Shown here: piece by piece, positions 1 through 16,029 of the stretch
How positions within the stretch are numbered: the first letter of the stretch is position 1
Layout of the letters: the number at the start of each line of letters is the position of its first letter
Source of the DNA: a virus
Strand: one strand, 5' to 3'
Virus genome (UHGV): UHGV-0264118
DNA length: 16,029 nt
Position numbers and translations under genes: made by a program
The notes under the pieces: generated by a model
Database searches by the model: none
The model's input: the letters and a program-made list of their open reading frames with translations, nothing else
Told to the model about the DNA's origin: nothing

Positions 1-107
1 TGGTACGAGCGCTGAACAAAATGACGAAAGCAGGTATGCCTGAAAGCGTGCGTATTGCCTGAAAACACAACCCGCTACGGGGGAGACTTACCCGAAATCT
101 GATTTAT

Positions 108-290
108 TCAACAAAGCCCCAGCGTTCCTACAAAACGGGAATTTCGGTCAATCATCCAGTAGCGACCAACTTTTATAGCGGGTGGGGCCATCATTTTCCC
201 TTGCGCGTATTTTTTCAGAACTCGCTCACTTGGTGCTAAGTCCCCAAATTCTTCTTTAGCCCAGTCCTGTAAAGTGATTAGTCGAGACAT
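108..290 (-). CDS. xis: Excisionase, lambda Xis-like
   Basis: 60-aa ORF. Motif ITLQDW...APPAIKVGRYW parallels lambda Xis LTLQEW...PPPVKDGREY. A strong Shine-Dalgarno (AGGAGGACAAATG on the minus strand) precedes the start. Lies at the left end of the early-left operon, where xis sits next to int. Confidence 0.6.
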   Translation of the reverse strand: MSRLITLQDWAKEEFGDLAPSERVLKKYAQGKMMAPPAIKVGRYWMIDRNSRFVGTLGLC

Positions 291-429
291 TTGTCCTCCT
301 CTTAGCTGCTGAGGGAGTTTGTGACCGATATATCTGACATGATATTAAGCTCATGGCAGGTACATCTCTTGACTGGTCATAGAGATAAATTTAATGCTGA
401 GAAATGCAGTATTGAATTTATCAATTTTT

Positions 430-669
430 CTATTTCCTGCGTATGGCACGTAACTTCTTAATGTGTTCTGCCGTTTCGATCTCTTCTGCTATCCGATCTG
501 CATCAGCTTTATTCACAGGTTCAAAGTCATGATTAAAGCGGAACATGCTGGCGATACATGTTCTGCCTTTTCGGATGTAGTGAACTTTGTTGTGGGTAGA
601 ACGCAGGATTTTGCAGGGAGTGCCGTGGTGGTCGACGTACCAGGTGTTAGGAAAAATGATTCTGAACAT
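430..669 (-). CDS. Hypothetical early-left-operon protein (79 aa)
   Basis: ORF with a GAGGTG Shine-Dalgarno about 7 nt upstream of the ATG on the minus strand. Same orientation as the neighbouring early genes. No family recognised. Confidence 0.45.
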   Translation of the reverse strand: MFRIIFPNTWYVDHHGTPCKILRSTHNKVHYIRKGRTCIASMFRFNHDFEPVNKADADRIAEEIETAEHIKKLRAIRRK

Positions 670-716
670 TTTTACACCTCAGTTGGACGATGTTGAAATT
701 TGCTGCTTTGAGGCCA

Positions 717-935
717 TCACAATCCCCATTGTTTGTTCTTAAGTTCGATCTCCTCCTGGCAACTTGCACAAGTCCGACAACCCTGAACGGCCAGGCGTCT
801 TCGTTCATCTATGGGATCGCCACACTTACAACAATGAGTGGCAGATATAGCCTGGTGGTTCAGACGACGCATTTTTATTGCTGTATTGCGCTGTAATTCT
901 TCGATTTCTGATGCTGAATCAATGATGTCTGCCAT
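717..935 (-). CDS. TraR/DksA-family C4 zinc-finger protein (lambda orf73-like)
   Basis: 72-aa ORF with paired Cys motifs (CCKCGD ... CRTCASC) in the TraR/DksA arrangement. Sits in the lambda ea/orf region between xis and exo. Confidence 0.65.
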   Translation of the reverse strand: MADIIDSASEIEELQRNTAIKMRRLNHQAISATHCCKCGDPIDERRRLAVQGCRTCASCQEEIELKNKQWGL

Positions 936-1033
936 CTTCCATTAATCCCTGAATTGTTGGTTAATACGCTTGAGGGTGAATGCGAATAATAAAAAAGGAG
1001 CCTGTAGCTCCCTGATGATTTTGCTTTTCATGT

Positions 1034-1249
1034 TCATCGCTCCTTAAAGAAGCCGTTTAACATGCCGATCGCCAGGCTTAAATGAGTCGGTGTGAATCCC
1101 ATCAGCGTTACCGTTTCGCGGTGCTTCTTCAGTACGCTACGGCAAATGTCATCGACGTTTTTATCCGGAAACTGCTGTCTGGCTTTTTTGATTTCAGAAT
1201 TAGCCTGACGGGCAATGCTGCGAAGGGCGTTTTCCTGCTGAGGTGTCAT
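1034..1249 (-). CDS. Small early-left protein, lambda orf61-like
   Basis: Predicted ORF 1034..1315. The ATG at 1249 (MTPQQENALRS...) is the likely true start. The upstream in-frame ATG at 1315 lies only 11 nt after the stop of the preceding gene and has no Shine-Dalgarno. Start is uncertain. Confidence 0.45.
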   Translation of the reverse strand: MTPQQENALRSIARQANSEIKKARQQFPDKNVDDICRSVLKKHRETVTLMGFTPTHLSLAIGMLNGFFKER

Positions 1250-1325
1250 TGAACAAGTCCCATGTCGGCAAGCATAAGCACACAGAATATGAAGCCCGCT
1301 GCCAGAAAAATGCATTCAGTGGTTG

Positions 1326-1517
1326 TCATACCTGGTCTCTCTCATCTGCTTCTGCTTTCGCCACCATCATTTCCAGCTTTTGTGAAAGGGATGCGGCTAA
1401 CGTATGAAATTCTTCGTCTGTTTCTACTGGTATTGGCACAAACCTGACTCCAATTTGAGCGAGGCTATGTGCCATCTCGATACTCGTTCTTAACTCAACG
1501 GGAGATGCTTTATGCAT
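1326..1517 (-). CDS. Small early-left protein, lambda orf63-like
   Basis: 63-aa ORF ([23 protein letters not shown]...), near-identical by recollection to lambda orf63. Overlaps the 3' end of the next ORF as in lambda. Confidence 0.6.
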   Translation of the reverse strand: MHKASPVELRTSIEMAHSLAQIGVRFVPIPVETDEEFHTLAASLSQKLEMMVAKAEADERDQV

Positions 1518-1678
1518 ACAGCCCCCCGTTTATTATTTATCTTCTCAGCCAGCCGCTGTGCTTTCAGTGGATTTCTGATAACAGAAAGGCCGGGAAATAC
1601 CCAGCCTCGCTTTGTAATGGAGTAGACGAAAGTGATCGCGCCTACCCGGATATTATCGTGAGGATGCGTCATCGCCAT
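1490..1678 (-). CDS. Small early-left protein, lambda orf60a-like
   Basis: 62-aa ORF (..[18 protein letters not shown]..) matching recollection of lambda orf60a. Its 5' end overlaps the exo stop by 10 nt. Start may be the ATG at 1672. Confidence 0.6.
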
Positions 1679-2349
1679 TGCTCCCCAAATACAAAACCAA
1701 TTTCAGCCAGTGCCTCGTCCATTTTTTCGATGAACTCCGGCACCATCTCGTCAAAACTCGCTATGTACTTTTCATCCCGCTCAATCACGACATAATGCAG
1801 GCCTTCACGCTTCATGCGCGGGTCATAGTTGGCAAAGTACCAGGCATCTTTTCGCGTCACCCACATGCTGTACTGCACCTGGGCCATGTAAGCCGATTTT
1901 ATTGCCTCAAAACCACCGAGCCGGAATTTCATGAAATCCCGGGAGGTAAACGGGCATTTCAGTTCAAGGCCGTTGCCGTCACTGCATAAACCATCTGGAG
2001 AGCAGGCGGTGCGCATACTTTCGTCGCGATAGATGATCGGGGATTCAGTAACATTCACGCCGGAAGTGAATTCAAACAGGGTTCTGGCGTCGTTCTCGTA
2101 CTGTTTTCCCCAGGCCAGCGCCTTAGCATTAACTTCCGGAGCCACACCGGTGCAAACCTCAGCCAGCAGGGTGTGGAAGTAGGACATTTTCATGTCAGGC
2201 CACTTCTTTCCTGAGCGGGGCTTTGCTATCACGTTGTGAACTTCTGAAGCGGTGATGACGCCGAGCCGTAATTTGTGCCATGCATCATCCCCCTGTTCGA
2301 CAGCTCTCACGTCGATCCCGGTACGCTGCAGGATAATGTCCGGTGTCAT
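1669..2349 (-). CDS. exo: Lambda-type 5'-3' exonuclease (Red-alpha)
   Basis: 226-aa translation ([65 protein letters not shown]...GEQWR) is essentially lambda Exo over its full length. Its start overlaps the bet stop (ATGA). Confidence 0.95.
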
Positions 2350-3131
2350 GCTGCCACCTTCTGCTCAGTGGCTTTCTGTTTCAGGAATCCAAGAGCTTTC
2401 ACTGCTTCGGCCTGTGTCAGTTCTGACGATGCGCGAATGTCGCGGCGAAATATCTGGGAACAGAGCGGCAATAAGTCGTCATCCCATGTTTTATCCAGGG
2501 CGATCAGCAGAGTGTTAATCTCCTGCATGGTTTCATCGTTAACCGGAGTGATGTCGCGTTCCGGCTGACGTTCTGCAGTGTATGCAGTATTTTCGACAAT
2601 GCGCTCGGCTTCATCCTTGTCATAGATACCAGCAAATCCGAAGGCCAGACGGGCACACTGAATCATGGCTTTATGCCGTAACATCCGTTTGGGATGCGAC
2701 TGCCACGGTCCGGTGATTTCTCTGCCTTCGCGGGTTTTGAATGGTTCGCGGCGGCATTCATCCATCCACTCGGTAACGCAGATCGGATGATTACGGTCCT
2801 TGCGGTAAATCCGGCATGTACAGGATTCATTGTCCTGCTCAAAGTCCATGCCATCAAACTGCTGGTTTTCATTGATGATGCGGGACCAGCCATCAACGCC
2901 CACCACCGGAACGATGCCGTTCTGCTTATCAGGGAAGGCGTAAATTTCTTTCGTCCACGGATTAAGGCCGTACTGGTTGGCGACGATCAACAATGCGATG
3001 AACTGCGCATCGCTGGCATCACCTTTAAATGCCGTCTGGCGAAGAGTGGTGATCAGTTCCTGTGGGTCGACAGAATCCATGCCGACACGTTCAGCCAGCT
3101 TCCCTGCCAGCGTTGCGAGTGCTGTACTCAT
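2346..3131 (-). CDS. bet: Red-beta single-strand annealing protein
   Basis: 261-aa translation ([82 protein letters not shown]...) matches lambda Bet. A GAGGT Shine-Dalgarno lies upstream. Confidence 0.95.
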
Positions 3132-3136
3132 CCGTT

Positions 3137-3433
3137 TTATACCTCTGAATCAATATCAACCTGGTGGTGGGCAATAGTTTCAACCATGTACCGGATGTGT
3201 TCTGCCATGCGTTCCTGAAACTCAACATCGTCATCAAACGCACGGGTAATGGCTTTTTTGCTGGCCCCGTGGCGTTGCAAATGATCGATGCATAGCGATT
3301 CAAACAGGTGCTGAGGCAGGCCTTTTTCCATGTCGTCTGCCAGTTCTGCCTCTTTCTCTTCACGGGCGATCTGCTGGTAGTGACGCGCCCAGCTCTGAGC
3401 CTCAAGACGATCCTGAATGTAATAAGCGTTCAT
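3137..3433 (-). CDS. gam: Gam (RecBCD inhibitor), short 98-aa form
   Basis: Translation [60 protein letters not shown]... matches lambda GamS. A good Shine-Dalgarno (CAGGAGTTCAGCCATG) precedes the start. Confidence 0.9.
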
Positions 3434-3508
3434 GGCTGAACTCCTGAAAATGGCTGTGAAAATATCGCCCGCGAAATGCCAGGCTGATTAGGAAAACAGG
3501 AAAGGGGA

Positions 3509-3799
3509 TTAGTGATTCAGGCCGTTACCGCGTCCGTCGAGAAAAACTTCCACGAGCAAATCACGGGTATAAGTGCGCTCGATGCCGCGATGCAGATATA
3601 GCCGTCCGCGTAAATTAGCTGATGCAGTCCAGGTACCATCTTTGTGTTTGACCAGCATTCCTGGCATGACCGCACCTCGATTAACGGTCTGCGTTCCGTA
3701 ATGTTGATGAACCATAAAAACTCCTGCCCGTAAGCTGGGCTGCTGAACATATAGAGACTTCTGCGCGTATTCAGGCGGTGGATGGCCGCCGGTTGTCAT
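3509..3799 (-). CDS. Hypothetical protein in the kil/cIII position
   Basis: Predicted 136-aa ORF (3509..3919) begins at a TTG. The first ATG ([11 protein letters not shown]...) at 3799 gives 96 aa with a weak GAGG upstream. GC-rich, no hydrophobic segment, no cIII-like motif. Family not recognised. Confidence 0.35.
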
Positions 3800-4273
3800 A
3801 ACTAAGCCGCCTCGTTGAAGCGACTGAGGTATGAGGTGTTGAGTTGATTTCAGCTGGTCACACCGACGTTCACACGTCCGTTTCACCCCTCGCACTCCCC
3901 GTAGCCTGCTGAAATTCAAGCTGCAGATCTAAGCGGTCATCGCAACGGTGAAGCGGTAAATCAGAAGATTGCCGCATTCCTGTGCCGTTGTGATGGATTT
4001 ATAATACCTATTGCTATTAATCATATCAATACGTATGGGTATCAATCGATAGCATTTGTTGTTATGCTGTTGATACTGAAAAGAATTTAATGTTGAGGTT
4101 TTTTGTGACATTCGACTCAAAATGGATTTTGCAATTAAATAACCAATTGATAACAATGAAAACATCACGGAGAACTAGATAGGCCAAATTACTTGCCACG
4201 AAGATAGTTGTAAGCGTTGATAACAATGGTATTGAGGAGGGATACCCCCGACAATTGCGTCAGGGGGGAGGGA

Positions 4274-4654
4274 TTATTGGGCTTTAATGTAATTTTTCAA
4301 CTTTGCAGTTTGCTCTACAGCGCTAGGAATGCATCCAAACATATTTGCGCATGAGGTTTGAACAACAATTTCGTTCTTATCGTTTCCTAAAGGTGTTTTT
4401 ACAACCTGATATCCAAGCACGGCACTATTTCCAATAGGAGTGTATGTGGAAATTACCGTTTCATCTGCCATCTGAATTTTCCAACCAGAATTCATTGCTA
4501 TCCAAGCTTTGGCTCTCGACCAATATGTATCGCATTGCTCTTTACCTTGACAGTAAACTGGTTGTTGAGCTTGTGCGGCAATTTGGGGATCTATTTTCTG
4601 AGCACATCCAGAGATGCTAATCAGAATAGCTGCTGTAACGAATAGTTTTCTCAT
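4274..4654 (-). CDS. Lipoprotein, likely lysogen-expressed moron in the rexAB position
   Basis: ORF MSMRKLFVTAAILISISGC|AQ... has an N-terminal signal peptide and lipobox (ISGC). The ATG at 4654 has an AAGGAA Shine-Dalgarno 6-7 nt upstream. Lies 48 nt downstream of, and co-oriented with, the repressor gene. AT-rich relative to neighbours. Confidence 0.6.
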   Translation of the reverse strand: MRKLFVTAAILISISGCAQKIDPQIAAQAQQPVYCQGKEQCDTYWSRAKAWIAMNSGWKIQMADETVISTYTPIGNSAVLGYQVVKTPLGNDKNEIVVQTSCANMFGCIPSAVEQTAKLKNYIKAQ

Positions 4655-4702
4655 TGACATTTCCTTTGTTTTGAATATACAACAAATAAATTGGCAAAAA
4701 AA

Positions 4703-5395
4703 TTATCCGTGTTTTCTATATGTCTGCGGCATGCTTCCAATGACTTTACCGAAGATGAACACCCGGTTCATCTCGTCTTTCTCGATCGGGTCCCACGGTG
4801 AGTAGCTCTTGTTATCAGAGATAACCAGCAGCTTATCCTTCATCATTTGCAGGCGCTTTACATGGGCTGTGTCGTCGTACAGAAACGCATAGATACCATC
4901 ACCGTCGAAAGATTTAACAGTGATATCAACGAACAAAAGATCACCTGGTTCGATCGTTCCTGACATGCTGTCACCGCGTACGTTAATGATGCGGATATTT
5001 TCTGCCTTCCTGCCATCGAACATGTGACGAGCATCGTCAAACGAGTACTCAACCGAGCGTAGAACTTCTACAAACTCACGATTGATGACACCCGGCCCGG
5101 CACTGACTTCTATATCAAGAACGTCAATCTTGAAGTATTTGGAATGGCTGACAGCAGGCTTCCCTGATTGTTGACCGTCATTTCTCATCGGGCCTATGCC
5201 TGATGAGAGCCACTCTGTTCGAACACCCAATGCATTAGCTATTTCAACAATTTTTGTTGAGCCGCGCGCGTTGCCGCTTGTCAGTCTCCAGATTGTGGGT
5301 TGAGCTACGCCAGACGCCTTTGCAAGAGCGCCTTGAGACATTCCAGATTGTTCCATCGCTAGGTTTAAGCGATCAGCAAGAGTTTCTTTTTTCAT
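4703..5395 (-). CDS. cI: CI-type prophage repressor (XRE-family HTH plus S24 LexA-like autopeptidase domain)
   Basis: HTH segment MSQGALAKASGVAQPTIWRLTSG. Ala-Gly cleavage site (EVSAGPG). S24 catalytic motifs GDSM and VKRL. The ATG at 5395 (MKKETLADRL) has no Shine-Dalgarno, consistent with a leaderless PRM-type transcript. The predicted TTG start at 5431 is less likely. Confidence 0.85.
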   Translation of the reverse strand: MKKETLADRLNLAMEQSGMSQGALAKASGVAQPTIWRLTSGNARGSTKIVEIANALGVRTEWLSSGIGPMRNDGQQSGKPAVSHSKYFKIDVLDIEVSAGPGVINREFVEVLRSVEYSFDDARHMFDGRKAENIRIINVRGDSMSGTIEPGDLLFVDITVKSFDGDGIYAFLYDDTAHVKRLQMMKDKLLVISDNKSYSPWDPIEKDEMNRVFIFGKVIGSMPQTYRKHG

Positions 5396-5505
5396 AAGTT
5401 TTAATTTATACGCTTGCGTATTGATGGTCAAAACACGTTTTGCTATTGATTGGGTTAATACGCATTGCTATTATCTATTCATTGCAATACCAATAGGAAT
5501 TGATA
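5396..5505. promoter_or_regulatory. Divergent repressor/cro promoter-operator region (PRM/PR-like)
   Basis: Intergenic region between divergent cI and cro. Near-palindrome ATACGC-TT-GCGTAT at 5408-5421 and related ATACGCATTGCTAT at 5457-5470. Candidate PR: TTGATT (5446-5451), 17-nt spacer, TATTAT (5469-5474). Candidate PRM on the minus strand: TTGACC then about 16 nt then ATAAAT, ending just upstream of the leaderless ATG. Confidence 0.5.
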
Positions 5506-5733
5506 ATGACAAATCAAACCATTCAACTCGCAATCAGTATTACAGGTAGTCAAAAACGACTGGCAGATCTCTGCGGTGTAGCCCAACCCACGGTTTGGCG
5601 TTGGCTACACGGTGGCGGAATTGATGCCCGCTATGTAATGAAAATTGTCTCAGCCACTGGTGGAAAGATTAAACCAGCAGATATTCGTCCCGACCTCGCA
5701 CCATTGTTTAACGTGAGTAATTCTTCCGCCTAA
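5506..5733 (+). CDS. Cro/YdaS-like small HTH regulator
   Basis: 75-aa ORF from the ATG at 5506 (predicted TTG at 5500). AGGA Shine-Dalgarno 7 nt upstream. HTH segment SQKRLADLCGVAQPTVWRW. Divergent from the repressor. Confidence 0.7.
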   Translation: MTNQTIQLAISITGSQKRLADLCGVAQPTVWRWLHGGGIDARYVMKIVSATGGKIKPADIRPDLAPLFNVSNSSA

Positions 5734-5763
5734 TCTGCGGAGTTAACTGATAAGGCAATTACT

Positions 5764-6303
5764 ATGCAACCAATTACATACCAACAGACTAGCGGATTTA
5801 CCCCGGCTGCGGTGATAAATCGTTCTCAAACAAAACAGGCGCCAGGCCACGAAAAAATCCGTGATGCCGTTCGCGCCTGGTCGGCTGCAGATAATCAGGA
5901 TGTTGTTGCCGCACTCATTGTGAATGAGTATCGGGAGCAGGGCGGCGGCACCATCGATTTCCCTGATGATGTCAGCCGTGCACGCCAGAAGCTGTTCCGC
6001 TTCCTCGATAACAAATTCGATTCTGAAAAATACCGAAATAACGTGCGTGAACTGACCCCGGCAATTCTGGCGGTACTACCGCTGGAATATCGCGGTTACC
6101 TGGTTGAGCAGGATAGCTTCATGGCCAGGTTGGCTGAAATGGAAAAGGAACTCAGTGAGGCAAAACAGGCTGTCATTCTCAACGCACCACGCCACCAGAA
6201 ACTGAAGGAAATTGGTGAAGGTATTGTATCGATGTTTCGTGTGGACCCAGATCTGGCTGGTCCATTGATGGCGATGGTTACTACCATGCTGGGGGCGATA
6301 TGA
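5764..6303 (+). CDS. YdaT-like or CII-like regulatory protein (family assignment tentative)
   Basis: 179-aa ORF directly downstream of the cro-like gene, in the position of cII/ydaT. Motifs EYREQGGG and LTPAILAVLP recall YdaT-family proteins, from recollection only. Confidence 0.5.
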   Translation: MQPITYQQTSGFTPAAVINRSQTKQAPGHEKIRDAVRAWSAADNQDVVAALIVNEYREQGGGTIDFPDDVSRARQKLFRFLDNKFDSEKYRNNVRELTPAILAVLPLEYRGYLVEQDSFMARLAEMEKELSEAKQAVILNAPRHQKLKEIGEGIVSMFRVDPDLAGPLMAMVTTMLGAI

Positions 6304-6389
6304 CAGGTTCAGAAATGGCGAAAGCCGGTCTGCTGGAACAGAACCGACTTTCAGGTGCAAATCGTAACACACTCATTGCGGGAGGAATT

Positions 6390-7319
6390 ATGGCAAACAC
6401 TGCTGAGATATTCAATTTTCCAGTGCCGGATGCGGCACAAAAGGAGCCGCGCGTGGCAGATCTCGATGATGGTTATACGCGCATTGCAAATGAGTTGCTG
6501 GAAGCTGTGATGCTGGCCGGATTAACACAGCACCAGCTTCTGGTCTTCCTGGCTGTCATGCGCAAAACATATGGCTTTAATAAAAAACTGGATTGGGTGA
6601 GCAACGAGCAACTGTCCGGATTGACCGGGATATTACCGCACAAGTGTTCTGCTGCAAAAAGTGTTCTGGTAAAGCGTGGGATTTTGATTCAGAGCGGGCG
6701 GAATATCGGTATTAATAATGTGGTCAGTGAATGGTCAACATTACCCGAATCAGGTAAGAAAAATAAAGTTTACCTGAAAGAGGTAAATTTACCTGAATCA
6801 GGTAAGAAAAGTTTACCCAAATCAGGTAAAGGCGTTTACCCGAATCAGGTAAACACAAAAGACAAACTAACAAAAGACAATATAAAACCTTTTTCGTCCG
6901 AGAATTCTGGCGAATCCTCTGACCAACCAGAAAACGATCTTCCTGTGGTGAAACCAGATGCTGCAATTCAGAGCGGCAGCAAGTGGGGGACAGCAGAAGA
7001 CCTGACCGCCGCAGAGTGGATGTTTGACATGGTGAAGACCATCGCACCATCAGCCAGAAAACCGAATTTTGCAGGGTGGGCTAACGATATCCGCCTGATG
7101 CGTGAACGTGACGGACGTAACCACCGCGACATGTGCGTGCTTTTCCGCTGGGCATGCCAGGACAACTTCTGGTCCGGTAACGTGCTAAGTCCGGCCAAAC
7201 TCCGCGACAAGTGGACCCAACTCGAAATCAACCGTAACAAGCAACAGGCAGGCATGATAGCCAGCAAACCAAAACTCGACCTGACAAACACTGACTGGAT
7301 TTACGGGGTGGATTTATGA
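6390..7319 (+). CDS. O: Replication initiator O (lambda O-like)
   Basis: From the ATG at 6390 (MANTAEIFNFPVP..., GGAGG Shine-Dalgarno 4 nt upstream). The C-terminal ~150 aa (..YSSENSGESSDQPENDLPVVKPDAAIQSGSKWGTAEDLTAAEWMFDMVKTIAPSARKPNFAGWANDIRLMRERDGRNHRDMCVLFRWACQDNFWSGNV..) is essentially lambda O. The N-terminal iteron-binding domain is related but divergent. Confidence 0.9.
   Translation: MANTAEIFNFPVPDAAQKEPRVADLDDGYTRIANELLEAVMLAGLTQHQLLVFLAVMRKTYGFNKKLDWVSNEQLSGLTGILPHKCSAAKSVLVKRGILIQSGRNIGINNVVSEWSTLPESGKKNKVYLKEVNLPESGKKSLPKSGKGVYPNQVNTKDKLTKDNIKPFSSENSGESSDQPENDLPVVKPDAAIQSGSKWGTAEDLTAAEWMFDMVKTIAPSARKPNFAGWANDIRLMRERDGRNHRDMCVLFRWACQDNFWSGNVLSPAKLRDKWTQLEINRNKQQAGMIASKPKLDLTNTDWIYGVDL
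6741..6853. repeat. Replication origin iterons inside the O gene
   Basis: Five copies of about 17 bp with consensus TACC(C/T)GAATCAGGTAA(G/A) at approximately 6742, 6771 (degenerate), 6790, 6814 and 6837. Followed by an A-rich tract at 6854-6890, as in ori-lambda. Confidence 0.75.
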
Positions 7320-8017
7320 AAAACATCGCCGCACAGATGGTTAACTTTGACCGTGAGCAGATGCGTCGGATCGCCAACAACATGCCGGAACAGTACGACG
7401 AAAAGCCGCAGGTACAGCAGGTAGCGCAGATCATCAACGGTGTGTTCAGCCAGTTACTGGCAACTTTCCCGGCGAGCCTGGCTAACCGTGACCAGAATGA
7501 ACTGAACGAAATCCGCCGCCAGTGGGTGCTGGCTTTTCGGGAAAACGGGATCACCACAATGGAACAGGTTAACGCTGGAATGCGCGTAGCCCGTCGGCAG
7601 AATCGACCATTCCTGCCATCACCCGGGCAGTTTGTCGCCTGGTGCCGGGAAGAAGCATCCGTTACCGCCGGGCTGCCAAACGCCAGCGAGCTGGTTGATA
7701 TGGTTTACGAGTATTGCCGGAAGCGCGGGCTGTATCCGGATGCAGAGTCTTATCCGTGGAAATCAAACGCGCACTACTGGCTGGTTACCAACCTGTATCA
7801 GAACATGCGGGCCAATGCGTTGACTGACGCGGAATTACGGCGCAAGGCTGCCGATGAACTGTCCTGTATGACCGCACGAATTAACCGTGGTGAGGCTATA
7901 CCTGAACCAGTAAAACAACTTCCTGTCATGGGCGGTAGACCTCTAAATCGTGCACAGGCTCTGGCGAAGATCGCAGAAATCAAAGCTAAGTTTGGGCTGA
8001 AAGGAGCAAGGGTATGA
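7316..8017 (+). CDS. P: Replication protein P (DnaB helicase loader)
   Basis: 233-aa translation MKNIAAQMVNFDREQMRRIANNMPEQYDEKPQVQQVAQIINGVFSQLLATFPASLANRDQNEL... is near-identical to lambda P. Start overlaps the O stop (ATGA). Confidence 0.95.
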   Translation: MKNIAAQMVNFDREQMRRIANNMPEQYDEKPQVQQVAQIINGVFSQLLATFPASLANRDQNELNEIRRQWVLAFRENGITTMEQVNAGMRVARRQNRPFLPSPGQFVAWCREEASVTAGLPNASELVDMVYEYCRKRGLYPDAESYPWKSNAHYWLVTNLYQNMRANALTDAELRRKAADELSCMTARINRGEAIPEPVKQLPVMGGRPLNRAQALAKIAEIKAKFGLKGARV

Positions 8018-8316
8018 CGGGCAAAGAGGCAATTATTCATTACCTGGGGACTCATAAGAAATTCTGTGCGCAGGACGTTGCCGCGGTAACAGGCGCAACG
8101 GTAACCAGCATAAATCAGGCTGCGGCTAAAATGGCACGGGCAGGTCTTCTGGCTATCGAAGGTAAGGTCTGGCGAACGGTGTATTACCGGTTTGCTACCA
8201 GAGAAGAACGGGAAGGAAAGGTGAGCACGAATCTGATTTTTAAGGAGTGTCGCCAGAGTGCCGCGATGAAACGGGTATTGAGGGTATATAAAAGAACATC
8301 AATGGGTACACAATGA
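8014..8316 (+). CDS. ren: Ren protein
   Basis: 100-aa translation MTGKEAIIHYLGTHKKFCAQDVAAVTGATVTSINQAAAKMARAGLLAIEGKVWRTVYYRFATREEREGK... matches lambda Ren. Start overlaps the P stop. Confidence 0.85.
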   Translation: MTGKEAIIHYLGTHKKFCAQDVAAVTGATVTSINQAAAKMARAGLLAIEGKVWRTVYYRFATREEREGKVSTNLIFKECRQSAAMKRVLRVYKRTSMGTQ

Positions 8317-8383
8317 TGAAACAGGTGAGTTGAGTTCAAACTGTAGTACAATTCTCTCCAGTTTGAACAGGAAAGAATATTCT

Positions 8384-8716
8384 ATGAACCCTTATATTTA
8401 TCTTGGTGGTGCAATACTTGCAGAGGTCATTGGTACAACCTTAATGAAGTTTTCAGAAGGTTTTACACGGTTATGGCCATCTGTTGGTACAATTATTTGT
8501 TATTGTGCATCATTCTGGTTATTAGCTCAGACGCTGGCTTATATTCCTACAGGGATTGCTTATGCTATCTGGTCAGGAGTCGGTATTGTCCTGATTAGCT
8601 TACTGTCATGGGGACTTTTCGGCCAACGGCTGGACCTGCCAGCCATTATAGGCATGATGTTGATTTGTGCCGGTGTGTTGGTTATTAATTTATTGTCACG
8701 AAGCACACCACATTAA
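8384..8716 (+). CDS. emrE: SMR-family multidrug efflux transporter EmrE
   Basis: 110-aa translation from the ATG at 8384 (MNPYIYLGGAILAEVIGTTLMKFSEGFTRLWPSVGTIICYCASFWLLAQTLAYIPTGIAYAIWSGVGIVLISLLSWG...) matches E. coli EmrE with its four transmembrane helices. The predicted ORF starts earlier at 8330. Confidence 0.95.
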   Translation: MNPYIYLGGAILAEVIGTTLMKFSEGFTRLWPSVGTIICYCASFWLLAQTLAYIPTGIAYAIWSGVGIVLISLLSWGLFGQRLDLPAIIGMMLICAGVLVINLLSRSTPH

Positions 8717-8747
8717 AAATAATTTGTTTCTAAACGACTAAAATATG

Positions 8748-8780
8748 GAGGCTCTTATATTTATATGAGCCTCGTTTTAT
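8748..8780 (+). terminator. Rho-independent terminator downstream of emrE
   Basis: Perfect 7-bp stem GAGGCTC (8748-8754) / GAGCCTC (8767-8773) with a 12-nt loop, followed by GTTTTATGCTTTTT. Confidence 0.6.
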
Positions 8781-8972
8781 GCTTTTTGTTAATGTCTTTA
8801 TTTTTTTATGTATTCTTTTGTGCTTTCAAGATTATGGCGTAAGAAAATTGCAATACGATTATTGTTGTATATTCAAGATAATGTGACCTTAATTGTCTTT
8901 TTAAATAAAAATTAAACAAAAATTATATCCCACCACTAAGGTTTATAAAAGCATACGTTAGCAGGTGTCACC

Positions 8973-10499
8973 ATGAAAAAAGCCATAGCATATATGCGAT
9001 TTTCATCACCAGGTCAGATGTCTGGCGACTCATTAAACCGACAGAGAAGACTTATTGCTGAATGGTTAAAGGTAAATAGTGATTATTATCTTGATACCAT
9101 AACATATGAAGATTTAGGATTAAGTGCATTCAAAGGAAAGCATGCACAATCAGGAGCTTTTTCGGAATTTTTAGATGCTATAGAGCATGGTTATATATTG
9201 CCAGGAACTACATTGTTAGTTGAAAGTCTGGACAGACTTTCAAGAGAAAAAGTCGGTGAAGCGATTGAACGTCTGAAATTGATTTTGAATCACGGTATTG
9301 ATGTTATAACTCTTTGCGACAATACAGTCTATAATATTGACTCTTTGAATGAGCCATATTCATTAATAAAAGCCATACTTATAGCACAAAGGGCAAATGA
9401 AGAAAGCGAGATAAAGTCAAGTCGGGTTAAATTATCATGGAAGAAAAAACGGCAGGATGCACTGGAATCAGGTACGATTATGACGGCGTCTTGTCCGAGA
9501 TGGCTCTCCTTAGATGACAAAAGAACGGCTTTTGTTCCAGACCCCGACAGGGTGAAAACTATTGAGCTAATTTTTAAACTCAGGATGGAAAGGCGCTCAT
9601 TGAATGCAATAGCCAAGTATTTAAATGATCATGCTGTAAAGAATTTCTCAGGAAAAGAAAGTGCATGGGGACCTTCTGTAATTGAAAAATTATTAGCGAA
9701 TAAAGCTCTGATAGGTATATGCGTACCTTCATATCGTGCAAGAGGTAAAGGAATAAGTGAAATCGCTGGCTATTATCCCAGAGTCATATCAGATGATTTG
9801 TTTTACGCTGTACAGGAAATTCGGTTGGCACCTTTTGGTATTAGCAATAGTAGCAAAAATCCTATGTTGATAAATCTACTTCGAACAGTTATGAAGTGCG
9901 AGGCTTGTGGTAATACCATGATTGTTCATGCGGTATCTGGAAGTTTGCATGGCTATTATGTTTGTCCGATGAGAAGACTGCATCGATGTGACAGGCCATC
10001 AATAAAGAGAGATTTGGTTGATTATAATATCATTAATGAGTTGCTTTTTAATTGTAGTAAAATCCAACCAGTTGAAAACAAGAAAGATGCTAATGAAACT
10101 TTAGAGTTGAAAATTATTGAGCTCCAGATGAAAATTAATAATTTAATTGCTGCATTATCTGTTGCGCCTGAAGTTACCGCTATAGCAGAAAAAATCAGAG
10201 TATTAGATAAGGAATTACGAAGGGCTTCTGTATCATTAAAAACTTTGAAGAGTAAAGCGGTGAGTTCACTTGGTGATTTTCATGCTATTGACTTAACCAG
10301 TAAAAATGGGCGAGAGCTATGTCGTACACTTGCCTATAAAACATTCGAAAAAATCATAATCAATACAGATAATAAAACCTGTGATATCTATTTTATGAAT
10401 GGCATTGTTTTTAAACACTATCCTTTAATGAAAACAATATCCGCCCAGCAGGCGATAAGTACTCTCAAATATATGGTTGATGGTGAGGTTTATTTTTGA
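8973..10499 (+). CDS. ybcK: Large serine recombinase (YbcK-like)
   Basis: 508 aa. N-terminal resolvase-type catalytic motif AIAYMRFSSPGQ (Y-x-R-x-S nucleophile). C-terminal Cys cluster (CEACGN...CPMRRLHRCD) and a coiled-coil segment typical of large serine recombinases. AGGTG Shine-Dalgarno upstream. Markedly AT-rich gene. Confidence 0.85.
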   Translation: MKKAIAYMRFSSPGQMSGDSLNRQRRLIAEWLKVNSDYYLDTITYEDLGLSAFKGKHAQSGAFSEFLDAIEHGYILPGTTLLVESLDRLSREKVGEAIERLKLILNHGIDVITLCDNTVYNIDSLNEPYSLIKAILIAQRANEESEIKSSRVKLSWKKKRQDALESGTIMTASCPRWLSLDDKRTAFVPDPDRVKTIELIFKLRMERRSLNAIAKYLNDHAVKNFSGKESAWGPSVIEKLLANKALIGICVPSYRARGKGISEIAGYYPRVISDDLFYAVQEIRLAPFGISNSSKNPMLINLLRTVMKCEACGNTMIVHAVSGSLHGYYVCPMRRLHRCDRPSIKRDLVDYNIINELLFNCSKIQPVENKKDANETLELKIIELQMKINNLIAALSVAPEVTAIAEKIRVLDKELRRASVSLKTLKSKAVSSLGDFHAIDLTSKNGRELCRTLAYKTFEKIIINTDNKTCDIYFMNGIVFKHYPLMKTISAQQAISTLKYMVDGEVYF

Positions 10500-10610
10500 G
10501 TAATAATCACTTTTTCAACCGTGCTATAGTAAGAAAGTTAGGTAAGTACAATAAAATTATCTATCCTGAACGAAGCGTCCTGAGCTATGGTTTTACTATA
10601 GAGACTGCCA

Positions 10611-10934
10611 ATGGATGCTGGCGTTCTCGTTCTAGCAGTTCAACAATACCCAATCACAAAACAATTCACTGATAACGAACTTTGCACACTCGCCTGGTTA
10701 TGGCGAGCAGGGAATGTGATGTTAATTACCTACCAGAACGTTACTCCTCTTCTTCAGGTTGCGGAGCATCGTGAAGCTGGTCGCTTCACTTCTATCGAGC
10801 AAGAATATCCCCAGATACTCAATAAGGCACAGGCAATCCTTGCCAGAGAAACGGCACATGTAAAATTCCGGCCGTGGCAGGATGATAAGTGGAGTCGAGT
10901 TTTGCCGCATTTACGTTCGGATCGATTACAGTAG
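10611..10934 (+). CDS. Hypothetical protein (107 aa), coding status uncertain
   Basis: ORF with a weak ribosome-binding site. No recognisable family. Flanked upstream by a 9-bp inverted repeat. Confidence 0.3.
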   Translation: MDAGVLVLAVQQYPITKQFTDNELCTLAWLWRAGNVMLITYQNVTPLLQVAEHREAGRFTSIEQEYPQILNKAQAILARETAHVKFRPWQDDKWSRVLPHLRSDRLQ

Positions 10935-11395
10935 ATTCCAATTAACAATGAGAAACACATAGCCACCCCGTGGTATTGAAACCATATAATGTTGGATTTG
11001 AAAACAGATCTTTTTCCATGTATTAATAACTACATCCCCGCGAGTGATTCAAAAAGGAGGGCCCAATTTTGTCCGAGTTTTTGTATTCCCCCGCATGCCG
11101 CTGCGGAGCACTACATCTGAGTGTCTGACTAGGGGATAAAATTAGACTGGATAGTGAGAAGAAAGTGGCGTGCTAGGCTGTGCCGAGTGCTACCAGTACA
11201 CCCTGGGGGTGTGCAGCTTTCGCCGAGACTGTAGTGGGTATCGGTTAATGCACGAAAAACCGAGAGGTCAGACAACCAATTTGCCGTAGGATTGTTTCCG
11301 GTGCGATACCGGTGTACTAACTGAAAGCAATGCGAAAAAGCATAAACTCGGTCCTTCAGTCGCCCTACACACTATTTACTAAGAAGGGCTAAAGC

Positions 11396-11752
11396 ATGGA
11401 TACAATTATCACATGGATGGGAGATCGTCTGTTGGGGTGGATAACAAACAAATCCGATCTGCGGCAGAGGGCAATCACTGGATTAACTCCTGCGATTTAT
11501 TCAACAATTTTATATACTGAAAAATTAAAACGTGGTGAGCCTAATAACCCAAACGAAGAAGAAAAACTTTATAGGCTTTGGTATGAAGCGTCTTCCCAAG
11601 TCGTAGACTTTGATCGAGAGCTGGCTAAAAGATGTTTAGATAAATCAGAATATTGGCTTCATTCTGAATTATATAGCCCTGAGAAAGTTGGAGAGCTAAA
11701 CATTTCTTTGGTTGGTATGAAGGCAACGCTTGAAGGAATAAAGCACAATTAA
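11396..11752 (+). CDS. Hypothetical protein (118 aa)
   Basis: AT-rich ORF (MDTIITWMGDRLLGWITNKSDLRQRAITGL...) with an AAGGG Shine-Dalgarno about 9 nt upstream. No recognised family. Preceded by a ~430 bp non-coding GC-richer region. Confidence 0.45.
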   Translation: MDTIITWMGDRLLGWITNKSDLRQRAITGLTPAIYSTILYTEKLKRGEPNNPNEEEKLYRLWYEASSQVVDFDRELAKRCLDKSEYWLHSELYSPEKVGELNISLVGMKATLEGIKHN

Positions 11753-11841
11753 AACCTTTGATTTGCGATAATCAACTCGCCATAATCATGTCATCGGAGC
11801 CTGAACAACTCCGGTGACTTCTGCGCTAAACGGGGACGTTT

Positions 11842-11943
11842 ATGCGCACACACAATCCAAACTCTCTTCTCCCTCCACAGATGCAGAAATGCACCTGCGA
11901 TATATTGTATCCAGCGTTTGACCTCTGCGGAGGTGAAGCGTGA
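11842..11943 (+). CDS. ylcH: Small protein YlcH-like (33 aa)
   Basis: Translation [33 protein letters not shown]. Its stop overlaps the GTG start of ybcN (GTGA). Below the 60-aa cutoff of the ORF track, found by manual translation. Confidence 0.5.
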
Positions 11944-12395
11944 ATCTCCCACAAGATGGCATCAAATTACATCGCGGTAACTTCACCGCTATCGGTCGGC
12001 AGATCCAGCCTTATCTGGAGGAGGGCAAATGCTTTCGCATGGTGCTTAAACCGTGGCGTGAGAAACGCAGTCTTTCCCAGAATGCACTCAGCCACATGTG
12101 GTACAGCGAAATCAGTGAATACCTCATCAGCAGGGGTAAAACGTTCGCTACTCCAGCTTGGGTAAAAGATGCTCTCAAACACACATATCTCGGTTATGAA
12201 ACCAAAGACCTGGTTGATGTCGTAACCGGTGATATCACCACTATCCAGTCGTTACGCCATACCTCCGATCTTGATACCGGAGAGATGTATGTCTTCCTGT
12301 GTAAGGTTGAAGCCTGGGCGGTGAATATTGGCTGCCACCTGACTATTCCGCAGAGCTGCGAGTTCCAGCTGCTCCGCGACAAGCAGGAGGCGTAA
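11940..12395 (+). CDS. ybcN: NinB/Orf-family recombination protein (YbcN-like)
   Basis: 151 aa from a GTG start with a GGAGGTG Shine-Dalgarno 5 nt upstream. Motif [19 protein letters not shown] parallels lambda NinB RSLDQNRKLW. Confidence 0.8.
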
Positions 12396-12565
12396 TGGCT
12401 ACACCGCTTATTCGTGTCATGAACGGACACATCTACAGAGTACCAGATCGTCGTAAGCGTAAACCGGAGCTGAAGCCTTCCGAAATACCAACACTGCTCG
12501 GATATACCGCCAGCCTGGTTGATAAAAAATGGTTGCGATTGGCAGCAAGGAGGAATCATGGCTGA
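12395..12565 (+). CDS. ninE: NinE-like small protein (56 aa)
   Basis: Manual translation [56 protein letters not shown]. Start overlaps the ybcN stop (TAATG). The 3' end overlaps the ybcO start. Confidence 0.7.
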   Translation: MATPLIRVMNGHIYRVPDRRKRKPELKPSEIPTLLGYTASLVDKKWLRLAARRNHG

Positions 12566-12848
12566 TTTGAGAAAAGCAGCGCGTAGTCGGGAATGCCAGG
12601 TAAGAATCCCTGGCGTATGTAATGGCAACCCTGAAACGTCTGTACTGGCACATATCCGGCTGACTGGATTGTGCGGCACCGGTACCAAACCGCCAGACCT
12701 GATTGCCACCATTGCATGTTCTGCCTGCCACGACGAAATCGACCGCCGCACACATTTTGTCGATGCTGCATATGCAAAAGAATGCGCGCTGGAAGGTATG
12801 GCGAGAACACAGGTTATCTGGCTGAAAGAGGGGGTTATTAAGGCGTGA
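12558..12848 (+). CDS. ybcO: YbcO-like Cys-rich putative nuclease (96 aa)
   Basis: From the ATG at 12558 ([64 protein letters not shown]...). The predicted ORF starts upstream at 12519 inside ninE. Confidence 0.8.
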
Positions 12849-13207
12849 ATACCTACAGCATCACATTACCCTGGCCTCCGAGCAATAATCGCTATTACCG
12901 CCATAATCGCGGGCGCACGCACGTCAGCGCAGAGGGGCAGGCATACCGCGATAACGTCGCCCGAATCATTAAAAACGCAATGCTGGATATCGGCCTGGCT
13001 ATGCCTGTGAAAATCCGCATTGAGTGCCACATGCCGGATCGCCGTCGCCGTGACCTGGATAATCTGCAAAAAGCCGCTTTTGACGCACTCACTAAAGCAG
13101 GTTTCTGGCTGGATGATGCTCAGGTCGTTGATTACCGCGTTGTGAAGATGCCTGTTACCAAAGGTGGGAGGCTGGAACTGACCATCACCGAAATGGGGAA
13201 TGAATGA
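12845..13207 (+). CDS. rusA: Holliday-junction resolvase RusA
   Basis: 120-aa translation [104 protein letters not shown]... matches E. coli RusA. Confidence 0.95.
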
Positions 13208-13344
13208 TGTTTGAGTTTTATATGGCAGAACGTCTTCGCCACCGCTGGGGGCGTCTGCGCTTATATCGTTTCCCCGGTTCTGTTTTGACCGATTACCGAA
13301 TACTGAAGAATTACGCCAAAACCCTGACAGGAGCAGGAGTATGA
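13204..13344 (+). CDS. ylcG: YlcG-like small protein (46 aa)
   Basis: Manual translation [46 protein letters not shown]. Start overlaps the rusA stop (ATGA). Confidence 0.55.
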
Positions 13345-13429
13345 AGTCAGAGATAACAATCAACTAATACTGTTTCGTTGATTTTTGCTTGTAATTGGCG
13401 TTCTGGTCTGATTTTTGTGGAGTAAGTTG

Positions 13430-13813
13430 ATGCGTGATATTCAGATGGTTCTTGAGCGTTGGGGAGCGTGGGCGGCTAATAATCATGAAGATGTGACCTG
13501 GTCGTCCATTGCCGCCGGTTTTAAGGGATTAATTACTTCAAAAGTAAAATCTCGCCCGCAATGTTGTGACGATGACGCGATGATCATTTGCGGGTGCATG
13601 GCCCGTCTGAAAAAGAACAACAGCGATTTGCACGATTTATTAGTAGATTATTATGTAGTCGGTATGACATTCATGTCACTGGCAGGTAAGCATTGCTGCT
13701 CTGATGGTTATATCGGGAAAAGGTTACAGAAGGCTGAGGGCATAATTGAAGGGGTGTTAATGGCATTAGATATCCGGTTAGAGATGGATATCGTTGTTAA
13801 TAACTCTAATTAA
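13430..13813 (+). CDS. quuD: Late-gene antiterminator Q, phage 82 type (QuuD-like)
   Basis: 127 aa from the ATG at 13430 ([34 protein letters not shown]...[16 protein letters not shown]...). GGAGTAAG Shine-Dalgarno upstream. The predicted TTG start at 13415 is less likely. Confidence 0.85.
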
Positions 13814-13846
13814 TACGCCAATTATTTACTAAAAGTTATTAAAAAT

Positions 13847-13865
13847 GGGGCGTTGAAACGCCCCC
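13847..13865 (-). terminator. GC hairpin with a flanking T-tract on the minus strand (candidate nmpC terminator or element of the late regulatory region)
   Basis: Stem GGGGCG (13847-13852) / CGCCCC (13859-13864) with loop TTGAAA. On the minus strand it is followed by ATTTTTAATAA. Confidence 0.4.
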
Positions 13866-13952
13866 AAAAATAAAGGGTAATATATAACAGAAGGTTTGTA
13901 TAGTTAGAAGCAAGGTTGTGCTTCTAAAGGAAGTGGCTTGAGGGAGCCACTT

Positions 13953-13990
13953 ATATGTTGGGGAGGCAAAGCCTCCCACAACATATCTTT
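13953..13990 (+). terminator. Candidate tR'-like intrinsic terminator downstream of Q
   Basis: Stem of about 11 bp, GTTGGGGAGGC (13957-13967) / GCCTCCCACAAC (13971-13982), loop AAA, followed by ATATCTTTT on the plus strand. Lies about 145-170 nt downstream of the Q stop. Confidence 0.45.
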
Positions 13991-14001
13991 TAGTAATCAA
14001 A

Positions 14002-15084
14002 TTAGAACTGGTAAACCATACCTACAGCAACGATATCATCGGTAGCAACGCCAGATGCTTTCGTGAAATCGCTCTTATCAATCAGGTTGATTTTGTAGTC
14101 AACAAAAGTGGACATATTTTTGTTGAAGTAATAGGTTGCACCTACATCAACATATTCAACCAGGTCCTGATCACCCCAAACACCCAAGTCTTTTCCTTTA
14201 GAATGCAGGTAAGCAACGGATGGACGCAGGCCGAAGTCGAACTGATATTGTGCAACAGCTTCGAAGTTTTGTGCTTTGTTGGCAATATGGTTATTACCAA
14301 AAACAGTCATGTTCTGGGTTTCAGAATAGGTGGTGGCCAGATAGATGTTGTTCGCATCATATTTCAGACCAGCTGCCCATACTTCAGCATTTTGACCAGA
14401 AGCATTCAGACCGTTGTTACCGTAGATAACCTGATTATTAGTGCGATCAGATTTAGCATAGGTTGCACCCACGCCGAATCCTTCATACTCATAAGTAGTT
14501 GAGAAACCGAAACCATCGCCATTAGCTTCAGTTACTTCATTTCGGTCATTTTTGCCCTGATACTGAGCTGCAAAGTTCAGGCCATCAACCAGACCAAAGA
14601 AGTCGTTGTTACGATAAGTTGCAACACCTGTGGTGCGACCAGTCATGAATACATCTGTTTGGGTCCAGGTATCGCCACCGAATTCTGGCAGAACGTCAGT
14701 CCACGCACCGATGTCGTATGCTACACCGTAGTTACGGCCGTAATCGATTGAGCCGTAGTCACCGAATTTCAGGCCTGCAAATGCAAGACGGGTTTTGTCT
14801 TTGGAGGAACCTTGAGATTCAGCGCGGTTGCCTTTGAATTCATATTCCCACTGACCGAAACCAGTCAGTTGATCGTTGATTTGGGTTTCACCTTTGAAGC
14901 CAAGACGGGCATAAGTAGTATCACCATCATCTGCATCATTAGAGGAGAAGTAGTGCTTAGCATTAACTTTCCCGTACAGATCCAGCTTGTTACTGTCTTT
15001 ATTATAAATTTCAGCTGCCTGAGCAGACATCGCCATCAGTACTGATGCAGCTACAGCAGAAATTGCCACTGTTAATTTTTTCAT
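14002..15084 (-). CDS. nmpC: Outer-membrane general porin (OmpC/OmpF family), NmpC-like
   Basis: 360 aa. Signal peptide [23 protein letters not shown]|AEIYNKD. Beta-barrel porin hallmarks and C-terminal ...VAVGMVYQF. Convergent with Q, between Q and the lysis genes. Confidence 0.9.
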
Positions 15085-15672
15085 CGTGAGCCCTTTTTTT
15101 TGAACTATTATTAAAAAATGATGTCACTGCGCGATAAATATTCATCTAATCAATGTGATTATTTCAAGATGTAAGTTTTAGTTTCTCATTTAATTTGTGA
15201 AGTAGATCTCTATTTTTATCTGAACTTTTTCTATCGAAACCTATTTATGGCTCTTATTTGAACAAAAATAAACCTATTAGCTAATTTATATTAATGGCTG
15301 TTATTTATGGGGGTTCTATAATTCGGCAGTTTAATTTAAATCAACTAAAAATAACGTCTGAAATTATTTATTGGTTATTTGTTGAGGTTTTCTTATGTAT
15401 TTGTGGTGGAGTTTTGAACACTCGGTAGCATTCTCATAAATATCATTCAGTGGTTTACGTACGTAAAAAATTGGTTATGCTGTTAAGAGTGGTTACTTCG
15501 TCACACAGCTTAAACCCGCCGTCGAGCTGGTTTTTCCATTTTTTGAGTCTCGATATTAGCTGATAACTCAATACCTGAGTTATTCACTGACTCCGAGTCT
15601 GTTACGTTTCTGCTTTTTTGCGATACGTTGTATTCCCTCAATTTACACCCGCTTTGTCTGCGAGGTGGGGTT

Positions 15673-15888
15673 ATGAAATCCATGGATAAGTTAACAACGG
15701 GTATCGCCTATGGCACCTCAGCAGGTAGTGCCGGTTACTGGTTTTTACAGCTGCTCGATAAAGTCACGCCCTCACAGTGGGCAGCAATAGGTGTGCTGGG
15801 TAGCCTGGTATTTGGCCTGCTGACGTACCTGACAAACCTTTATTTCAAGATTAAAGAAGATAAGCGCAAGGCTGCGAGAGGTGAATAA
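15673..15888 (+). CDS. essD: Class II holin, phage 21 S-type (EssD-like), dual-start
   Basis: 71 aa from the ATG at 15673 ([71 protein letters not shown]). MKSM dual-start motif. GAGGTGGGG Shine-Dalgarno upstream. Confidence 0.9.
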
Positions 15889-16029
15889 TGCCTCCATCAT
15901 TACGAAAAGCCGTTGCTGCTGCTATTGGTGGCGGAGCAATTGCTATAGCATCAGTGTTAATCACTGGCCCAAGTGGTAACGATGGTCTGGAAGGTGTCAG
16001 CTACATACCATACAAAGATATTGTTGGTG
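15888..16029 (+). CDS. rrrD: SAR endolysin (phage 21 R-type lysozyme), N-terminal fragment cut by the window end
   Basis: Translation [47 protein letters not shown]... with a Gly/Ala-rich signal-anchor-release segment. Start overlaps the holin stop (TAATG). Confidence 0.85.

Follow-up and report, generated by a model that had tools for sequence, protein, structure and literature searches.

The window, the whole stretch of 16,029 nucleotides of virus genome UHGV-0264118, carries a run of small co-oriented open reading frames (ORFs) on its minus strand, close to its left end. In the ORF listing for window positions 1 to 4000, five of these lie at 430-669, 717-935, 1034-1315, 1326-1517, and 1490-1678. 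A first-pass annotation of this DNA had placed five such genes between xis and exo, and all of them are present there, on the minus strand. The same listing also holds a sixth ORF, of 31 aa, at 942-1037 (-), which is additional to the five first listed. The genes upstream of the block, all on this strand too, are exo (1669-2349), bet (2346-3131), gam (3137-3433), and one of the Kil family (3509-3919). The remainder of the window is that of a mosaic lambdoid prophage, with an S24 repressor and a YdaS-like Cro as a divergent pair, a YdaT/CII-like protein, and replication genes; a Ren-like protein, an SMR (EmrE-type) transporter, a large serine recombinase, and a Q-like antiterminator are found elsewhere in it. 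The features of the segment and of its two borders, in window coordinates, are the following.

1 to 118, strand not assigned: terminal 118 bp of IS903/IS903B (IS5 family), inserted in xis; identical (100%) to over 5000 plasmid records that carry the annotation IS5-like IS903/IS903B transposase
119 to 290, minus strand: excisionase gene (xis) with its 3' end lost; phrog_629, 3e-27 over residues 1-57
384 to 422, strand not assigned: AT-rich inverted repeat with a 16-bp stem, between the stop of the DUF4222 gene and the start of xis; found by scan
430 to 669, minus strand: gene for a DUF4222 protein, 79 aa; DUF4222, 1.4e-19; phrog_285, 8e-37
717 to 935, minus strand: orf73 homolog, TraR/DksA-family C4 zinc finger, 72 aa; zf-dskA_traR (PF01258), 1.3e-08; phrog_54, 3.7e-25
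745 to 755, strand not assigned: mosaic junction at which lambda homology ends, inside orf73 at about codon 62; sliding identity goes from 0.93-1.0 to 0.3-0.5 at window position ~750 (lambda ~30428)
995 to 1013, minus strand: terminator-like hairpin inside the 31-aa ORF, with an 8-bp stem, a 3-nt loop, and a U-run; terminator scan; equivalent to lambda 30673-30691
1034 to 1315, minus strand: orf61, 93 aa; phrog_303, 1.7e-42; no Pfam match above threshold
1326 to 1517, minus strand: orf63 homolog, 63 aa; DUF1382, 3e-31; phrog_292
1490 to 1678, minus strand: orf60a homolog, 62 aa; DUF1317, 4.9e-38; phrog_1998, 8e-33; collinear with lambda orf60a
1586 to 1608, minus strand: hairpin rich in G+C with a U-rich tract after it, within orf60a; terminator scan; equivalent to lambda 31265-31287
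1669 to 2349, minus strand: exo (lambda exonuclease), upstream boundary of the cluster; YqaJ, 6e-30; collinear with lambda exo

Each of the five products first listed matches a conserved protein family far above chance in Pfam or PHROG. The matches of the Orf60a homolog to DUF1317 (129.2 bits, model positions 1-59 of 60) and of the Orf63 homolog to DUF1382 (107.8 bits, positions 1-60 of 60) are full length, and the phrog_303 match spans the Orf61 product from end to end (residues 1-93). At the exo end of the block, the orf60a ORF overlaps the stop of exo by 10 nt and the start of orf63 by 28 nt. NCBIfam has no model for DUF4222, Orf61, Orf60a, or the 31-aa ORF, and searches of PDB sequences gave no match for Orf60a, Orf61, or the DUF4222 profile.

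Identity to the lambda exo-xis region and state of the prophage

When the reverse complement of window positions 300-1700 was aligned to phage lambda (NC_001416), we found that window 1700-751 and lambda 31379-30429 are 97.4% identical at the DNA level, with 25 differences in 951 columns. This stretch spans the end of exo, orf60a, orf63, orf61, the 31-aa ORF, and orf73 up to codon ~61; in lambda, orf73 is a 73-aa ORF left unannotated in NC_001416. The conserved lambdoid block of five genes at this place has been given as orf60a-orf63-orf61-orf73-ea22 (PMC8614690). In the window, orf60a, orf63, orf61, and orf73 lie downstream of exo in the expected order; there is no Ea22-like ORF after orf73, and the DUF4222 gene comes directly next. 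[quoted passage not shown]

We also found the block to be widespread. The whole 1.5-kb segment, including the DUF4222 gene, is present at 95-99% identity in the cultured phages PhiR47_2, 4A7, 1H12, Perceval, and phage 21, and at 100% identity in several E. coli chromosomes. Matches occur in 3706 of the 5426 complete E. coli genomes, with 1574 of these covering at least 80% of the query, and the exact protein sequences appear in public E. coli records on up to 1000 or more contigs. The block is a textbook, experimentally characterized module that most E. coli genomes carry; the literature already covers the region, its genes, and how its zinc-finger protein works, the sequences are common in E. 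coli, and the block holds nothing new. The practical value is in correct annotation, that is, in labeling orf60a, orf63, orf61, orf73, and the DUF4222 gene. The PhiR47_2 record lacks the TraR gene and shows wrong-strand ORFs where the DUF4222 gene lies.

At the left border, the xis ORF is called at 108-290, but xis DNA occupies only 119-290, leaving 57 native codons versus the 78 aa (237-nt xis) of intact relatives; E. coli matches around xis cover only 119-330. Since IS903B cuts xis, this prophage copy may be unable to excise, and such a failure may limit when the cluster matters. The insertion, together with a relative that has 100% identical cluster DNA and an integrase split by an IS3 element, could be taken to mean that the prophage is decaying and the block in it inert cargo, whose ORFs are intact only because the decay is recent. 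We consider this unlikely, because all six ORFs are intact, the same DNA occurs at 97-99% identity in the inducible, plaque-forming PhiR47_2, 4A7, 1H12, and phage 21, and exo, bet, gam, kil, and the repressor, replication, and Q-like genes in the window are intact as well. Recent decay of this prophage would be compatible with the functional assignment of the genes and does not contradict it.

The TraR/DksA-type zinc-finger protein

In a three-way alignment, the 72-aa product of 717-935 has 89% identity to lambda Orf73 and 32% to TraR of the F plasmid. It scores 35.2 bits against the Pfam zf-dskA_traR model (cutoff, 24.9), the PHROG family that it matches (phrog_54) is described as a "DksA-like zinc-finger protein," and it matches the TraR chains of the solved RNA polymerase complexes 5W1S and 6N57 at ~3e-05. 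In NCBI, the exact sequence goes under the name TraR/DksA family transcriptional regulator, although its score against the NCBIfam model TIGR02419 (C4_traR_proteo) falls below the cutoff (53.6 versus 59.7 bits). The arrangement of cysteines had led the first-pass annotation to compare this protein to TraR/DksA-family proteins and lambda Orf73, and the identity to Orf73, the Pfam and phrog_54 matches, and the alignment of all four cysteines bear this out, with zinc ligands C35, C38, C56, and C59 at the positions of TraR C37, C40, C58, and C61.

Residues that contact RNA polymerase in TraR are also retained. The protein starts MADIIDSA, and the acidic tip residues on which that annotation had let its TraR assignment depend are present as D3 and D6; together with A8, they are invariant with lambda Orf73 and TraR. 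These three positions make up the DxxDxA motif (TraR D3, D6, A8), a motif that extends to the active-site region of RNA polymerase (PMC9239242). Residues R46 and R47 are likewise invariant in the alignment and equivalent to the TraR R48/R49 pair, which contacts the rim helices and beta-prime Si3 (PMC9239242). The differences from lambda Orf73 are the substitutions E37K and V49A and a divergent C terminus, in which the last ~11 residues differ (tails EEIELKNKQWGL versus EDLELISKQRGSK) because the mosaic junction falls inside orf73. In TraR, the counterpart of this C-terminal segment is the helix in contact with beta-Si1; the window segment has the right length and keeps E64 and K68, with residues 61-72 otherwise unlike those of lambda Orf73.

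The function of lambda Orf73 is known from biochemical and in vivo work. The purified protein competes with DksA for RNA polymerase (PMC9239242, Gopalkrishnan et al.), inhibits rrnB P1 with an IC50 of ~50 nM without ppGpp in a manner that needs D3 and D6, and activates amino-acid promoters (PMC9239242). Expressed from pL, it lowers rRNA and rpsT transcription in vivo; it also slows host growth and raises burst size and phage yield (PMC9239242). As judged from the 89% identity and the conserved motifs, the window homolog should likewise be an RNA polymerase secondary-channel regulator, and we expect this allele to be functional because it is very common in public records.

Orf60a, Orf63, Orf61, and the 31-aa ORF

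The Orf63 homolog differs from the lambda protein at 3 of 63 residues and matches PDB entry 8DSB at 2e-33, the NMR structure of dimeric lambda Orf63, a protein described as pro-lytic (PMC10869804). Orf60a and Orf61 are nonessential, and their deletion alters lysogenization, induction, and, in phage Phi24B, adsorption (PMC6213356); phenotypes have also been published for the exo-xis region as a whole (PMC3824215, PMC8614690).

Next to the proteins of Stx phages, lambda Orf61 "appears to be truncated" (PMC8614690). We found an A-run of the lambda reference to be longer by one A at lambda 30868, between window positions 1189 and 1190, and lambda Orf61 is truncated, with its frame shifted after residue ~54, because of this extra base. 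The window gene has the same 93-aa full-length form as Orf61 of the Stx phages Phi24B and 933W, from which it shows only point differences and for which a homeodomain-like fold has been predicted (PMC8614690). A possible internal start (ATG, 1249-1251) would give a product of 71 aa versus 93 aa from 1315, and NCBI calls the 71-aa form in some genomes. The NCBI name "ZapA" for Orf61 homologs was rejected, since the Pfam ZapA model gives 15.9 bits versus a threshold of 23.8.

The 31-aa ORF has no family match in Pfam or PHROG. Its protein sequence is identical in lambda, and public annotations of E. coli contain the exact sequence. It is probably the 31-aa "orf2313" that ribosome profiling has revealed (PMC8614690).

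The DUF4222 protein

The 79-aa product of 430-669 had been recorded at first pass as having no recognizable family, which is incorrect. In addition to the phrog_285 match, its match to Pfam DUF4222 (PF13973) scores 69.8 bits versus a cutoff of 27 and covers the whole model (positions 1-53 of 53), and the gene is preceded by a GAGGTG Shine-Dalgarno sequence. We found 154 homologs across the Enterobacteriaceae (Escherichia, Salmonella, Citrobacter, Enterobacter, and Klebsiella) and the gene itself in 60 phage records, usually as the last or near-last early-left gene before xis and int. The TraR gene is its direct neighbor here and also in ST101-KPC2phi6.1, a Klebsiella phage whose DUF4222 protein is only 47% identical. 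A confident AlphaFold2 model built from 32 homologs (pLDDT 87.8) predicts a five-stranded SH3/Tudor-like barrel at residues ~10-52 followed by a long C-terminal helix at 54-78; a Foldseek search with this model returned no match at E ≤ 0.001.

The only studied member of the DUF4222 family is RgdR (ECs1581), a product of CP-933C, a P4-like/PICI element of O157:H7; it is an activator of LEE1 and a repressor of motility, and its binding to DNA is nonspecific (PMC3378721, PMC10877973, PMC6092414). We took the RgdR sequence from the Sakai genome, confirmed the DUF4222 domain in it, and found it 30% identical to the window protein in an alignment of 47 residues (E 3e-05). The shared domain would allow the window gene to be a lysogenic-conversion regulator of the same kind, expressed from the prophage and reprogramming host genes, such as those for motility or virulence, instead of acting in phage development. 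However, the RGD tripeptide from which RgdR takes its name (residues 20-22, of which residue 20 is important for activity [PMC3378721]) is absent from the window protein, which has P7-N8-T9 at the aligned positions. The window gene also lies inside a repressed early-left operon next to xis rather than in a moron-like unit that has a promoter of its own, with no promoter-like site found upstream, and RgdR itself occupies a different context, upstream of a primase gene on its element. With the motif missing and the identity at 30%, we disfavor an RgdR-like function and regard it as quite unlikely. That the DUF4222 protein is a Tudor-like RNA polymerase-binding modulator is a hypothesis to which we give only a slim chance. 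DUF4222 is the one component of the block without a mechanism and the only place in it where further work could teach something.

The first-pass annotation had also hinted at an anti-defense role for the region, and small, variable early genes beside recombination genes are a typical site for such functions; the segment left of orf73 is mosaic, with DUF4222 here, ea22/ea8.5 in lambda, and ea22/DUF551/DUF4222 in BP-4795. That the cluster is mainly an anti-defense or host-takeover island whose small proteins neutralize bacterial immune systems instead of tuning host transcription or the lysis-lysogeny decision is nevertheless very unlikely, as four of the five genes are highly conserved and not variable (97% DNA identity to lambda), the published phenotypes concern the lysis-lysogeny decision, those of deletion and overexpression being in lysogenization, induction, and host growth (PMC3824215, PMC6213356, PMC9239242), and PADLOC, a library that covers defense and not anti-defense, gave no meaningful match among the six products, with one sub-threshold chance match.

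Hairpins and transcription

The scans identified two terminator-like hairpins inside the block. The stronger one, at 1586-1608, folds as RNA at -19.3 kcal/mol (z -3.81), and none of 200 shuffled sequences was as stable. Plasmid pKD46 carries lambda 31088-33241, including tL3; because this insert contains tL3, we take the hairpin at 1586-1608 to be, most likely, the lambda tL3 terminator. The hairpin at 995-1013 is weaker (-10.2 kcal/mol, z -1.9), and its sequence is identical in lambda. The inverted repeat at 384-422 folds at -18 kcal/mol on the plus strand (z -4.35) and at -8.8 kcal/mol on the minus strand (z -2.33).

The early leftward promoter, its operators, and an N-like antiterminator were not located in the window, where the consensus scans performed at chance level. 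The repeated sequence ATTGTTATCAA at 4147 and 4217, met in the same context, is not significant, since 26 of 200 shuffles did as well. From synteny with lambda alone, we infer early leftward expression of the cluster, and by the same reasoning antitermination of early leftward transcription would be required for its distal genes.

Discussion

The position and content of the block suggest how it could act during infection or induction. As the distal end of an early leftward operon, downstream of kil-gam-bet-exo, it would, by synteny with lambda, be read from the early leftward promoter shortly after the phage infects or is induced, and the transcript would have to pass at least one internal hairpin terminator, the putative tL3 equivalent inside orf60a. 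The Orf73 homolog is predicted to bind host RNA polymerase in the secondary channel and to need no ppGpp for this, as with TraR and lambda Orf73. In such a complex, the N-terminal helix would put D3 and D6 near the active site, and the four-cysteine zinc module and R46/R47 would hold the protein on the beta-prime rim helices and Si3. As the predicted outcome, rRNA and ribosomal-protein promoters would be inhibited, some amino-acid promoters would be activated, the host would grow more slowly, and the phage yield would rise. Going by the published phenotypes, Orf60a, Orf63, and Orf61 are nonessential modulators of the lysis-lysogeny decision. The DUF4222 product would be a small barrel-plus-helix protein whose studied relative, RgdR, alters host transcription.

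Among the closest points of comparison for single proteins of the block are TraR, lambda Orf73, and RgdR. Lambda Orf73 and TraR are proteins of 72-73 aa with a DxxDxA motif, a CxxC-17-CxxC zinc module, and an RR pair, all of which are kept in the window protein. RgdR and the window DUF4222 protein are both small and basic, share the DUF4222 domain, and are encoded on mobile elements, but RgdR has 99 aa versus 79 aa for the window protein, and the two differ in genetic context.

At the level of the whole block, the exo-xis region of lambda (30396-31351) has orf60a, orf63, orf61, and orf73 in the same order and on the same strand as the window, and it shares with the window the 31-aa ORF and both internal hairpins. 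Beyond orf73 the two diverge: a single DUF4222 gene in the window takes the place of lambda ea22, ea8.5, and lambdap35, and the window xis, besides being cut by the insertion sequence, differs in type from lambda xis. In BP-4795, ea22 and DUF551 genes stand between the TraR gene and the DUF4222 gene. Phage 21, 4A7, 1H12, PhiR47_2, and related members of Lambdavirus carry the same mosaic variant as the window, lacking ea22, but have intact xis and int genes.

An IS903/IS903B element truncates the excisionase gene

Sequence features at the left end of the window:
1-118, terminal 118 bp of IS903/IS903B (IS5 family), at the left end of the window and within xis
384-422, inverted repeat (AT-rich; stem of 16 bp), located between the stop codon of the DUF4222 gene and the start of xis
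995-1013, intrinsic terminator-like hairpin with a U-run, canonical in appearance, inside a conserved 31-aa open reading frame (942-1037)

We found that the excisionase gene, xis, is joined to the end of the IS element at 118/119. Because this element inserted into xis, the excisionase reading frame (108-290) is reduced to 57 native residues followed by 3 IS-derived codons, compared to 78 aa in intact relatives, and this copy of the prophage may have lost the ability to excise. The inverted repeat between the DUF4222 gene (430-669) and xis has a predicted folding energy of -18 kcal/mol (z, -4.35) as plus-strand RNA, a far better fold than that of the coding minus strand, and is followed on the plus strand by a T-run.

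A mosaic junction with phage lambda lies within orf73

We also found a mosaic recombination junction with lambda at approximately 745 to 755, near codon 62 of orf73, the TraR/DksA-family zinc-finger gene (717-935). Since the junction is inside the gene, the C-terminal tail of Orf73 in this phage lineage differs from that of lambda. The 31-aa reading frame that contains the terminator-like hairpin is placed between orf61 and orf73, and the same hairpin sequence is present in lambda at 30673-30691. The element under conservation here may be the peptide, the hairpin, or both.

In the record of the cultured phage PhiR47_2 (PV340567.1, positions 1529-1904), two plus-strand "hypothetical proteins" are annotated over the DUF4222 gene, and the TraR/orf73 gene has no call in the GenBank record of this closest phage, which is an annotation error. 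Names attached to other proteins of this block are also misleading: the solved Orf63 chain (PDB 8DSB) is labeled "Xis (Excision72)," the exact Orf60a sequence is called "cruciferin" in two records, and Orf61 homologues carry the name "cell division protein ZapA," which rests on a sub-threshold Pfam similarity.

A mosaic lambdoid prophage makes up the remainder of the window

The region from 3434 to 16029 is a mosaic lambdoid prophage that encodes Kil, an S24 repressor, a YdaS-like Cro, a YdaT/CII-like protein, O/P-type replication proteins, and a Ren-like protein, in a layout similar to that of DLP12. It also contains the following:
4274-4660, 128-aa protein (phrog_16082) with a lipoprotein-like N-terminal signal sequence, judged by eye
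8330-8716, SMR/EmrE-type efflux gene
8973-10499, large serine recombinase (508 aa)
13415-13813, Q-like antiterminator
14002-15084, minus strand, porin gene, assigned by eye

Upstream of the leftward early genes, ATTGTTATCAA occurs in two exact copies (4147-4157 and 4217-4227) 70 bp apart, which could be operator half-sites. This copy number is not significant, as it was reached in 26 of 200 shuffled sequences, and the repressor/cro intergenic region contains no copy of ATTGTTATCAA.

A single base separates lambda Orf61 from its full-length relatives

Truncation of lambda Orf61 is on record in the literature (PMC8614690); no statement of a single-base cause was found in the text consulted. When compared to positions 1189-1190 of the window, the A-run of orf61 in the lambda reference (NC_001416) has one extra A, at position 30868. 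As a result of this extra base, lambda Orf61 is a truncated protein of 61 aa, whereas the protein is 93 aa long in this prophage and in Stx phages.

Follow-up and report, generated by a model that had tools for sequence, protein, structure and literature searches.

A lambda Red operon in the leftward early region of a mosaic lambdoid prophage whose excisionase gene is truncated by IS903B

The Red genes and their surroundings

We analysed a stretch of 16,029 nucleotides from the virus genome UHGV-0264118, which is referred to as the window and which, by its sequence, comprises the early, nin and lysis regions of a lambdoid prophage, all of a type known from Bievrevirus (4A7/4C10) and DLP12. From left to right it starts with the last 118 nt of IS903B and a truncated xis, followed by a DUF4222 gene, a DksA-like gene, a 71-aa open reading frame, homologues of orf63 and orf60a, exo, bet, gam, a Rac-type kilR, a leader of about 280 nt and a candidate pL. 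Beyond these lie a 126-aa lipoprotein gene, cI, a cro analogue, a cII analogue, O with five iterons, P and ren, then emrE, the serine recombinase gene ybcK and a cargo segment of 1.2 kb. The remainder consists of ybcN, ninE, ybcO, rusA, ylcG, quuD, an intact nmpC-type porin gene and essD, and the right end is formed by the first 47 codons of rrrD. The int gene, the att sites and the terminase, head and tail genes fall outside the window.

The three Red genes are all on the minus strand. exo (Red-alpha; 1669-2349) encodes 226 aa, bet (Red-beta; 2346-3131) 261 aa and gam (3137-3433) 98 aa. By its likeness to lambda Exo the first product is a putative 5′ to 3′ double-stranded DNA exonuclease, while Bet is a predicted single-strand annealing protein and Gam a predicted RecBCD inhibitor, present in its short form only. 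The first-pass annotation had described the three genes as full length. This was confirmed, as the open reading frames have exactly these boundaries, and both the family assignments and the identity to lambda agree. When aligned with the proteins of lambda (NC_001416), Exo is identical at 223 of 226 positions (substitutions N168D, M196I and I202M), with the catalytic residues D119, E129 and K131 all kept. Bet differs by a single substitution, A255T (260/261 identical), and Gam matches residues 41-138 of lambda Gam at 96 of 98 positions (L22I and S61A). On the DNA level the module shows 41 nucleotide differences from lambda, located in 40 codons, of which 34 are synonymous and 6 non-synonymous.

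All three proteins carry the features of their families. Matches far over the curated cut-offs were obtained with Pfam for Exo (YqaJ, PF09588; E = 6e-30), Bet (RecT, PF03837; E = 2.7e-33) and Gam (Gam, PF06064; E = 3.4e-65, model positions 1-98 of 98), and Bet also matched the NCBIfam equivalog TIGR01913 with 169.5 bits, compared to a cut-off of 76.95. In addition, the proteins gave full-length matches to solved lambda structures: Exo to PDB 1AVQ (residues 1-226) and 6M9K (both at E = 3e-155), Bet to 7UJL over residues 1-178 and to 8TFU and 6M9K chain D over residues 182-261, the Exo-binding C-terminal domain, and Gam to 2UUZ and 5MBV. The near-identity to the lambda proteins suggests that the module functions as it does in that phage.

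Shine-Dalgarno sequences are present ahead of all three starts (AGGAG for gam, at a distance of 7 nt from its ATG, GAGG for bet and AAGGTGG for exo), in agreement with the good ribosome-binding sites that had been noticed before. The genes had also been said to be coupled by overlaps. This holds for bet and exo, which share 4 nt (ATGA), and likewise for exo and the orf60a-like gene behind it (1490-1672, minus strand; Pfam DUF1317, full-length match to the 4A7 protein), where the overlap is again ATGA; gam and bet, on the other hand, are separated by a gap of 5 nt. The gam ATG is preceded by in-frame stops, which leaves the 98-residue Gam as the only possible product and excludes the 138-residue form annotated in lambda.

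In lambda (NC_001416, 31348-33232) the gene order and the 4-nt overlap between bet and exo are the same, and DNA identity reaches 97.3% over window positions 740-3515, which includes the orf63 and orf60a homologues. The similarity stops 82 nt upstream of gam, where a Rac-type kilR is found here and kil and cIII are found in lambda, and the immunity region is of another type than that of lambda. Within the window gam, bet and exo follow each other in this order on one strand, closely coupled and downstream of a candidate pL on the same strand. Positions 1669-3433 thus almost certainly represent the canonical lambda Red operon, here as part of the leftward early genes of a mosaic lambdoid prophage. 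The module is an ordinary one, and its intactness is silent on the state of the other prophage regions.

Few recombination systems have been characterised as well as lambda Red. Gam (98 aa) acts on the host RecBCD enzyme by blocking the site at which DNA enters. Exo resects double-strand ends in the 5′ to 3′ direction, and the 3′ single strands exposed in this way are annealed to complementary DNA by Bet. Jointly the three proteins sustain phage growth that depends on recombination, as well as exchange between lambdoid sequences that have diverged. Experiments have demonstrated Red-beta-dependent exchange of lambda with defective prophages, including DLP12. The Rac prophage encodes a functional analogue, the exonuclease RecE and the annealing protein RecT. 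The recombination proteins of the window are lambda Exo and Bet rather than RecE and RecT, while its kilR and its YdaS/YdaT-type regulators belong to Rac-like families.

The module is already known and very common. Among 5426 complete E. coli genomes, 3137 cover at least 80% of the 1765 bp, and six of the 5426 hold a copy that is 100% identical. At least 80% of the module was also found in 188 phage records, for example those of 434, SfI, BP-4795 and many Stx phages. These counts indicate that a full Red operon is normal in lambdoid prophages, and as a discovery this copy, near-identical to the reference, carries little weight. No Chi site was counted, but with an expected number of 0.38 this count is uninformative.

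Relation to Bievrevirus phages and to DLP12

The window is 95.7-97.5% identical, over 81-88% of its length, to the Bievrevirus phages 4A7 and 4C10 (Lambda_4C10), to 1W, 3W and Perceval and to the PhiR ECOR phages. For the isolated phages 4A7, Lambda_4C10, 1W, 3W, Perceval and PhiR68_2 the identity amounts to 95.7-97.4% over 85-88% of the window, with 95.7% over 88% for 4A7, 4C10, 1W and 3W. The 4A7/4C10 group has the same type of xis, the same leader, kilR, cI, O and P, and the same order of nin genes, Q, porin and lysis genes. All proteins shared with 4A7 are full length and align without gaps, with Xis as the only exception. Accordingly, the repressor, O, P, Q, holin and start of the endolysin, which the first-pass annotation had listed as intact, were all found to be so. 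Between cI and pL the 126-aa lipoprotein gene of the window stands in place of an ASCH-domain gene and a 353-aa open reading frame of 4A7; between ybcK and ybcN 4A7 carries an esterase gene and the window a different cargo, the reading frames of which gave no match with PADLOC; and the IS903B found in xis here is absent from 4A7.

The cI gene (4703-5395, minus strand) encodes a repressor of 230 aa with Pfam HTH_3 and Peptidase_S24 domains that is 97.8% identical to 4A7 cI over its full length, and its self-cleavage motifs (the Ala-Gly site, GDSM and KR) are present. The analogues of cro and cII belong to the YdaS/YdaT-like type. Both O and P have their full length, and the five iterons of the origin lie in O at 6736-6857. 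An SOS-cleavable type of repressor, replication genes and an origin therefore occur together in the window. The kilR-type cell-division inhibitor gene (3509-3715, minus strand) encodes 68 aa and is identical (100%) to 4A7 Kil. Its frame is open upstream to an ATG at 3799, which would give a form of 96 aa. The product matched the FtsZ inhibitor family NF008465 of NCBIfam below the cut-off, and PF27398 (KilR) is recorded for a gene identical to it.

The prophage had also been described as DLP12-like but less decayed than the K-12 copy. To the right this is correct. The window and DLP12 are colinear over ren, emrE, ybcK, ybcN, ninE, ybcO, rusA, ylcG, quuD, nmpC, essD and rrrD, and the window is the fuller of the two: DLP12 carries IS3 in ren and IS5 in nmpC, whereas both genes are intact here. 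The cargo differs, being ybcL and ybcM in DLP12. The integration module does not support the description. DLP12 is integrated at argU with intD and xisD, whereas the xis of the window is of the 4A7 type, which is found beside icd; it has no similarity to DLP12 xisD, and window positions 119-440 have no DLP12 match.

A blastn comparison with K-12 positions 563000-587000 showed how the two are related in between. The DLP12 exoD pseudogene corresponds to window positions 1643-1948 with 99% identity, and directly at the next DLP12 base the match resumes at window position 7706 (peaD, renD). Further DLP12 blocks cover window positions 8103-10538, 11757-14043 and 14060-16029 with 96.9%, 97.6% and 90.5% identity, respectively. 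DLP12 has no equivalent of positions 1948-7706, which hold the 5′ part of exo, bet, gam, kil, the immunity region, O and the 5′ part of P. From these alignments, K-12 DLP12 can be read as the architecture of the window minus one deletion of 5.8 kb (1948-7706), plus IS3 and IS5.

The IS903B insertion in xis and the capacity for induction

The left end of the window (1-118, plus strand) is the right end of IS903B, with the 3′ end of the transposase gene (stop at 60-62) and the 18-bp terminal inverted repeat at 101-118. Copies of IS903B in 1357 E. coli genomes match it with 100% identity, and position 118 coincides with the IS903 terminus annotated in HK022. The element cuts xis (108-290, minus strand; PHROG 629 excisionase). 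Native Xis has 78 aa, of which 57 codons are left here; three more are read from the IS, and the product ends with Gly-Leu-Cys followed by a stop. The truncated Xis matches residues 1-58 of 4A7 Xis (78 aa) with 98.3% identity. This type of xis adjoins an icd fragment in 4A7 and sits at icd in E. coli strain 504239. A full-length excisionase, as found in inducible lambdoid prophages, is therefore lacking. In the relatives int starts 55 nt past the insertion point, and any int present here would be cut off by the IS from leftward early transcription. The earlier reading had overlooked this lesion, although it lies inside the window.

We also searched for the junction in other collections. None of the complete E. 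coli genomes covers window positions 1-460 with the IS903B-xis junction, and it was found neither in the GTDB representative genomes nor in IMG/VR. One 9-kb metagenome contig that ends in the IS contains it. An exact-protein look-up yielded the identical truncated Xis in four metagenome contigs, all ending at the IS; one of these matches window positions 65-10290 with 100% identity and, judged by its length, should reach to about position 15859. The recurrence in four independent contigs indicates that the lineage carrying the lesion is present in more than one sample, and the way in which the contigs end suggests that the window itself is a short-read contig bounded by repeats.

The complete Red module had previously been taken as a hint that the prophage may be inducible. 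In its strongest form this would mean a wholly intact prophage that responds to an inducer such as mitomycin C, leaves the chromosome and gives rise to infectious particles, with the Red genes as a sign of it. The early, replication, Q and holin genes of the window are indeed full length, cI has its SOS-cleavable motifs and O its five iterons. Moreover, lysogens of 4A7 and 4C10 are induced by bacteriocins that damage DNA, and the phage that they release forms plaques; a relative in strain KSC207, 98.4% identical and located at argU, is present in full length and continues into terminase, portal, capsid and tail genes. Against this, IS903B truncates xis and separates int from leftward early transcription, and the int, att and morphogenesis genes on which the outcome would also depend lie outside the window.

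The comparison with strain 504239 (NZ_CP025859.1) bears directly on the inference from Red. This strain holds a remnant at the icd site with a Red module that is 100% identical to ours, 99.3% identity over window positions 119-7644 and the same lipoprotein gene. In the remnant xis is full length, whereas int is split by an IS3. The late region has undergone inversion and truncation; head genes are not annotated at all, and the one tail-related gene is that of a tail fiber assembly protein. Since this prophage decayed despite an identical Red module, intact Red genes are not valid as a rule for inducibility, and an intact block of Red, immunity and replication genes is not a proxy for prophage viability. 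For the present copy the inference is further weakened by the lesion in the 4A7-type xis, and we consider a wholly intact prophage improbable.

Two other readings have to be weighed. The first is a prophage that is anchored by IS903B but otherwise competent. SOS induction would then lead to expression of Kil and Red, to replication in place and to lysis with few or no excised genomes, and flanking host DNA would be amplified and recombined. Excision-defective lambda lysogens replicate in place. The truncation of xis next to intact cI, O, P, origin, Q and holin genes fits this reading, as does the presence of the truncated Xis in the four independent metagenome contigs. However, the 57 native residues of Xis might retain partial activity, and int, the late genes and the far side of the IS lie beyond the window. 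We therefore regard an anchored prophage as a tentative possibility.

The second is a defective remnant like that of strain 504239, in which Red, immunity and replication genes were kept either because decay was recent or because they benefit the host. That the 504239 remnant retains the identical Red module speaks for this, and the acquisition of an IS is typical of the onset of decay; DLP12 itself carries IS3 and IS5. On the other hand, the late regulatory and lysis genes of the window are intact up to its end and colinear with those of functional phages, whereas in strain 504239 this region is inverted and truncated. The codon differences from lambda, 34 of 40 being synonymous, show at the sequence level that the Red genes have been under purifying selection in the past, in which a benefit to the phage and a benefit to the host are not separable. 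A remnant of this kind is likewise a tentative possibility, about as probable as the anchored prophage. The value of the analysis is mainly corrective: the Red block should not be used as a proxy for viability, xis carries a lesion, and DLP12 may be read as the same architecture with one deletion.

Leftward early expression and a two-hairpin RNA element ahead of kilR

The candidate pL (4001-4029, minus strand) has the sequence TTGATA-17-TATTAT with 10 of 12 matches. The promoter scan returned six sites compared to 8.6 in shuffled sequence, so that the match alone is weak. Operator-like repeats at about 3988-4046 recur in the stretch between cI and cro (5404-5505), and by analogy with lambda the site at 4001-4029 may function as pL.

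In lambda, N and tL1 are part of this operon, but neither was seen here between the candidate pL and the Red module. Searches with PHROGs and Pfam revealed no N-like reading frame or family between cI and kilR, where the lipoprotein gene matched a family of unknown function only, and no terminator-like site was found on the minus strand between the candidate pL and kilR (4000-3716), although a Rho-dependent terminator or an unrecognised antiterminator could exist there. The only good candidate for an intrinsic terminator, at 1013-995, lies past the Red genes. Antitermination by N past tL1 as in lambda was thus not recognised, which concerns the regulation and not the identity of the Red proteins. 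Expression of Red is therefore probably N-independent in this prophage, a difference from lambda that is common to the functional phages of the 4A7 type.

In the lysogen the Red genes are probably silent. RecA-stimulated self-cleavage of the S24-type cI would allow transcription from the candidate pL (4029-4001), and the transcript would pass through a structured leader and kilR before it reaches gam, bet and exo, apparently without the help of an N antiterminator. An active Red system had been said to affect the plasticity of the host genome. Such an effect is plausible during induction only; the operon would lie behind a candidate pL that is controlled by the repressor.

The leader contains a two-hairpin RNA element (3774-3833, minus strand), with helix 1 at 3833-3797 and helix 2 at 3790-3774. 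Helix 1 encloses an AUG (3799-3797) upstream of kilR. A distant search with the leader showed that an island of about 60 nt is conserved in otherwise unrelated phages, namely HK225, phi80 and phages of Enterobacter and Klebsiella. At least 120 IMG/VR contigs contain an exact copy of its 27-nt core, and 59 distinct versions of a 75-nt segment are found among them. Rfam gave no match over the whole window at E ≤ 0.1, and no paper was found in a full-text literature search for the core motif.

RNAalifold, applied to 24 versions, predicted two hairpins. In helix 1 a conserved CAUA pairs with UAUG, and six pairs show compensatory changes; helix 2 consists of GGCGG, a CCAUCCA loop and CCGCC. For both helices together 98.7% of the alignment cells are paired, compared to at most 52% when the partners were slid, and two-sided changes were counted in 60 cells, compared to 20.2 ± 3.5 in shuffled alignments and at most 11 with slid partners, where helix 2 and the AUG side of helix 1 are fixed by the search pattern and the independent evidence comes from the inner part of helix 1. 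Folding of the leader as a whole (281 nt) did not reach significance (z = −1.29), and the support is limited to the 60-nt element.

The enclosed AUG opens a short reading frame that starts with MTTGGHPPP. In HK225 and phi80 this frame encodes 21 aa, while in the window it is fused in frame to kilR, giving the 96-aa form. Of 107 contigs with 600 nt or more of sequence behind the core, 87 have a Kil homologue within 4.5 kb downstream of it. In phi80 and HK225 an intrinsic terminator is located just upstream of the element, whereas none is found there in the lineage of the window. An HK022-type put RNA was considered as well and rejected as unsupported. The leader has no sequence similarity to the early region of HK022, both HK022 and lambda lack the core motif, and in phi80 and HK225 the element follows N or other genes and a terminator rather than pL directly.

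That the element controls the translation of Kil is a guess. More broadly, we tentatively propose that kil-gam-bet-exo may be transcribed without N from pL through the two-hairpin RNA, the covarying first helix of which surrounds the AUG of the 96-aa KilR. The element could constitute a cis-acting control, so far undescribed, over the translation of the toxic Kil and of Red or over the fate of their transcript; with xis cut, the prophage would possibly be anchored, replicating and recombining in place upon induction. An RNA ahead of kilR that is widespread and that lies in an early-left operon lacking N is the sole item of the window with research potential. The element occupies the position that cIII has in lambda.

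Window ends and the IS903B insertion in xis

The left end of the window is formed by an IS903B end (1-118) inserted in xis, which leaves a truncated gene (108-290): of its 78 native codons 57 remain, followed by 3 codons that derive from the IS. The position of int, if this gene is present, lies beyond IS903B. When searching 5426 complete E. coli genomes, the IS903B/xis junction was found in none of them; it was found in metagenome contigs, every one of which breaks there. An independent metagenome contig, ERZ505488 (15795 bp), matches window 65-10290 with 100% identity; judging from its length, its right end should fall close to window 15859. The two assemblies thus seem to stop at shared repeats, with IS903B at the left end and the lysis genes at the right end, and therefore the window is probably a whole short-read contig. 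An IS903 is also annotated in the early-left region of the reference genome of phage HK022 (6602-7658 of that genome), and the end of this IS shares 99% identity with window 1-118.

Comparison with DLP12 and the probable replication origin

The exoD/peaD junction (positions 3377-3378 of the K-12 DLP12 region) of DLP12, the cryptic prophage of E. coli K-12, corresponds to a single deletion from window 1948, within exo, to window 7706, within P, and about 2 bp at the joint are common to both ends. In DLP12 nmpC is split by IS5, whereas the nmpC-type porin gene of the window (14002-15084, 360 aa) is whole. The emrE-type SMR transporter gene (8384-8716, 110 aa) is intact as well. Within O, five iterons, copies of a palindrome of about 17 bp (TTACCyGAATCAGGTAA), were found at 6736-6857 and are followed by an A-rich stretch; together these likely constitute the replication origin.

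The kilR leader and early-left transcription

Upstream of kilR, which encodes a cell-division inhibitor, the minus strand harbours a conserved RNA element of two hairpins (3774-3833); at least 120 viral contigs carry the core of this element. Neither Rfam nor a literature search for the motif returned a match. An AUG enclosed by the covarying helix of this element is the start codon of an ORF whose product begins with MTTGGHPPP. In phages phi80 and HK225 this is a separate ORF of 21 aa, whereas in the window it is in the same frame as kilR and results in a 96-aa form. On the minus strand, the stretch from the candidate pL (4029-4001) to kilR (window 3716-4046) contains neither an N-like gene nor a terminator resembling tL1. 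In phi80, HK225 and related phages a terminator lies immediately upstream of the conserved leader, but it is absent in the lineage of the window, where antitermination, if it occurs, might for example act at a hairpin followed by a T-run (1013-995).

Variable cargo segments

A variable cargo segment (10500-11760) lies between ybcK and ybcN. Its 107-aa ORF consists of a P22 antirepressor C-terminal domain and nothing else, its 118-aa ORF was assigned to no family, and PADLOC gave no match in the segment. The related prophage in strain KSC207 carries the same segment, whereas this position is occupied by ybcL and ybcM in DLP12 and by an esterase in the closely related Bievrevirus phage 4A7. The slot between cI and the candidate pL harbours a minus-strand gene (4274-4654) for a protein of 126 aa, which is a predicted lipoprotein based on its signal peptide with a terminal lipobox (...LISISGC) and whose sole match is a PHROG of unknown function. 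In lambda the same slot is filled by rexAB, whereas 4A7 has an ASCH gene and a 353-aa ORF and KSC207 a frameshifted Ser/Thr kinase gene.

Follow-up and report, generated by a model that had tools for sequence, protein, structure and literature searches.

The KilR protein of the Rac prophage disrupts Z rings and mislocalises MreB; overexpressing FtsZ relieves its toxicity, and the C-terminal tail of KilR is indispensable (PMC12482147). ZipA, which is needed by the Kil protein of phage lambda, is not needed by KilR (PMC12482147), and kilR is silenced by NusG-dependent termination (PMC5793797). A gene of the family formed by KilR and the Kil protein of phage phi80 is very probably what is found in the locus considered here. 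The window, i.e., the whole stretch of 16,029 nt analyzed from the virus genome UHGV-0264118, holds in its ORF list a minus-strand ORF of 136 aa that runs from a TTG at 3919 to 3509 and whose first in-frame ATG, at 3799-3797, yields a form of 96 aa. With high confidence, positions 3509-3715 are read as the kil gene of a DLP12-like lambdoid E. coli prophage, belonging to the KilR/phi80-Kil family, and the rest of the ORF as untranslated leader.

The ORF lies between gam (3137-3433, leftward; Pfam Gam, E=3e-65) and the immunity region, in the kil/cIII slot where the first-pass annotation had placed it, and both lengths given there, 136 aa from the TTG and 96 aa from the first ATG, match the sequence. 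That description had also mentioned the lack of a hydrophobic segment and of a cIII-like motif; neither was found, nor was any match to cIII or to lambda Kil. Other parts of it had to be amended. As transcription is leftward, the ORF is located upstream, and not downstream, of gam in the pL operon, the gene order being cI, lipoprotein, pL, kil, gam, bet, exo. Its GC content, described as rich, is 52.3% vs. 50-52% for gam, bet, and exo, and is high only next to the immunity-side spacer 3920-4273 (39.5% GC). What had been presented as a single ORF of unknown nature has its conserved coding part limited to 3509-3715; this part belongs with phrog_294, is homologous to KilR and phi80 Kil, and is already annotated as kil in public records. 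Rac, phi80, and HK225 have kil at the equivalent place, in the leftward early operon with the immunity region on one side and the recombination genes on the other. No cIII-type ORF can be found between pL and kil, and none of the Pfam, PHROG, or NCBIfam matches is to a cIII family.

Regarding family membership, residues 60-136 of the long ORF match phrog_294, "Kil protein for bacterial septation inhibition", in PHROGs (E=2.5e-38). When the 68-aa form is searched alone (E=1.3e-37), its residues 1-68 fall on profile positions 13-80 of 83, which Rac KilR (E=7.5e-35) and phi80 Kil (E=4.8e-30) cover as well. The NCBIfam profile NF008465 (PRK11354, "FtsZ inhibitor protein") aligns over its positions 1-70 of 73 with residues 1-68 at an E-value of about 1e-17, its first position falling on M69 of the long ORF. 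Since the score of 61-63 bits stays below the curated membership cut-off of 92 bits, the window Kil is, judging by its sequence, a homologue of the narrow NF008465 subfamily built around Rac KilR that stands outside it. End-to-end BLASTP alignments give 36% identity with Rac KilR (E=9e-13) and 41% with phi80 Kil (E=5e-16), and the core motifs HYGT, PG, ASAN (ASAN/SA in the family), LYL, and V.FL (V.(F/Y/L)L) are held in common. The best AF2 model (pLDDT 84.7, the only confident one of five, the other four having a pLDDT of 48-62) displays six strands, leaves residues 1-7 unstructured, and has lower confidence in the tail at 60-68; such a predicted beta core with short unstructured ends agrees with the AlphaFold3 description of KilR (PMC12482147). 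In sequence, size, fold, and position, the window Kil thus agrees with the KilR/phi80-Kil family throughout, the one exception being the NF008465 cut-off.

The local Pfam copy returns no match for the ORF, which carries no information, Rac KilR and phi80 Kil being missed by the same copy as well; homologues of the ORF bear the precomputed family PF27398.1, which is absent from the copy searched. A PDB sequence search with the window Kil gives at best chance matches (E at least 0.3), and a fold search of BFVD retrieves one uncharacterized homologue from a Pantoea phage and nothing else. Eight complete E. coli genomes contain prophages that match the stretch 3434-4273 at 100% identity, and in strain 504239, which carries a 100% identical prophage, the PGAP CDS consists of exactly the 207 nt (WP_000233576.1, "phage encoded cell division inhibitor protein"); the RefSeq annotation of kil, as the 68-aa PGAP form, is already correct. 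In the record of phage Perceval, a 139-aa version is named "FtsZ inhibitor protein Kil, phage phi80 Kil homolog". Counting the gene as present where it is covered over at least 80% of its length, the 207-nt kil can be found in 2,178 of 5,426 complete E. coli genomes (about 40%), and relatives occur across Escherichia, Klebsiella, Enterobacter, Salmonella, and Cronobacter phages. The segment 3509-3715 can be assigned, by homology, to an already known and already annotated gene of the KilR/phi80-Kil family, a predicted division inhibitor. Kil proteins of a third subtype (MIGMHYGTASVPRSEVLPGTMLQHHGKTYRASANVEKGLYAFNIF..., 68 aa), distinct from the window and phi80 types, are encoded in many of the IMG/VR contigs that carry the leader module described below.

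The start of the gene is neither of those offered by the first-pass annotation (TTG 3919 or ATG 3799) and corresponds to the third in-frame ATG, at 3715-3713, 5 nt behind a Shine-Dalgarno sequence AGGAG read at 3721-3725 on the minus strand. An equivalent Shine-Dalgarno sequence and ATG are found in related loci ahead of kil or of another first gene. Among about 130 loci fetched, 96 display a Kil-type ORF of 68-73 aa (one of 76 aa), and in all 96 this ORF begins with M-x(2-4)-H-Y/F-G-T. Homologues from the protein databases are alike from MVHQHYGT onward, their N-terminal extensions are unrelated, and some begin exactly at that methionine. Where dS is measurable, kil has a dN/dS of 0.04-0.10 against the window allele; pairs further apart have saturated synonymous sites, with a dN of just 0.11-0.21. 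The gene at 3509-3715 is under strong purifying selection.

The upstream frame behaves otherwise. In strain LR-50 a TAA lies ten codons after the ATG corresponding to 3799, and the annotated kil downstream is intact; in two further loci (L051 and L126) the upstream frame is out of register with the same kil behind the same Shine-Dalgarno sequence, and in two others (L024 and L069) it ends before an intact kil that again has the same Shine-Dalgarno sequence. Stops or frameshifts in related prophages had been named beforehand as what would speak against the ORF; they do so for its upstream 204 nt and not for its 207-nt core. Because the core is conserved, the Shine-Dalgarno sequence is suitably placed, dN/dS is low, and the upstream frame is broken in relatives, the gene is 3509-3715, and 3716-3919 is non-coding. 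The remaining kil-strand ORFs of at least 20 aa in 3716-4000, namely a 35-aa leader frame (3870-3977) and the 3' end of a 79-aa GTG frame (3929-4168), are without support, and the 79-aa frame has no Pfam or PHROG match.

These data also bear on the idea of a longer protein, of 96 aa from 3799 or 136 aa from 3919, in which the Kil domain would carry a functional N-terminal extension. No stop interrupts the frame in the window or in most close relatives, metagenome gene calls most often give the 96-aa form (P0002, 472 members), the Perceval record annotates 139 aa, and a GAGG stands 10 nt upstream of ATG 3799. An extension need not inactivate the protein either, since N-terminal mCherry fusions of KilR still gave KilR-like morphological defects (PMC12482147). 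However, in more distant homologues the extension is unrelated, the frame meets a TAA in LR-50, is out of register in L051 and L126 and ends before kil in L024 and L069, and all profile matches begin at M69, where PGAP also calls the 68-aa form. Moreover, ATG 3799 is base-paired in a conserved hairpin (hairpin 1, see below) and the same bases are conserved in three reading frames. A longer functional protein is therefore very unlikely. As no stop separates ATG 3799 from kil, with which it is in frame in the window lineage, a minor 96-aa isoform may possibly be produced there.

That the whole ORF should be a chance open frame in non-coding DNA is extremely improbable. The absence of a Pfam match is all that would favor it, and KilR and phi80 Kil likewise have none; against it stand the strong profile matches, the dN/dS of 0.04-0.10, and conservation across phages of five enterobacterial genera. 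The idea is refuted for the 68-aa gene and holds for 3716-3919 only.

A minority of the E. coli copies of window-type kil exhibit internal frameshifts into an overlapping 77-aa frame (window 3517-3750). The frameshifted proteins (P0005, P0010, P0035, P0041, P0042, P0045, and P0076) form small clusters of 1-5 members, and such events fit an occasional inactivation of a toxic prophage gene.

With respect to function, the first-pass annotation had named cell-division inhibitors first among the host-acting gene types to be expected in this slot, and the assignment to the KilR/phi80-Kil family is in line with it. By homology with Rac KilR, the product would be small, cytoplasmic, and all-beta, and its C-terminus would form a short flexible tail. 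Following prophage induction, Kil would be made from the pL transcript and would transiently block host division by disturbing FtsZ ring assembly; it might also disturb MreB-dependent elongation. We infer FtsZ and MreB as targets by analogy with KilR, to which identity is 36%, the tail of the window protein being shorter and different in sequence. Given these differences, it can be asked whether the Kil fold serves another host target in the window subgroup, e.g., an anti-defense or anti-recombination function linked to gam/bet/exo. Identity to KilR and phi80 Kil of only 36-41%, the divergence of a tail that matters in KilR, itself a protein with two targets, FtsZ and MreB (PMC12482147), and the tight linkage of kil to gam-bet-exo, both in the window and in the 100% identical prophage, would be compatible with such a shift. 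Yet the PHROG is shared with the tested KilR, the core motifs listed above are kept, the operon position is the same as that of kil in lambda, phi80, and Rac, and no match to the window Kil is found among the PADLOC defense models. A change of target is accordingly quite unlikely, and a predicted action on division remains the preferred reading.

The gene is preceded by a probable pL promoter (TTGATA-17 nt-TATTAT, 4001-4029, minus strand; 10 of 12 positions matched in a promoter scan). The site sits within operator-like repeats (4003-4046) common to the pRM/pR region at 5404-5471, and it is conserved in relatives of the same immunity type; because it lies inside these repeats, 4001-4029 is considered as the probable pL with its operators. 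No N-like antiterminator gene is found among the window ORFs between this promoter and kil, and in Perceval and PhiR34_1 the pL-kil stretch likewise contains no gene annotated as N. With the promoter at 4001-4029 and no N-like gene before kil, the leftward pL transcript would begin with an untranslated 5' leader of about 278 nt (3716-3993, minus strand), in which the frame is not conserved and which includes the upstream 204 nt of the ORF first described. Folded as a whole, the leader is no more stable than shuffled sequence (z=-0.87). The leader was also considered as a homologue of the Rac KilS sRNA/5'UTR, and rejected as there is no sequence similarity.

A second transcript has to be reckoned with. 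The cI-lipoprotein transcript from pRM is co-directional with kil, and it crosses a hairpin lacking a U tract and 560 nt of untranslated RNA. This GC-rich hairpin (CCCCCUGAC...GUCGGGGG; 4245-4266, minus strand, from folding), just after the lipoprotein gene that follows cI, may be the terminator of the pRM transcript, but no call was made there by the terminator scan. Within the leader, C is in modest excess over G at about 3800-3873 (C/G 1.6-1.9), which is suggestive of a Rho loading site without being decisive. The leader would keep the toxic kil silent in the lysogen, either by termination or by the action of Rho on pRM read-through; by analogy with Rac kilR, Rho-dependent silencing can reasonably be proposed.

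The leader contains two hairpins that form, with the sequences around them, a module at 3774-3834. Hairpin 1 (3796-3834, minus strand) is a conserved irregular RNA stem of 16 bp on which the MFE and centroid folds agree. Local folding of 3760-3845 gives z=-2.6 against shuffled sequence, so that the local hairpins alone stand out. Across 32 distinct sequences, 96.7% of the cells of hairpin 1 are paired, against 29-50% in slid controls, and seven pairs are changed on both sides; its many G-U pairs fit the kil-sense RNA only. The conserved base of the stem, UCAUA/UAUGA, pairs with the ATG at 3799-3797, i.e., the first ATG of the earlier description. Hairpin 2 (GGCGG-CCAUCCA-CCGCC, 3774-3790, minus strand) is invariant in the relatives found, an invariance that is forced by the search pattern and gives no information on structure. 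In the window it is followed by UGAAUACG and no T run, whereas in CobraSix, HK639, and several viral contigs a T run lies near hairpin 2.

The frame opened by ATG 3799 (MTTGGHPPP...) might alternatively encode a regulatory leader peptide, in which an EF-P-dependent ribosome stall at the prolines would set the transcription or translation of kil. The ATG with GGHPPP recurs in more than 100 loci, S9-5 has lost 3 nt in frame (MNGGYPPL), a shared in-frame end at ...EVLY* is seen in many variants, and Rho/NusG silencing is documented for Rac kilR (PMC5793797). Codon invariance is, however, partly forced by the search pattern, and the ATG is sequestered in hairpin 1. The spacer after PPP, known in 26 variants, falls into 12 length classes whose frames split 5:3:4, so no frame is preserved. 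In CobraSix, a 1-nt deletion shifts the frame from the ATG and removes GGHPPP, and the bases of hairpin 2 are kept and followed by T7. A stalling peptide is consequently unlikely, with a small chance only. Because of the CobraSix deletion and the unpreserved spacer frames, the module is regarded as conserved at the RNA/DNA level and not as the peptide MTTGGHPPP; the same bases recur in three different reading frames.

The segment 3774-3834 has homologues in HK225, phi80, HK639, and Enterobacter, Klebsiella, and P22-like Salmonella phages, and at least 120 contigs were recovered when IMG/VR was scanned with a 23-nt core. Further copies were noted in three fetched loci (L005, 2991-3048; L006, 2864-2924; L130, 2520-2597). 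In the common layout, an intrinsic terminator hairpin and its T run come first; CATACC, hairpin 1, UU-AUG-ACAACC, and hairpin 2 follow, then a spacer whose length varies, the conserved block GCGCAGAAGUCU, and the Shine-Dalgarno sequence and ATG of the next gene, whose start lies 82-110 nt after the module AUG. This next gene is kil in about a third of the cases and otherwise one of at least 20 different genes; in most of the loci where it is not kil, kil is found within 600 nt. Existing annotations put the segment among terminators: it is marked "t-L1 regulatory signal" in phi80 M11919, it lies in phi80 JX871397 just after tL1A and about 120 nt before the Rho-dependent tL1B, and in HK639 (HM208537) hairpin 2 itself is annotated as a terminator. 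In the window, no intrinsic terminator (GC-rich stem with U tract) was called by the scan at 3774-3834, and since the copy lacks both the upstream GC hairpin with its T run and a T run after hairpin 2, it is unlikely to be an efficient intrinsic terminator.

Searches for other RNA classes were negative. Rfam gives no match at the gathering threshold over the whole window, and at the E-value threshold none on the kil strand (3400-4750 and the phi80 region). On the plus strand, an ALIL pseudoknot match at 3764-3865 (20.8 bits vs. a gathering score of 50, E=0.007) most likely corresponds to the leader hairpins read on the opposite strand, or to chance. The window holds no second copy of the module, e.g., downstream of pR, the core occurring once even with three mismatches allowed. 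An antitermination RNA of the nut/put type was considered and looks unlikely on these searches, given the single copy, the absence of an Rfam match, and the fact that nutL/putL of phi80 and HK639 are annotated elsewhere, upstream of the module. A literature search for the module sequence or the peptide found no mention of either. It is possible, and proposed here tentatively, that 3774-3834 is an undescribed cis-regulatory RNA of lambdoid phages and not a decayed terminator. Its possible roles include a processing or stability site, or an attenuator coupled to Rho and translation that would gate the toxic delayed-early left module including kil. The leader module is the sole part of the locus that is not fully explained and represents a modest lead.

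Upstream in the leftward direction, a cI-type repressor (4703-5431, leftward) is directly followed, in the position of lambda rexAB, by a gene for a 128-aa lipoprotein (4274-4660, minus strand) with a signal peptide ending in LISISGC. The latter matches phrog_16082 (unknown function) and is probably an accessory gene expressed in the lysogen, perhaps for superinfection exclusion. In the cII position, a plus-strand gene at 5764-6303 is of a type called "toxin YdaT domain-containing protein" by PGAP, and not a lambda-type cII. The right half of the window (8330-15084) resembles the E. coli prophage DLP12. It carries an SMR/EmrE-like transporter (8330-8716), a large serine recombinase of 508 aa (8973-10499) inside an island of 28-37% GC, an antiterminator Q (13415-13813), and an NmpC-type porin on the opposite strand (14002-15084), together with a C-terminal fragment of a P22 antirepressor and NinB-like, YbcO, and RusA genes.

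The practical value of the analysis is the correction of annotation, with the start fixed at the 68-aa form, as several phage records and most metagenome calls give a product of 96-139 aa or a wrong-frame "hypothetical protein". There is little discovery value in the gene itself, which belongs to a named, partly characterized family present in about 40% of complete E. coli genomes. The leader module could explain how Kil-type toxins are silenced in lambdoid prophages, in comparison with the Rho/NusG silencing of Rac kilR.

Regarding known systems, lambda cIII, an inhibitor of FtsH/HflB, resembles the window gene only in its approximate map position, with no profile or sequence match. Lambda Kil (47 aa; PF06301, phrog_3924) occupies the same slot directly upstream of gam, and an FtsZ-directed division block has been reported for it as well. 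BLASTP nevertheless returns no alignment of the two proteins at E<=100, and the window Kil has no match to PF06301, for which a lambda-type Kil scores 72 bits; on present alignments, they belong to different families that are unrelated in sequence. In phage D2 (L003, OM475427; 2238-2901), a lambda-type kil of 47 aa replaces most of a KilR-type kil behind the same leader, and the remnant of the latter is annotated "prophage Kil protein", which shows recombination between two unrelated kil types at this slot.

The tL1 region (phi80 M11919 and JX871397, and the double terminator of HK639) shares with the window leader the CATACC motif, hairpin 1, and the GGCGGCCATCCACCGCC hairpin. In contrast to it, the window copy is without the preceding GC hairpin and T run, and its hairpin 2 is without the T run that follows in HK639 and CobraSix. 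In phi80, the module is also part of the pL operon, next to the annotated tL1A/tL1B; there, gene N and a perfect intrinsic terminator precede it, and it is separated from kil by other ORFs, whereas in the window neither an N gene nor a perfect terminator is present and kil follows the module directly. At the protein level, phi80 Kil (PHI80_42, 69 aa) and the window Kil have the C-terminal motif LDG.GN.L.H in common.

Rac KilR (E. coli K-12 b1352) differs from the window Kil in its C-terminal tail, of 12 aa (GRDGLPVKAESW) instead of 9 aa (DGRGNGLNH), and in its neighbors, recET in Rac and gam-bet-exo in the window. The likeness is otherwise extensive: both proteins match PHROG 294 over the same profile span, begin with the same Met-x3-H-Y/F-G-T, are of similar small size (68 aa in the window vs. 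73 aa in Rac), and have a predicted beta core with short disordered ends, and each is encoded behind a long untranslated leader by the first toxic gene of the leftward early operon, before the recombination genes.

What the first reader, a model, noticed from the sequence alone, without database searches (positions are those of the whole stretch)
3920..4702. Repressor-linked lipoprotein in the rexAB-equivalent position: candidate superinfection-exclusion or defense gene
A 127-aa predicted lipoprotein (signal peptide plus ISGC lipobox, four further Cys) lies 48 nt downstream of the repressor on the same strand. This is the arrangement of lambda cI-rexA-rexB, where lysogen-expressed exclusion genes are co-transcribed with the repressor. 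The gene is AT-rich relative to neighbours. Beyond it lies a ~350 bp AT-rich non-coding region where lambda carries N and PL/OL. This region has a GC hairpin (about 4245-4267) right after the lipoprotein stop and a 12-bp direct repeat TTGATAACAATG at 4147-4158 and 4217-4228. No N-like gene is present.
Basis: partly seen in the sequence, partly recalled or inferred. Interest (0 to 1): 0.65.

Follow-up and report, generated by a model that had tools for sequence, protein, structure and literature searches.

The report
Repressor-linked prophage outer-membrane lipoprotein cassette
A 0.6-kb cargo cassette just after the repressor gene of a DLP12-like E. coli prophage encodes an uncharacterised outer-membrane lipoprotein; its family recurs after repressors in many prophages, so it is a good but untested candidate for blocking other phages at the cell envelope.

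Summary
A 126-aa lipoprotein gene (4274-4654, minus strand; lipobox ISGC; four more conserved Cys) lies 48 nt after a cI-like HTH+S24 repressor. The hairpin, the 12-bp repeat and the low GC are all present.

Sibling prophages with the same repressor show that window 4096-4702 is a swappable cassette between the cI stop codon and OL/PL. In the same slot they carry SIR2, a Ser/Thr kinase pair, PDC-M11, an unrelated BamE-like lipoprotein, or nothing.

The protein is under strong purifying selection (dN/dS about 0.05). It belongs to a large unannotated family: 1097 clusters, no Pfam, and its PHROG has no known function. The structure model is confident (pLDDT 94) and shows a KA1/BamC-N/Flpp3-like fold. 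It has no functional homologue and is unrelated to Cor, Llp, Rtp45, Bor or RexAB.

Homologues sit directly after unrelated repressors in at least seven other phage contexts. Others lie in tail-gene and nin-region moron slots, usually with their own terminator.

So the rexAB-equivalent position and expression in lysogens are well supported. Superinfection exclusion is a reasonable inference but untested. I class it as a new protein family in an already known kind of locus, of moderate interest.

The parts
4096..4702 (-). Cargo cassette (about 0.6 kb) in the variable slot between the cI stop codon and OL/PL
   Evidence: Siblings with the same cI (L104, L106, L108, L004, L005) align to window 3400-4095 and 4700/4705-5600 only. 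The 4046-4273 part occurs only in the 12 E. coli genomes that carry the gene, and in no phage record.
4274..4654 (-). Lipoprotein CDS, 126 aa (alternative upstream ATG at 4660 gives 128 aa); mature part 110 aa, 12.1 kDa, pI 8.3
   Evidence: ORF. RefSeq WP_001228516.1, annotated hypothetical. PHROG 16082, E 1e-67, function unknown. dN/dS 0.05 against L015; L014 and L015 encode identical proteins despite 27% synonymous differences. AF2 pLDDT 94.3.
4604..4654 (-). Signal peptide and lipobox (MRKLFVTAAILISISG|C), with Ala at +2
   Evidence: Rule-based PS51257-type match. 129 of 157 family members match the rule, and +2 is never Asp.
4655..4702 (-). 48-nt cI-to-lipoprotein spacer with AGGA Shine-Dalgarno (4662-4665); no promoter or terminator detected on this strand
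   Evidence: Sequence; promoter and terminator scan.
4245..4267 (-). GC hairpin 7 nt after the stop codon; probable non-canonical terminator or 3'-end stabiliser (no U-tract)
   Evidence: Fold -15.1 kcal/mol, z -3.0. Homologous cassettes carry canonical stem-plus-T-run terminators at the same place.
4147..4158 (+). 12-bp direct repeat, copy 1 (TTGATAACAATG), inside the cassette tail
   Evidence: Function unknown.
4217..4228 (+). 12-bp direct repeat, copy 2 (TTGATAACAATG), inside the cassette tail
   Evidence: Function unknown.
4703..5395 (-). cI-like repressor (HTH_3 + Peptidase_S24), 230 aa
   Evidence: Pfam S24 1.5e-18, HTH_3 1.5e-6. RefSeq XRE family regulator.
4001..4045 (-). OL/PL of the backbone: operator-like 14-mers at 4004-4017 and 4029-4042; PL candidate -35 TTGATA (4029-4024) and -10 TATTAT (4006-4001)
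   Evidence: Matches to OR sites. Promoter scan 10 of 12. Conserved in siblings that have the same cI.
5396..5505 (.). OR region: operator-like sites 5408-5421 (perfect palindrome ATACGCTTGCGTAT), 5433-5446, 5458-5471 and 5487-5500. The PRM candidate (-35 5431-5426, -10 5408-5403) would give a leaderless cI-lipoprotein transcript. PR candidate at 5446-5474.
   Evidence: The transcript structure is inferred.
3716..3995 (-). PL leader of the backbone, 53.6% GC, with no N-like ORF; lies between PL and kil (3509-3715)
   Evidence: 96-98% identical in about 16 phages that have no annotated gene in this leader, where N would lie (annotation checked in 4A7, PhiR68_2 and PhiR34_1). Pfam and PHROG negative apart from Kil.

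Best explanation
Window 4096-4702 is a one-gene cargo cassette in the hypervariable slot between the repressor's stop codon and OL/PL of a DLP12-like lambdoid prophage.

Shown here. The gene encodes a protein with a canonical lipoprotein signal and a non-Asp +2 residue. Its 110-aa mature domain is compact and holds four conserved Cys. It is under strong purifying selection. The cassette is absent from, or replaced in, close relatives. The family recurs directly after unrelated prophage repressors.

Inferred. [quoted passage not shown] With no promoter of its own detected and no terminator in the 48-nt gap, it would be read through from the repressor's promoter (PRM, probably a leaderless cI mRNA, plus PRE). 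It would therefore be made continuously in lysogens, with the transcript ending at or stabilised by the hairpin at 4245-4267.

Most likely function (inference, about 40-45%). It protects the lysogen at the envelope by binding an outer-membrane protein or machine from the periplasmic side. That would prevent adsorption or DNA entry of superinfecting phages, as T5 Llp, phi80 Cor and Rtp45 do, although it is not homologous to any of them.
For: A real gene under selection: dN/dS 0.05, and identical proteins with pS 0.27.

Lipobox rule met; +2 is Ala in the window protein and never Asp in the 129 family members that match the lipobox rule (Ala in 103). Four Cys are conserved across 77 homologues. 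The model is confident (pLDDT 94.3, pTM 0.82).

Cassette boundaries lie exactly at the cI stop and at 4095. The same slot in siblings holds SIR2, a kinase pair, PDC-M11 (PADLOC 3e-133), DUF3800, a BamE-like lipoprotein, or nothing.

The literature describes the cI-to-N region as a mosaic hotspot that holds rexAB and bstA and shares the highly transcribed repressor promoter (PMC8585504).

Homologues at 83-35% identity lie 1-195 nt after unrelated HTH/S24 repressors in L007/L014, L015, L077, L079, L080, L086 and L101. Other homologues lie next to gpK/gpI/gpJ or the tape-measure gene. I know of receptor-blocking lipoprotein genes lying beside receptor-binding genes in this way, but I did not check that here. 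Periplasmic outer-membrane lipoproteins that block phage receptors are an established mechanism (Llp on FhuA, Rtp45 on LptDE: PMC12685063).

No promoter-like site and no terminator-like site were found on the minus strand between cI and the gene.
Against: There are no expression or phenotype data.

It is about twice the size of known exclusion lipoproteins.

The family is very broad (1097 clusters at 50% identity). It has near-invariant residues and C-terminal PDZ or SH3-like fusions. This fits binding to a conserved envelope component, or a non-phage role, better than fast-evolving receptor masking.

The hairpin lacks a U-tract, so the transcript's end is uncertain.
Confidence: 0.42

Rival explanations
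1. A lysogenic-conversion envelope factor unrelated to phage exclusion. The lipoprotein would alter host physiology (serum or complement resistance like lambda Bor, stress tolerance, adhesion or virulence, or outer-membrane biogenesis), for example by touching a conserved machine such as BAM or Lpt.
Against: The fold matches are generic (5-13% identity; no Foldseek E below 0.001). No Bor, TraT or other Pfam hit. The other known occupants of the slot are mostly defence-type genes. Placement in tail modules in other phages is typical of exclusion genes.
Confidence: 0.25
2. A periplasmic inhibitor or immunity protein. The lipoprotein would neutralise a muralytic enzyme or toxin arriving from outside. 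Examples are a tail-tip peptidoglycan hydrolase of a superinfecting phage (as T4 Spackle inhibits gp5 lysozyme), or a T6SS or bacteriocin effector.
For: It is small, compact, disulfide-stabilised and periplasmic, like many immunity and inhibitor proteins (inference). In several phages the homologue is inserted beside gpK-type NlpC/P60 tail genes.
Confidence: 0.13
3. A passenger with no current function in this prophage: a decaying hitch-hiker that is not expressed, with the hairpin and repeats as junk from the insertion event.
For: In CP025859 (L001), the one carrier genome whose annotation I inspected, the prophage is defective: its integrase is split by an IS3. The cassette tail has no homologues and no clear signals. 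No promoter of its own was detected.
Against: Strong purifying selection. The ORF is intact and 99.9-100% identical across 12 genomes from different hosts and countries. It has a good Shine-Dalgarno site and an operon-like position behind a highly expressed gene. The repressor linkage recurs across distant phages.
Confidence: 0.07

Closest known systems
Lambda rexA-rexB (and BstA of Salmonella phage BTP1): cargo downstream of the prophage repressor
   Same: Same genomic slot and strand, between the cI stop and OL/PL. Presumably transcribed from the repressor promoter in lysogens. The slot is a known mosaic hotspot (PMC8585504), and here it is shown to swap cargo among siblings.
   Different: No sequence relation. 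One small exported lipoprotein, rather than a cytoplasmic or inner-membrane abortive-infection system. Any action would be at the envelope, not abortive infection.
Superinfection-exclusion lipoproteins T5 Llp, phi80/N15/T1 Cor and Rtp45
   Same: Phage-encoded, Lol-sorted, small periplasmic outer-membrane lipoproteins. Some family members sit next to tail or receptor-binding genes, like cor and llp. The mechanism of Llp and Rtp45 is binding the periplasmic face of FhuA or LptDE (PMC12685063).
   Different: Not homologous: Cor PHROG E 0.06 on the signal peptide only, and no PDB sequence or fold match. About 12 kDa against about 6-7 kDa. A distinct beta-alpha-beta4-alpha fold with two disulfides. 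A far broader and better-conserved family. Receptor binding is untested.
Lambda Bor / Iss
   Same: A prophage-expressed outer-membrane lipoprotein moron of about 100 aa.
   Different: No Pfam Lambda_Bor hit. Different genomic location (Bor is in the lysis region). Serum resistance is untested.
BamE-like 'SEN1984 family' lipoprotein of sibling prophages (WP_061091946.1, WP_001226568.1)
   Same: Identical slot, identical length (126 aa) and the same orientation behind the same or a related cI in DLP12-like prophages.
   Different: Unrelated sequence with no extra Cys. The window protein matches no NCBIfam model.
Helix-grip / KA1-like domains: BamC N-domain, Francisella Flpp3 (DUF3568), AMPK/MARK KA1
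   Different: 5-13% identity. No Foldseek hit below E 0.001. No Pfam relation. The two conserved Cys pairs are specific to this family.

Membership tests
Bacterial lipoprotein (SPase II substrate, PROSITE PS51257 type) | Positively charged n-region, hydrophobic h-region, lipobox [LVI][ASTVI][GAS]C, with Cys at position 15-35 | tested here: met
   MRKLFVTAAILISISG-C17 matches the rule; 129 of 157 family members match. SignalP and LipoP were not available.
Bacterial lipoprotein (SPase II substrate, PROSITE PS51257 type) | Outer-membrane sorting: no Asp at +2 (Lol avoidance rule) | tested here: met
   +2 is Ala in the window protein. Among the 129 members that match the lipobox rule it is Ala in 103 and never Asp. 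Actual localisation cannot be tested here.
Lambda RexA/RexB | Sequence homology to RexA or RexB; a two-gene sensor and membrane-channel pair | tested here: not met
   No Pfam or PADLOC hit. The cassette holds a single gene.
Lambda RexA/RexB | Position: same strand, immediately downstream of cI, upstream of OL/PL | tested here: met
   48 nt after the cI stop. OL/PL operators at 4004-4042.
Cor superinfection-exclusion proteins (PHROG 1119) | Profile match over the mature protein | tested here: not met
   E 0.06, residues 3-31 only, which is the signal peptide.
Llp / Rtp45 exclusion lipoproteins | Sequence or fold similarity to the solved Llp or Rtp45 structures | tested here: not met
Llp / Rtp45 exclusion lipoproteins | Binds the periplasmic face of a phage receptor and abolishes adsorption | not testable with these tools
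   Needs plating-efficiency and adsorption assays, and pull-down or co-structure work.
Bor/Iss (Pfam Lambda_Bor) | Profile match | tested here: not met
   No Pfam family other than a sub-threshold TM_HPP hit. None in 77 homologues.
Moron (Hendrix/Juhala sense) | Present between two genes that are adjacent or differently filled in close relatives | tested here: met
   Cassette 4096-4702 is replaced or absent in siblings with the same flanks.
Moron (Hendrix/Juhala sense) | Base composition different from the neighbours | tested here: met
   39.4% GC against 47-52%.
Moron (Hendrix/Juhala sense) | Own promoter and own terminator | tested here: inconclusive
   No promoter in the 48-nt gap. The hairpin has no U-tract. 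Homologous cassettes in L007, L014, L015, L016 and L008 do have canonical terminators.
Moron (Hendrix/Juhala sense) | Expressed from the repressed prophage | not testable with these tools
   Inferred from operon position only.
PHROG 16082 | Full-length profile match | tested here: met
   E 1.1e-67, residues 3-128 against profile positions 1-129 of 130. The PHROG has no known function.
BamC-N / DUF3568 (Flpp3) / KA1 helix-grip domains | Homology beyond a shared fold (significant profile or structure score) | tested here: inconclusive

The most novel reading that the evidence does not exclude
This may be the first recognised member of a large, unannotated family of prophage outer-membrane lipoproteins. 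The family has a KA1/BamC-like fold and two disulfides, and sometimes carries a PDZ or SH3-like tail. Across Proteobacteria its expression would be coupled to the prophage repressor. It would protect lysogens by acting on a conserved outer-membrane machine such as BAM, Lpt or a general porin feature, rather than on one specific receptor. That would make it a new mechanistic class of envelope-level superinfection exclusion or lysogenic conversion.
Probability: 0.15. Interest if true: 0.7.

Novelty: new member of a known kind. Interest (0 to 1): 0.42.

Why it matters
The cI-to-PL slot of lambdoid phages is a proven source of lysogen-expressed anti-phage functions (rexAB, bstA). Here the same slot in one prophage lineage is shown to swap among SIR2, a kinase pair, PDC-M11 and two unrelated lipoproteins.

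This lipoprotein belongs to a family of more than 1000 sequence clusters with no annotation, a confident and distinctive structure model, and repeated linkage to prophage repressors. One expression-and-plating experiment could therefore assign a function to a widespread prophage gene.

If it blocks phage entry, it would add a new structural class to the very short list of characterised Gram-negative exclusion lipoproteins. It would also matter for phage therapy and typing of E. coli, since several carriers are ETEC strains. If it does not, it is still a clean example of cargo turnover at the immunity region.

Tried and rejected
- **Family searches.** Pfam, NCBIfam and PADLOC on the protein gave nothing usable. 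Pfam on 77 homologues gave nothing. A PDB sequence-profile search gave nothing below E 0.5.
- **Structure searches.** BFVD viral structures gave nothing below E 0.001. Foldseek PDB gave only generic KA1, BamC and SRPBCC hits. AFDB50 was not available.
- **'YceK' label.** One source gives this name to a cluster member. I rejected it because no DUF1375 Pfam hit supports it.
- **Cor relation.** Rejected: the PHROG hit covers only the signal peptide.
- **Intrinsic terminator.** Canonical terminators are found in the homologues but not here, where the hairpin lacks a U-tract.
- **Own promoter in the cI-to-gene gap.** None found. TTGCCA...TATATT has a 12-nt spacer, judged by eye.
- **N-like gene or known RNA in 3716-4273.** No Pfam or PHROG hit. 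Rfam gave only a sub-threshold ALIL match on the wrong strand (E 0.011, 20.8 against 50 bits). The PL leader fold is not exceptional (z -1.4), nor is the spacer fold (z -0.4).
- **Comparative analysis of the cassette tail.** Not possible: it has no homologues outside the 12 carrier genomes.
- **Genome-wide taxonomic survey.** It returned only 4 loci because the pattern was too strict.
- **Context of PDZ-fusion members.** The contigs were too short.
- **Literature.** Searches for the accession, for SEN1984 and for exclusion lipoproteins found no study of this family.

Full report
**1. What is in the sequence**

The minus strand of the window carries a lambdoid early-left arm. It runs bet (2346-3131), gam (3137-3433) and kil (3509-3715), then a stretch with no annotated gene. 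A small ORF follows at 4274-4660, then a cI-like repressor at 4703-5395, divergent from cro (5506-5733).

The repressor has HTH_3 and Peptidase_S24 domains.

The small ORF is 128 aa from its first ATG. An AGGA Shine-Dalgarno site lies 7 nt before the second ATG (4654). RefSeq and all homologues start there, which gives 126 aa and a 48-nt gap to the cI stop.

The N-terminus MRKLFVTAAILISISG|C satisfies the PROSITE-type lipoprotein rule, with Ala at +2. By the Lol +2 rule (established knowledge) this predicts outer-membrane sorting. In the family, 129 of 157 members match the rule and none has Asp at +2.

The four further Cys are invariant or nearly so in 77 homologues.

GC content is 39.4% in the gene, 47.3% in cI and 50-52% in kil, gam and bet.

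The hairpin at 4245-4267 is real (8 bp, -15.1 kcal/mol, z -3.0) but lacks a U-tract.

The 12-mer TTGATAACAATG is exact at 4147-4158 and 4217-4228. An exact 12-mer repeat arises in only 0.8% of Markov-1 simulations of the region.

- The protein is 126 aa, not 127.
- Only about 3996-4273 is AT-rich.

**2. It is a real, selected gene**

Against an 83%-identical homologue, dN/dS is about 0.05. Two homologues (L014, L015) encode identical proteins despite 27% synonymous differences.

The gene is 99.9-100% identical in 12 of 5426 complete E. coli genomes from different hosts and countries.

**3. Where the regulatory sites are, and what the cassette is**

Operator-like 14-mers (ATACSNWTNSSTAT) occur at these positions:
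- OR: 5408-5421 (a perfect palindrome), 5433-5446, 5458-5471 and 5487-5500.
- OL: 4004-4017 and 4029-4042.

The OL pair overlaps a good leftward promoter, with -35 TTGATA at 4029-4024 and -10 TATTAT at 4006-4001. OL/PL is therefore at about 4001-4045.

A PRM candidate (-10 at 5408-5403) would start transcription at the cI ATG, giving a leaderless mRNA as in lambda. This is an inference.

Pairwise comparison with sibling prophages and phages that have the same cI shows homology over window 3400-4095 and again from 4700/4705 onward. The segment 4096-4702 is therefore a discrete cargo cassette of about 0.6 kb.

The cassette contains the 48-nt leader, the gene, the hairpin and both 12-bp repeats. 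Its 178-bp tail has no homologue outside the 12 carrier genomes.

In fact they belong to the cassette. The backbone's OL/PL and a conserved 280-nt leader without an N gene lie further left.

**4. The slot**

The window's backbone is a DLP12-like prophage. It carries emrE, ybcK, ybcN, ninE, rusA, quuD, an NmpC/OmpC-like porin, essD and rrrD. It is present at 80% coverage or more in 410 complete E. coli genomes.

Between the same cI and OL, siblings carry the following:
- a SIR2 protein (strain H10);
- a hypothetical protein plus a Ser/Thr kinase (KSC207);
- the PADLOC candidate system PDC-M11A/B (phage 4A7; E 3e-133);
- another two-gene cassette (PhiR68_2);
- a 287-aa hypothetical protein.

In siblings whose cI shares only its C-terminal part with the window's, the slot holds:
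- a DUF3800 protein;
- nothing.

An unrelated 126-aa BamE-like 'SEN1984 family' lipoprotein occurs behind both kinds of repressor.

This matches the literature. The cI-to-N interval is a mosaic hotspot that holds rexAB in lambda and bstA in BTP1, and is thought to share the strongly transcribed repressor promoter (PMC8585504).

**5. The protein family**

The protein has no Pfam, NCBIfam or PADLOC match. It matches PHROG 16082 (function unknown) at 1e-67.

An exhaustive profile search found 1097 cluster representatives at E 1e-3 or better, and 406 at 1e-10 or better. Most are 125-135 aa with lipoboxes.

With a 77-sequence alignment AlphaFold gives pLDDT 94.3 and pTM 0.82. The model is a beta-alpha-beta4-alpha two-layer domain.

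Longer members add a C-terminal PDZ domain (9 of 29 long members), a tandem second copy, or SH3b-like or Cys-rich tails. This points to a periplasmic protein-binding role.

**6. Genomic contexts of homologues**

Homologues lie immediately downstream, on the same strand, of HTH/S24 repressors that are unrelated to the window's cI:

| Locus | Lipoprotein identity to the window protein | Note |
|---|---|---|
| L007/L014 | 83% | P22-like early region with an N gene |
| L015 | 83% | |
| L077 | 36% | |
| L079 | 35% | |
| L080 | 38% | |
| L086 | 40% | |
| L101 | 38% | 1-nt gap after the repressor |

P0009 and P0010 also lie in prophages near immunity switches.

Other homologues occupy tail-module moron sites beside gpK, gpI, gpJ or the tape-measure gene (L008, L016, L017, L073, L074, L081, L088). 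A second small lipoprotein often follows them.

About 55 IMG/VR loci and two GenBank phages carry a 44%-identical copy after a hok-like gene in the nin region.

Five homologous cassettes end in canonical stem-plus-T-run terminators. The unit is thus a mobile moron that repeatedly lands in lysogen-expressed or receptor-binding-adjacent positions.

**7. Mechanism**

Shown here: the lipoprotein signal, Cys conservation, purifying selection, the cassette nature of the segment, and the recurrent repressor linkage.

Inferred:
- Lol sorting to the outer membrane, and two periplasmic disulfides.
- Read-through expression from PRM and PRE in lysogens. No promoter-like or terminator-like site lies on the minus strand in the 48-nt gap.
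- Transcript end or stabilisation at the hairpin.

Most likely function (about 0.4): envelope-level exclusion of superinfecting phages by binding an outer-membrane component from the periplasm. The established examples are Llp on FhuA and Rtp45 on LptDE (PMC12685063).

Points against this reading:
- It has no homology to any known exclusion lipoprotein.
- It is about twice their size.
- Its conservation is unusually broad, and some members carry PDZ fusions. Both hint at a conserved host partner.

Rival explanations:
- A Bor-like or BAM/Lpt-touching lysogenic-conversion factor (0.25).
- A periplasmic inhibitor or immunity protein (0.13).
- An unexpressed passenger (0.07). Selection argues against this.

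**8. Comparison and novelty**

By position the cassette is a rexAB/bstA analogue. By protein class it resembles Llp, Cor, Rtp45 and Bor. It fails every homology-based membership test for these families (see the membership table).

The kind of thing is already known: a repressor-linked, lysogen-expressed moron in the cI-to-PL hotspot that encodes an envelope lipoprotein. The protein family is uncharacterised.

I rate it a new member of a known kind, with interest about 0.42. It is a sound, cheap-to-test candidate with wide distribution. It is not surprising to a phage specialist, and its function remains unproven.

Noticed in passing
window 4096-4702 versus L104, L105, L106, L107, L108, L004, L005: Sibling DLP12-like prophages and 4A7-like phages fill the same cI-to-OL slot with other cargo. 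Behind the same cI: SIR2, a hypothetical protein plus Ser/Thr kinase, PDC-M11A/B, another two-gene cassette, or a 287-aa hypothetical. Behind a cI that shares only its C-terminal part: DUF3800, or nothing. It is a compact defence or cargo hotspot worth cataloguing.
   Followed up: partly
L106 986-1366 and L107 988-1368 (minus strand): An unrelated 126-aa BamE-like 'SEN1984 family' lipoprotein occupies exactly the same slot behind the same or a related repressor. Two different outer-membrane lipoprotein families therefore alternate at this position.
   Followed up: partly
window 3716-3995 (minus strand): A 280-nt, 53.6% GC leader lies between PL and kil with no N-like ORF. It is 96-98% identical in about 16 phages that also lack an annotated N. 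How, or whether, these phages antiterminate leftward transcription is unclear. The fold is unexceptional (z -1.4), and the only Rfam hit is a sub-threshold ALIL match on the opposite strand.
   Followed up: partly
window 5396-5431: The PRM candidate (-35 TTGACC, -10 TAAATT ending at 5403) would start transcription at the cI ATG (5395). This implies a leaderless cI mRNA as in lambda. The operator-like site 5408-5421 is a perfect palindrome, ATACGCTTGCGTAT.
   Followed up: partly
window 4096-4273: The cassette-borne tail is 178 bp long and holds the two exact 12-bp repeats. It also holds a promoter-like site at 4300-4273 (minus strand; TTGAAA-16-AATAAT) inside the 3' end of the CDS. It has no homologues outside the 12 carrier genomes, and its role is unexplained.
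   Followed up: partly
window 6741-6857: Five iterons (TTACCCGAATCAGGTAA, spaced 19-29 bp) plus an AT-rich stretch lie inside the O-like replication gene (6300-7319). This is a typical lambdoid origin.
   Followed up: no
window 14002-15084 (minus strand): A prophage-borne OmpC/NmpC-like porin gene lies between quuD (13430-13813) and essD, as in DLP12. It is another envelope-modifying cargo gene in the same prophage.
   Followed up: no
window 8384-8716 and 8973-10499: An emrE-like SMR transporter and a ybcK serine recombinase lie downstream of P and ren, confirming the DLP12-like backbone. The CP025859 copy (L001) diverges from the window in this region and is defective: its integrase is split by an IS3.
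   Followed up: no
P0048, P0060, P0067, P0074, P0116, P0128, P0133-P0135; L081 5968-6684; P0011; P0114: Family members carry a C-terminal PDZ domain, a tandem duplication of the lipoprotein domain (P0011), or an SH3b-like tail (P0114). The domain is used as a modular N-terminal unit.
   Followed up: partly
L017 6377-6787, L073 6377-6724, L088 6428-6850: In tail-module contexts the homologue is followed directly by a second, unrelated small lipoprotein, ahead of gpI and gpJ. This may be a two-lipoprotein cassette.
   Followed up: no

Follow-up and report, generated by a model that had tools for sequence, protein, structure and literature searches.

The interval from 3940 to 5733 of the virus genome UHGV-0264118 very probably forms a complete lambda-type immunity switch, in which a cI dimer would bind 18-bp operators of the form YAATAS-N6-STATTR. 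We analysed the whole available stretch of 16,029 nucleotides (the window). Judged from the sequence, the two AT-rich regions that flank the repressor operon are its right (OR) and left (OL) operator/promoter regions. The element that both appear to share is an 18-bp dyad with the ideal site TAATAGCAATTGCTATTA, in which the AATA/TATT cores are conserved 12 bp apart. That is, the switch seems to be of the ordinary lambda style, with operators that have seemingly never been written down before.

A first-pass annotation of the same DNA had proposed a repressor, a lipoprotein gene and cro in this interval, and we found this gene layout to be correct:

4274-4660, minus strand: lipoprotein-like moron downstream of cI (lipobox LISISGC; PHROG 16082, function unknown)
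4703-5395, minus strand: cI repressor of 230 aa (Pfam HTH_3 and Peptidase_S24)
5506-5733, plus strand: cro, 75 aa, assigned to the YdaS family of HTH proteins

Among PDB structures, the N-terminus of cI matched the 434 repressor, its closest solved structure (E = 2e-5), as a helix-turn-helix domain, and the C-terminus matched UmuD' as an S24 autopeptidase. The translation shows the Ala-Gly site (SAGPG), the serine (GDSM) and the lysine (VKRL). The divergent genes cI (minus strand) and cro (plus strand) are separated by a 110-bp gap, and the control regions have a GC content of 31-40%, versus 45% for the whole window. OR and OL lie in register with a predicted divergent PR/PRM pair and with a predicted distant PL, as in the lambdoid layout. 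By analogy with BTP1, where cI and bstA form one operon with a single transcription start (PMC7067206), the lipoprotein gene is probably co-transcribed with cI.

For the 18-bp sites we directly observed where they lie, what their statistics are, how far they are conserved and that they accompany the DNA-binding domain. Only five 18-mers in the 16-kb window match the consensus at 11 or more of its 12 positions (starting at 4002, 4027, 5406, 5456 and 5485), and all of them are located in OR or OL. Isolated clusters of half-sites also exist, for example at 9600-9950. At a threshold of at least 10/12, the two regions contain seven sites versus 0.33 in dinucleotide-preserving shuffles, none of which reached seven (0 of 5000). 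An independent position weight matrix (PWM), for which solely type A and type C OL sites from other phages were used, placed 4002, 5485, 5456, 5491, 4027, 4047 and 5431 as the top seven positions of the window. In an unbiased seed search, OR and OL of seven lineages (1.6 kb) were compared with 57.7 kb of their flanks. At widths of 18, 12 and 8 the best seeds all came from OL1/OR1 (ATTGCTAT core), and the seed AATACCTATTGCTATTAA gave 54 foreground versus 4 background matches with up to 5 mismatches.

At OR, the sites and the predicted promoters are arranged as follows:

5403-5408, minus strand: predicted PRM -10, TAAATT (promoter scan)
5406-5423: OR3, TTATACGCTTGCGTATTG, 11/12
5426-5431, minus strand: predicted PRM -35, TTGACC (promoter scan), abutting OR2
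5431-5448: OR2, AAACACGTTTTGCTATTG, 10/12, with a weak left half (4/6) and a perfect right half
5446-5451, plus strand: predicted PR -35, TTGATT (promoter scan), its TTG being the last three bases of OR2
5456-5473: OR1, TAATACGCATTGCTATTA, 12/12
5469-5474, plus strand: predicted PR -10, TATTAT (promoter scan)
5485-5502: candidate fourth site 'OR4', CAATACCAATAGGAATTG, 11/12

OR3, OR2 and OR1 are spaced by 25 bp over the predicted PRM and PR, and OR1 fills the PR spacer and overlaps the predicted PR -10. OR3 is nearly invariant across lineages, and the Klebsiella phage, BTP1 and ST104 have the same OR2 sequence. The PR -35 reads TTGCTT in most relatives. The predicted PRM -10 sits 7 nt before the cI ATG, which suggests that cI is probably translated from a leaderless mRNA; this distance is kept in the Klebsiella phage and ST104 with differing sequence. 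Among 26 distinct OR variants, all found behind an identical cI, 6 of 48 half-site columns were variable, compared to 7 of 24 in the centres and 11 of 25 in the spacers (Fisher p = 0.004), and three of the six half-site changes remain within Y or R. 'OR4' is located downstream of the predicted PR start, over the cro Shine-Dalgarno. Natural variation in this site does not leave the consensus (C or T at position 1, G or A at position 18). The Klebsiella phage retains the site, as do, in part, BTP1/ST104 and the Yersinia phage. Since its right half overlaps the Shine-Dalgarno, this overlap could explain the conservation. OR2, 'OR4' and OL3 (below) are weak or confounded sites.

On the left side, there are three further candidate operators and a predicted promoter:

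4001-4006, minus strand: predicted PL -10, TATTAT, overlapping the left half of OL1
4002-4019: OL1, TAATACCTATTGCTATTA, 12/12, the top match of the PWM from other phages' OL sites
4024-4029, minus strand: predicted PL -35, TTGATA, its TTG being the CAA of the left OL2 half-site
4027-4044: OL2, CAATACGTATGGGTATCA, 11/12, 25 bp centre to centre from OL1
4047-4064: OL3 (weak), CGATAGCATTTGTTGTTA, 9/12, PWM 10-11 bits, 2 bp after OL2

OL1 is identical to OR1 at 16 of 18 positions. The OL3 position carries a better site in the Klebsiella phage (TGATAGCAATGGCTATTA) and in BTP1 (TAATGGTTTTTGTTATTA). The order OL1-7 bp-OL2-2 bp-OL3 aligned without gaps in 78 loci, with invariant AATA/TATT cores and varying centres and spacers. 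The OL lineages in this alignment share 46-64% identity over 140 bp and 50-74% over the operator core; since they are diverged homologues and not independent inventions, part of this conservation reflects shared ancestry. The promoter scan gave TTGATA-17-TATTAT (10/12) for the predicted PL, an arrangement that recurs in the Klebsiella phage, in BTP1 and in both type A and type C OL regions. PL, PR and PRM were all placed in register with the operators, as in lambda. Since promoter-like sites were no more common in the scan than in shuffles (4 versus 4.3), these assignments rest on position and conservation and not on scan statistics. The leader from PL to kil contains no gene, and we asked whether it could encode a put antiterminator RNA like those of HK022 or HK639. 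This candidate was rejected: no Rfam family reached the gathering score, the fold z was -1.5, and the leader resembled neither the sequence that follows PL in HK022 nor the putL-like RNA annotated in HK639.

The operators follow the DNA-binding domain across mosaic backbones. We examined phages that share this domain, namely 4A7 (E. coli; 4A7/Perceval), PhiR68_2, Klebsiella ST11-VIM1phi8.2, the Salmonella phages BTP1 and ST104, Fraca and Yersinia vB_YenM_21.09. In every one of them (N-terminal domain 64-100% identical), clusters of sites with at least 11/12 were present at OR and OL with the same spacing. These seven lineages were compared with four heteroimmune control regions from which the operators are absent: PhiR5_1 and PhiR26_1, which have the same S24 half and a different N-terminal domain, HK639 and HK022. 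No site of at least 11/12 was found anywhere in the 6-7 kb examined of PhiR5_1, PhiR26_1 and HK639, and the single such site in the 6-7 kb examined of HK022 is about 2 kb away from its operators. Dyads of other kinds occupy OR and OL in all four.

The first-pass annotation had also drawn attention to a word, TTGATA, as a possible operator motif of both regions. Its central idea, that an OR-like and an OL-like region share a repressor-operator motif, agrees with the sequence; the motif itself appears to be the 18-bp dyad instead of TTGATA. The strings it named are present, with GTATTGATGG at 5418, CTATTGATTGG at 5443, AATTGATAATG at 5498 and the near-palindrome ATACGCTTGCGTAT at 5408-5421 in OR, and TTGATAACAATG at 4147 and 4217 and TTGATACTG at 4070 on the OL side. 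The near-palindrome turned out to be the core of OR3. Its proviso that TTGATA should exceed chance was borne out as well: within 3940-4273 and 5396-5510 we counted 6 copies of TTGATA/TATCAA versus 0.64 +/- 0.78 in 5000 dinucleotide-preserving shuffles, none of which reached 6. The remaining 15.6 kb contain 10 copies, and other AT-rich 334-bp stretches of the window at most one each. Since operator ends (...TATTG) supply the TTG of -35 hexamers (TTGATA at PL, TTGATT at PR), the enrichment is mostly a by-product. TTGATA is mostly a composite of operator ends running into -35 hexamers and A/T-rich spacers, to which a conserved box at 4070 and a pair of 12-mers are added:

4070-4088: conserved TTGATA box plus AAAAGAATT, 5 bp beyond OL3 and at about -78 from the predicted PL start
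4147-4158: 12-mer TTGATAACAATG, first copy of an exact repeat
4217-4228: 12-mer TTGATAACAATG, second copy

The operator model leaves the most conserved OL block, the TTGATA box, and the 12-mer pair unaccounted for. The box is invariant in five diverged OL lineages. As to the 12-mers, an exact repeat of at least 12 nt arose in 0.5% of shuffles, so that the pair is unlikely to be due to chance. It exists only in this rare OL variant. No dyad partner at operator spacing was detected for either copy; the stretch 4218-4234 (TGATAA-CAATG-GTATTG) is operator-like with a centre that is 1 bp too short. A tie of the pair to the lipoprotein gene was rejected, as homologues with 83% identity (two loci) have another 3' flank without the pair. 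It is not widespread either: a scan of genome contigs gave only 7 unrelated matches in other phyla. A role of the box as -35 hexamer for rightward transcription was also rejected. By hand reading, BTP1 and type C alone have a plausible -10 after it, and no gene runs rightward from there in types A and B.

Two readings of the box were considered, an IHF-type architectural site and a weak extra operator. Tentatively, the OL-side copies at 4070, 4147 and 4217 may be sites for host IHF (TATCAA as the core of WATCAANNNNTTR) and not for the repressor. Scored against this consensus and not a matrix, the only perfect match of the 16-kb window is located at 4140-4152 (minus strand), overlapping the first 12-mer. 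The box matches at 8/9 here and at 9/9 in type A and the Klebsiella phage (read by hand), and the second 12-mer copy (4217) at 7/9 (hand count). In addition, the box is flanked by the A/T tract GAATTTATTTT, a block also found upstream of lambda OL3 and in HK639, and stimulation of lambda PL by IHF is reportedly established (Giladi et al. 1992 and 1998, as cited elsewhere). However, the portion of the box site that should read NNNNTTR coincides with OL3 and the spacer, and 5 of 7 lineages deviate from it. Type C matches at just 6/9, and the box lies inside the immunity-specific module, where PhiR5_1 and PhiR26_1 have an operator-like repeat of their own at the same position.

Equally tentatively, the box may supply the left half-site for a fourth, weak operator at OL (TGATAS-N6-GAATTW, 24 bp from OL3) with cooperative cI binding. 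The candidate in this genome, TGATAC-N6-GAATTT at 4071-4088, is laid out like an operator and, at 9-10/12, is on a par with OL3 and OR2. The box reads TGATAGCAA, the extended half-site, in types A, BTP1 and ST104, and HK639 and PhiR26_1 carry a likeness of their own half-site at the same place. Against this, the right half (GAATTW) belongs to a block common to heteroimmune phages and lambda, the TTGATA at 4070 is a poor half-site (2.8 bits on the half-site PWM), and the box is more conserved than the real operators, which would be unusual for a weak auxiliary site. An arrangement of four operators per side instead of the three of lambda (adding 5485-5502 and 4071-4088), in which the TTGATAACAATG pair would add sites of low affinity or for host factors that are peculiar to this OL variant, is rather unlikely. 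If true, it would mean a post-initiation or translational hold on cro by the repressor (or Cro), and an extended OL array of a kind not described for lambda.

That the TTGATA-containing word itself is a repressor half-site, common to OR and to 4070, 4147 and 4217, is very improbable. ATTGAT and TTGATA are indeed the two most enriched hexamers of the OR and OL cores versus the rest of the window (unbiased k-mer comparison), and TGATAG is a tolerated half-site variant in OL3 of the Klebsiella phage and in OL1 of Fraca and of one further locus (L011). However, literal TTGATA occurs in only one of the three OR strings, the other two reading TTGATG and TTGATT, and each string consists of the outer end of an operator (GTATTG, CTATTG, GAATTG) plus the DNA that follows. 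This following DNA is not conserved among relatives with the same repressor: CTATTGATTGG is replaced by CTATTGCTTGG in 64 of 80 loci, and the Klebsiella and Salmonella versions of the strings read GTATTAC/GTATTAA and AATTGGAACATG/GAATAAGCAATG. The OL-side copies that had been taken for operators all fall outside OL1-OL3 (4002-4064), which the earlier reading had missed. On the half-site PWM, TGATAACAA and TGATACTGA reached 5.2 and 2.8 bits (ranks 109 and 233), and in the cross-lineage search no TTGATA seed was among the top ones or rivalled the 18-mer. Chance, for which the AT-richness of the regions could speak, was virtually ruled out as the source of the motifs, since shuffles never matched the observed counts of TTGATA or of the 18-mer, no other AT-rich stretch held more than one TTGATA, and the sites are conserved in register across genera.

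Returning to the lambda-type switch with 18-bp operators, we infer the following for cI binding, promoter activity, cooperativity and regulatory outcomes. A cI dimer would bind the two-fold symmetric YAATAS-N6-STATTR operators. On the right side, OR1 would cover the PR spacer and -10, OR2 would overlap the PR -35 and abut the PRM -35, and OR3 would lie inside PRM. On the left side, OL1 would fill the PL spacer and -10 and OL2 would overlap the PL -35, with the weak OL3 next to it. If the switch works as in lambda, PR and PL would be shut once OR1/OR2 and OL1/OL2 are occupied by repressor, PRM would be aided by the repressor bound at OR2, and occupation of OR3 would limit cI. The presumed leaderless PRM transcript would make cI and run on into the lipoprotein gene. 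Cro would act on the same sites as cI, and RecA-stimulated self-cleavage by the S24 domain would lead to prophage induction.

The immunity module is common. Numerous E. coli genomes, among them LF82/NRG857C (Perceval), NC101 and ST131, carry its cI-cro core, the module is present at roughly 500 IMG/VR loci, and the same DNA-binding specificity is expected in the Salmonella prophages ST104 and BTP1, the latter studied for its unusually high spontaneous induction. The operator map (consensus, positions, promoter overlaps and the probably leaderless cI) provides testable sites for footprinting, reporters and engineering, and predicts cross-immunity among E. coli, Salmonella and Klebsiella phages. 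It adds nothing conceptually to the lambda paradigm. It does illustrate that a visually striking word such as TTGATA can be the shadow of operator ends overlapping -35 hexamers.

Among known systems, HK022 was suggested as a reference by the GenBank record of ST104, which labels its cI and cro 'similar to HK022'. We rejected it: the HK022 cI is 40% identical over the whole protein, and its operators are GAAC/GTTC dyads. In HK639 the N-terminal domain of cI is 57% identical and OL has the same TGATA(A/G)CTAAATGAATTTATTTTT block as here, but the operators are ATAACC/GGTTAT dyads. No YAATAS-N6-STATTR site was found at OR or OL of HK022 or HK639, nor were HK022-type GAAC...GTTC sites found at OR or OL here. 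A pattern search for ACAA-N6-TTGT (434), ANTNAAG-N4-CTTNANT (P22 c2) and TATCAC-N5-GTGATA (lambda) gave no match in OR/OL, so none of the known operator types of lambda, 434, P22 c2 and HK022 is present in the control regions. The 434 system shares a dyad-symmetric operator for a dimeric HTH protein and provides the closest structure to the cI N-terminal domain. However, its 14-bp operators (ACAA-N6-TTGT) differ from the 18-bp operator in length and half-site.

Close DNA relatives are the E. coli lambdoid phages 4A7/4C10 (Bievrevirus), Perceval of LF82 and PhiR68_2, with 96-97% identity over cI-OR-cro and the same backbone (gam, kil, cII-like, O, P). In contrast, their OL is the diverged type A, 63% identical over 140 bp, with a clear terminator and other accessory genes behind it. 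Neither the lipoprotein nor the TTGATAACAATG pair is present in these phages. The P22-like Salmonella phages ST104, BTP1, SE1 and ST160 have been assigned an 'ST104-type' repressor specificity at a threshold of at least 92% identity over the whole repressor (Villafane et al. 2008, PMC2629481). Compared to the ST104/BTP1 group, the 74 N-terminal amino acids of cI are 88% identical, and the HTH stretch MSQGALAKASGVAQPTIWRLTSGNARGSTKIVEIANALGV is identical, but the whole protein is 86% identical. At OR and OL of that group the same operators recur, equally ordered and spaced, with OR2, OR3 and the TTGATA box among the shared elements, and these shared operators speak for a specificity that may be the same. 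As in BTP1, cI is followed by an accessory gene. ST104 and BTP1 differ in having a podovirus backbone, an N-like gene 24 after PL, bstA as the downstream gene and a weaker fourth OR site (TTATACGAAAGGGAATAA). In the literature searched, the ST104-type specificity is listed as unstudied and without an operator sequence. In the accessible part of it, with most subscription journals outside its scope, we found neither a published operator definition for BTP1, ST104 or Perceval nor the operator strings.

Compared to lambda, the operators differ in being 18-bp YAATAS-N6-STATTR sites instead of 17-bp TATCACCGCCAGTGGTA sites, of which none is present, and in their spacing, with uniform steps of 25 bp in OR and steps of 25 bp and then 20 bp in OL. 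Also unlike in lambda, a candidate fourth site lies over the cro ribosome-binding site, Cro belongs to the YdaS family and the cII-like protein to the YdaT family, and there is no N gene between PL and kil. What is shared with lambda is the architecture: divergent cI and cro around a region of roughly 110 bp, three dyad operators on each side over PR/PRM and PL, OR2 abutting the PRM -35, a probably leaderless cI mRNA, a repressor composed of HTH and S24 parts with Ala-Gly, Ser and Lys, an accessory gene after cI in the position of rexAB, and the GAATTTATTTT block upstream of OL3.

The window belongs to a lambdoid prophage of E. coli; 3900-5760 is 100% identical to E. coli strain 504239. Gene annotation gave the following order:

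1669-3433, minus strand: exo/RecT/gam
3509-3715, minus strand: kil, KilR-like
about 3953-4273: AT-rich region, with a gene-free leader between kil and this region
4274-4660, minus strand: lipobox protein gene
4703-5395, minus strand: cI repressor, HTH_3 and Peptidase_S24 domains
5506-5733, plus strand: cro, YdaS family, after a 110-bp gap from cI
right of cro: YdaT-family cII-like gene, then O and P

The first-pass annotation, which had placed a repressor operon between OR-like and OL-like regions, was therefore right at the gene level. Accessory genes are exchanged between the stop codon of cI and OL (4274-4702; also in compared loci L001, L002, L083, L084, L085 and L104). A lipoprotein gene occupies this position in both the window and PhiR26_1; 4A7 has ASCH together with a hypothetical gene there, PhiR5_1 a HipA-like pair, BTP1 BstA, and the Klebsiella phage a ParA-like gene. 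Elsewhere in the window, a 508-aa large serine recombinase (8973-10499, plus strand; Resolvase, Recombinase and zinc-ribbon domains) is encoded in the nin region, far from the usual integrase position, and 14002-15084 (minus strand) is a prophage-borne Gram-negative porin gene (Porin_1, E = 4e-152), as is NmpC in Perceval of LF82.

TTGATA had been proposed as an operator motif shared by the OL side (3940-4273) and the OR side (5396-5510) of the operon. All strings quoted in support are present at their positions, and the enrichment is real: together the two regions contain six copies of TTGATA/TATCAA (4024 and 4040 on the minus strand, 4070, 4147, 4217 and 5500) versus 0.64 expected from dinucleotide shuffles (0 of 5,000 reached six), and the other 15.6 kb of the window contains ten. 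ATTGAT and TTGATA were the top two enriched hexamers of the OR and OL cores relative to the remainder of the window. An operator-like element is indeed shared, but side-by-side comparison of the two regions revealed a match much longer than TTGATA, and the true element is an 18-bp dyad. OL1 and OR1 are identical at 16 of 18 positions, have two-fold symmetry (TAATAC...CTATTA) and each lie within the spacer of a sigma-70 promoter predicted by promoter scan:

4029->4001, minus strand: predicted PL, TTGATA-17-TATTAT
5446->5474, plus strand: predicted PR, TTGATT-17-TATTAT
5431->5403, minus strand: predicted PRM, TTGACC-17-TAAATT
4002-4019: OL1, TAATACCTATTGCTATTA
4027-4044: OL2, 25 bp from OL1
4047-4064: OL3, weak
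5406-5423: OR3, 25 bp from OR2, containing the palindrome noted in the first pass
5431-5448: OR2, dyad copy 25 bp from each neighbour
5456-5473: OR1, TAATACGCATTGCTATTA
5485-5502: candidate fourth OR site, CAATACCAATAGGAATTG, 11/12 to the consensus

The consensus of these putative operators is YAATAS-N6-STATTR. CAA/TTG is frequent beside the half-sites, and the ideal site with these additions, TAATAGCAATTGCTATTA, is almost realised in phage Fraca. Only five 18-mers in the 16-kb window match at least 11/12 (at 4002, 4027, 5406, 5456 and 5485). Sites of at least 10/12 number seven in the two regions versus 0.33 in shuffles, and the seven best window matches to a position weight matrix (PWM) built solely from OL sites of other phages all fall there. 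Isolated operator-like half-sites are also loosely clustered in the serine recombinase gene (9607-9950), which is probably a chance occurrence.

As the shared motif itself, TTGATA did not hold up. When the control regions of seven lineages were searched for seeds against 57.7 kb of flanking DNA, the best seeds at widths 18, 12 and 8 all derived from OL1/OR1 and TTGATA seeds were uncompetitive; overlapping and palindromic counts, together with the relatedness of the sequences, inflate the p-values of this search, and only the ranking was used. Its copies are mostly operator ends and -35 elements: the outer TTG of an operator doubles as a -35 start and its TATTA as a -10 (TATTAT), and this overlap generates TTGAT words. 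The 4024 copy is the predicted PL -35, whose TTG coincides with CAA in the left half-site of OL2, and the 4040 copy consists of GTATCA, the right half of OL2 (CTATTA or GTATTG in other lineages), together with an A. TTGATG at 5421 and TTGATT at 5446 are G-ending right halves of OR3 and OR2 continuing into the spacer, the latter being the PR -35 (TTGCTT in 64 of 80 relatives). The 5500 copy arises where the possible fourth site ends on the right (GAATTG) and continues into ATAATG, the cro start; there the Klebsiella phage has TTGGAACATG and the Salmonella phages AATAAGCAATG. Two elements go beyond this overlap, the TTGATA at 4070 and a repeated 12-mer.

We compared 80 IMG/VR loci with identical cI, and also 4A7, PhiR68_2, Klebsiella ST11-VIM1phi8.2, BTP1, ST104, Fraca and a Yersinia phage. 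OL exists in three versions in the E. coli loci (types A, B, as in the window, and C) and in two more in the Klebsiella and Salmonella phages, with just 46-64% pairwise identity over 140 bp among the five. In 78 loci, OL aligned without gaps as OL1-7 bp-OL2-2 bp-OL3-5 bp-TTGATA, with invariant AATA and TATT cores and variable centres and spacers. The same cI is accompanied by 26 distinct OR variants, in which 6 of 48 half-site columns vary, compared with 7 of 24 in N6 centres and 11 of 25 in spacers (Fisher p = 0.004); of the six half-site changes, three exchange one Y or one R for another. Where cI is identical, variation in the otherwise near-identical DNA is greatest in the short stretches separating operators (5449-5455 and 5475-5476; the OL1/OL2 spacer and OL2/OL3 joint in L001-L082), including the PR -35 (TTGATT, TTGCTT or TTGTTA).

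It is the DNA-binding domain of cI that the sites accompany, rather than the phage backbone: clusters of sites of at least 11/12 occur at OR and OL in all lineages with 64-100% identity in the cI N-terminal domain. PhiR5_1 and PhiR26_1 have a cI C-terminal half of ~96% DNA identity and a different N-terminal domain; the HK639 N-terminal domain is 57% identical and HK022 cI 40% over the whole protein. No site of at least 11/12 was found in the 6-7 kb examined of PhiR5_1, PhiR26_1 and HK639, and the one in HK022 lies about 2 kb from its own operators; these four phages show other dyads (GGTTGT.., ATAACC/GGTTAT, GAAC/GTTC). Many hundreds of the 2,213 matching E. coli genomes encode heteroimmune repressors whose S24 half has ~96% DNA identity to that of the window's cI (4704-5154), which indicates a recombination joint inside cI, between the DNA-binding and cleavage domains.

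Located 29 bp from OR1, the candidate fourth OR site follows the predicted PR start and covers the cro Shine-Dalgarno. Its natural variants stay within the consensus (C/T at position 1, G/A at position 18); the Klebsiella phage retains it (CAATACTTATAGGAATTG) though the preceding 11 bp differ, and BTP1/ST104 and the Yersinia phage retain it partly. Because its right half may be conserved only through ribosome-binding site content, we put a fourth OR operator at somewhat below an even chance.

Five to six lineages share the 4070 TTGATA without change, with AAAWGAATT after it and a fixed distance of 5 bp from OL3. That it is a weak fourth OL operator seems rather unlikely: it has operator geometry (TGATAC-N6-GAATTT, 9/12, 24 bp from OL3), reads TGATAGCAA in several lineages, and HK639 and PhiR26_1 have sequences resembling their own half-sites at the same position, but its right half belongs to a block, GAATTTATTTT, also upstream of OL3 in lambda and HK639, and its half-site PWM score is low. 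An IHF site, predicted by consensus match only, is about as likely as a fourth operator; the other strand (TATCAA-N4-AT-A) matches 8/9 of the IHF core WATCAANNNNTTR, type A and the Klebsiella phage match 9/9, and an A/T tract adjoins the box. IHF reportedly stimulates lambda PL (Giladi et al. 1992 and 1998). Just right of the box, the word TTTTGTGAC is common to the window's OL variant and type A. Type A, the common variant, has a strong terminator (CCCGGCCACCGTGCCGGG then a T run, minus strand); in the window's variant (4090-4273) no recognisable intrinsic terminator follows the lipoprotein gene.

The exact 12-mer repeat TTGATAACAATG (4147-4158 and 4217-4228, 70 bp apart; equalled in just 0.5% of shuffles) is unlikely to be a primary repressor site. 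Both copies lack a dyad partner at N6 spacing, and 4218-4234 (TGATAA-CAATG-GTATTG) is operator-like but one base too short. The pair is confined to the window's OL variant, in 12 of 5,426 complete E. coli genomes (all 100% identical) and two IMG/VR contigs, and was not found as a pair in other enterobacterial species representatives. The first copy is overlapped by the sole perfect WATCAANNNNTTR core in the window (4140-4152, minus strand). The pair is not linked to the lipoprotein gene.

Following the lambda paradigm, cI dimers would bind cooperatively at OR1/OR2 and OL1/OL2, blocking PR and PL; at OR2, which abuts the PRM -35, cI might activate PRM, and OR3, between the PRM -35 and -10, would serve negative autoregulation of cI. 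Cro would presumably use the same sites. The repressor has the cleavage-site residues alongside its HTH and S24 domains, and SOS-activated RecA would trigger its S24 self-cleavage. The predicted PRM -10 lies 7 nt from the cI ATG, a distance kept in the Klebsiella phage and ST104 despite different sequence, which predicts a leaderless cI mRNA. No terminator was found between cI and the lipoprotein gene 42 bp downstream, and the two are probably co-transcribed; in BTP1, cI-bstA is one operon with a single start (PMC7067206). From the predicted PL start (about 3994) to kil there is no N-like antiterminator gene. The intervening leader (3716-3994, minus strand, ~280 nt) is 96-98% conserved in 4A7-like phages; it matched no Rfam family, its fold was not significant (z = -1.5), and it resembled neither the annotated HK639 putL-like RNA nor the DNA that follows HK022 PL.

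The repressor's likely specificity group comprises Salmonella ST104/BTP1/SE1/ST160, Klebsiella ST11-VIM1phi8.2 and E. coli 4A7/4C10/Perceval. The ST104 repressor has been described as a separate, unstudied specificity (Villafane et al. 2008, PMC2629481). Neither the LF82 nor the BTP1 papers examined give operator sequences, and a full-text literature search with the operator strings returned nothing relevant; since most older phage literature lies outside its reach, these operators may have been described earlier. The operator map is not surprising and should be useful for work on BTP1, ST104 or Perceval. In every respect of a lambdoid immunity switch that can be judged from sequence the window agrees, and its switch would work like that of lambda, which it also resembles in the predicted leaderless cI mRNA and in the GAATTTATTTT block upstream of OL3.

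Follow-up and report, generated by a model that had tools for sequence, protein, structure and literature searches.

The YdaS and YdaT proteins are the equivalents of Cro and CII (PMC8630535, PMC9986795, PMC11879457), and Jurenas et al. (2021) reported that YdaT is homologous to the CII of phage phi80, so this equivalence is already in the literature (PMC8630535, PMC9986795). The YdaT of CP-933P and Rac is a tetrameric protein with a POU-like HTH that activates a leftward repressor-establishment promoter (PMC9986795, PMC11879457). The early-right operon of phi80 runs through cI, gene 30/cro, cII, the M3 RNA, gene 15/O and gene 14/P, and we found the same gene order in a stretch of viral DNA of 16,029 nucleotides (UHGV virus genome UHGV-0264118), referred to here as the window. 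Phi80 also shares with the window a gap of 30 nt between cro and cII, a gap of about 85 nt between cII and O with a predicted antisense promoter over the O start, a repressor of the S24 type, and a nin leader in which a dyad operator precedes ybcN. It differs in carrying N, nutL and the terminators tL1A and tL1B on the left, in a CI (about 23% identity) and a Cro of other specificity types, in a box that is the symmetric variant TTGATA-N6-TATCAA, and in O and P proteins with no more than 42% identity or family-level similarity. The succession of cI, cro, 30-nt gap, cII, candidate oop-like RNA and O is common to phi80, HK639, HK225 and mEp237, and order and spacing are found in CobraSix as well.

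We regard the region as very probably the lysis-lysogeny switch of a DLP12/Bievrevirus-like lambdoid prophage, with a right-hand operon of the phi80 type. The gene identities, their order and the conservation of the layout in characterised, viable phages were observed directly, and the mechanism is read from the protein families and from the positions of promoters and operators. The same module occurs in isolated phages, namely 4A7 (Bievrevirus), Lambda_4C10, Perceval, the PhiR series (among them PhiR68_2) and other DLP12-like phages, which have the same N-less layout and about 96-97% nucleotide identity to the window across kil, pL, cI, cro, cII, O, P, ren, emrE and ybcK. Their cargo between pL and cI is distinct (ASCH with a hypothetical gene, HipA, GevT and others, in place of the 128-aa predicted lipoprotein of the window) and their pL-proximal leader is only 86% identical. 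The cII gene of the window is present at 95% identity or more in 2197 of the 5426 complete E. coli genomes (about 40%), as well as in viable phages such as 4A7. The repressor/Cro/CII switch of phi80/DLP12 type is one that has already been described and that is very common in lambda-like prophages of E. coli. A preliminary description of this DNA had seen in it an unusual recombinant regulatory logic, but the same pair of cro and YdaT-type cII constitutes the classical gene 30/cII arrangement of phi80.

Repressor, Cro and the CII analogue

The ORF listing of the window gives reading frames at 4703-5431 on the minus strand and at 5500/5506-5733 and 5764-6303 on the plus strand. The first one encodes the cI repressor (4703-5395, minus strand, 230 aa); its frame extends up to a TTG at 5431, but the start is probably the ATG at 5395, as in RefSeq. 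The protein contains HTH_3 (PF01381, E=1.5e-6) and Peptidase_S24 (PF00717, E=1.5e-18) domains, both above the Pfam cut-offs, and is 86% identical to the CI of Salmonella phage BTP1. Ser143 in GDSM, Lys180 in VKRL and the VSA-GPG stretch align with Ser149, Lys192 and Ala111-Gly112 of lambda CI, a pattern consistent with self-cleavage of CI at the Ala-Gly bond by a Ser/Lys dyad, which SOS-activated RecA would trigger.

A leftward pL is predicted on the minus strand at 4001-4029 (-35 TTGATA at 4029-4024, -10 TATTAT at 4006-4001; 10 of 12 matches in the promoter scan), overlapping the oL operators in a region 76% identical to pL/oL of BTP1. The two oL operators, at 4002-4019 and 4027-4044, each have one mismatch to YAATAC-N6-GTATTR, and a third, weak site of this kind lies at 4071-4088. 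On the other side of cI, the oR/pRM/pR region (5403-5502) contains operators at 5406-5423, 5456-5473 and 5485-5502; in the promoter scan, pR was placed on the plus strand (-35 at 5446-5451, -10 at 5469-5474) and a candidate pRM on the minus strand (-35 at 5431-5426, -10 at 5408-5403), from which the cI mRNA would be near-leaderless. The window contains five predicted operators with at most one mismatch, all of them in oL or oR, when about 0.1 would be expected by chance. It may be proposed that CI binds these operators at oL (4002-4044 and the weak third site) and oR (5406-5502), repressing leftward transcription from pL (about 4001-4029) and rightward transcription from pR (5446-5474), and that from the pRM-like promoter it would sustain its own synthesis together with that of the predicted lipoprotein gene downstream. 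This gene (4274-4660, minus strand, 128 aa; PHROG 16082, of unknown function) occupies the slot of lambda rexAB, a slot that holds other cargo in relatives, and its low GC (0.37-0.39) gives it a moron-like appearance. BTP1 has related oL and oR and a defence/moron gene (bstA) between pL and cI; unlike the window, its right-hand side has nutR and a canonical CII of 93 aa, and its left-hand side has N, ral and cIII. CI and Cro of the BTP1 kind thus stand beside different CII/N equipment, which shows that the one set is exchanged independently of the other.

The cro gene (5506-5733, plus strand) is the first of the pR operon, divergent from the repressor, and encodes an HTH protein of 75 aa from the YdaS family. 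It matches YdaS_toxin (PF15943) with 54.5 bits against a cut-off of 30, and also PHROG 35; identity is 68% to BTP1 Cro, 59% to HK639 Cro and 32% to Rac YdaS. After cleavage of CI, Cro would be expected to take over at oR.

Then, 30 nt further, cII (5764-6303, plus strand) precedes O and encodes a protein of 179 aa of the phi80/YdaT type. It matches YdaT_toxin (PF06254) with 102.9 bits against a cut-off of 21 and, over its full length (profile positions 1-168 of 168, E=1e-66), PHROG 163, 'CII-like transcriptional activator'. It is 66% identical to phi80 CII across residues 1-180 and 51% to HK639 CII, and the CII proteins of HK225 and mEp237 are full-length homologues as well. The family assignments of the preliminary description, a CI-type repressor with a YdaS-like Cro and a YdaT-like CII analogue, were all confirmed by Pfam and PHROG, including the Pfam searches it had suggested for the 75-aa and 179-aa proteins, where YdaS_toxin and YdaT_toxin both exceed the cut-off. 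Its comparison of the pair with ydaS-ydaT of Rac is right as to Pfam families, but the pair is far nearer to phi80 (66% identity, against 35% for Rac YdaT). PaaR2-YdaS-YdaT of CP-933P and RacR-YdaS-YdaT of Rac share the Pfam families of Cro and CII with the window, at about 30-35% identity and with a YdaT of 140-162 aa instead of 179 aa, and neither RacR nor PaaR2 is an S24 autocleaving repressor, unlike the CI of the window.

The 179-aa protein also matches the structure of CP-933P YdaT (PDB 8BT1, E=3.7e-4). In an alignment to 8BT1 and 3C4R, QKLFRF stands opposite QKIFRW and the Arg of the alpha-3 recognition helix of the POU-like HTH is conserved, as far as an alignment can tell; the recognition helix is nearly the same in both, TQKIFRWLD in CP-933P and RQKLFRFLD in the window. 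By analogy with YdaT of CP-933P and Rac, the protein would be a CII analogue that activates a leftward repressor-establishment promoter. The Pfam names and the RefSeq product 'toxin YdaT domain-containing protein' would rather suggest that ydaS-ydaT are a toxin-antitoxin or toxin pair, and the Rac proteins are indeed toxic when ectopically expressed (PMC5700377). However, experiments show them to regulate transcription as the counterparts of Cro and CII, without forming a true toxin-antitoxin pair (PMC8630535, PMC9986795, PMC5917428), and the genes stand here within a complete immunity region, which leaves a toxin role scarcely credible.

For the CII analogue we infer function from homology and position only, because no pRE-type promoter or CII site was located between cro and cII. 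Sites resembling TTGATT-N6-AATCAA with up to two mismatches are absent from 5560-5900, and no CP-933P-type box lies at the cro/cII junction in phi80, HK639, HK225 or CobraSix either, so a box of this type was discarded as the pRE site both here and in the phi80-type relatives. In mEp237 and Klebsiella phage 5 a similar sequence is found at cII +48, probably as a result of coding-sequence constraint. Neither is there a trace of the lambda system: tblastn with the lambda and BTP1 proteins returned only chance-level matches for lambda-type CII and CIII, Pfam and PHROG gave no match to them, and TTGC-N6-TTGC repeats were not found on either strand.

The cII-O gap and the joints of the mosaic

The preliminary description located a junction of modules at the YdaT/O boundary, where the predicted ORFs overlap at 6300-6303. 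The ATGA overlap exists, but it is probably an annotation artefact, the likely start of O being at 6390. Residue 1 of lambda O and residue 1 of phi80 gp15 both align to 6390, where an ATG is served by a GGAGG Shine-Dalgarno, and the true start is thus probably 90 nt downstream of the annotated one. A longer O beginning at 6300 is possible, as the frame is open from there and nearly all relatives have 6300-6389 open too. A start at 6390 leaves an 86-nt gap between cII and O, as in phi80, HK225 and mEp237. Over the O ATG we found a pO-like promoter on the minus strand (-35 at 6415-6410, -10 CATAAT at 6392-6387), TTGAAT-17-CATAAT with an extended -10, whose geometry is identical to that of lambda pO in a control scan. 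It is followed by a candidate antisense RNA similar to oop/M3 (minus strand, from about 6380 to about 6305) with a 15-bp hairpin (z=-2.85) and an interrupted U-tract. The stretch 6379-6422 is 84% identical to phi80, and the substitutions in the unit are mostly non-synonymous and located in the loop. Rfam gave no match reaching threshold at the hairpin, STnc450 being below it (15.8 bits versus 37). The annotated overlap probably covers, then, a pO/oop-like antisense unit, whose RNA would probably temper cII expression.

The replication initiator O (6390-7319, plus strand; PF04492) contains five ori iterons, TTACCYGAATCAGGTAA, at 6741-6852, which are not those of lambda. P and ren follow (7316-8316, plus strand) with 95% identity to lambda, PF06992 being among the Pfam matches of the module. 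Alignment against lambda, which the preliminary description had proposed for finding junctions, places the joint at 6853: the segment 6853-8289 is 94.9% identical, homology begins directly after the iterons, and lambda iteron 4 ends one base before that point. Hence the replication genes can be called essentially lambda O/P/ren only from 6853 on, the N-terminal domain of O and the five iterons being non-lambda, and relative to lambda there is no junction at the YdaT/O boundary. Since the five iterons have their own sequence, the origin specificity is not that of lambda, and the module may be viewed as chimeric, with its own O N-terminal domain and iterons fused to the C-terminal part of lambda O, P and ren.

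Other joints lie at 3515 (gam/kil), at about 3991 just downstream of pL and at about 5693 after cro (both relative to BTP1), and inside cI at about 5154-5259, where the C-terminal domain is common to other immunity types. Homology to phage Turner that begins exactly at the cII ATG was discarded as a junction, this point being merely the arbitrary start of a linear record; the CI N-terminal domain and the Cro of Turner differ from those of the window. Such mosaicism, together with the Pfam names YdaS and YdaT and the ORF overlap at 6300-6303, might point to an unusual, recently recombined circuit, in which a CI-type repressor, a ydaS-ydaT pair of Rac type and lambda replication genes would have been joined at that overlap. 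We consider this very unlikely, given the shared order and spacing from cI to O in phi80, HK639, HK225, mEp237 and CobraSix, the higher identity of the 179-aa protein to phi80 CII than to Rac YdaT, a lambda joint inside O and a likely O start beyond the overlap, and the occurrence in about 40% of the complete E. coli genomes.

Proposed early transcription without N or put

For lambdoid phages that lack N, the usual assumption is that they rely on put (PMC12315714). HK022 and HK639, which depend on put, have no N gene, like the window, and HK639 and CobraSix share with it a phi80-type CII and a leader element upstream of the kil block; in HK022 and HK639, unlike in the window, putL comes directly after pL. 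Tblastn searches with proteins of lambda, BTP1 and phi80 gave no match to N or CIII above chance level, and a PHROGs scan of all small leftward ORFs from kil to cI revealed no N, CIII or lambda-type CII, in agreement with the absence of N and cIII noted in the preliminary description. A canonical CII accompanied by nut sites and an N gene, the combination that it had named as speaking against its own account, was looked for and did not appear. No pair of boxA and boxB was found downstream of pL or pR; the sole exact boxA (14070) and the sole boxB-like hairpin (6771) were set aside as nut candidates, both being inside genes elsewhere in the window. As for put, the covariance model R1 scores known putL sequences at 88-93 bits and the held-out putR of HK022 at 36.6 bits. 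It found no put in the window and none in the complete genome of 4A7, and with filters off the best score in 3400-8500 was 5.5 bits. By eye the leader shares AACGGC...CAGGAATGCGGCAAT with put, a resemblance that was set aside after this negative result as chance or a non-functional remnant. Rfam gave no match over the whole window, and over the two leaders only sub-threshold ones (ALIL on the wrong strand, 20.8 bits against a threshold of 50).

A processive antiterminator does not seem to be required for early transcription. Besides the missing N, nut and put, the window, like 4A7, is devoid of the intrinsic terminator that phi80, HK639 and HK225 have just upstream of the conserved leader element. 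The intrinsic-terminator scan gave no strong terminator between pR and Q and no enrichment in the window, while the lambda control gave 33 matches versus 18.6 expected, oop and tR2 included. Late genes would still depend on Q: the Q-type antiterminator announced by the preliminary description is present at 13415-13813 (plus strand; PF06530, E=6e-53), of the QuuD/phage 82 type, and is 97.6% identical to the DLP12 block of K-12.

The lack of N might be taken as decay, that is, as the sign of a defective remnant in which N, nutL and cIII were deleted and the early-left operon is no longer properly expressed. The DLP12 of K-12, a close relative, is heavily deleted, and in comparison with phi80, HK639 and HK225 the first gene or genes and the intrinsic terminator just upstream of the leader element, which those three have and which the window and 4A7 do not, are missing; besides, the stop codon of the short leader ORF is gone and its frame continues into kil. 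Yet the identical N-less layout is found in phages obtained as particles or plaques (4A7, Lambda_4C10, Perceval, Turner, and the PhiR phages, for which E. coli C or MG1655 served as propagation host) and in at least 46 IMG/VR copies of the leader type, and the complete 4A7 genome has neither an annotated N nor put, all of which makes decay quite unlikely. The absence of N is real here, and is a trait common to known viable phages.

The first gene of the pL operon is kil (3509-3715, minus strand, 68 aa; PHROG 294 Kil, E=2.5e-38), whose product shows 40% identity to the Kil of phi80 and 36% to the KilR of Rac. Upstream of it the pL leader forms a two-hairpin element (3770-3836, minus strand), the AUG of which opens a short ORF, MTTGGHPPP, fused in frame to kil in this lineage. 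The element is conserved in phi80, HK639, HK225 and 4A7, with folding z-scores from -2.5 to -4.9 and seven pairs with compensatory double changes, and occurs in at least 120 IMG/VR contigs. In phi80 and HK639 terminator zones are annotated at the corresponding place, and this structured leader might terminate or regulate. The toxic kil gene is preceded, then, by a structured leader of wide occurrence that contains a polyproline short ORF. The Rac KilS sRNA was ruled out as a homologue of the element, there being no sequence similarity.

An unrecognised cis-acting RNA could in principle replace N or put, either the pL-proximal leader of 160 nt (3837-3995) or the two-hairpin element. The latter is a real structure with covariation, widespread in pL operons and placed at annotated terminator sites of phi80 and HK639, and the usual assumption that phages without N are put users would also favour a hidden device. 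We hold it unlikely nevertheless. The two-hairpin element coexists with put or N in the phages carrying those, downstream of terminators, and for this reason is no substitute for them; the pL-proximal leader folds unremarkably, its score as one large structure being not significant (z=-1.37); and in the pR operon the gap of only 30 nt in front of cII is too short for such an element.

Predicted YdaT-type operators and the route to Q

The operator type of CP-933P, TTGATT-N6-AATCAA, does occur in the window. In CP-933P and Rac it lies at the ydaS/ydaT junction, whereas here it is at the nin-region promoter or the cro start. The nin-region promoter (11758-11786, plus strand) contains the exact YdaT operator TTGATT-TGCGAT-AATCAA (11758-11775) as its -35 and spacer, followed by a -10 CATAAT; it is situated upstream of Q, and a conserved leader follows it, running to ybcN/ninB. 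The contrast in IMG/VR between YdaT-type loci (42 of 56) and lambda-type loci (0 of 44) is supporting only, these loci being phylogenetically non-independent. The nin block downstream comprises ylcH, ybcN/ninB and rusA, on to Q.

A second palindrome, TTGATA-ATGACA-AATCAA at 5500-5517, covers the Shine-Dalgarno and ATG of cro and is a possible box for a CII of YdaT type. It has one mismatch to the CP-933P operator and is an exact match to TTGATW-N6-WATCAA. It is present in 60 IMG/VR relatives, has one further mismatch in 4A7 and is absent from BTP1, whose CII is of lambda type. As a feature across immunity types, a box near cro did not prove robust and was not retained.

We tentatively suggest, from the positions of these sites, that the TTGATW-N6-WATCAA dyad in the conserved promoter at the head of the nin region may be a second direct target of the phi80/YdaT-type CII throughout this large lambdoid group, and the cro-start site perhaps a third one in this lineage, a proposal to which we give somewhat less than even chances. 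CII would then delay Q by promoter occlusion, comparable to the antisense paQ of lambda, and in phages devoid of N, nut and put this might be the main delayed-early/late timer, replacing antitermination.

Taken as an annotation, the finding is correct but ordinary, and the value of the present analysis is corrective. The RefSeq annotations 'toxin YdaT' and 339-aa 'replication protein' are misleading and propagating, and the CII analogue deserves that name. The nin operator offers a testable candidate for a second CII target governing the route to Q in phages without N, nut and put. If this is true, YdaT of Rac could cross-regulate the ylcH-rusA-quuD operon of DLP12 in E. coli K-12, where the exact box is present.

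Identity of the immunity region

The cI, cro and cII genes of the window form an immunity region of the phi80 type, which is already known and very common. The three immunity ORFs of the preliminary description are present, and its reading as a CI-type repressor with a YdaS-like Cro and a YdaT/CII-like gene agrees with ORFs, Pfam, PHROGs and S24 residues. The Pfam search that it proposed assigned the leftward 230/242-aa protein (cI, 4703-5395/5431, -) to HTH_3 and Peptidase_S24, and confirmed the 75-aa protein (cro, 5506-5733, +) as YdaS_toxin (54.5 bits, cut-off 30) and the 179-aa protein (cII, 5764-6303, +) as YdaT_toxin (102.9 bits, cut-off 21); no canonical CII was found in the window. Phage_rep_O, Phage_lambda_P and Phage_antitermQ (13415-13813, +) match downstream. 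In PHROGs, CI is a transcriptional repressor/CI-like protein, Cro a transcriptional repressor, and the 179-aa protein a "CII-like transcriptional activator" over its full length (E=1e-66). When aligned with CI of lambda, phi80, HK639 and BTP1, the window CI has its S24 Ser in GDSM, its Lys in VKRL and its Ala-Gly site in VSA/GPG.

The 179-aa protein shares 66% identity with the phi80 cII protein over the whole length, 66% with CII of mEp237, 73% with that of Enterobacter phage CobraSix and about 50% with those of HK639 and HK225. In contrast, Rac YdaS and YdaT are far more distant (32% and 35% identity), and CP-933P YdaT (PDB 8BT1) matches the window CII with E=3.7e-4. A Rac-like ydaS-ydaT mosaic, as initially proposed, is thus replaced by the known phi80-type layout. 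In phi80, mEp237, CobraSix, HK639 and HK225 this consists of a repressor (S24-type or other) and a divergent small HTH cro (phi80 gene 30), followed after a gap of 2-30 nt by a cII gene for about 180 aa and, after a second gap of about 85 nt that in phi80 and HK639 contains the oop-like M3 RNA, by an O-like gene. The equivalence of YdaS/YdaT with Cro/CII is already in the literature (Casjens 2003 and Jobling 2018, as cited within PMC9986795), and Jurenas 2021 (PMC8630535) also described it together with the homology of YdaT to phi80 CII.

The whole kil-to-emrE stretch has 96-97% identity to isolated phages, these being 4A7 (genus Bievrevirus), Lambda_4C10, Perceval, 1W, 3W, PhiR68_2 and other PhiR phages. 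Among 5426 complete E. coli genomes, cII is found in 2197 (at least 95% identity and 80% coverage) and the cI and cro pair of the window in 719.

Repeats common to 3988-4046 and 5404-5505 resolve into the dyad YAATAC-N6-GTATTR. With at most one mismatch it occurs five times in 16 kb, always in those two regions (4002, 4027, 5406, 5456 and 5485), and a weak sixth dyad lies at 4071. We infer that these are the operators, and promoter-like sequences overlap them: a putative pL (-35 at 4029..4024, -10 at 4006..4001, -), a putative pR (-35 at 5446-5451, -10 at 5469-5474, +) and a pRM candidate (5431..5403, -). Transcription from the latter would start at or next to the cI ATG at 5395, so a leaderless cI mRNA is expected, as for lambda cI and PaaR2.

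Between pL and cI, in the slot of lambda rexAB, lies a low-GC gene (4274-4660, -) for a predicted 128-aa lipoprotein with lipobox ISGC, belonging to PHROG 16082, which has no assigned function. This version occurs in only 12 of the 5426 E. coli genomes. Relatives carry other cargo there (ASCH with a hypothetical gene, HipA, GevT, and BstA in BTP1), so the slot is a cargo/defence hotspot, co-transcribed with the repressor.

Mosaic joints and the probable start of O

The window comes from a lambdoid prophage in which the immunity region sits between lambda-like and DLP12-like blocks. Identity to lambda is 97% at 740-3515 (orf61 to gam, with exo and bet) and 95% at 6853-8289 (the C-terminal part of O, P and ren), while the E. 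coli K-12 cryptic prophage DLP12 matches 8103-10538 and 11757-16029 (ren, emrE and ybcK, then ylcH, ybcN, ninE, rusA, quuD, nmpC and essD). Lambda homology stops on the left at 3515, in gam/kil, and starts again at 6853, the base following the fourth ori iteron of lambda. The part of O before 6853 has an iteron of its own, TTACCYGAATCAGGTAA, in five copies (6741-6852). Such an organization is classical: the iterons and the N-terminal domain of O form one specificity unit and the C-terminal part pairs with P. The downstream genes, previously considered essentially lambda O/P/ren, are so from 6853 on, but not in the N-terminal part of O, and the junction placed at the YdaT/O boundary is not where homology changes.

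The comparison with Salmonella phage BTP1 locates other joints. BTP1 is homologous to 4704-5693 (cI, oR, cro; 73% nucleotide identity, with CI 86% and Cro 68% identical) and also to oL/pL (3991-4089); beyond these segments it differs, having N, ral and cIII on the left and nutR with a canonical CII on the right. Therefore, the informative joints lie immediately downstream of pL and of cro rather than at the cII/O boundary. CI, Cro and oL/oR are close relatives of those of BTP1, and cross-immunity with BTP1 is possible.

In most of the remaining E. coli genomes the match to cI is confined to its C-terminal S24 half (query positions 1-452), which places another mosaic joint within cI. This joint separates 4703-5259, the S24 half, common at about 90-96% identity, from 5260-5395. 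In the prophages sharing that half (about 1500 E. coli genomes) and in phage Turner, both the N-terminal DNA-binding domain and cro differ from those of the window; Turner CI is 82% identical overall, but its DNA match is limited to 4704-5259 and its Cro is only 45% identical.

Further right, the segment 10538-11757 is missing from K-12 DLP12, whose ybcL and ybcM occupy that place. It contains two ORFs with no assigned function, 10611-10934 and 11396-11752, the second one stopping 5 nt ahead of the nin-promoter operator. Between Q and the lysis genes, an nmpC-type porin gene (14002-15084, -) is intact and accompanied by a strong terminator (13864-13847); its K-12 counterpart is broken by IS5.

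The preliminary description had also given meaning to an ORF overlap at 6300-6303. However, the ATG at 6390, preceded by GGGAGG, aligns with residue 1 of both lambda O and phi80 gp15. On the opposite strand, 6415..6387 holds TTGAAT-17 nt-CATAAT with an extended -10 that covers this ATG, exactly as pO does in a control scan of lambda, and the RNA predicted from about 6380 has a 15-bp hairpin (z=-2.85) and would end near the cII stop codon. Among 21 sequence variants in relatives, substitutions are mostly non-synonymous in the putative extension frame and clustered in the hairpin loop, and one variant has a 1-nt deletion. We consider it likely that O starts at 6390. In that case, a pO/oop-like unit would occupy 6304-6389 and the overlap would be an artefact of ORF calling. 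The antisense unit in the cII-O gap would span 6304-6415 (-), and the public 339-aa annotation of O, starting at 6300, probably includes 30 codons too many.

The kil leader and a probable mode of early transcription without N

The absence of N and cIII despite a Q gene, which the preliminary description had noticed, was borne out. Lambda and BTP1 N, CIII and CII and phi80 N gave only chance-level matches in tblastn over the entire window, no small leftward ORF between kil and cI has a PHROG family match, and neither a boxA and boxB pair downstream of either early promoter nor a TTGC-N6-TTGC repeat was found. For put, the antitermination RNA of HK022, a covariance model trained on 20 diverse putL sequences gave 88-93 bits for putL of HK022, HK639 and CobraSix and recovered HK022 putR, outside the training set, with 36.6 bits. 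It had no match in either the window or the entire 49-kb 4A7 genome; even without filters, scores at 3400-8500 peaked at 5.5 bits. The complete 4A7 record has Q annotated and not N. From these results, the N-less state is real, covers nut and put, and is a feature of the phage type rather than of this copy alone. It is common to viable phages. At about 1209-1290 of IMG/VR contig 2910425090_000005 (locus L071), a put-like sequence keeps put stem I, followed by the boxA-like CGCTCTTTAACAA in place of stem II; this may be a put/nut hybrid leader.

A scan for terminators showed no enrichment at 3400-8400 (5 found, 4.8 expected) or at 8000-16029 (7 found, 6.3 expected), and no rightward hairpin like lambda tR2 between pR and Q; the control scan of lambda gave 33 sites where 18.6 were expected, among them tR2 and the oop and tL terminators. 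In phi80, HK639 and HK225, a canonical intrinsic terminator stands directly before a conserved element in the leader of the kil block, whereas the window and 4A7 lack that terminator and the gene or genes preceding it. In the simplest reading, which takes account of intrinsic but not of Rho-dependent termination, pL transcripts would continue directly through kil, gam, bet and exo, and pR transcripts through cro, cII, O, P and ren, with no processive antitermination.

The leader element (3770-3836, -) was first recognized through 61 nt that match HK225 and phi80, and aligns with the annotated terminator zones of phi80 and HK639. It forms two hairpins, with folding z-scores of -2.5 to -4.9, and a pattern scan of IMG/VR gave at least 120 matches. 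In hairpin 1, seven pairs show compensatory double changes across 22 distinct sequences, with hardly any broken pairs. An AUG held in the outer stem opens a short ORF, invariably starting MTTGGHPPP and usually of 16-21 aa; the window lineage has lost the stop codon of this ORF, giving an in-frame fusion to kil. Where phages carry put, the element follows putL on the same strand at a distance of 111-1800 nt. It has no match in Rfam, and Rac KilS, considered as a relative, is unrelated. A reasonable guess is that it controls the toxic kil via translation or attenuation.

A candidate YdaT-type operator at the nin promoter

The YdaT operator has been defined as TTGATT-N6-AATCAA (Prolic-Kalinsek 2023). 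We found the exact CP-933P version, TTGATT-TGCGAT-AATCAA, at 11758-11775, only once in the window (about 0.001-0.005 occurrences expected by chance). It makes up the -35 and spacer of a promoter-like site with -10 CATAAT at 11781-11786, which heads the ylcH/ybcN, rusA and Q block and is followed by a highly conserved leader of about 190 nt, to 11939, reaching ybcN/ninB. In the same region, the phage 82 record X92588 has an annotated putative promoter with a "possible regulator-binding site" just downstream; no published regulator of the nin promoter was found in the literature searched. Half-sites are essentially invariant and the spacer variable among the window, phage 82, K-12 DLP12, 4A7, HK639, CobraSix and KO-TP1, except that the right half-site of KO-TP1 is TATCAA, and IMG/VR relatives add at least 11 different spacer versions. 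Some IMG/VR contigs have two copies of the promoter cassette. At the same place phi80 differs in having the symmetric TTGATA-N6-TATCAA, the sole box in its 46-kb genome, as the corresponding box is in the 49-kb genome of 4A7.

Every complete phage found with the nin element has a phi80/YdaT-type cII. In IMG/VR, the exact box lies downstream of cII in 42 of 56 loci with a YdaT-type cII versus 0 of 44 with a lambda-type cII, the loci in this comparison being closely related to one another; three or four boxes are present elsewhere in lambda-cII contigs. The recognition helix of the window CII (RQKLFRFLD) is nearly that of CP-933P YdaT (TQKIFRWLD). A second site, TTGATA-ATGACA-AATCAA at 5500-5517, covers the Shine-Dalgarno and ATG of cro and extends into the promoter-proximal operator. 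It fits the relaxed consensus exactly, occurs in 60 relatives but not in BTP1, and is a possible CII/YdaT site. It parallels Rac YdaT, which activates the reverse racR promoter and also binds across the ydaS promoter, RBS and first codons (Wons 2025).

Judged from these sequences, the CII analogue would bind both the nin and cro-start sites, and at the nin promoter it may restrain expression of the route to Q. The preliminary description was thus largely correct as an observation and partly supported in its interpretation, and the parts worth following up are the nin-promoter operator and the kil leader.

Follow-up and report, generated by a model that had tools for sequence, protein, structure and literature searches.

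We analyzed a 16,029-nucleotide stretch of viral DNA (UHGV virus genome UHGV-0264118; hereafter, the window), which gene order and Pfam support identified as the early part of a temperate, lambda-like coliphage or prophage genome. The minus strand carries exo (1669-2349), bet (2346-3131), gam (3137-3433), and a gene for a CI-type repressor of the S24/HTH kind (4703-5431); next to these are a gene for a YdaS-type Cro-like protein (5500-5733), placed like the others by Pfam-supported gene order, and, in the cII position, one for a YdaT-type protein that is 66% identical to phi80 CII (5764-6303). The order that follows is O (6390-7319), P (7316-8017, plus strand), and ren (8014-8316, plus strand), and then a nin region resembling those of DLP12 and phage 82. 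P encodes a lambda-type helicase loader (Pfam Phage_lambda_P, E = 8e-62). By BLAST, resemblance to lambda was limited to two blocks. One covers window positions 740 to 3515 (lambda 30418-33193, 97.3% nucleotide identity), and the other covers 6853 to 8289 (lambda 39119-40555, 94.9%), with its right end inside ren. From 3516 to about 6890 runs a single unbroken non-lambda substitution comprising the immunity region together with the first half of O and its origin repeats (iterons). Farther right, positions 12800 to 13334 match the rus region of phage 82 (X92588) at 95.9%. Pfam matches and annotations placed genes for an EmrE-like SMR transporter and a YbcK-like large serine recombinase, as well as rusA and Q, downstream of ren, and a porin gene lies on the opposite strand directly ahead of the holin gene. 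The order of this post-ren set presumably mirrors that of the DLP12 cryptic prophage of E. coli K-12.

Gene O, recognized by Pfam and by alignment with its homologues, encodes a replication initiator of 309 amino acids when read from the ATG at 6390 (6390-7319, plus strand). Its N-terminal region belongs to Pfam Phage_rep_O (PF04492; E = 2.1e-33; score, 115.2 bits; cutoff, 28.7), with residues 21 to 115 spanning profile positions 1 to 95 of 95. The reading frame is open from an upstream ATG at 6300. However, the methionine encoded at 6390 lines up with Met1 of O in each of lambda, phi80, GZ7, and SEN34, a Shine-Dalgarno-like GGGAGGA lies immediately 5' of 6390, and the counterpart of the upstream interval in phi80 is an 86-bp intergenic stretch encoding an oop homologue. 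We therefore dropped ATG 6300, and the comparison makes 6390 very probably the translation start. The GenBank record of Escherichia phage Turner annotates O from the position equivalent to ATG 6300, a start that is probably 90 nucleotides too far upstream; the extra stretch overlaps the region that holds the oop antisense RNA in lambda and phi80. In the window, the corresponding 86-bp interval (6304-6389) is accompanied by a promoter-like site on the minus strand (6415-6387), and the minus-strand reading of 6296-6382 forms a stable hairpin (-25.5 kcal/mol, z = -2.45) at the position of the oop/M3 antisense RNA of lambda and phi80 (PMC6022878). No Rfam family, oop-like or other, matched at the gathering threshold anywhere in the window. 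Sequence and profile searches of the PDB with O and with an alignment of six phage N-domains found no significant relative (best E value, 0.09, for an unrelated protein), and an AlphaFold2 model of residues 1 to 167, made from the single sequence without an alignment, had a mean pLDDT of 39, too low for a winged-helix or HTH fold of the N-domain to be read from it.

Next, we looked into how the parts of O compare with those of other phages. The N-terminal origin-binding domain (residues 1 to 117; 6390-6740, plus strand) is of a non-lambda type: it shares 53% of its nucleotides with lambda and 55 of 115 residues (48%) with lambda O. Over the same 115 residues, identity was 39% to phi80 gp15, 59% to P22 gp18, 61% to the SEN34 protein, and 83% to that of Klebsiella phage GZ7. 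The linker, encoded by the iteron and A+T-rich segments, is 30% identical to that of lambda O. The C-terminal domain (6895-7319, plus strand), presumed to bind P, is of the lambda type, with 95% nucleotide identity; from the residues SSENSG to the end, it matches lambda and 21 at 138 of 141 positions and 434 at 137. A preliminary description of this DNA had called the C terminus of O lambda identical, and its lambda type was borne out, although strict identity was not (about 98% of amino acids and 95% of nucleotides). The same description had read P and ren as lambda-like, which agrees with matches of 228/233 residues (98%) for P and 84/92 (91%, over the aligned stretch) for Ren. The lambda-type C-domain adjoins P, which overlaps the end of O, so that a lambda-type O-P module is present in sequence. 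Alignment of O with its lambda, phi80, and 21 counterparts, together with comparison of the iterons, upheld the further claim that the N-terminal part and the iterons are unlike those of lambda: the N-domain is not lambda identical, and it comes with a repeat of its own (TTACCYGAATCAGGTAA, versus TCCCTCAAAACGAGGGA in lambda).

This repeat, a 17-nucleotide core, occurs five times between 6741 and 6852 with zero to two mismatches per copy; dinucleotide-preserving shuffles of the window contained a mean of 0.04 and a maximum of 1 match. About five iterons had been described at 6742-6853, a count that stands with the coordinates corrected to those of the core. Every copy is dyad symmetric, with 6 to 8 of the 8 arm positions complementary. 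Iteron 1 (TTACCCGAATCAGGTAA, 6741-6757) has 7 complementary positions and is read in frame 0; iteron 2 (TTACCTGAAAGAGGTAA, 6770-6786), the most degenerate copy, has 6 and is read in frame 2; iteron 3 (TTACCTGAATCAGGTAA, 6789-6805, frame 0) is a perfect palindrome of 8+1+8 with all 8; iteron 4 (TTACCCAAATCAGGTAA, 6813-6829, frame 0) has 6; and iteron 5 (6836-6852, frame 2), which repeats the sequence of iteron 1, has 7 and aligns with lambda iteron 4. Start-to-start spacings are 29, 19, 24, and 23 nucleotides. The center of iteron 2 departs from the consensus (GAAAGAG versus GAATCAG); in Stx phages, the iterons within one array are unequally bound (PMC7466680). Because the copies are read in two frames (0, 2, 0, 0, and 2), the iterons are conserved as DNA and not as peptide. 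With five dyad-symmetric repeats inside the O coding sequence, the locus has the array of at least four that characterizes the architecture of a lambda-type origin. The locus falls outside the ori-specificity group of lambda, 434, and 21 in three respects, namely, its different iteron, the 52% nucleotide identity over the iteron region, and its divergent N-domain. The iteron string had no match in a full-text search of open-access papers, and iteron annotation for this type of O was absent from the records inspected.

Directly to the right of the iterons lies an A+T-rich region of 42 nucleotides (6853-6894; 76% A+T versus 55% for the whole window), which aligns with the A+T-rich region of about 40 bp of lambda-type origins and is presumed to be the DNA-unwinding element. 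In a multiphage alignment, the motif ACACAAAAGACA...ACAAAAGA within it was common to the window, lambda, 434, P22, SEN34, and GZ7. At the variable positions, the window followed GZ7, SEN34, and P22 (...GACAAACTAACAAAAGACAATAT...) and not lambda, and its likeness to lambda began at TCGTCCGAGAATTC (6894). Nucleotide identity to lambda was 53% over 6390-6740, 52% over 6741-6852, 76% over 6853-6894, and 95% over 6895-7000. The multiphage alignment and this step in identity delimit a mosaic junction zone at 6881-6894, of GZ7/SEN34 type on its left and lambda type on its right. The sequences thus place the probable junction where the A+T-rich region ends on its right, which in the protein is the boundary of the linker and the C-domain. 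We refined the junction from the one suggested by BLAST at 6853, right after the last iteron, since the GZ7/SEN34 type persists over the first ~35 nucleotides of the A+T-rich region; the match to lambda extends to 6853 because the A+T-rich element is conserved among the origins compared. In lambda coordinates, the junction zone is 39147-39160. Two misc_recomb features, without an explanatory note, stand in the lambda GenBank records at 39157^39158 and 39165^39166; they map to window positions 6891/2 and 6899/6900, where the natural junction also lies. These marks are probably the crossovers of laboratory hybrid phages.

We then compared repeat types with N-domain types and found that each N-domain type compared had its own repeat. 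Lambda, 434, and 21 share one repeat, that given above for lambda; SEN34 has TTAGCGGAAGTTGCTAA; phi80 has a repeat resembling TTCCCGAAAACGG; and P22 gene 18 has repeats with the arms TTACC..GGTAA that total only 15 to 16 nucleotides. GZ7, the nearest in its N-domain, carries the 17-mer of the window at the same gene positions (381, 400, 424, and 447). Searching the viral contigs of IMG/VR for exact matches to the 17-mer gave at least 120 loci; among those listed, two or more exact copies were present in 105. In 103 of the 103 such loci that could be evaluated, that is, those with upstream DNA present, the iterons lay inside an O reading frame with this type of N-domain, 69 to 100% identical to that of the window. 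IMG/VR loci with a single match and without an O gene look like chance matches. The N-domain and its iterons are thus inherited together. The C-terminal modules, in contrast, are interchangeable, with C-domain and next gene varying in step: among the IMG/VR loci listed, the C-domain was of the lambda type with lambda P next to it in 62, of the GZ7 type with a DnaC-like loader next in 25 and with a distant P-like gene next in 3, and P22-like with a gp12-like helicase next in 2. Every lambda-type C-domain with a classified downstream gene among these loci (62/62) adjoined lambda P. Moreover, lambda-type iterons precede the lambda-type C-domain and P in lambda, 434, 21, and Stx phages, and a 79% identical version of the pair stands behind SEN34-type iterons. 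Variation of the O and gp18 proteins with origin specificity has been described (PMC8022706).

The hybrid O is widespread. At a threshold of at least 80% coverage, with identities mostly of 95 to 99%, its full length was found in 2,368 of 5,426 complete E. coli genomes (~44%), and the half comprising the N-domain and iterons, searched alone, was found in 2,270 to 2,424 of them. As these counts are nearly equal, the N-module in E. coli is almost always joined to the lambda-type C-module. The full hybrid was also present in 15 sequenced coliphages: O of the window shows 100% identity to its counterpart in Escherichia phage Turner (PP925837) and 97 to 98% identity to those of 14 others, including 4A7, Lambda_4C10, 1W, 3W, Perceval, and several PhiR isolates. 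Throughout, it goes under the annotation of replication protein (O). The O of the window is among the commonest O alleles known, and given how many E. coli genomes carry the same hybrid allele, the recombination event is not peculiar to the window.

Several known systems resemble the locus in part. As in lambda, the linker-coding part of the initiator gene houses the origin, which has dyad repeats of about 17 to 19 bp with an A+T-rich region of about 40 bp on the right (PMC5043065). The spacings of the last four iterons (19, 24, and 23) are close to those of lambda (20, 24, and 23), copies 2 to 5 align with lambda column for column, and both O proteins fall in Pfam Phage_rep_O. In contrast to lambda, which has four iterons, the window has a fifth one 29 bp upstream, and the central part of its A+T-rich region is nearer the GZ7/SEN34/P22 version. 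GZ7-type O (OP114732) and its relatives share not only the N-domain and the 17-mer but also five copies with identical spacing (29, 19, 24, and 23) and the first ~35 nucleotides of the A+T-rich region, whereas their C-domain is unrelated (23% identity) and the next gene encodes a DnaC/DnaI-type helicase loader in place of lambda P. Among the classical phages compared, P22 gene 18 has the closest N-domain, the same outer arms at the same gene position, and the A+T-rich motif ACAAAAGACAATA. It differs in having four repeats of 15 to 16 nucleotides, with arms 1 to 2 bp closer, and in its unrelated C-domain, which works with the DnaB-type helicase gp12 and not with P (PMC8022706). Laboratory hybrid O proteins likewise have a crossover inside O, with origin specificity in the N-terminal part and P specificity in the C-terminal part; they are products of laboratory selection, whereas the allele of the window is natural and very widespread. 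In ES18 and epsilon34, the N-terminal region of O is 94% identical to lambda gpO and is joined to a different C-terminal part and a putative helicase (Villafane et al. 2008, PMC2629481). These are natural mosaics at the same gene with one lambda-type half, in which the arrangement of the halves is reciprocal to that of the window. The Stx phages 933W and P27 also have the lambda-type C-half and P (933W is 95.3% identical in nucleotides to window 6853-7319), and iteron number varies within the family (PMC7466680), but their six iterons are of the lambda type, and their N-domains are ~41% identical to that of the window.

We consider it very likely that O and its origin consist of two modules with separate histories, a non-lambda N-domain with its iterons and a lambda-type C-domain with P, that operate by a lambda-like mechanism. 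The left module (~6390-6890) would comprise the N-domain and, in the linker-coding part, its cognate cis-acting origin of five iterons and the A+T-rich element; the right module (~6895-8289) would be of the lambda type throughout and comprise the O C-domain, P, and ren. Lambda O has an N-terminal DNA-binding domain, a C-terminal P-binding domain, and a flexible linker (PMC6022878). Dimers of it bind the iterons through the N-domain, the resulting array distorts the DNA, and the 40-bp A+T-rich region opens, while the C-terminal domain brings in P-DnaB (PMC5043065, PMC6022878). Since the origin of the window has the same anatomy, the lambda mechanism best explains how it would function. By this analogy, O dimers would occupy each iteron through the N-domain and build an O-some; the O-some would distort the DNA, so that the adjacent A+T-rich region opens; and the O C-domain would recruit the P-DnaB complex. 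The preliminary description had suggested that origin specificity was swapped while the interaction with lambda P was kept. We infer the same from the division of labor within lambda O, as presented in PMC6022878 with citation of Furth and Yates (1978) and Wickner and Zahn (1986), and from the co-occurrence of repeat and N-domain in all of the evaluable IMG/VR loci listed. Because its iterons and N-domain differ from those of lambda, the replicon of the window would be blind to lambda O, and the lambda origin would be blind to the O of the window; the replicon would still reach host DnaB through the lambda-type P route. The partly conserved A+T-rich region may serve as a patch of homology exactly at the protein-domain boundary, where recombination would yield functional chimeras.

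Two readings would dispense with one or the other part of this account. The repeats could be merely coding repeats of a linker peptide (LPESGKK-like), without any function as DNA and with the origin elsewhere. Three copies in the same frame do encode LPESGK, LPESGK, and LPKSGK, and the O linker is flexible and tolerant of change, with in-frame deletions of the lambda ori still able to complement (PMC6022878). However, the two copies in the other frame encode YLKEVN and YPNQVN from the same nucleotide sequence, and all copies are inverted repeats, for which a peptide repeat has no need. Furthermore, their position and spacing match those of the proven O-binding sites of lambda, the A+T-rich stretch follows them, and the exact 17-mer is kept in O genes whose N-domains are just 69 to 71% identical. 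On account of the two reading frames and the palindromic copies, we rejected a role in coding for peptide only, a reading that we regard as extremely improbable. Alternatively, there may have been no recombination, and the N-half may have diverged faster than the C-half from a lambda-like ancestor while coevolving with its iterons. Origin-binding domains and their sites do coevolve, and the N-domain is still homologous to that of lambda, with the motifs VADLDDGY and RKTYGxNK kept. Nevertheless, identity rises from ~52% to 95% within ~40 nucleotides, the 95% block covers synonymous sites and continues through P and ren, and on the other side, the non-lambda block reaches left across the entire immunity region to 3516. 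Moreover, the same module of N-domain and iterons is found on unrelated C-domains (23 to 25% identity) next to different helicase-recruitment genes. This reassortment of N- and C-modules is what recombination would produce, and it excludes simple differential divergence; together with the sharp step in identity, it led us to reject gradual divergence, which is very improbable. The recombination junction inside O that the preliminary description had proposed is thus corroborated by the step across the 42-nucleotide A+T-rich region and by the reassortment of modules.

The locus may be the classical O/ori type of phage 82, sequenced and dissected in about 1978 to 1981, in which case even the iteron would already have been described. 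Phage 82 O is type specific, the sequence to the right of its iterons and its P function are lambda compatible, and this architecture is that of the window. Given the 95.9% identity between the nin region of the window and the rus region of phage 82, the type in the window may well be ori82. Hybrid O proteins of lambda and 82 are credited to Furth and Yates (1978) where that work is cited in PMC6022878 and PMC4488673; literature searches on the phage 82 origin led only to citations of that study. On the other side, the iteron block was found, in the phage collection searched, in the records of only 15 E. coli and 6 Klebsiella phages, with no phage 82 ori or O among the matches, and the full-text search recovered the iteron string from no open-access paper. 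We hold identity with the phage 82 type to be a real possibility, although somewhat less than an even one. Nearly even, in our estimate, is the prospect that the cassette of TTACCYGAATCAGGTAA and its N-domain constitutes an experimentally uncharacterized specificity group distinct from those of lambda, phi80, P22, and phage 82. Such a group would be the commonest O/ori type in E. coli prophages, naturally joined to at least three helicase-recruitment modules (lambda P, a DnaC-like loader, and a gp12-like helicase), and exchange would always fall at the right edge of the A+T-rich element, making this element both the site of unwinding and a recombination linker. The linker role is suggested by the positions of the junctions, and the A+T-rich patch may be kept purely for unwinding.

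A modular O, with origin specificity in its N-terminal half and P specificity in its C-terminal half, has been a paradigm of lambdoid mosaicism since 1978. The feature described here is a phage mosaic of a known, textbook kind, and the allele has already been deposited in phage and E. coli genomes. Annotation pipelines could treat this type of O as a replicon-specificity group in its own right. Cross-activation and initiator titration among coresident lambdoid prophages, including Stx prophages with lambda-type iterons, depend on replicon specificity. For studies of how prophages interact, it is thus useful to know that a non-lambda origin would be combined with the lambda-type P route in about 44% of complete E. 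coli genomes.

The open reading frame of the replication initiator gene O begins with an ATG at position 6300, which overlaps the stop codon of the upstream gene (window 6300-6389), and the GenBank annotation of the identical O of Escherichia phage Turner (PP925837) places the start at the position of this ATG. All O homologues start at the position equivalent to 6390. A GGGAGGA sequence stands just before 6390, and translation of O probably does not include the 30 codons that begin at 6300. Overlapping the start of O on the minus strand, we found a predicted sigma-70-like promoter (6415-6387, TTGAAT-17-CATAAT with an upstream TG), and downstream of it, on the same strand, a stable hairpin (6296-6382, −25.5 kcal/mol, z = −2.45). 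The equivalent position is occupied in lambda by pO and the oop antisense RNA and in phi80 by the M3 RNA. The region (6296-6415) had no match in Rfam and no clear T-run terminator.

We compared the N-terminal domain of O and its iterons with those of phage P22, whose N-terminal domain is 59% identical. The P22 gene 18 origin repeats (1802-1880 of the P22 locus, L003) have the outer arms TTACC..GGTAA in common with the window's repeats (6741-6852) but are 15 to 16 nt rather than 17 nt long. Because the arms are common and the repeat lengths are different, the two N-terminal domains, as judged from sequence, may differ mainly in half-site spacing. Within an N-terminal region that is otherwise 53% identical to lambda, a 23-nt run (6453-6475, GTGGCAGATCTCGATGATGGTTA), coding for VADLDDGY, is identical to lambda. 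The corresponding runs of P22, GZ7 (a Klebsiella phage), SEN34, and phi80 carry synonymous changes, so that conservation of a peptide motif is most likely all that the run reflects.

For lambda, both GenBank and RefSeq list two misc_recomb features without notes, at 39157^39158 and 39165^39166 (4158-4167 of the lambda locus, L001). These map to window positions 6891/2 and 6899/6900, exactly where the natural mosaic junction of the window falls, and probably represent crossovers of laboratory hybrid phages.

The immunity region (5500-6303) is of the phi80/Rac type and not of the lambda type, since a YdaS-family protein (77 aa) fills the cro position and a YdaT-family protein (179 aa), 66% identical to phi80 CII (180 aa), fills the cII position. 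Directly after ren lies an EmrE/QacE-like small multidrug resistance transporter gene (8330-8716, PF00893), apparently a moron within the nin region; emrE of the K-12 prophage DLP12 occupies the same place. The nin region also contains a YbcK-like large serine recombinase (8973-10499, 508 aa), and the stretch from Q (13415-13813) to the holin (15628-15888) holds an OmpC/NmpC-like porin gene on the opposite, minus strand (14002-15084). The organization is DLP12-like. Phage 82 (X92588) matches the rusA region (12800-13334) at 95.9% identity.

Finally, three IMG/VR viral contigs (L060, L087, and L101) combine the window's iteron and N-domain type with a GZ7-type C-terminal domain (88 to 95% identical over 88 aa), followed by a gene that is only 34 to 38% identical to lambda P and is not a DnaC-like loader. 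This arrangement is a fourth module combination.

Follow-up and report, generated by a model that had tools for sequence, protein, structure and literature searches.

The emrE-ybcK pair is a long-annotated locus of E. coli K-12, where it belongs to the cryptic lambdoid prophage DLP12. In DLP12 and in phage Perceval (LF82) the genes follow the order ren, emrE, ylcJ, ybcK and, after an interval, ybcN, ninE, ybcO, rusA, ylcG, quuD and porin. emrE was described as an inducible moron of Perceval (PMC9928086). The untranslated leader of K-12 ybcK contains a Rho/NusG-dependent terminator, t_ybcK, and this Rho-dependent terminator insulates ybcK in the lysogen (PMC4150792). Overexpression of ybcK was reported to raise, and its deletion to lower, sabinene tolerance of BL21(DE3), in one study that offers no mechanism (PMC7181518). 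No report of recombination activity of YbcK was found in the literature searched.

The integrases of A118/LI, Bxb1, PhiC31 and TP901-1 have the same domains as YbcK (catalytic Ser, recombinase, Cys4 zinc ribbon and an inserted coiled coil) and, as is usual for phage integrases, members of the YbcK family adjoin host DNA at prophage ends. ybcK itself, however, is not adjacent to the phage attachment site but belongs to the nin region, and Perceval, the one carrier phage out of 12 that was checked for this, has its own tyrosine Int/Xis besides YbcK. TnpX (Tn4451), TndX (Tn5397) and Ccr (SCCmec) are large serine recombinases (LSRs) as well, and they too share a small AT-rich block with a gene for drug efflux or resistance. 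Unlike in these elements, emrE is outside the sole candidate mobile unit of our locus (the boundary is at 8724/8725), and neither element ends nor a circular form nor multiple target sites were seen here. The catalytic domain of YbcK belongs to the resolvase/invertase superfamily, as do those of Gin (Mu), Cin (P1), Pin (e14) and Hin, and some YbcK relatives directly follow tail fibre and tail-fibre-assembly genes in the manner of gin, cin and pin. Serine DNA invertases are proteins of about 190 aa with a C-terminal helix-turn-helix, whereas YbcK has 508 aa and LSR domains, and its locus lacks conserved crossover sites and inverted alleles.

In the window, i.e., the whole stretch of 16,029 nucleotides of viral DNA that was analysed, the locus is a DLP12-type emrE-ybcK accessory (cargo) block between ren and the nin genes. 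It is thus a block already annotated in K-12 and re-found here, not a new one. The gene order is that of DLP12 and Perceval, with O, P (PF06992) and ren (PHROG 142) on the 5′ side and the NinB-like ybcN, ninE, ybcO and rusA on the 3′ side (Table 1). Profile matches and annotation confirm the view of an earlier note on this DNA that an SMR efflux pump and a 508-aa LSR are situated between ren and the nin genes; its coordinates and gene content for 8330-10610 are right, except that emrE starts at ATG 8384, not at 8330. The emrE-ylcJ-ybcK segment is about 97% identical in DNA sequence to that of K-12 DLP12. ylcJ is frameshifted in the window, unlike in the DLP12/Perceval comparison locus; the annotation of L001, an identical locus, records the frameshift too. 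The cassette that follows ybcK consists of 281 bp and ybcL-ybcM in K-12, of a truncated antirepressor gene and a 118-aa ORF in the window, and of an alpha/beta hydrolase gene on the opposite strand in Perceval and ST131. Unlike DLP12, where these genes have been lost, the window prophage retains exo/bet, cI, O and P.

Table 1. Features of the emrE-ybcK block and its borders (positions in the window).
Feature	Position	Strand	Remarks
ren	8014..8316	+	Final backbone gene ahead of the cargo slot; PHROG 142 Ren-like, 1.8e-41; 'protein ren' in related loci
emrE unit	8307..8724	+	CDS 8384-8716 plus 77 bp leader; limits 8307 and 8724 by blastn against XH990
ybcK leader	8725..8972	+	Frameshifted ylcJ remnant 8765-8915; 19-nt direct repeat 8818-8836 and 8865-8883
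Terminator-like hairpin and U tract	8748..8779	+	Intrinsic type; directly follows emrE and opens the ybcK unit
ybcK	8973..10499	+	Large serine recombinase of 508 aa with catalytic and recombinase domains, Cys4 zinc ribbon and coiled coil
3′ flank of the ybcK unit	10500..10611	+	Both arms of the 9-bp inverted repeat; sharp divergence between K-12 type and window type
Antirepressor-like gene, 5′-truncated (ant′)	10611..10934	+	P22AR C-terminal domain; Pfam PF10548, 1.1e-15; PHROG Ant
118-aa ORF	11396..11752	+	PHROG 12412; part of the window-type variable cassette
Right slot boundary and ybcN	11757..12395	+	ybcN CDS 11940-12395; Pfam NinB; annotation

GC content is 34.8% in the ybcK unit and 39.7% in the emrE unit against 50.6% and 49.1% in the flanking backbone, which bears out the earlier remark that the recombinase is far AT-richer than its flanks. 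Homology to prophages with other cargo ends at 8280-8307 and resumes at 11757 in all prophages compared, and the same breakpoints enclose a YajG-lipoprotein gene, HEPN (O26) and other cargo in other prophages. The interval from ren to ninB/ybcN is therefore a general cargo hot spot, with conserved flanks around unrelated alternative cargo, deviant GC content and a terminator of its own. The suggestion of separate horizontal acquisition stands too, as emrE and ybcK are foreign cargo and prophages with the same flanks hold quite different cargo. The cassette adjacent to the recombinase was rightly called variable: four types are found downstream of ybcK in 80 IMG/VR loci, 15 of which have the 118-aa ORF. 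Homology of ant′ to a 202-aa gene of O26 begins at 10612, about 290 bp into the O26 gene (blastn alignment). A 58-aa ORF at 10496-10672, which overlaps the ybcK stop, was considered as a directionality factor and rejected, since it has no family match and spans a recombination joint and so is not a conserved gene.

The block was found in 1427 of the 5426 complete E. coli genomes (about a quarter), with one, at most two, copies per genome, and is carried by 12 cultured lambdoid phages. In Perceval, emrE and the LSR gene occupy the same slot; a tyrosine integrase and an excisionase are encoded elsewhere in the phage. The prophages with the block are located at differing sites (gal-bio, icd, argU) beside their own integrase genes. 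Even in heavily decayed prophages ybcK is intact and adjoins emrE.

YbcK matches the Pfam families Resolvase (PF00239, 7.7e-19), Recombinase (PF07508, 2.3e-14) and Zn_ribbon_recom (PF13408, 8.2e-08), as well as the PHROG 95 integrase family (4e-120). Among 19 relatives there is no variation at catalytic residues R9, S11, D87, R88 and R91 or at zinc-ribbon cysteines C309, C312, C331 and C339; the catalytic serine, for which the earlier note had advised a careful alignment, is thus intact. The AF2 model (pLDDT 78.5) has long helices at 368-397 and 402-428. Its Foldseek matches to serine integrases are full-length, with E values from 1e-18 to 1e-10 (9dxd, 2.8e-18; PhiC31, 4e-15; Bxb1, 7e-14; A118, 1.4e-10). 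In sequence the similarity is very low: phmmer found no match below E = 1e-3 in PDB, and the C-terminal domains of A118 gave a collinear phmmer match. With a catalytic domain, a recombinase domain with Cys4 zinc ribbon, a coiled coil and the fold of the LSR family, YbcK is a complete large serine recombinase, and by analogy with its family it would be catalytically active.

ybcK is under strong purifying selection. Its dN/dS is 0.05-0.11 at dS up to 0.17, and all 508 codons are intact in 5 lineages, which implies that some function of the protein is exercised. The window allele is recombinant: according to the identity profile, 8724-9700 is identical to K-12, the opening 700 bp of ybcK being exactly the K-12 sequence, and the 3′ part is 4-6% diverged. 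Such a mosaic profile, with a breakpoint inside the gene, points to homologous exchange. The hairpin that separates emrE from ybcK has an MFE of -13.6 kcal/mol (z = -3.2), and compensatory substitutions preserve its stem in O157 and ST131.

We consider it probable that the DLP12-type emrE-ybcK block has been passed on within a single lineage of E. coli lambdoid phages and reshuffled there by homologous recombination, in a cargo hot spot, and that YbcK is an orphan second recombinase. It would descend from an integrase module and may perform conservative att-type recombination between putative sites of about 40-50 bp, as expected from its family. The co-orientation of ybcK with the O-P-ren-nin genes suggests expression from N-antiterminated early transcripts; in the lysogen, ybcK would be insulated by the Rho-dependent terminator in its leader and the emrE terminator hairpin just upstream. 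The 9-bp inverted repeat downstream of ybcK is not the site of YbcK, and no ongoing inversion or excision is seen at the locus. Several observations weigh against this explanation. The catalytic role is deduced from the family, and purifying selection this strong would be unexpected for a mere relic. The 2.1-kb emrE-ybcL difference (see below) could reflect recombinase-mediated insertion, as could the partial gene duplications which flank the homologues in loci L013 and L037. The sabinene phenotype does not point to recombination either.

The inverted repeat had drawn attention in the earlier note as a perfect 9-bp repeat within about 100 bp of the recombinase stop, and its positions and letters are exact (CTATAGTAA at 10524-10532, TTACTATAG at 10593-10601). 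Since the sequence downstream of ybcK differs between strains, YbcK could be imagined as an invertase which flips the variable cassette or the 60-bp spacer via this repeat, but there is next to no chance that this is right. The repeat does not exceed chance expectation: with spacers of 3-100 bp, the window contains 13 perfect 9-bp inverted pairs (7.2 expected) and the AT-rich 1.9 kb contains 3 (1.7 expected), and a pre-chosen 150-bp segment holds such a pair in 3.5% of trials. The left arm is CTATGGTGA in loci of the K-12 type but CTATGGTAT in those of the O157 and ST131 types, which means that pairing of the arms is not conserved, and single-strand folding of the region is no better than that of shuffles (z = 0.01). 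The repeat was rejected as a recombination site on these grounds and because an allele with an inverted spacer is absent from the 5426 genomes, where an artificially inverted version finds no full-length match above 93.5%; complete assemblies are, however, blind to rare or induced rearrangements. The proposed inversion of the adjacent cassette fails as well, as the downstream cassettes have a single orientation in the 80 IMG/VR prophage loci and vary by replacement, with differing breakpoints (10538, 10565, 10782). YbcK is, moreover, an LSR in size and not a protein of the Hin/Gin type, and the assemblies already contradict an invertase. The idea of an integrative element nested in the prophage fared better in part. 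The ybcK unit (about 8725-10605; 2.1 kb in K-12) might be a present or former self-inserting LSR mini-element which entered the emrE-ybcL spacer and, separately, the antirepressor gene, while its relatives would place comparable cassettes of 2-3 kb in genes of the nin region in other lambdoid phages. A presence/absence polymorphism does exist: emrE is joined to ybcL without ybcK in 2627 genomes, where the K-12 type has 2096 bp instead. Its junctions are not clean, though. The 'empty' copy is 8-12% diverged and contains 17 unmatched bp, which find no match in the ybcK unit at up to 5 mismatches. It also lies in a decayed prophage remnant with other genes deleted, so that deletion explains emrE-ybcL equally well. 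Judging from these sequences, the sole presence/absence contrast appears to be an ancient and untidy 2.1-kb difference from a prophage remnant. Insertion is also suggested by the contact of the ybcK unit with the 5′-truncated ant gene in the window type and by homologous loci elsewhere. The homologue in L013 is flanked by diverged direct copies of the DUF1367 5′ end (82-86% identity, 2980 bp spacing) and that in L037 by copies of the 3′ part of P (72-75% identity, 2935 bp spacing); the L013 and L022 modules have a common left end behind different flanks, and L009 (prophage end) and L013 (nin region) have only the gene and 68 bp upstream in common. Illegitimate recombination between mosaic lambdoid phages also leaves partial-gene scars, and clean att junctions were rejected for L013, where 33 unique bp separate the DUF1367 fragment from the common module. 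The ybcK unit, whether of the K-12 or the window type, has no terminal inverted or direct repeats, conserved dyad or shared core at its ends beyond those of shuffles (p = 0.86, 0.68, 0.23, 0.28 for the repeats), and an excision junction joining emrE to ant′ is absent from the 5426 genomes. The left junction on the emrE side is identical in every locus examined and there are just two right junctions in the 80 loci, so several independent target sites were not seen; the low copy number per genome also speaks against a self-inserting element, which we regard as doubtful although still to be reckoned with. In H88, the match stops inside ybcK; this end was rejected as a site-specific junction, being an IS3 insertion.

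Some other YbcK relatives have host DNA or the tail-fibre end of a prophage as their neighbour; the genes beside them are ssrA, lepA, an aldehyde dehydrogenase gene or yedK/SRAP genes, and a Yersinia relative comes after tail fibre genes, beside P2-like tail genes. Relatives are also found in nin or early regions (L013, L022, L104, L102 and L037); the nin region of L013 holds SIR2, a candidate defence gene. Several prophages have a family member next to host DNA at one end, the usual position of an integrase. Together with the full LSR architecture, including the coiled coil used in att-site control, the strong purifying selection and the co-orientation of ybcK with the early operon, it would suit a working second integrase for the whole phage, with attP beside ybcK, an alternative bacterial site and early expression after infection. 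We find this quite unlikely: ybcK is never beside chromosomal DNA in the 1427 genomes and 80 IMG/VR loci, all long-enough loci have emrE on the 5′ side and a phage cassette followed by ybcN on the 3′ side, the prophages at their different sites lie next to integrase genes of their own, and the leader terminators block ybcK expression. A tRNA-type target is present beside the homologue in L009 alone (ssrA) and at none of 16 other loci. No conserved motif was found in the flanks of homologous LSR genes, whose up- and downstream sequences are unalignable outside the closest pairs. A rather unlikely extension of these observations is that YbcK-family LSRs form a distinct clade of solo recombinase genes which move between temperate phages of Enterobacterales. 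They would fuse the sequence at their flank with pseudo-sites elsewhere in phage or host DNA. The joints with truncated genes and the partial duplications, now diverged, would be the outcome (ant′ here, DUF1367′ in L013, P′ in L037), and small cargo blocks would be seeded or relocated in this way, both in nin regions and at the ends of prophages. Finally, YbcK may have been co-opted for a role that does not rearrange the locus, such as DNA binding or regulation, phage interference or a benefit to the host under stress. The persistence of intact ybcK next to emrE in heavily decayed prophages is consistent with this, as are the sabinene tolerance effects in BL21(DE3) (PMC7181518) and the candidate defence genes which the hot spot holds elsewhere (HEPN in O26, SIR2 in L013). 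Nevertheless, co-option is very unlikely. YbcK matches none of the PADLOC defence models (nor do the ant fragment, ORF118, EmrE and Ren), the sabinene phenotype comes from a single mechanism-free study, and the invariance of all catalytic residues across the family argues that catalysis is what selection preserves.

The mechanistic hooks of the earlier note, the inverted repeat and inversion, thus fail, and an orphan second recombinase in a shuffled cargo block is the reading that we prefer. Roughly one in four E. coli genomes carries an intact and strongly constrained LSR gene, and so do viable lambdoid phages, among them at least one with a tyrosine integrase. The sites of YbcK, once defined, would explain why phages retain a second recombinase, and genome engineering could gain a new serine integrase of enterobacterial origin.

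emrE is a stand-alone moron with its own terminator after it. The ORF at 8330-8716 has a TTG start, codes for 128 aa and encloses EmrE; the true start is the ATG at 8384, which gives a protein of 110 aa. EmrE matches NCBIfam NF042984 over positions 1-110 of 110 with 239.6 bits (cut-off 226) and Pfam PF00893 with 3e-35, and Glu14 is present as position 14 of MNPYIYLGGAILAE. An emrE unit without ybcK is found at 92% identity in a fliE-yedK prophage remnant.

The block that the earlier note described between ren and ybcN, an AT-rich pair of emrE and a large serine recombinase (LSR) gene, is confirmed: reading frames, domains and GC content (39.7% in the emrE unit and 34.8% in the ybcK unit, the backbone being 49-51%) all agree with it. 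EmrE scores 239.6 bits against the NCBIfam EmrE model (cut-off 226 bits) and matches Pfam SMR at 3e-35. The window itself is a lambdoid prophage of the DLP12/Perceval type (DLP12 is a cryptic prophage of K-12, Perceval a phage of strain LF82).

Features of the window and positions of YbcK homologues in other genera
Feature	Position	Remark
exo/bet, then cI	before O	
O	6300-7319	
P	7316-8017	
ren	8014-8316	
emrE unit	8307-8724	
emrE-containing ORF	8330-8716	true emrE start 8384, 110 aa
ybcK unit	8725 to ~10605	starts with the intrinsic terminator hairpin
19-nt direct repeat TTGTnnnTTCAAGATnATG	8818-8836 and 8865-8883	47 bp apart, in ybcK leader/ylcJ remnant; also in K-12
LSR ORF (ybcK)	8973-10499	508 aa; Resolvase, Recombinase, Zn_ribbon_recom domains
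Variable cassette	3' of ybcK unit	opens with 5'-truncated antirepressor gene (ant) in window
ybcN (NinB-like), ninE, ybcO, rusA, ylcG, quuD, porin gene	3' of emrE-ybcK region, in this order	
Intact ompC/nmpC-like porin gene	14002-15084 (- strand)	360 aa; downstream of quuD; likewise in Perceval and ST131 prophages
YbcK homologue, Atlantibacter		540 bp from 3' end of ssrA
YbcK homologue, Yersinia		after tail fibre genes and autotransporter gene; beside P2-like tail genes
YbcK homologue, Erwinia		before lepA
YbcK homologue, Ewingella		before aldehyde dehydrogenase gene
YbcK homologues, two genera	L023 9741-10001; L026 9745-10001	start 256-260 bp after yedK/SRAP stop

The emrE-ybcK block was already known. 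A Megablast search of 5426 complete E. coli genomes found the order emrE, ylcJ, ybcK annotated in K-12 (DLP12), O157:H7, ST131 and many more; 1427 of these genomes have the ybcK unit, in one or at most two copies. YbcK at 98% identity is also encoded by 12 cultured Escherichia phages. In Perceval, ren is followed by emrE, a gene annotated as 'Large serine recombinase', an alpha/beta hydrolase gene and ninB, and the phage has its own tyrosine integrase and excisionase at the canonical place. In Perceval emrE acts as a moron and can be induced (PMC9928086), the ybcK leader contains a Rho/NusG-dependent terminator (PMC4150792), and ybcK overexpression affects sabinene tolerance (PMC7181518). The literature found reports no recombination activity of YbcK.

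Homology to prophages with other cargo stops at 8280-8307 and restarts at 11757. Between the same flanks N169 carries a YajG lipoprotein cassette, and O26 a HEPN gene with a full ant-like gene; homology of the truncated window gene to the latter begins at 10612. Since homology breaks at these points around differing cargo, the ren-ybcN interval is a general cargo hot spot. Candidate defence genes also lie in the early/nin region of related prophages, namely those for a 646-aa SIR2_2 protein (L013 5755-7695) and the HEPN-domain protein of O26 (L007 4831-5247).

Among 80 IMG/VR prophage loci, emrE is present in every one reaching upstream of the ybcK leader, and the ybcK unit has only two right-hand joints for four downstream cassette types. 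Homology to the window breaks at 10538 (K-12), 10565 (O157) and 10782 (Perceval/ST131), with no single common site. The window ybcK allele is a mosaic, identical to K-12 over 8724-9700 and 4-6% diverged in its 3' part (compared to 10474); different flanks were therefore joined by ordinary homologous exchange inside the gene. An intrinsic terminator-like hairpin (8748-8779) lies directly after emrE, just inside the ybcK unit, and compensatory substitutions have kept its stem in O157 and ST131 (three lineages in all). In E. coli C325 (L019 2910-8018), ren'-emrE-ybcK is found between two IS3 copies with a slightly longer, fused ybcK reading frame; here IS elements have rearranged a DLP12 remnant beside intD/argU.

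YbcK is a real LSR and, judged from sequence and structural modelling, a functional one. R9, S11, D87, R88, R91 and the four zinc-ribbon cysteines are invariant in 19 full-length relatives (41-61% identity), so the catalytic serine, whose loss the earlier note had considered, is intact. All 508 codons are kept in five lineages, with dN/dS of 0.05-0.11 at dS up to 0.17. At the sequence level YbcK stands far from solved structures; its single hit, to A118, is weak although collinear. Its AlphaFold model (pLDDT 78.5) comprises a catalytic domain, long helix, recombinase domain, zinc ribbon and two-helix coiled coil, and in Foldseek it matches serine integrase-DNA complexes and the integrases of PhiC31, Bxb1 and A118 end to end (E 2.8e-18 to 1.4e-10).

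On the evidence that assemblies can give, the proposal that this recombinase inverts the adjacent cassette through a 9-bp inverted repeat is refuted. The arms lie exactly at 10524-10532 and 10593-10601, but perfect 9-bp inverted pairs number 13 in the window (7.2 expected) and three in the AT-rich 1.9 kb (1.7 expected), no folding signal was obtained there (z = 0.01), and the left arm is altered in the K-12, O157 and ST131 types. A query with the 60-bp spacer flipped gave at best 93.5% over its full length, a match to the native orientation aligned through mismatches; the 80 prophage loci have one orientation throughout and no inverted cassette.

That the ybcK unit is an integrative element nested in the prophage is possible but weakly supported. 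Between fliE and yedK lies a decayed prophage remnant that is 88-92% identical to DLP12 (L004 5001-8000, E. coli XH990). In it the emrE unit, at 92% identity and lacking both ybcK and the hairpin, is joined to ybcL and ybcM; after these come short fragments from upstream of ybcN, from the end of quuD and from upstream of nmpC. About half of the complete E. coli genomes, 2627, have this emrE-ybcL junction, and the arrangement differs from K-12 by 2096 bp. In this copy 17 bp have no counterpart, and divergence is 8-12%. For an excision product, a query joining emrE to the truncated ant gene was matched by no genome at ≥80% coverage. At the unit ends of the K-12 and window types, neither terminal inverted repeats nor a common core rise above shuffles. 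The remnant has lost many other genes, and the 2096-bp difference fits insertion and deletion alike.

In the best-supported reading, emrE-ybcK is an inherited accessory block in the cargo hot spot, with emrE as a moron and YbcK as an intact second recombinase, derived from an integrase module and transcriptionally insulated in the lysogen. It is puzzling that phages already owning an integrase keep so strongly constrained a recombinase.

Full-length YbcK relatives are spread across Enterobacterales, and in several prophages they adjoin host DNA or sit at the tail-fibre end. As these are prophage positions where integrases sit, YbcK is likely of integrase origin. At the two yedK/SRAP loci, mobile DNA (prophage tail genes, umuC/umuDC) lies opposite the yedK/SRAP side and the spacers are unalignable; YbcK-family LSRs may have used this position repeatedly for attachment.

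Other homologues (L013, L022, L104, L102 and L037, in lambdoid prophages) occupy an early or nin region position, as in E. coli. Two such loci have diverged direct partial copies of a neighbouring phage gene on both sides of the recombinase and small cargo; L013 and L022 share one left module end behind differing flanks, and L009 and L013 have only the gene and 68 bp upstream in common. These patterns fit recombinase-made joints at pseudo-sites, and also the illegitimate-recombination scars ordinary in mosaic lambdoid phages, the junctions not being clean enough to choose between the two. In a Citrobacter koseri contig (L100 5145-10300), the homologue neighbours a 555-aa gene that matches Pfam Shufflon_N (PilV-type) faintly. 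A 324-nt direct repeat (68% identity) spans the homologue, and TraD and MobA genes are nearby; the setting may be a plasmid or an ICE that has a variable pilin region. In Lonsdalea britannica the YbcK homologue is followed, ~630 bp downstream, by a small resolvase-family gene of 185 aa (L035 12154-12711).

Follow-up and report, generated by a model that had tools for sequence, protein, structure and literature searches.

A structured RNA in a variable cargo slot of lambdoid prophages

Known RNA systems and the locus

Few large bacterial RNAs with intricate folds are known, and they have repeatedly proved to be ribozymes, riboswitches or protein-regulating RNAs. In the ToxIN-type layout of type III toxin-antitoxin systems, an RNA, a terminator and a toxin gene follow one another on one strand. 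The RNA described here lies between two small open reading frames (ORF107 and ORF118) of the virus genome UHGV-0264118, of which the window is the whole 16,029-nt stretch of DNA that was analysed. With the type III systems ToxIN, CptIN and TenpIN, most relatives of this RNA share a (putative) promoter, an RNA, an intrinsic terminator and a protein gene on one strand. Like the RNA, type III loci occur on phages and prophages, and also on plasmids, and their terminator fixes how much RNA is made relative to protein message. The type III antitoxin, however, consists of tandem 34-36-nt repeats cut by the toxin, whereas the RNA here is one compact 330-nt fold. Tandem Repeats Finder returned 0 rows for the window, where the sole direct repeat, 18 nt long, is a chance pair within ORF118; a type III antitoxin array was rejected because the RNA holds no repeats. 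The window's lineage also departs from the type III layout of most relatives, having no terminator and carrying ORF118 directly after the RNA. Finally, the type III toxin is a ToxN/AbiEii-type endoribonuclease, whereas ORF118 and the other cargo proteins match no ToxN/Abi model.

Riboswitch and attenuator leaders such as the cobalamin riboswitch and the T-box resemble the RNA in being structured 5' elements with a terminator and varied downstream genes. These leaders use a terminator/antiterminator alternative, whereas none was found in the RNA by inspection and none covaries with its body. Genes downstream of a riboswitch belong to one ligand-linked pathway; those behind the RNA are mutually unrelated and have no assigned function. 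Unlike such leaders, the RNA also lacks the terminator in the window's lineage, is kept before a truncated gene and has no Rfam match.

Processive antitermination RNAs, which make the polymerase that has transcribed them read through terminators downstream, are comparable in position only. The put RNAs of HK022 measure about 70 nt, form two stem-loops and lie just after PL/PR. Like the RNA, they are cis-encoded in an early lambdoid operon, upstream of terminators and of nin/Q; unlike them, the RNA is 330 nt long, follows the replication genes and apparently has its own promoter-like site. The dual-function sRNA SgrS/SgrT is likewise structured, with a terminator and a short frame with a good RBS near the 5' end, and the corresponding 19-codon frame in the RNA is a candidate, with mixed substitutions and a frameshift in one lineage. 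GOLLD and ROOL are large, highly structured and often prophage-carried RNAs (PMC5737381). The RNA differs from them in being about half their size, in matching no covariance model and in not adjoining tRNA genes, and its hosts are lambdoid prophages of Enterobacterales as against the Firmicutes and rumen organisms of GOLLD and ROOL.

The cassette slot and its proteins

The RNA belongs to a cassette with the following parts.

10539 to 11756, no strand assigned: cassette in place of K-12 DLP12 ybcL-ybcM, between ybcK and ylcH/ybcN (from blastn and the K-12 and BL21 annotation)
10611 to 10934, plus strand: ORF107, 107 aa, 3' remnant of an rha-type antirepressor gene with the P22AR C-terminal domain only
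11033 to 11361, plus strand: structured RNA core of about 330 nt
11396 to 11752, plus strand: ORF118, a small four-helix protein of 118 aa (phrog_12412), directly 3' of the RNA and in the same orientation
11758 to 11786, plus strand: promoter-like site of the ylcH-ybcN (nin) genes at the right cassette border (TTGATT-17-CATAAT in the scan)

Homology to K-12 (blastn) is lost after window position 10538 and regained at 11757, and the swapped piece measures 1,218 bp as against 1,813 bp in K-12. An earlier note on this DNA had set the cassette at 10500-11841; the swapped region is real and those limits are slightly wide. The same note had named the flanks correctly, with ybcK on the left and, on the right, a 33-aa ylcH-like ORF, ybcN, ninE, ybcO and rusA (RefSeq, identical genomes). 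The ybcL and ybcM genes that it placed between ybcK and ylcH agree with the K-12 annotation, and BL21(DE3) has the same order, ybcK-ybcL-ybcM-ylcH-ybcN. The 107-aa ORF, the ORF-free stretch and the AT-rich 118-aa ORF that it listed are all present: the gap between ORF107 and ORF118 (10935-11395) measures 461 bp and holds no ORF of at least 50 aa, a length that is unremarkable by chance, the non-random part being its conservation and covariation. At the right border, the record of phage 82 (X92588) annotates the counterpart of 11758-11786 as a -35/-10/regulator site.

The view of the interval as a variable accessory slot holds, with at least three alternative contents: the RNA cassette, ybcL-ybcM in K-12 and an esterase gene that occupies the same slot in phage 4A7. 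Among 5,426 complete E. coli genomes, 95 carry the whole cassette, as does Escherichia phage Turner at 99.8% identity. The interval is a mosaic cargo slot of three unrelated pieces, namely the ORF107 remnant, the RNA gene and ORF118.

ORF107 matches Pfam P22_AR_C (PF10548) at E 1.1e-15, over the curated cut-off, as well as phrog_7640 and the anti-repressor Ant PHROGs. Its residues 10-107 align to residues 152-249 of the 249-aa PhiR5_1 Rha protein with 82% identity (E 6e-60), and homology to the rha gene starts at window position 10624. The N-terminal 150 residues of this homolog, its DNA-binding half, are missing from ORF107, which has no Pfam match to an N-terminal DNA-binding domain of the Rha/Bro-N/ANT type; full-length members measure about 200-250 aa. 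Phage IdasGreatGrand has a longer, 202-aa version ahead of the same RNA, phage 4A7 keeps just the first ~170 nt, and other RNA carriers have ORF107 shortened further or missing. Since only the C-terminal part of Rha is left, ORF107 is a truncated ordinary phage gene or remnant, and its sequence indicates a dead fragment comprising the C-terminal 40% of a Rha-type antirepressor rather than a functional member. The earlier statement that neither ORF could be assigned to a family thus fails for ORF107, a plain P22AR_C domain by Pfam and by the Rha alignment.

ORF118 is a real four-helix protein of a large uncharacterised family. Its gene has a GC content of 38%, and the AlphaFold2 model consists of four helices (pLDDT 79.5) without a significant fold match in the PDB (Foldseek). 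Searches of Pfam, NCBIfam and PADLOC returned no match. Close relatives form 21 clusters in Enterobacterales, and a profile search added 353 distant clusters, none with an annotated domain. A HEPN ribonuclease was considered and rejected, as the family alignment has no conserved R...H pair at Rx4-6H spacing and the best HEPN structure reached E 0.69 (Foldseek). In all ORF118 homologs of at least 69% identity (E. coli, Enterobacter, Obesumbacterium) the RNA immediately precedes the gene and the junction is homologous, whereas distant homologs sit alone elsewhere in prophages, without the RNA. Many E. coli prophages retain the adjoining sequence but have a truncated ORF118, and there the RNA is intact.

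The gene behind the RNA varies among its relatives. It may encode ORF118, a 178-aa two-TM protein, a 183-aa protein, a 95-aa plus a 162-aa protein or a 177-aa protein, or it may be an ordinary DUF1367 nin gene. Common ancestry of these proteins was rejected, no mutual similarity being detectable. The cargo proteins of the relatives have no Pfam or NCBIfam match and no significant result in fold searches, and distant homologs of the 183-aa protein are found without the RNA. PADLOC-DB 2.0 gave no match for YbcK, for either ORF of the cassette (ORF107 and ORF118) or for five proteins encoded as cargo in relatives.

Conservation and fold of the RNA

No genomes have been studied more closely than those of E. 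coli and its lambdoid prophages, yet this 330-nt pseudoknotted RNA is unannotated in them. We found it in 159 of the 5,426 complete E. coli genomes (3%), in single copy each and never annotated; strains that carry it include EC93 and ETEC isolates, E7476 and TW14425 among them. It also occurs in prophages of Klebsiella, Enterobacter, Citrobacter and Obesumbacterium, in the cultured phages Turner and IdasGreatGrand, and at about 100 further loci from IMG/VR, metagenomes and genomes, with 77-100% identity. A scan of one genome per species returned a single chance match; exact-pattern scans are blind to distant relatives. Because K-12 and BL21(DE3) carry ybcL-ybcM, the RNA falls outside every standard transcriptome.

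Rfam 15 (4,227 families, among them GOLLD, ROOL, riboswitches, T-box, introns, tmRNA, RNase P, 6S, omega/HEARO RNAs and known prophage sRNAs) gave no match anywhere in the window at gathering thresholds; with the limit relaxed to E 10, the window copy and a terminator-bearing copy produced only noise of 12-20 bits. ARAGORN called neither a tRNA nor a tmRNA. Searches of the literature by subject and with the conserved 16-20-mers of the RNA returned nothing relevant, and neither a preprint on prophage Pas sRNAs nor a paper on 224 motifs covers it. These comparisons indicate a previously undescribed structured RNA gene, a conserved and selected element of the cassette.

The RNA evolves slowest of all cassette parts and is more constrained than its neighbouring genes. 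Against TagO-type E. coli prophages it differs at 3 of 334 positions, as compared with 34 of 376 in the flanks (Fisher p = 2e-7), and both changes that fall in helices preserve pairing. Between genera, identity is 80-82% in the RNA, 71-75% in ORF118 and about 40-50% in the flanks. Within the RNA, variable helices are interspersed with long invariant blocks, and copies ahead of a truncated gene remain 99% intact. The stretch that the earlier note listed as ORF-free is conserved more strongly than any other part of the cassette and is, by these data, a structured RNA gene; it was this non-coding gap, and not the small ORFs, that proved informative.

The fold comprises two domains and a pseudoknot.

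11033 to 11138, plus strand: RNA domain 1, closed by AUCCCC (11034-11039) and GGGGAU (11132-11137)
11145 to 11361, plus strand: RNA domain 2, a multi-helix junction closed by GACUGG (11145-11150) and UCAGUC (11356-11361)
11124 to 11129, plus strand: 5' strand of the pseudoknot, UCUGAC, in domain 1, the perfect complement of 11267-11272
11267 to 11272, plus strand: 3' strand of the pseudoknot, GUCAGA, in a loop of domain 2, the perfect complement of 11124-11129

RNAalifold and pair counts on 18 distinct sequences yielded 94 pairs, with 97.3% of cells paired and compensatory changes in 24 of the 94. Controls with slid partners had 3-6 compensatory pairs and 30-46% of cells paired, compared with 97-98% for the real partners. 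In a set of 12 sequences, 17 of 91 pairs were compensatory. The covariation score of 0.23 (about 0.05 in the control) was attained by none of 500 shuffles. The sequences differ only modestly (77-100% identity, all from Enterobacterales) and are mosaic, and many covarying cells derive from a few events. Minimum free energies are unremarkable (z-scores of -0.9 on the plus and +0.3 on the minus strand), and the case for the RNA is therefore a comparative one throughout.

Strand could be read from the same alignment. Pairing reaches 97.3% when the sequences are read on the plus strand and 86.8% on the minus strand, with 184 G-U against 6 A-C cells. The terminators of relatives, on the plus strand, agree, and together these patterns indicate that the RNA is read on the plus strand.

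Domain 1 (helices 1-5) is mostly invariant, with one-sided changes from G-C to G-U and a few compensatory ones. Domain 2 (helices 7-17) holds most of the covariation; in the helix of alignment columns 191-199/206-215 (alignment position n being window position 11032+n), 6 of 9 pairs are double-changed. The pseudoknot is 100% paired in the 18 sequences. In the L100/L129 lineage one of its C-G pairs has become U-A, a change that simultaneously breaks a competing local hairpin, and its covariation support consists of this one event. Comparative analysis thus describes an RNA of two domains locked by a 6-7-bp pseudoknot.

Domain 1 also contains a short candidate frame.

11054 to 11128, plus strand: SD-like AAGGAGG (11054-11060) and candidate 19-codon frame from UUG (11069) to UGA (11128), from sequence and alignments

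The SD, the UUG start and the stop are conserved in nearly all copies, and complementarity to the anti-SD is preserved through differing flank bases in two variants (AAGGAGG and GGAGGUG). The frame has 13 variable sites, 8 non-synonymous and 5 synonymous, and in the L100/L121 lineage a 1-nt deletion frameshifts it while the fold is kept with compensatory changes.

Two other accounts of the gap were considered and rejected. A hidden ORF or pseudogene does not fit, as the ORFs of 31-48 aa are not conserved and the 61-74-aa frame that certain relatives keep open meets a stop at codon 4 in the window. A role as guide or bridge RNA for the YbcK serine recombinase was rejected because most RNA carriers have no ybcK nearby. 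As a side observation, gene callers place spurious "hypothetical proteins" of 39-43 aa on the RNA.

Proposed transcription and role of the RNA

Two further sites bear on how the RNA may be transcribed.

10998 to 11027, plus strand: promoter-like site 5' of the RNA, with a -35 TTGAAA (10998-11003), a TG-containing spacer and a -10-like hexamer within 11021-11027 (proposed from the alignment)
11362 to 11395, plus strand: junction that holds an intrinsic terminator in most relatives and the ORF118 ribosome-binding region in the window's lineage (from alignments)

In all variants a -35-like element (TTGAAA, TTGATA or TTGTAT) and an A/T-rich -10-like element keep a fixed distance to the 5' end of the RNA while the spacer diverges. 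In the -10-like hexamer either the position-2 A or the position-6 T is absent, and a sigma-70 scan called no promoter ahead of the RNA. Because of this missing call and the imperfect -10, the RNA may instead be only part of a long early rightward transcript from which it is then processed. In TagO-type prophages a terminator hairpin with a T-run lies upstream of the RNA, behind the preceding gene.

Downstream, the scan called a terminator in relative L054, and the copy of Klebsiella phage Kp4856-1 is terminator-bearing. The terminator stems of L014 (GCCACC/GGUGG) and L011 (CCGCC/GGCGG) differ with no matching change in the RNA body, which favours a plain terminator over a switch. In relatives the next gene starts only about 25 nt beyond the terminator.

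Our best explanation overall, which we consider about evenly balanced between right and wrong, is that this undescribed RNA forms a self-standing transcription unit between the Rha remnant and ORF118 that also leads into the cargo. We infer a promoter, an independent transcript and a mode of action as follows. The RNA would be its own short transcription unit. A weak promoter of the extended -10 type would lie some 7 nt before the first helix, and in most relatives the unit would end at the intrinsic terminator about 10-15 nt past the last helix. The RNA would act as RNA itself, its long invariant single-stranded segments most likely serving to bind a protein or the ribosome. Where transcription continues beyond the terminator, the accessory gene behind it would be expressed as well. 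In the window's lineage ORF118 has taken the terminator's place and would therefore be transcribed as a 3' extension of the RNA, by all transcripts. Since the same RNA stands ahead of unrelated proteins and beside truncated ORF118, and since cargo homologs exist without it, the RNA appears independent of any one protein. Its place at the head of an accessory-exchange slot means that it may control or cooperate with the cargo. The novelty lies in the RNA family itself.

The same locus could be read as a cis-acting leader, which we regard as possible though rather unlikely. The RNA would then be a large 5' regulatory element (a riboswitch-like attenuator, a ribosome-sensing leader or a put/EAR-like antitermination RNA) that gates the cargo gene, and in the window it would control ORF118 at translation or mRNA stability. 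Relatives show the order expected of it, with the promoter-like site, the RNA, the terminator, about 25 nt and the start codon, a gap that leaves no room for a promoter of the downstream gene's own; this spacing suits an operon of leader and cargo no less than a free-standing RNA. One constant RNA stands before many cargo genes, as in riboswitch classes, and the RNA directly precedes every ORF118 homolog of at least 69% identity. The strong conserved SD and short frame in domain 1 also suit a leader, as translation would unfold domain 1 and the pseudoknot. Against it, no antiterminator pairing is visible, and the L014 and L011 terminator stems differ without compensation in the RNA body. The RNA is likewise 99% intact ahead of a truncated gene, or precedes an ordinary nin gene (L014), and it matches no cis-regulatory family of Rfam. 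At 330 nt it exceeds every known riboswitch aptamer in size. As a leader or attenuator, the RNA would add a new class to a known kind of regulator.

A bolder proposal, unlikely in our estimate, makes the RNA the constant half, for sensing or gating, of a modular prophage defence or counter-defence that is centred on RNA and has interchangeable effectors, or else a new large ribozyme or RNP scaffold. As a defence module, the two-domain RNA, possibly engaging the ribosome through its strong SD, would control or arm effectors, which would be the four-helix ORF118 and two-TM, HEPN-like and PIN-like proteins; if true, this would establish a new class of RNA-protein immunity modules.

Still somewhat less probable is a pair of the toxin/antitoxin or abortive-infection kind, in which the RNA is the constant half that neutralises, or is sensed by, a variable protein, here ORF118. 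The order of RNA, terminator and ORF is the type III layout and the site is a prophage accessory slot, but the RNA has no tandem repeats and the cargo proteins have no PADLOC, Pfam, NCBIfam or significant fold matches. A near-identical RNA would have to fit proteins that are unrelated, and variation in its helices does not follow which gene lies downstream. The RNA is also retained with a broken ORF118, and the ORF118 and 183-aa families both occur without it.

We consider it very improbable that the conservation reflects a 19-codon micro-protein or an element at the DNA level, such as a recombination or replication signal. The very strong SD, the UUG start and the fixed stop in nearly all copies would suit a micro-protein, but the frame spans just 60 of the ~330 conserved nt, most of its variable sites (8 of 13) change the amino acid, and the frameshifted L100/L121 copies keep the fold. 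Strand-specific tolerance of G-U and compensatory pairs over 17 helices are not expected of double-stranded DNA.

The slot does hold something uncharacterised, as the earlier note had supposed, but a two-protein anti-phage system, with the non-coding stretch as a spacer, is not supported. That reading, scarcely credible to us and largely refuted, has in its favour the variable slot and the absence of domain matches in ORF118, and against it a truncated Rha in ORF107 that other RNA carriers cut further or lack, ORFs that do not travel together outside the window's lineage, no PADLOC match for either, an ORF118 that is often truncated and whose distant homologs stand alone elsewhere, and a supposed spacer that is better conserved than the rest of the cassette.

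The slot between ybcK and ybcN

Annotation of K-12 MG1655 and BL21(DE3) gives the gene order ybcK-ybcL-ybcM-ylcH-ybcN, as the earlier note had correctly stated for K-12. Alignment by blastn places the breakpoints of the cassette relative to K-12 at window positions 10538 and 11757, with 1,813 bp of K-12 replaced by 1,218 bp. RefSeq annotation of 100%-identical genomes agrees with the flanks proposed in the note, namely ybcK on the left and a 33-aa ylcH-like ORF, ybcN, ninE, ybcO and rusA on the right. In phage 4A7 (NC_049946.1), ybcK is followed by 278 bp matching window 10500-10782, an oppositely oriented esterase gene and ybcN. Given these three different contents between ybcK and ybcN, the slot is truly variable, as the note had supposed. 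The esterase gene (347 aa, 2501-3893 of the 4A7 locus) is a third cargo besides ybcL-ybcM and the RNA with ORF118.

Both predicted ORFs and the ORF-free stretch between them are present. The gap measures 461 bp (roughly 430 bp in the note) and holds short ORFs only. The features of the cassette are:

10611-10934 (+), ORF107, 107 aa
11033-11138 (+), RNA domain 1, closed by AUCCCC/GGGGAU
11145-11361 (+), RNA domain 2, closed by GACUGG/UCAGUC
11124-11129 (UCUGAC) with 11267-11272 (GUCAGA) (+), predicted pseudoknot between two invariant, perfectly complementary loops
11396-11752 (+), ORF118, 118 aa

The earlier note could assign neither ORF to a family, which does not hold for ORF107. ORF107 matches Pfam P22_AR_C (E 1e-15) and antirepressor PHROGs, and its residues 10-107 are 82% identical to the C-terminal residues 152-249 of the 249-aa Rha of phage PhiR5_1, with a match at the DNA level too. 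Phage IdasGreatGrand carries a longer, 202-aa version ahead of the same downstream sequence, phage 4A7 retains the first part only, and the E. coli prophages with a VasI/TagO-like gene ahead of the RNA (TagO-type) retain just the last 90 nt. ORF107 is what remains of an ordinary phage gene in decay. The VasI/TagO-like gene (Pfam VasI, E 3e-6) lies upstream of these 90 nt and the RNA in many E. coli prophages (L003 3309-3900; L002 3330-3900, both comparison loci), and a hairpin with a T-run reads as its own terminator.

ORF118, AT-rich as noted (38% GC), has no match in Pfam, NCBIfam or PADLOC. It is a real gene: a gapless alignment of eleven homologs, with identity down to 51%, keeps 42 invariant positions. 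Its AlphaFold2 model has four helices (pLDDT 79.5) and no significant counterpart among PDB folds (best E 0.39). Searched with a profile, 1.84 billion representatives yielded 353 distant clusters, mostly of 116-140 aa, in which Pfam domains were likewise not found. Distant members (35-51% identity) lie in other prophages near the integrase, directly behind a DNA-polymerase-III-theta-like gene and with no non-coding gap. Many E. coli prophages carry ORF118 only as a 66-aa truncation or a frameshifted version.

Several minor observations concern the surroundings. The emrE, ylcJ and ybcK genes (window ~8250-10650) form a low-GC island (28-40%) within a prophage of about 50% GC. Lying between ren and the rha remnant, this block has the look of an older insertion of its own; it is also present, with the same ybcK/rha-remnant junction, in phages Turner and 4A7. 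At the right border, a promoter-like site (TTGATT-17-CATAAT, 11758-11786) coincides with the -35, -10 and regulator-binding features that X92588, a phage 82 record, shows ahead of its ylcH/ybcN homologs, which suggests a separate promoter for the nin-side genes. A 58-aa TTG-start ORF in another frame (10496-10672), overlapping the ybcK stop and the ORF107 start, matched no family and was treated as a chance ORF.

A conserved structured RNA

The ORF-free stretch encodes a structured RNA on the + strand (11033-11361): in its alignments, long invariant blocks are interspersed with variable parts in which the changes come in pairs. Of the 91 pairs predicted by RNAalifold, 17 show compensatory changes. 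Over 18 distinct sequences, and including one pseudoknot, pairing reaches 97.3% for 94 pairs; sliding the partners by 1-3 columns lowers it to 30-46%. Pair counts were also made on a 12-sequence version. Two-sided changes affect 24 pairs (3-6 in the slid controls), and the covariation score of 0.228 (controls 0.04-0.06) was reached by none of 500 shuffles. Because the RNA family is mosaic, however, the covarying cells do not each count as a separate event. G-U cells outnumber A-C cells by 184 to 6, and the - reading is only 86.8% paired. Free-energy z-scores of the RNA gave no significance, and the case for the predicted fold is a purely comparative one. Support for the pseudoknot is modest, because the C-G to U-A exchange in the L100/L121/L129 lineage, which also breaks a competing local hairpin, is a single event.

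Comparison with TagO-type prophages over the shared block gives 3 changed positions out of 334 for the RNA, 15 out of 89 for the Rha remnant, 5 out of 97 for the spacer and 14 out of 190 for the 5' part of ORF118 (RNA against all flanks, Fisher p 2e-7); both RNA changes that lie in helices leave the pairing intact. Identity between genera is 80-82% for the RNA and 71-75% for ORF118. Taken together, these comparisons show a conserved, strand-specific, predicted two-domain fold under purifying selection.

Distribution and cargo of the RNA

The RNA occurs in 159 of 5,426 E. coli genomes, in one copy each and annotated in none, and thus outnumbers the exact whole cassette (95 of 5,426 complete genomes, and cultured phage Turner). 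Copies in E. coli 3426 and in Klebsiella phages are 83% and 78% identical, with genes ahead and behind differing from case to case. Exact-pattern scans found 66 homologous loci in IMG/VR and 28 in metagenomes, and further copies, in Enterobacter bugandensis, Obesumbacterium proteus and Citrobacter braakii, came from look-ups of neighbouring proteins; the diversity covered is that of Enterobacterales, at 77-100% identity. A scan of one genome per species yielded a chance hit only, and the RNA is therefore strain-specific prophage cargo. Viable phages (Turner, IdasGreatGrand) carry it. Within the RNA gene of these two phages (L006 3490-3790; L133 2866-3166) depositors annotated hypothetical proteins of 43 and 39 aa (window 10989-11120 and 11170-11289), which look like gene-caller artefacts; relatives do not conserve the frames.

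Ahead of the RNA lie a -35-like hexamer (TTGAAA, TTGATA or TTGTAT) and an A/T-rich -10-like hexamer, the latter often with a TG before it. Both stay at a constant distance from the first helix, although the spacer sequence diverges. A simple sigma-70 scan did not accept this site, and the promoter is therefore a putative one. In most non-E. coli copies a canonical intrinsic terminator (CCGCC-loop-GGCGG and 7-8 U) follows 10-15 nt past the last helix; L014 has a compensated variant (GCCACC/GGUGG), and the terminator in L054 was called by a scan tool. The window lineage and two other ORF118 lineages have instead a homologous junction into ORF118.

Genes behind the RNA in a census of about 110 loci
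ORF118, without terminator: 60 loci, plus 7 truncated forms
178-aa protein with two predicted TM helices, terminator precedes: at least 10 loci
183-aa protein, terminator precedes: 7 loci
95-aa and 162-aa pair: 5 loci
177-aa protein: 2 loci
Ordinary DUF1367 nin gene: 1 locus

No mutual similarity was found among the encoded proteins and no match to Pfam, PADLOC or NCBIfam models; three fall in function-unknown PHROGs. The RNA precedes all ORF118 homologs of at least 69% identity and a 67% Citrobacter homolog of the 183-aa protein, whereas distant homologs of both lack it. The RNA is thus an independent module recombining with different cargo, and each partner can do without the other.

The 178-aa protein (L054 9499-10035 and about 10 other loci) is the commonest non-E. 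coli partner, with a predicted TM helix at each end (residues ~4-25 and 140-168); it matched no family, and a tblastn search of 50,697 phage records found nothing. The HEPN-like and PIN-like motifs that relatives have in their cargo proteins are no more than leads. In other prophages, distant homologs of both ORF118 and the 183-aa protein just after the theta-like gene, close to the integrase (L082 55-656; L123 2759-3363; L128 2482-3504), suggest a second accessory slot exchanging the same small genes. RNA copies at L080 (3985-4394) and L111 (5283-5666), ahead of a 177-aa ORF starting MKNIIIDSNAW (phrog_26388), are altered at otherwise invariant positions (Shine-Dalgarno, first helix, pseudoknot loop), have no terminator and may be decaying.

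Kind and possible action of the RNA

The RNA matches no Rfam 15 family, and among the papers searched by conserved motifs and by topic none contained the motifs or described such an element. Its layout in most relatives is similar to attenuator leaders and type III toxin-antitoxin loci, and its genomic setting to HK022 put and to GOLLD and ROOL, the large prophage RNAs; where testable, it belongs to none of these. On these grounds we rate it a probable new family with no assignable kind.

We favour, with middling confidence, a self-standing RNA whose invariant single-stranded segments would mediate its action on a protein or the ribosome, read-through expressing the cargo; its own promoter, discrete existence and action are all things we infer. 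The main rival, a cis-regulatory leader, would account for the tight spacing from terminator to start codon and would leave unexplained both the lack of an antiterminator and the retention of the RNA before broken or ordinary genes; we consider it rather unlikely. A type-III-like RNA/toxin module shares the layout and is improbable, failing on repeats and on toxin family and requiring one RNA to serve unrelated proteins.

Domain 1 also holds a 19-codon frame and a strong Shine-Dalgarno sequence, which reads AAGGAGG here and GGAGGUG in other variants. The substitution pattern of the frame does not favour coding, and one lineage has a frameshift, but ribosomes may still bind.

Follow-up and report, generated by a model that had tools for sequence, protein, structure and literature searches.

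Evidence for a conserved, structured RNA of the nin region in certain lambdoid phages and prophages of Enterobacterales

Type III toxin–antitoxin loci such as ToxIN, CptIN and TenpIN are laid out in the order promoter, RNA, intrinsic terminator and protein gene, with the terminator setting the ratio of RNA to protein. The put RNAs of phage HK022 are cis-acting antitermination elements of two stem-loops, about 70 nt in size, and lie at pL and pR. In a Clostridioides difficile prophage, the RNA of the RCd22–AbiF pair represses and neutralises its protein partner in cis as well as in trans (bioRxiv 10.1101/2025.04.15.648962). For the GOLLD and ROOL RNAs, loop–loop contacts are reported to build multimers (bioRxiv 10.1101/2024.12.08.627333). 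Here we describe an RNA element that bears comparison with these systems and that lies in a viral sequence of 16,029 nucleotides (UHGV-0264118; this whole stretch is called the window below).

The window is an E. coli lambdoid prophage of the DLP12 type. A query of 551 bp (10900-11450) spanning the gap that holds the element is 100% identical to a RefSeq locus whose annotation includes intD, exo, bet, gam, genes for a cI-like repressor and a cro-like protein, O, P, a ren-like gene, emrE, the serine recombinase gene ybcK, a gene for a 107-aa protein, the gap and a 118-aa hypothetical gene; 3' of the latter follow a ylcH-like ORF, ybcN/ninB, ninE, ybcO, rusA and Q. Pfam confirmed the recombinase, an antirepressor fragment, RusA, Q and EmrE as well as an intact porin on the minus strand. 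Judged by this RefSeq and Pfam annotation, the RNA element belongs to the nin region, within the early-right operon, and to the strand transcribed from pR. The coordinates of all features are collected in Table 1.

The initial annotation had singled out the gap as free of ORFs and richer in GC than the neighbouring genes, and both observations held. No ORF of at least 50 aa was found on either strand between 10966 and 11396, and the RNA core carries two to five stops in every frame, its longest open stretch being 77 codons without a listed start. The GC content is 0.47-0.49 over 10951-11400, compared with 0.33-0.43 in the flanking genes (0.33-0.42 over 9000-10800 and 0.38-0.40 over 11401-11850); it does not exceed that of the window's other genes, which reaches 0.58. 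RefSeq/PGAP annotates nothing in the gap at the E. coli loci. Two short CDSs are called across the element in coliphages Turner and IdasGreatGrand; in one phage record the stretch is thus taken up by two such CDSs, which are spurious.

Table 1. Features of the element and its surroundings, in window coordinates.
Feature	Position	Strand	Basis or details
Serine recombinase gene ybcK	8973-10499		RefSeq annotation, Pfam
107-aa protein, just the C-terminal domain of a P22-type antirepressor	10611-10934		RefSeq annotation, Pfam
Exchangeable cassette of promoter, structured RNA and 118-aa ORF (837 bp)	10917..11753	+	homology breakpoints
-35-like hexamer TTGAAA (putative)	10998..11003	+	TTG position kept across diverged upstream families
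Extended -10-like TGtATTAAT (putative)	11019..11027	+	TG 11019-20, hexamer 11022-27
Conserved structured RNA core, about 331 nt	11034..11364	+	alignments, covariation counts, model R1
5' domain	11034..11137	+	H1 11034-39/11132-37; H2 11040-42/11092-94; H3 11050-55/11078-83; H4 11059-62/11071-74; H5 11099-102/11120-23 plus 11104-07/11116-19
Shine-Dalgarno-like GGAGG, invariant	11056-60	+	read from sequence, variants
UUG-started 19-codon sORF	11069-11128	+	read from sequence, variants
Kissing-loop strand CACUAC (H5 loop)	11109..11114	+	pairs with 11231-36
Long-range helix H6, closing the central and 3' domains	11145-50/11356-61	+	100% paired, wobble-compatible one-sided changes
Central domain	11161..11245	+	H7 11161-66/11216-21; 11167-68/11193-94; H9 11171-73/87-89 plus 11176-78/82-84; H10 11199-203/207-211; H11 11222-26/41-45 plus 11228-30/37-39
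Kissing-loop strand GUAGUG (H11 loop)	11231..11236	+	pairs with 11109-14
3' domain	11259..11352	+	H12 11259-64/11347-52; H13 11266-68/75-77 (invariant GGUCAGACAACC); variable hairpin ~11289-11318 (compensated); H16 11330-33/40-43
Spacer with weak ribosome-binding site	11365..11395	+	without terminator in the window's clade
118-aa ORF, conserved four-helix protein (predicted)	11396..11752	+	codon periodicity, homologues, AlphaFold2

The element was present at 96-100% identity in 159 of 5426 complete E. coli genomes, with one additional copy at 83%. Four deposited phages carry it: Turner and IdasGreatGrand, both isolated phages that are 100% and 99.8% identical to the window over the gap, respectively, and two Klebsiella phages at 78% identity. 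A scan for one invariant 18-mer recovered the element from about 64 contigs in IMG/VR and from some 26 metagenome contigs; two other invariant blocks scanned against IMG/VR returned the same set, their extra matches being due to chance. Loci fetched through a neighbouring protein added Enterobacter bugandensis and Obesumbacterium proteus as further hosts. Scanning of species-representative genomes, one per species, yielded chance matches only, and the element thus appears sporadic and strain-specific. The covariance model R1 scored 363-423 bits in relatives and, over 160 nin regions with E. coli-type or Klebsiella-type NinB, produced either full-strength matches or none. Because the block scans returned the same set and R1 gave no intermediate scores, the RNA family looks narrow and sharply bounded. 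By its distribution, the RNA is an accessory element that certain lambdoid phages and prophages of Enterobacterales carry in their nin region.

Alignment of the variants revealed long invariant blocks alternating with short variable blocks, with indels almost absent. A fold was derived using RNAalifold together with a helix-by-helix search for stacked compatible columns; it comprises about 16 helices and 84 pairs and was counted on 36 distinct variants, with the 3' partners slid by 1-3 columns as controls. Standard pairs form in 97.9% of cells in the proposed fold versus 34-45% in the slid controls, and the covariation score is 0.234 versus 0.04-0.06. Changes on both sides were seen in 18 of the 84 pairs (1-6 in the controls), counts that overstate the independent compensatory events because the variants represent about 6-8 recombining lineages and the structure was derived from the same sequences on which it was counted. 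The observed values were reached by none of 500 shuffles. Thermodynamic folding of the single sequence, in contrast, was no better than that of shuffles (z = -0.83; other strand, z = -0.30); the evidence for structure is therefore comparative and not thermodynamic. The RNA is assigned to the plus strand, since its invariant G-U pairs would be C-A on the opposite strand.

The best-supported helices are H7 and H9, with three compensated pairs each, and H11, in which five pairs are compensated and no fewer than six distinct compensated versions of the sequence occur. The loops of H5 and H11 are joined by a 6-bp kissing interaction that is paired in 100% of cells, compared with 9-52% in slid controls, and that contains two compensated pairs, one occurring as U-A, A-U and C-G and the other as A-U and G-C. 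Even allowing for the shared lineages, the variety of compensated forms seen for H11, H7 and the kissing loop is hard to account for without the proposed structure. H5 itself has one compensated pair, and H4 is compensated in the L008, L011, L198 and L209 types (G-U to U-A). The terminal pair of H12 is seen as AU, GC, GU and CG and is unpaired in 10 of the 36 variants. H1, H2, H13 and H16 are invariant across the variants and are plausible; H1 and H2 are uninformative because neither ever varies. At the 3' side the conserved RNA is delimited by CAGUCGCC (11357-64). Two other pairings were considered. A long-range CCGAGUUU:AAACUCGG helix, suggested by the single-sequence fold, is invariant except for a sole variation that breaks the pairing, and H12 was preferred over it because H12 has compensated pairs. 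The GGAGGGCC segment could also pair with the 3' end (11350-57); this helix is 92% paired, yet it performed no better than shuffles and was left out of the main fold.

These comparisons also allowed a closer look at three short inverted repeats that had been noted as potential hairpins. All three are present in the sequence, and two of them belong to the conserved fold. ACACC/GGTGT is in the same register as helix H10, which is 95% paired with one-sided changes only, and CCGG/CCGG (11298-11312) forms the tip of the variable hairpin in the 3' domain, where compensatory changes occur and one pair appears as UA, AU and CG. The third, CCGCA/TGCGG (11091-11106), is not conserved, its second pair being broken in 25 of 36 variants with zero covariation. 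The broader proposal, that a structured non-coding RNA precedes the 118-aa ORF, is strongly supported by the conservation among the E. coli, Klebsiella, Enterobacter and Obesumbacterium elements, by the compensatory base changes and by the lack of codon periodicity (see below). We consider it highly probable that the RNA core is real and structured, and take it to be a functional RNA with an elaborate fold.

Variable columns in the RNA core distribute as 48/45/48 over the three positions modulo 3 and hence show no codon periodicity, whereas the 118-aa ORF from the same loci gives 40/30/94, a third-position excess (p = 4e-10). This bears on the idea that the transcript is an mRNA or a dual-function RNA centred on the 19-codon sORF behind the invariant GGAGG. 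Both GGAGG and the UUG are kept in all variants; in L008-type elements the flanks change while 7 nt complementary to the 3' end of 16S rRNA are kept at a spacing of 6-8 nt. The GGAGG sits within the small hairpin H4. A hand count on the variants gave about 5 synonymous versus 8 non-synonymous changes in the sORF, and a natural lineage (L007, L016 and L017) has UGA at codon 13. The peptide is thus not under visible selection. Most of the sORF changes are those required by H5 and the kissing loop. Together with the absent codon periodicity, these observations make a coding role very improbable.

The same data speak to the notion of a decayed protein gene raised in the initial annotation, and to the related one that the gap is a DNA-level site, such as a site of YbcK recombination or a module boundary. 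Gene decay has occurred nearby, as the upstream 107-aa ORF retains only a domain of an antirepressor, and the recombinase gene lies some 470 bp upstream. However, the strand-specific G-U pairs, the compensatory changes and the lack of periodicity in variable columns contradict this reading; Tandem Repeats Finder (TRF) and a direct-repeat search over 10900-11450 revealed no tandem or direct repeats, and YbcK is missing beside the element in most other RNA-carrying loci (Klebsiella, E. coli 3426 and others). We give it almost no credence.

Sequence upstream of the RNA has diverged into at least three families among the variants, and in L059 the upstream flank is replaced. A TTG at -36 to -34 keeps a constant spacing to ATCCCC in almost every upstream family examined, and ATTAAT, TTTAAT or TTAAAT occupies -12 to -7 relative to A11034 in all variants, accompanied by TG at -15/-14 in the window. 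The element likely has its own sigma70-type promoter with a start at A11034, the first base of helix H1. A consensus promoter scan did not call this putative promoter in the window; the scan misses the -10 element because the usual A at -11 is absent. At the other end, a CCGCC-N4-GGCGG-U7-8 terminator follows the RNA by 8-14 nt in most relatives regardless of the next gene, being present in variants with three different downstream genes and called by the terminator scan in L051. We infer that in most relatives the transcript ends at this intrinsic terminator, just after CAGUCGCC. The scan of the window detected no terminator-like site between the RNA and the 118-aa ORF, and the terminator is also absent in the L024/L038 group. 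Owing to this absence, the RNA in the window would constitute the 5' 330 nt of the 118-aa mRNA. At other loci the next ORF begins no more than about 60 nt past the RNA or its terminator, so that a promoter of its own would hardly fit in between.

Such an arrangement might indicate a leader that acts purely in cis as a sensor, in the manner of a riboswitch or attenuator, binding a metabolite, ion, tRNA or protein and controlling read-through or translation of the next gene. The 5' UTR position in the window, the terminator immediately 3' of the RNA in relatives and the conserved unpaired nucleotides, which are typical of binding pockets, would all suit this role. A possible switch can even be drawn, as two invariant CCGAG sequences (11073-77 and 11260-64) compete for CUCGG at 11347-51. 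The alternative CCGAG pairing, however, shows no compensatory change and its sole variation breaks the pairing. Alternative pairing of the RNA with the terminator or the downstream ribosome-binding site likewise has no covariation support; a GUCGCC...GGC pairing between the RNA 3' end and the downstream ribosome-binding site is possible but invariant and hence uninformative. Typical aptamer-platform units are also only about half as large as this RNA, it matches none of the known riboswitch families, and the genes that follow have no common function, falling into at least six unrelated ORF types of which none is annotated. A pure sensor is accordingly improbable, and the riboswitch role suggested earlier gained no specific support.

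The 118-aa protein has homologues of 51-99% identity and is evidently under purifying selection. AlphaFold2 predicts it to be a four-helix bundle (pLDDT 80), for which no Pfam, PADLOC or PHROG function and no significant fold match was found. Eleven nin-region loci encoding a homologue (69-79% identity) were fetched, and each has the RNA directly upstream; the RNA is absent beside a 51%-identical homologue that adjoins an integrase. The distance from the start of CAGUCGCC to the AUG is fixed at 39-42 nt in every 118-aa-linked variant, and in the window the RNA ends 31 nt before the start codon. Sixty loci with near-identical NinB are RNA-less, and in 55 of them homology to the window restarts at 11740-11769, past the ORF stop; the left homology break is at 10916 in the examples inspected (L120 and L134-L136). 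Other ORFs occupy the cassette slot in the RNA-less loci. This joint gain and loss at shared boundaries shows that promoter, RNA and ORF move together, forming a single cassette within a hot spot. The cassette boundaries and the fixed RNA-to-ORF spacing lend partial support to two roles put forward in the initial annotation, a long 5' leader and the RNA component of an RNA–protein accessory system, and both remain live.

The genes around the RNA vary on both sides. Upstream are found a recombinase gene with an antirepressor remnant, full antirepressor genes, a lipoprotein gene, a MazG-like gene and others, and the downstream ORFs encode proteins of 118, 183, 178, 95 or 177 aa or a DUF1367 protein. 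Klebsiella phage Kp4856-1 has the RNA and lacks a 118-aa homologue, and a common E. coli lineage has an intact RNA but an ORF truncated to 66 aa. DUF1367 is an ordinary nin gene, seen downstream in one case (L011). Hydrophobic ends suggest that the 178-aa protein is a membrane protein. The 183-aa protein of the Klebsiella phages contains an RHNLLH motif; this shows no more than a resemblance to the Rx4-6H signature of HEPN proteins, and the protein has no family or PDB match. The downstream proteins gave no Pfam, PADLOC or PDB match, and none belongs to a known toxin or defence family.

This variability makes it quite possible that the element is a free-standing, trans-acting 'RNA moron' composed of promoter, RNA and terminator, the next genes being mere occupants of the hot spot. 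An RNA of this kind could conceivably serve as a protein-binding scaffold or decoy, as a ribozyme or as a self-assembling RNA. A strong intrinsic terminator directly after the RNA in most variants that lack the 118-aa gene would fit, as would the conservation of the RNA whatever follows it, including the ordinary nin gene and the truncated ORF, and its occurrence in Kp4856-1. Its size, its many invariant junction nucleotides and the kissing loop are also reminiscent of GOLLD and ROOL, and as in these the kissing loop might even be intermolecular. On the other hand, the 118-aa gene in the window's clade has the RNA as its 5' UTR, with constant spacing, the two are exchanged as a unit, and the RNA stands upstream of each fetched nin-region 118-aa homologue.

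We tentatively favour, by a small margin, a different reading, in which the element is the RNA half of an RNA–protein moron that follows the logic of type III toxin–antitoxin and AbiF–RCd22 pairs. The layout would be a promoter, a constant structured RNA, an optional attenuating terminator and a small effector protein. The RNA would restrain the downstream protein, acting initially in cis on read-through or translation, which it would limit, and perhaps in trans as well; a signal, for instance infection, would be sensed by the large conserved fold. Since the downstream proteins are unrelated, gating in cis through read-through or translation is more likely than direct binding. The association of the RNA with the 118-aa gene, their fixed spacing and joint exchange, the promoter and terminator signals and the precedent of the RCd22–AbiF architecture all count in favour of an RNA–protein moron. 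Several observations weigh against it. One RNA precedes unrelated ORFs, and direct neutralisation of all their products is hard to picture; these products match no known toxin or defence family. Kp4856-1 and the lineage with the 66-aa ORF retain the RNA in the absence of an intact 118-aa partner. The putative promoter, as noted above, departs from consensus at -11 and is not called. Covariation supports no alternative pairing that would connect the RNA to the terminator or to the downstream ribosome-binding site. With 330 nt and about 16 helices, the RNA is also far larger than known antitoxin or leader RNAs.

A broader variant of this idea, which we regard as unlikely, takes the element as a novel class of large phage RNAs in which one conserved 330-nt fold serves modular cassettes for defence or exclusion as their constant sensor or gate, made of RNA only, and is coupled to interchangeable small effectors. 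The effectors would include the four-helix protein, the RHNLLH (HEPN-like) protein, the membrane protein and others, and the logic of a constant RNA with variable effectors would be retron-like, although without a reverse transcriptase. The H5–H11 loop contact might be either intramolecular or intermolecular.

Large orphan RNAs with folds this intricate are rare, and this one occurs in lambda-like phages of E. coli, a tractable and the most studied phage group. Turner, IdasGreatGrand and lysogens carry the element, making the same RNA accessible in isolated phages. Should the RNA gate or neutralise the small proteins that follow it, it would represent a novel kind of control module, based on RNA and situated in a prophage hot spot; should it work alone, it would be a new class of orphan RNA whose role could be found by simple genetics. 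In either case the RNA merits annotation, as PGAP leaves the stretch empty. The narrowness of the family, which is sporadic and confined to Enterobacterales, tempers this interest.

Searches for known RNA families did not place the element. Rfam 15 cmscan at gathering thresholds gave no match to a catalogued family over the whole window, and with E values up to 10 over 10800-11900 the sole match was a chance snoRNA inside the ORF. ARAGORN found no tRNA or tmRNA in the window. No reverse transcriptase, as expected of a retron, is annotated within 11 kb on either side at the RefSeq locus that is identical over the gap, and neither IscB/TnpB nor an IS110 recombinase, the partners of omega RNA and bridge RNA guides, is annotated there. 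A full-text literature search that included invariant-block sequence strings returned no description of the RNA, though an earlier description may still exist. By the tests applied, the RNA is a new family that fails the defining features of each known family considered.

Comparison with individual systems makes this more concrete. As in HK022 put, an RNA element of a lambdoid phage lies just after a promoter and, in its relatives, before a terminator, but the present one is 330 nt long and is an accessory element of the nin region. Cobalamin and lysine riboswitches, which have kissing loops, and T-box leaders share with it the 5'-UTR position, a complex fold with a tertiary loop–loop contact and, in relatives, the downstream terminator; they differ in that no family match was obtained here, the downstream genes are functionally unrelated and a covarying expression platform was not found. 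Like GOLLD and ROOL, it is a large multi-domain orphan RNA with conserved loop–loop contacts in a phage context, yet their covariance models do not match, its length is 330 nt against about 600-800 nt, and its hosts are Enterobacterales instead of Lactobacillales and others. Antitoxins of type III systems are tandem repeats processed by a RNase of the ToxN fold, whereas the element has neither repeats nor a ToxN/AbiQ-like protein and, in the window, no terminator between RNA and ORF; most of its relatives nevertheless show the same order of promoter, RNA, terminator and gene. The abiF motif RNA of Rfam does not match it and the downstream proteins here are not Abi_2; the RNA is several times larger, without repeated motifs, and precedes unrelated proteins. 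What it shares with the abiF motif RNA and RCd22–AbiF is the architecture itself, a structured prophage RNA placed directly before a small accessory gene within what would here be one transcription unit.

The slot flanked by the antirepressor remnant and ylcH/ninB, which in the window holds the putative promoter, the conserved structured RNA and the 118-aa ORF, is a hot spot. At loci with near-identical flanks the cassette of RNA and 118-aa ORF is replaced by a 314-aa ORF or by a 169-aa ORF. Neither alternative occupant had a match in Pfam; the 169-aa ORF has a hydrophobic N-terminus. On the upstream flank, the 107-aa ORF, overlapped by a 58-aa ORF, covers no more of a P22-type antirepressor than its C-terminal domain (PF10548). 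Because other loci carry full antirepressor-like genes of 202–249 aa at the same place, the copy in the window looks like a truncated remnant. In Klebsiella phages the RNA is followed by a 183-aa ORF, which contains RLRHNLLH, resembling the HEPN Rx4-6H motif; this ORF gave no sequence match in Pfam, PADLOC or PDB.

Within the RNA, a single CUCGG can pair with either of two invariant CCGAG segments. With the 5' segment the pairing can be lengthened to 8 bp without a mismatch, giving a helix whose formation would disrupt H3, H4 and H12. This 8-bp helix may represent an alternative conformer of the RNA; no covariation support was found for it. Upstream of the RNA, several variant families (L038, L011 and L024) have a CCATA-N3-5-TATGG inverted repeat adjoining the 5' side of the putative -35 element, where the window reads CCATATAATGTTGG. 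The repeat may serve as an operator or mark where the upstream transcript ends.

At locus L063 an insertion in helix H16 truncates the one copy of the RNA there; the start of the first ORF in the inserted element looks like that of an IS21-type transposase. In the GenBank record of the isolated coliphage Turner, two short CDSs annotated as hypothetical fall within the RNA; these are probably over-calls, since the RNA is without coding signal.

Coordinates of features in and around the RNA
Feature	Window	Relative locus
SMR efflux gene (emrE) and large serine recombinase (ybcK)	8330-10499	
Antirepressor ORF region	10496-10934	
Hot-spot slot (counterparts with other occupants)	10917-11753	L134 2626-3784; L120 3045-3814
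Inverted repeat, just 5' of -35 hexamer	about 10982-10997	L038, L011, L024
Turner CDSs	about 10989-11120, 11170-11289	L003 4055-4186, 4236-4355
CCGAG segments (the 5' one with its extension in the 8-bp helix)	11073-11080, 11260-11264	
CUCGG segment (with its extension in the 8-bp helix)	11344-11351	
Insertion in H16	about 11337	L063
183-aa ORF, 3' of RNA		L002 5416-5967
Porin gene	14002-15084 (-)	

The stretch from the replication genes to the RNA includes emrE and ybcK, a pair also present in phage Turner. Downstream of Q, the window carries a general porin gene that is intact and encodes 360 aa (Porin_1, E = 4e-152); a RefSeq locus identical around the RNA has lipocalin and ybgA-like genes at this position. 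The placement of the porin gene is the same as that of nmpC in DLP12.
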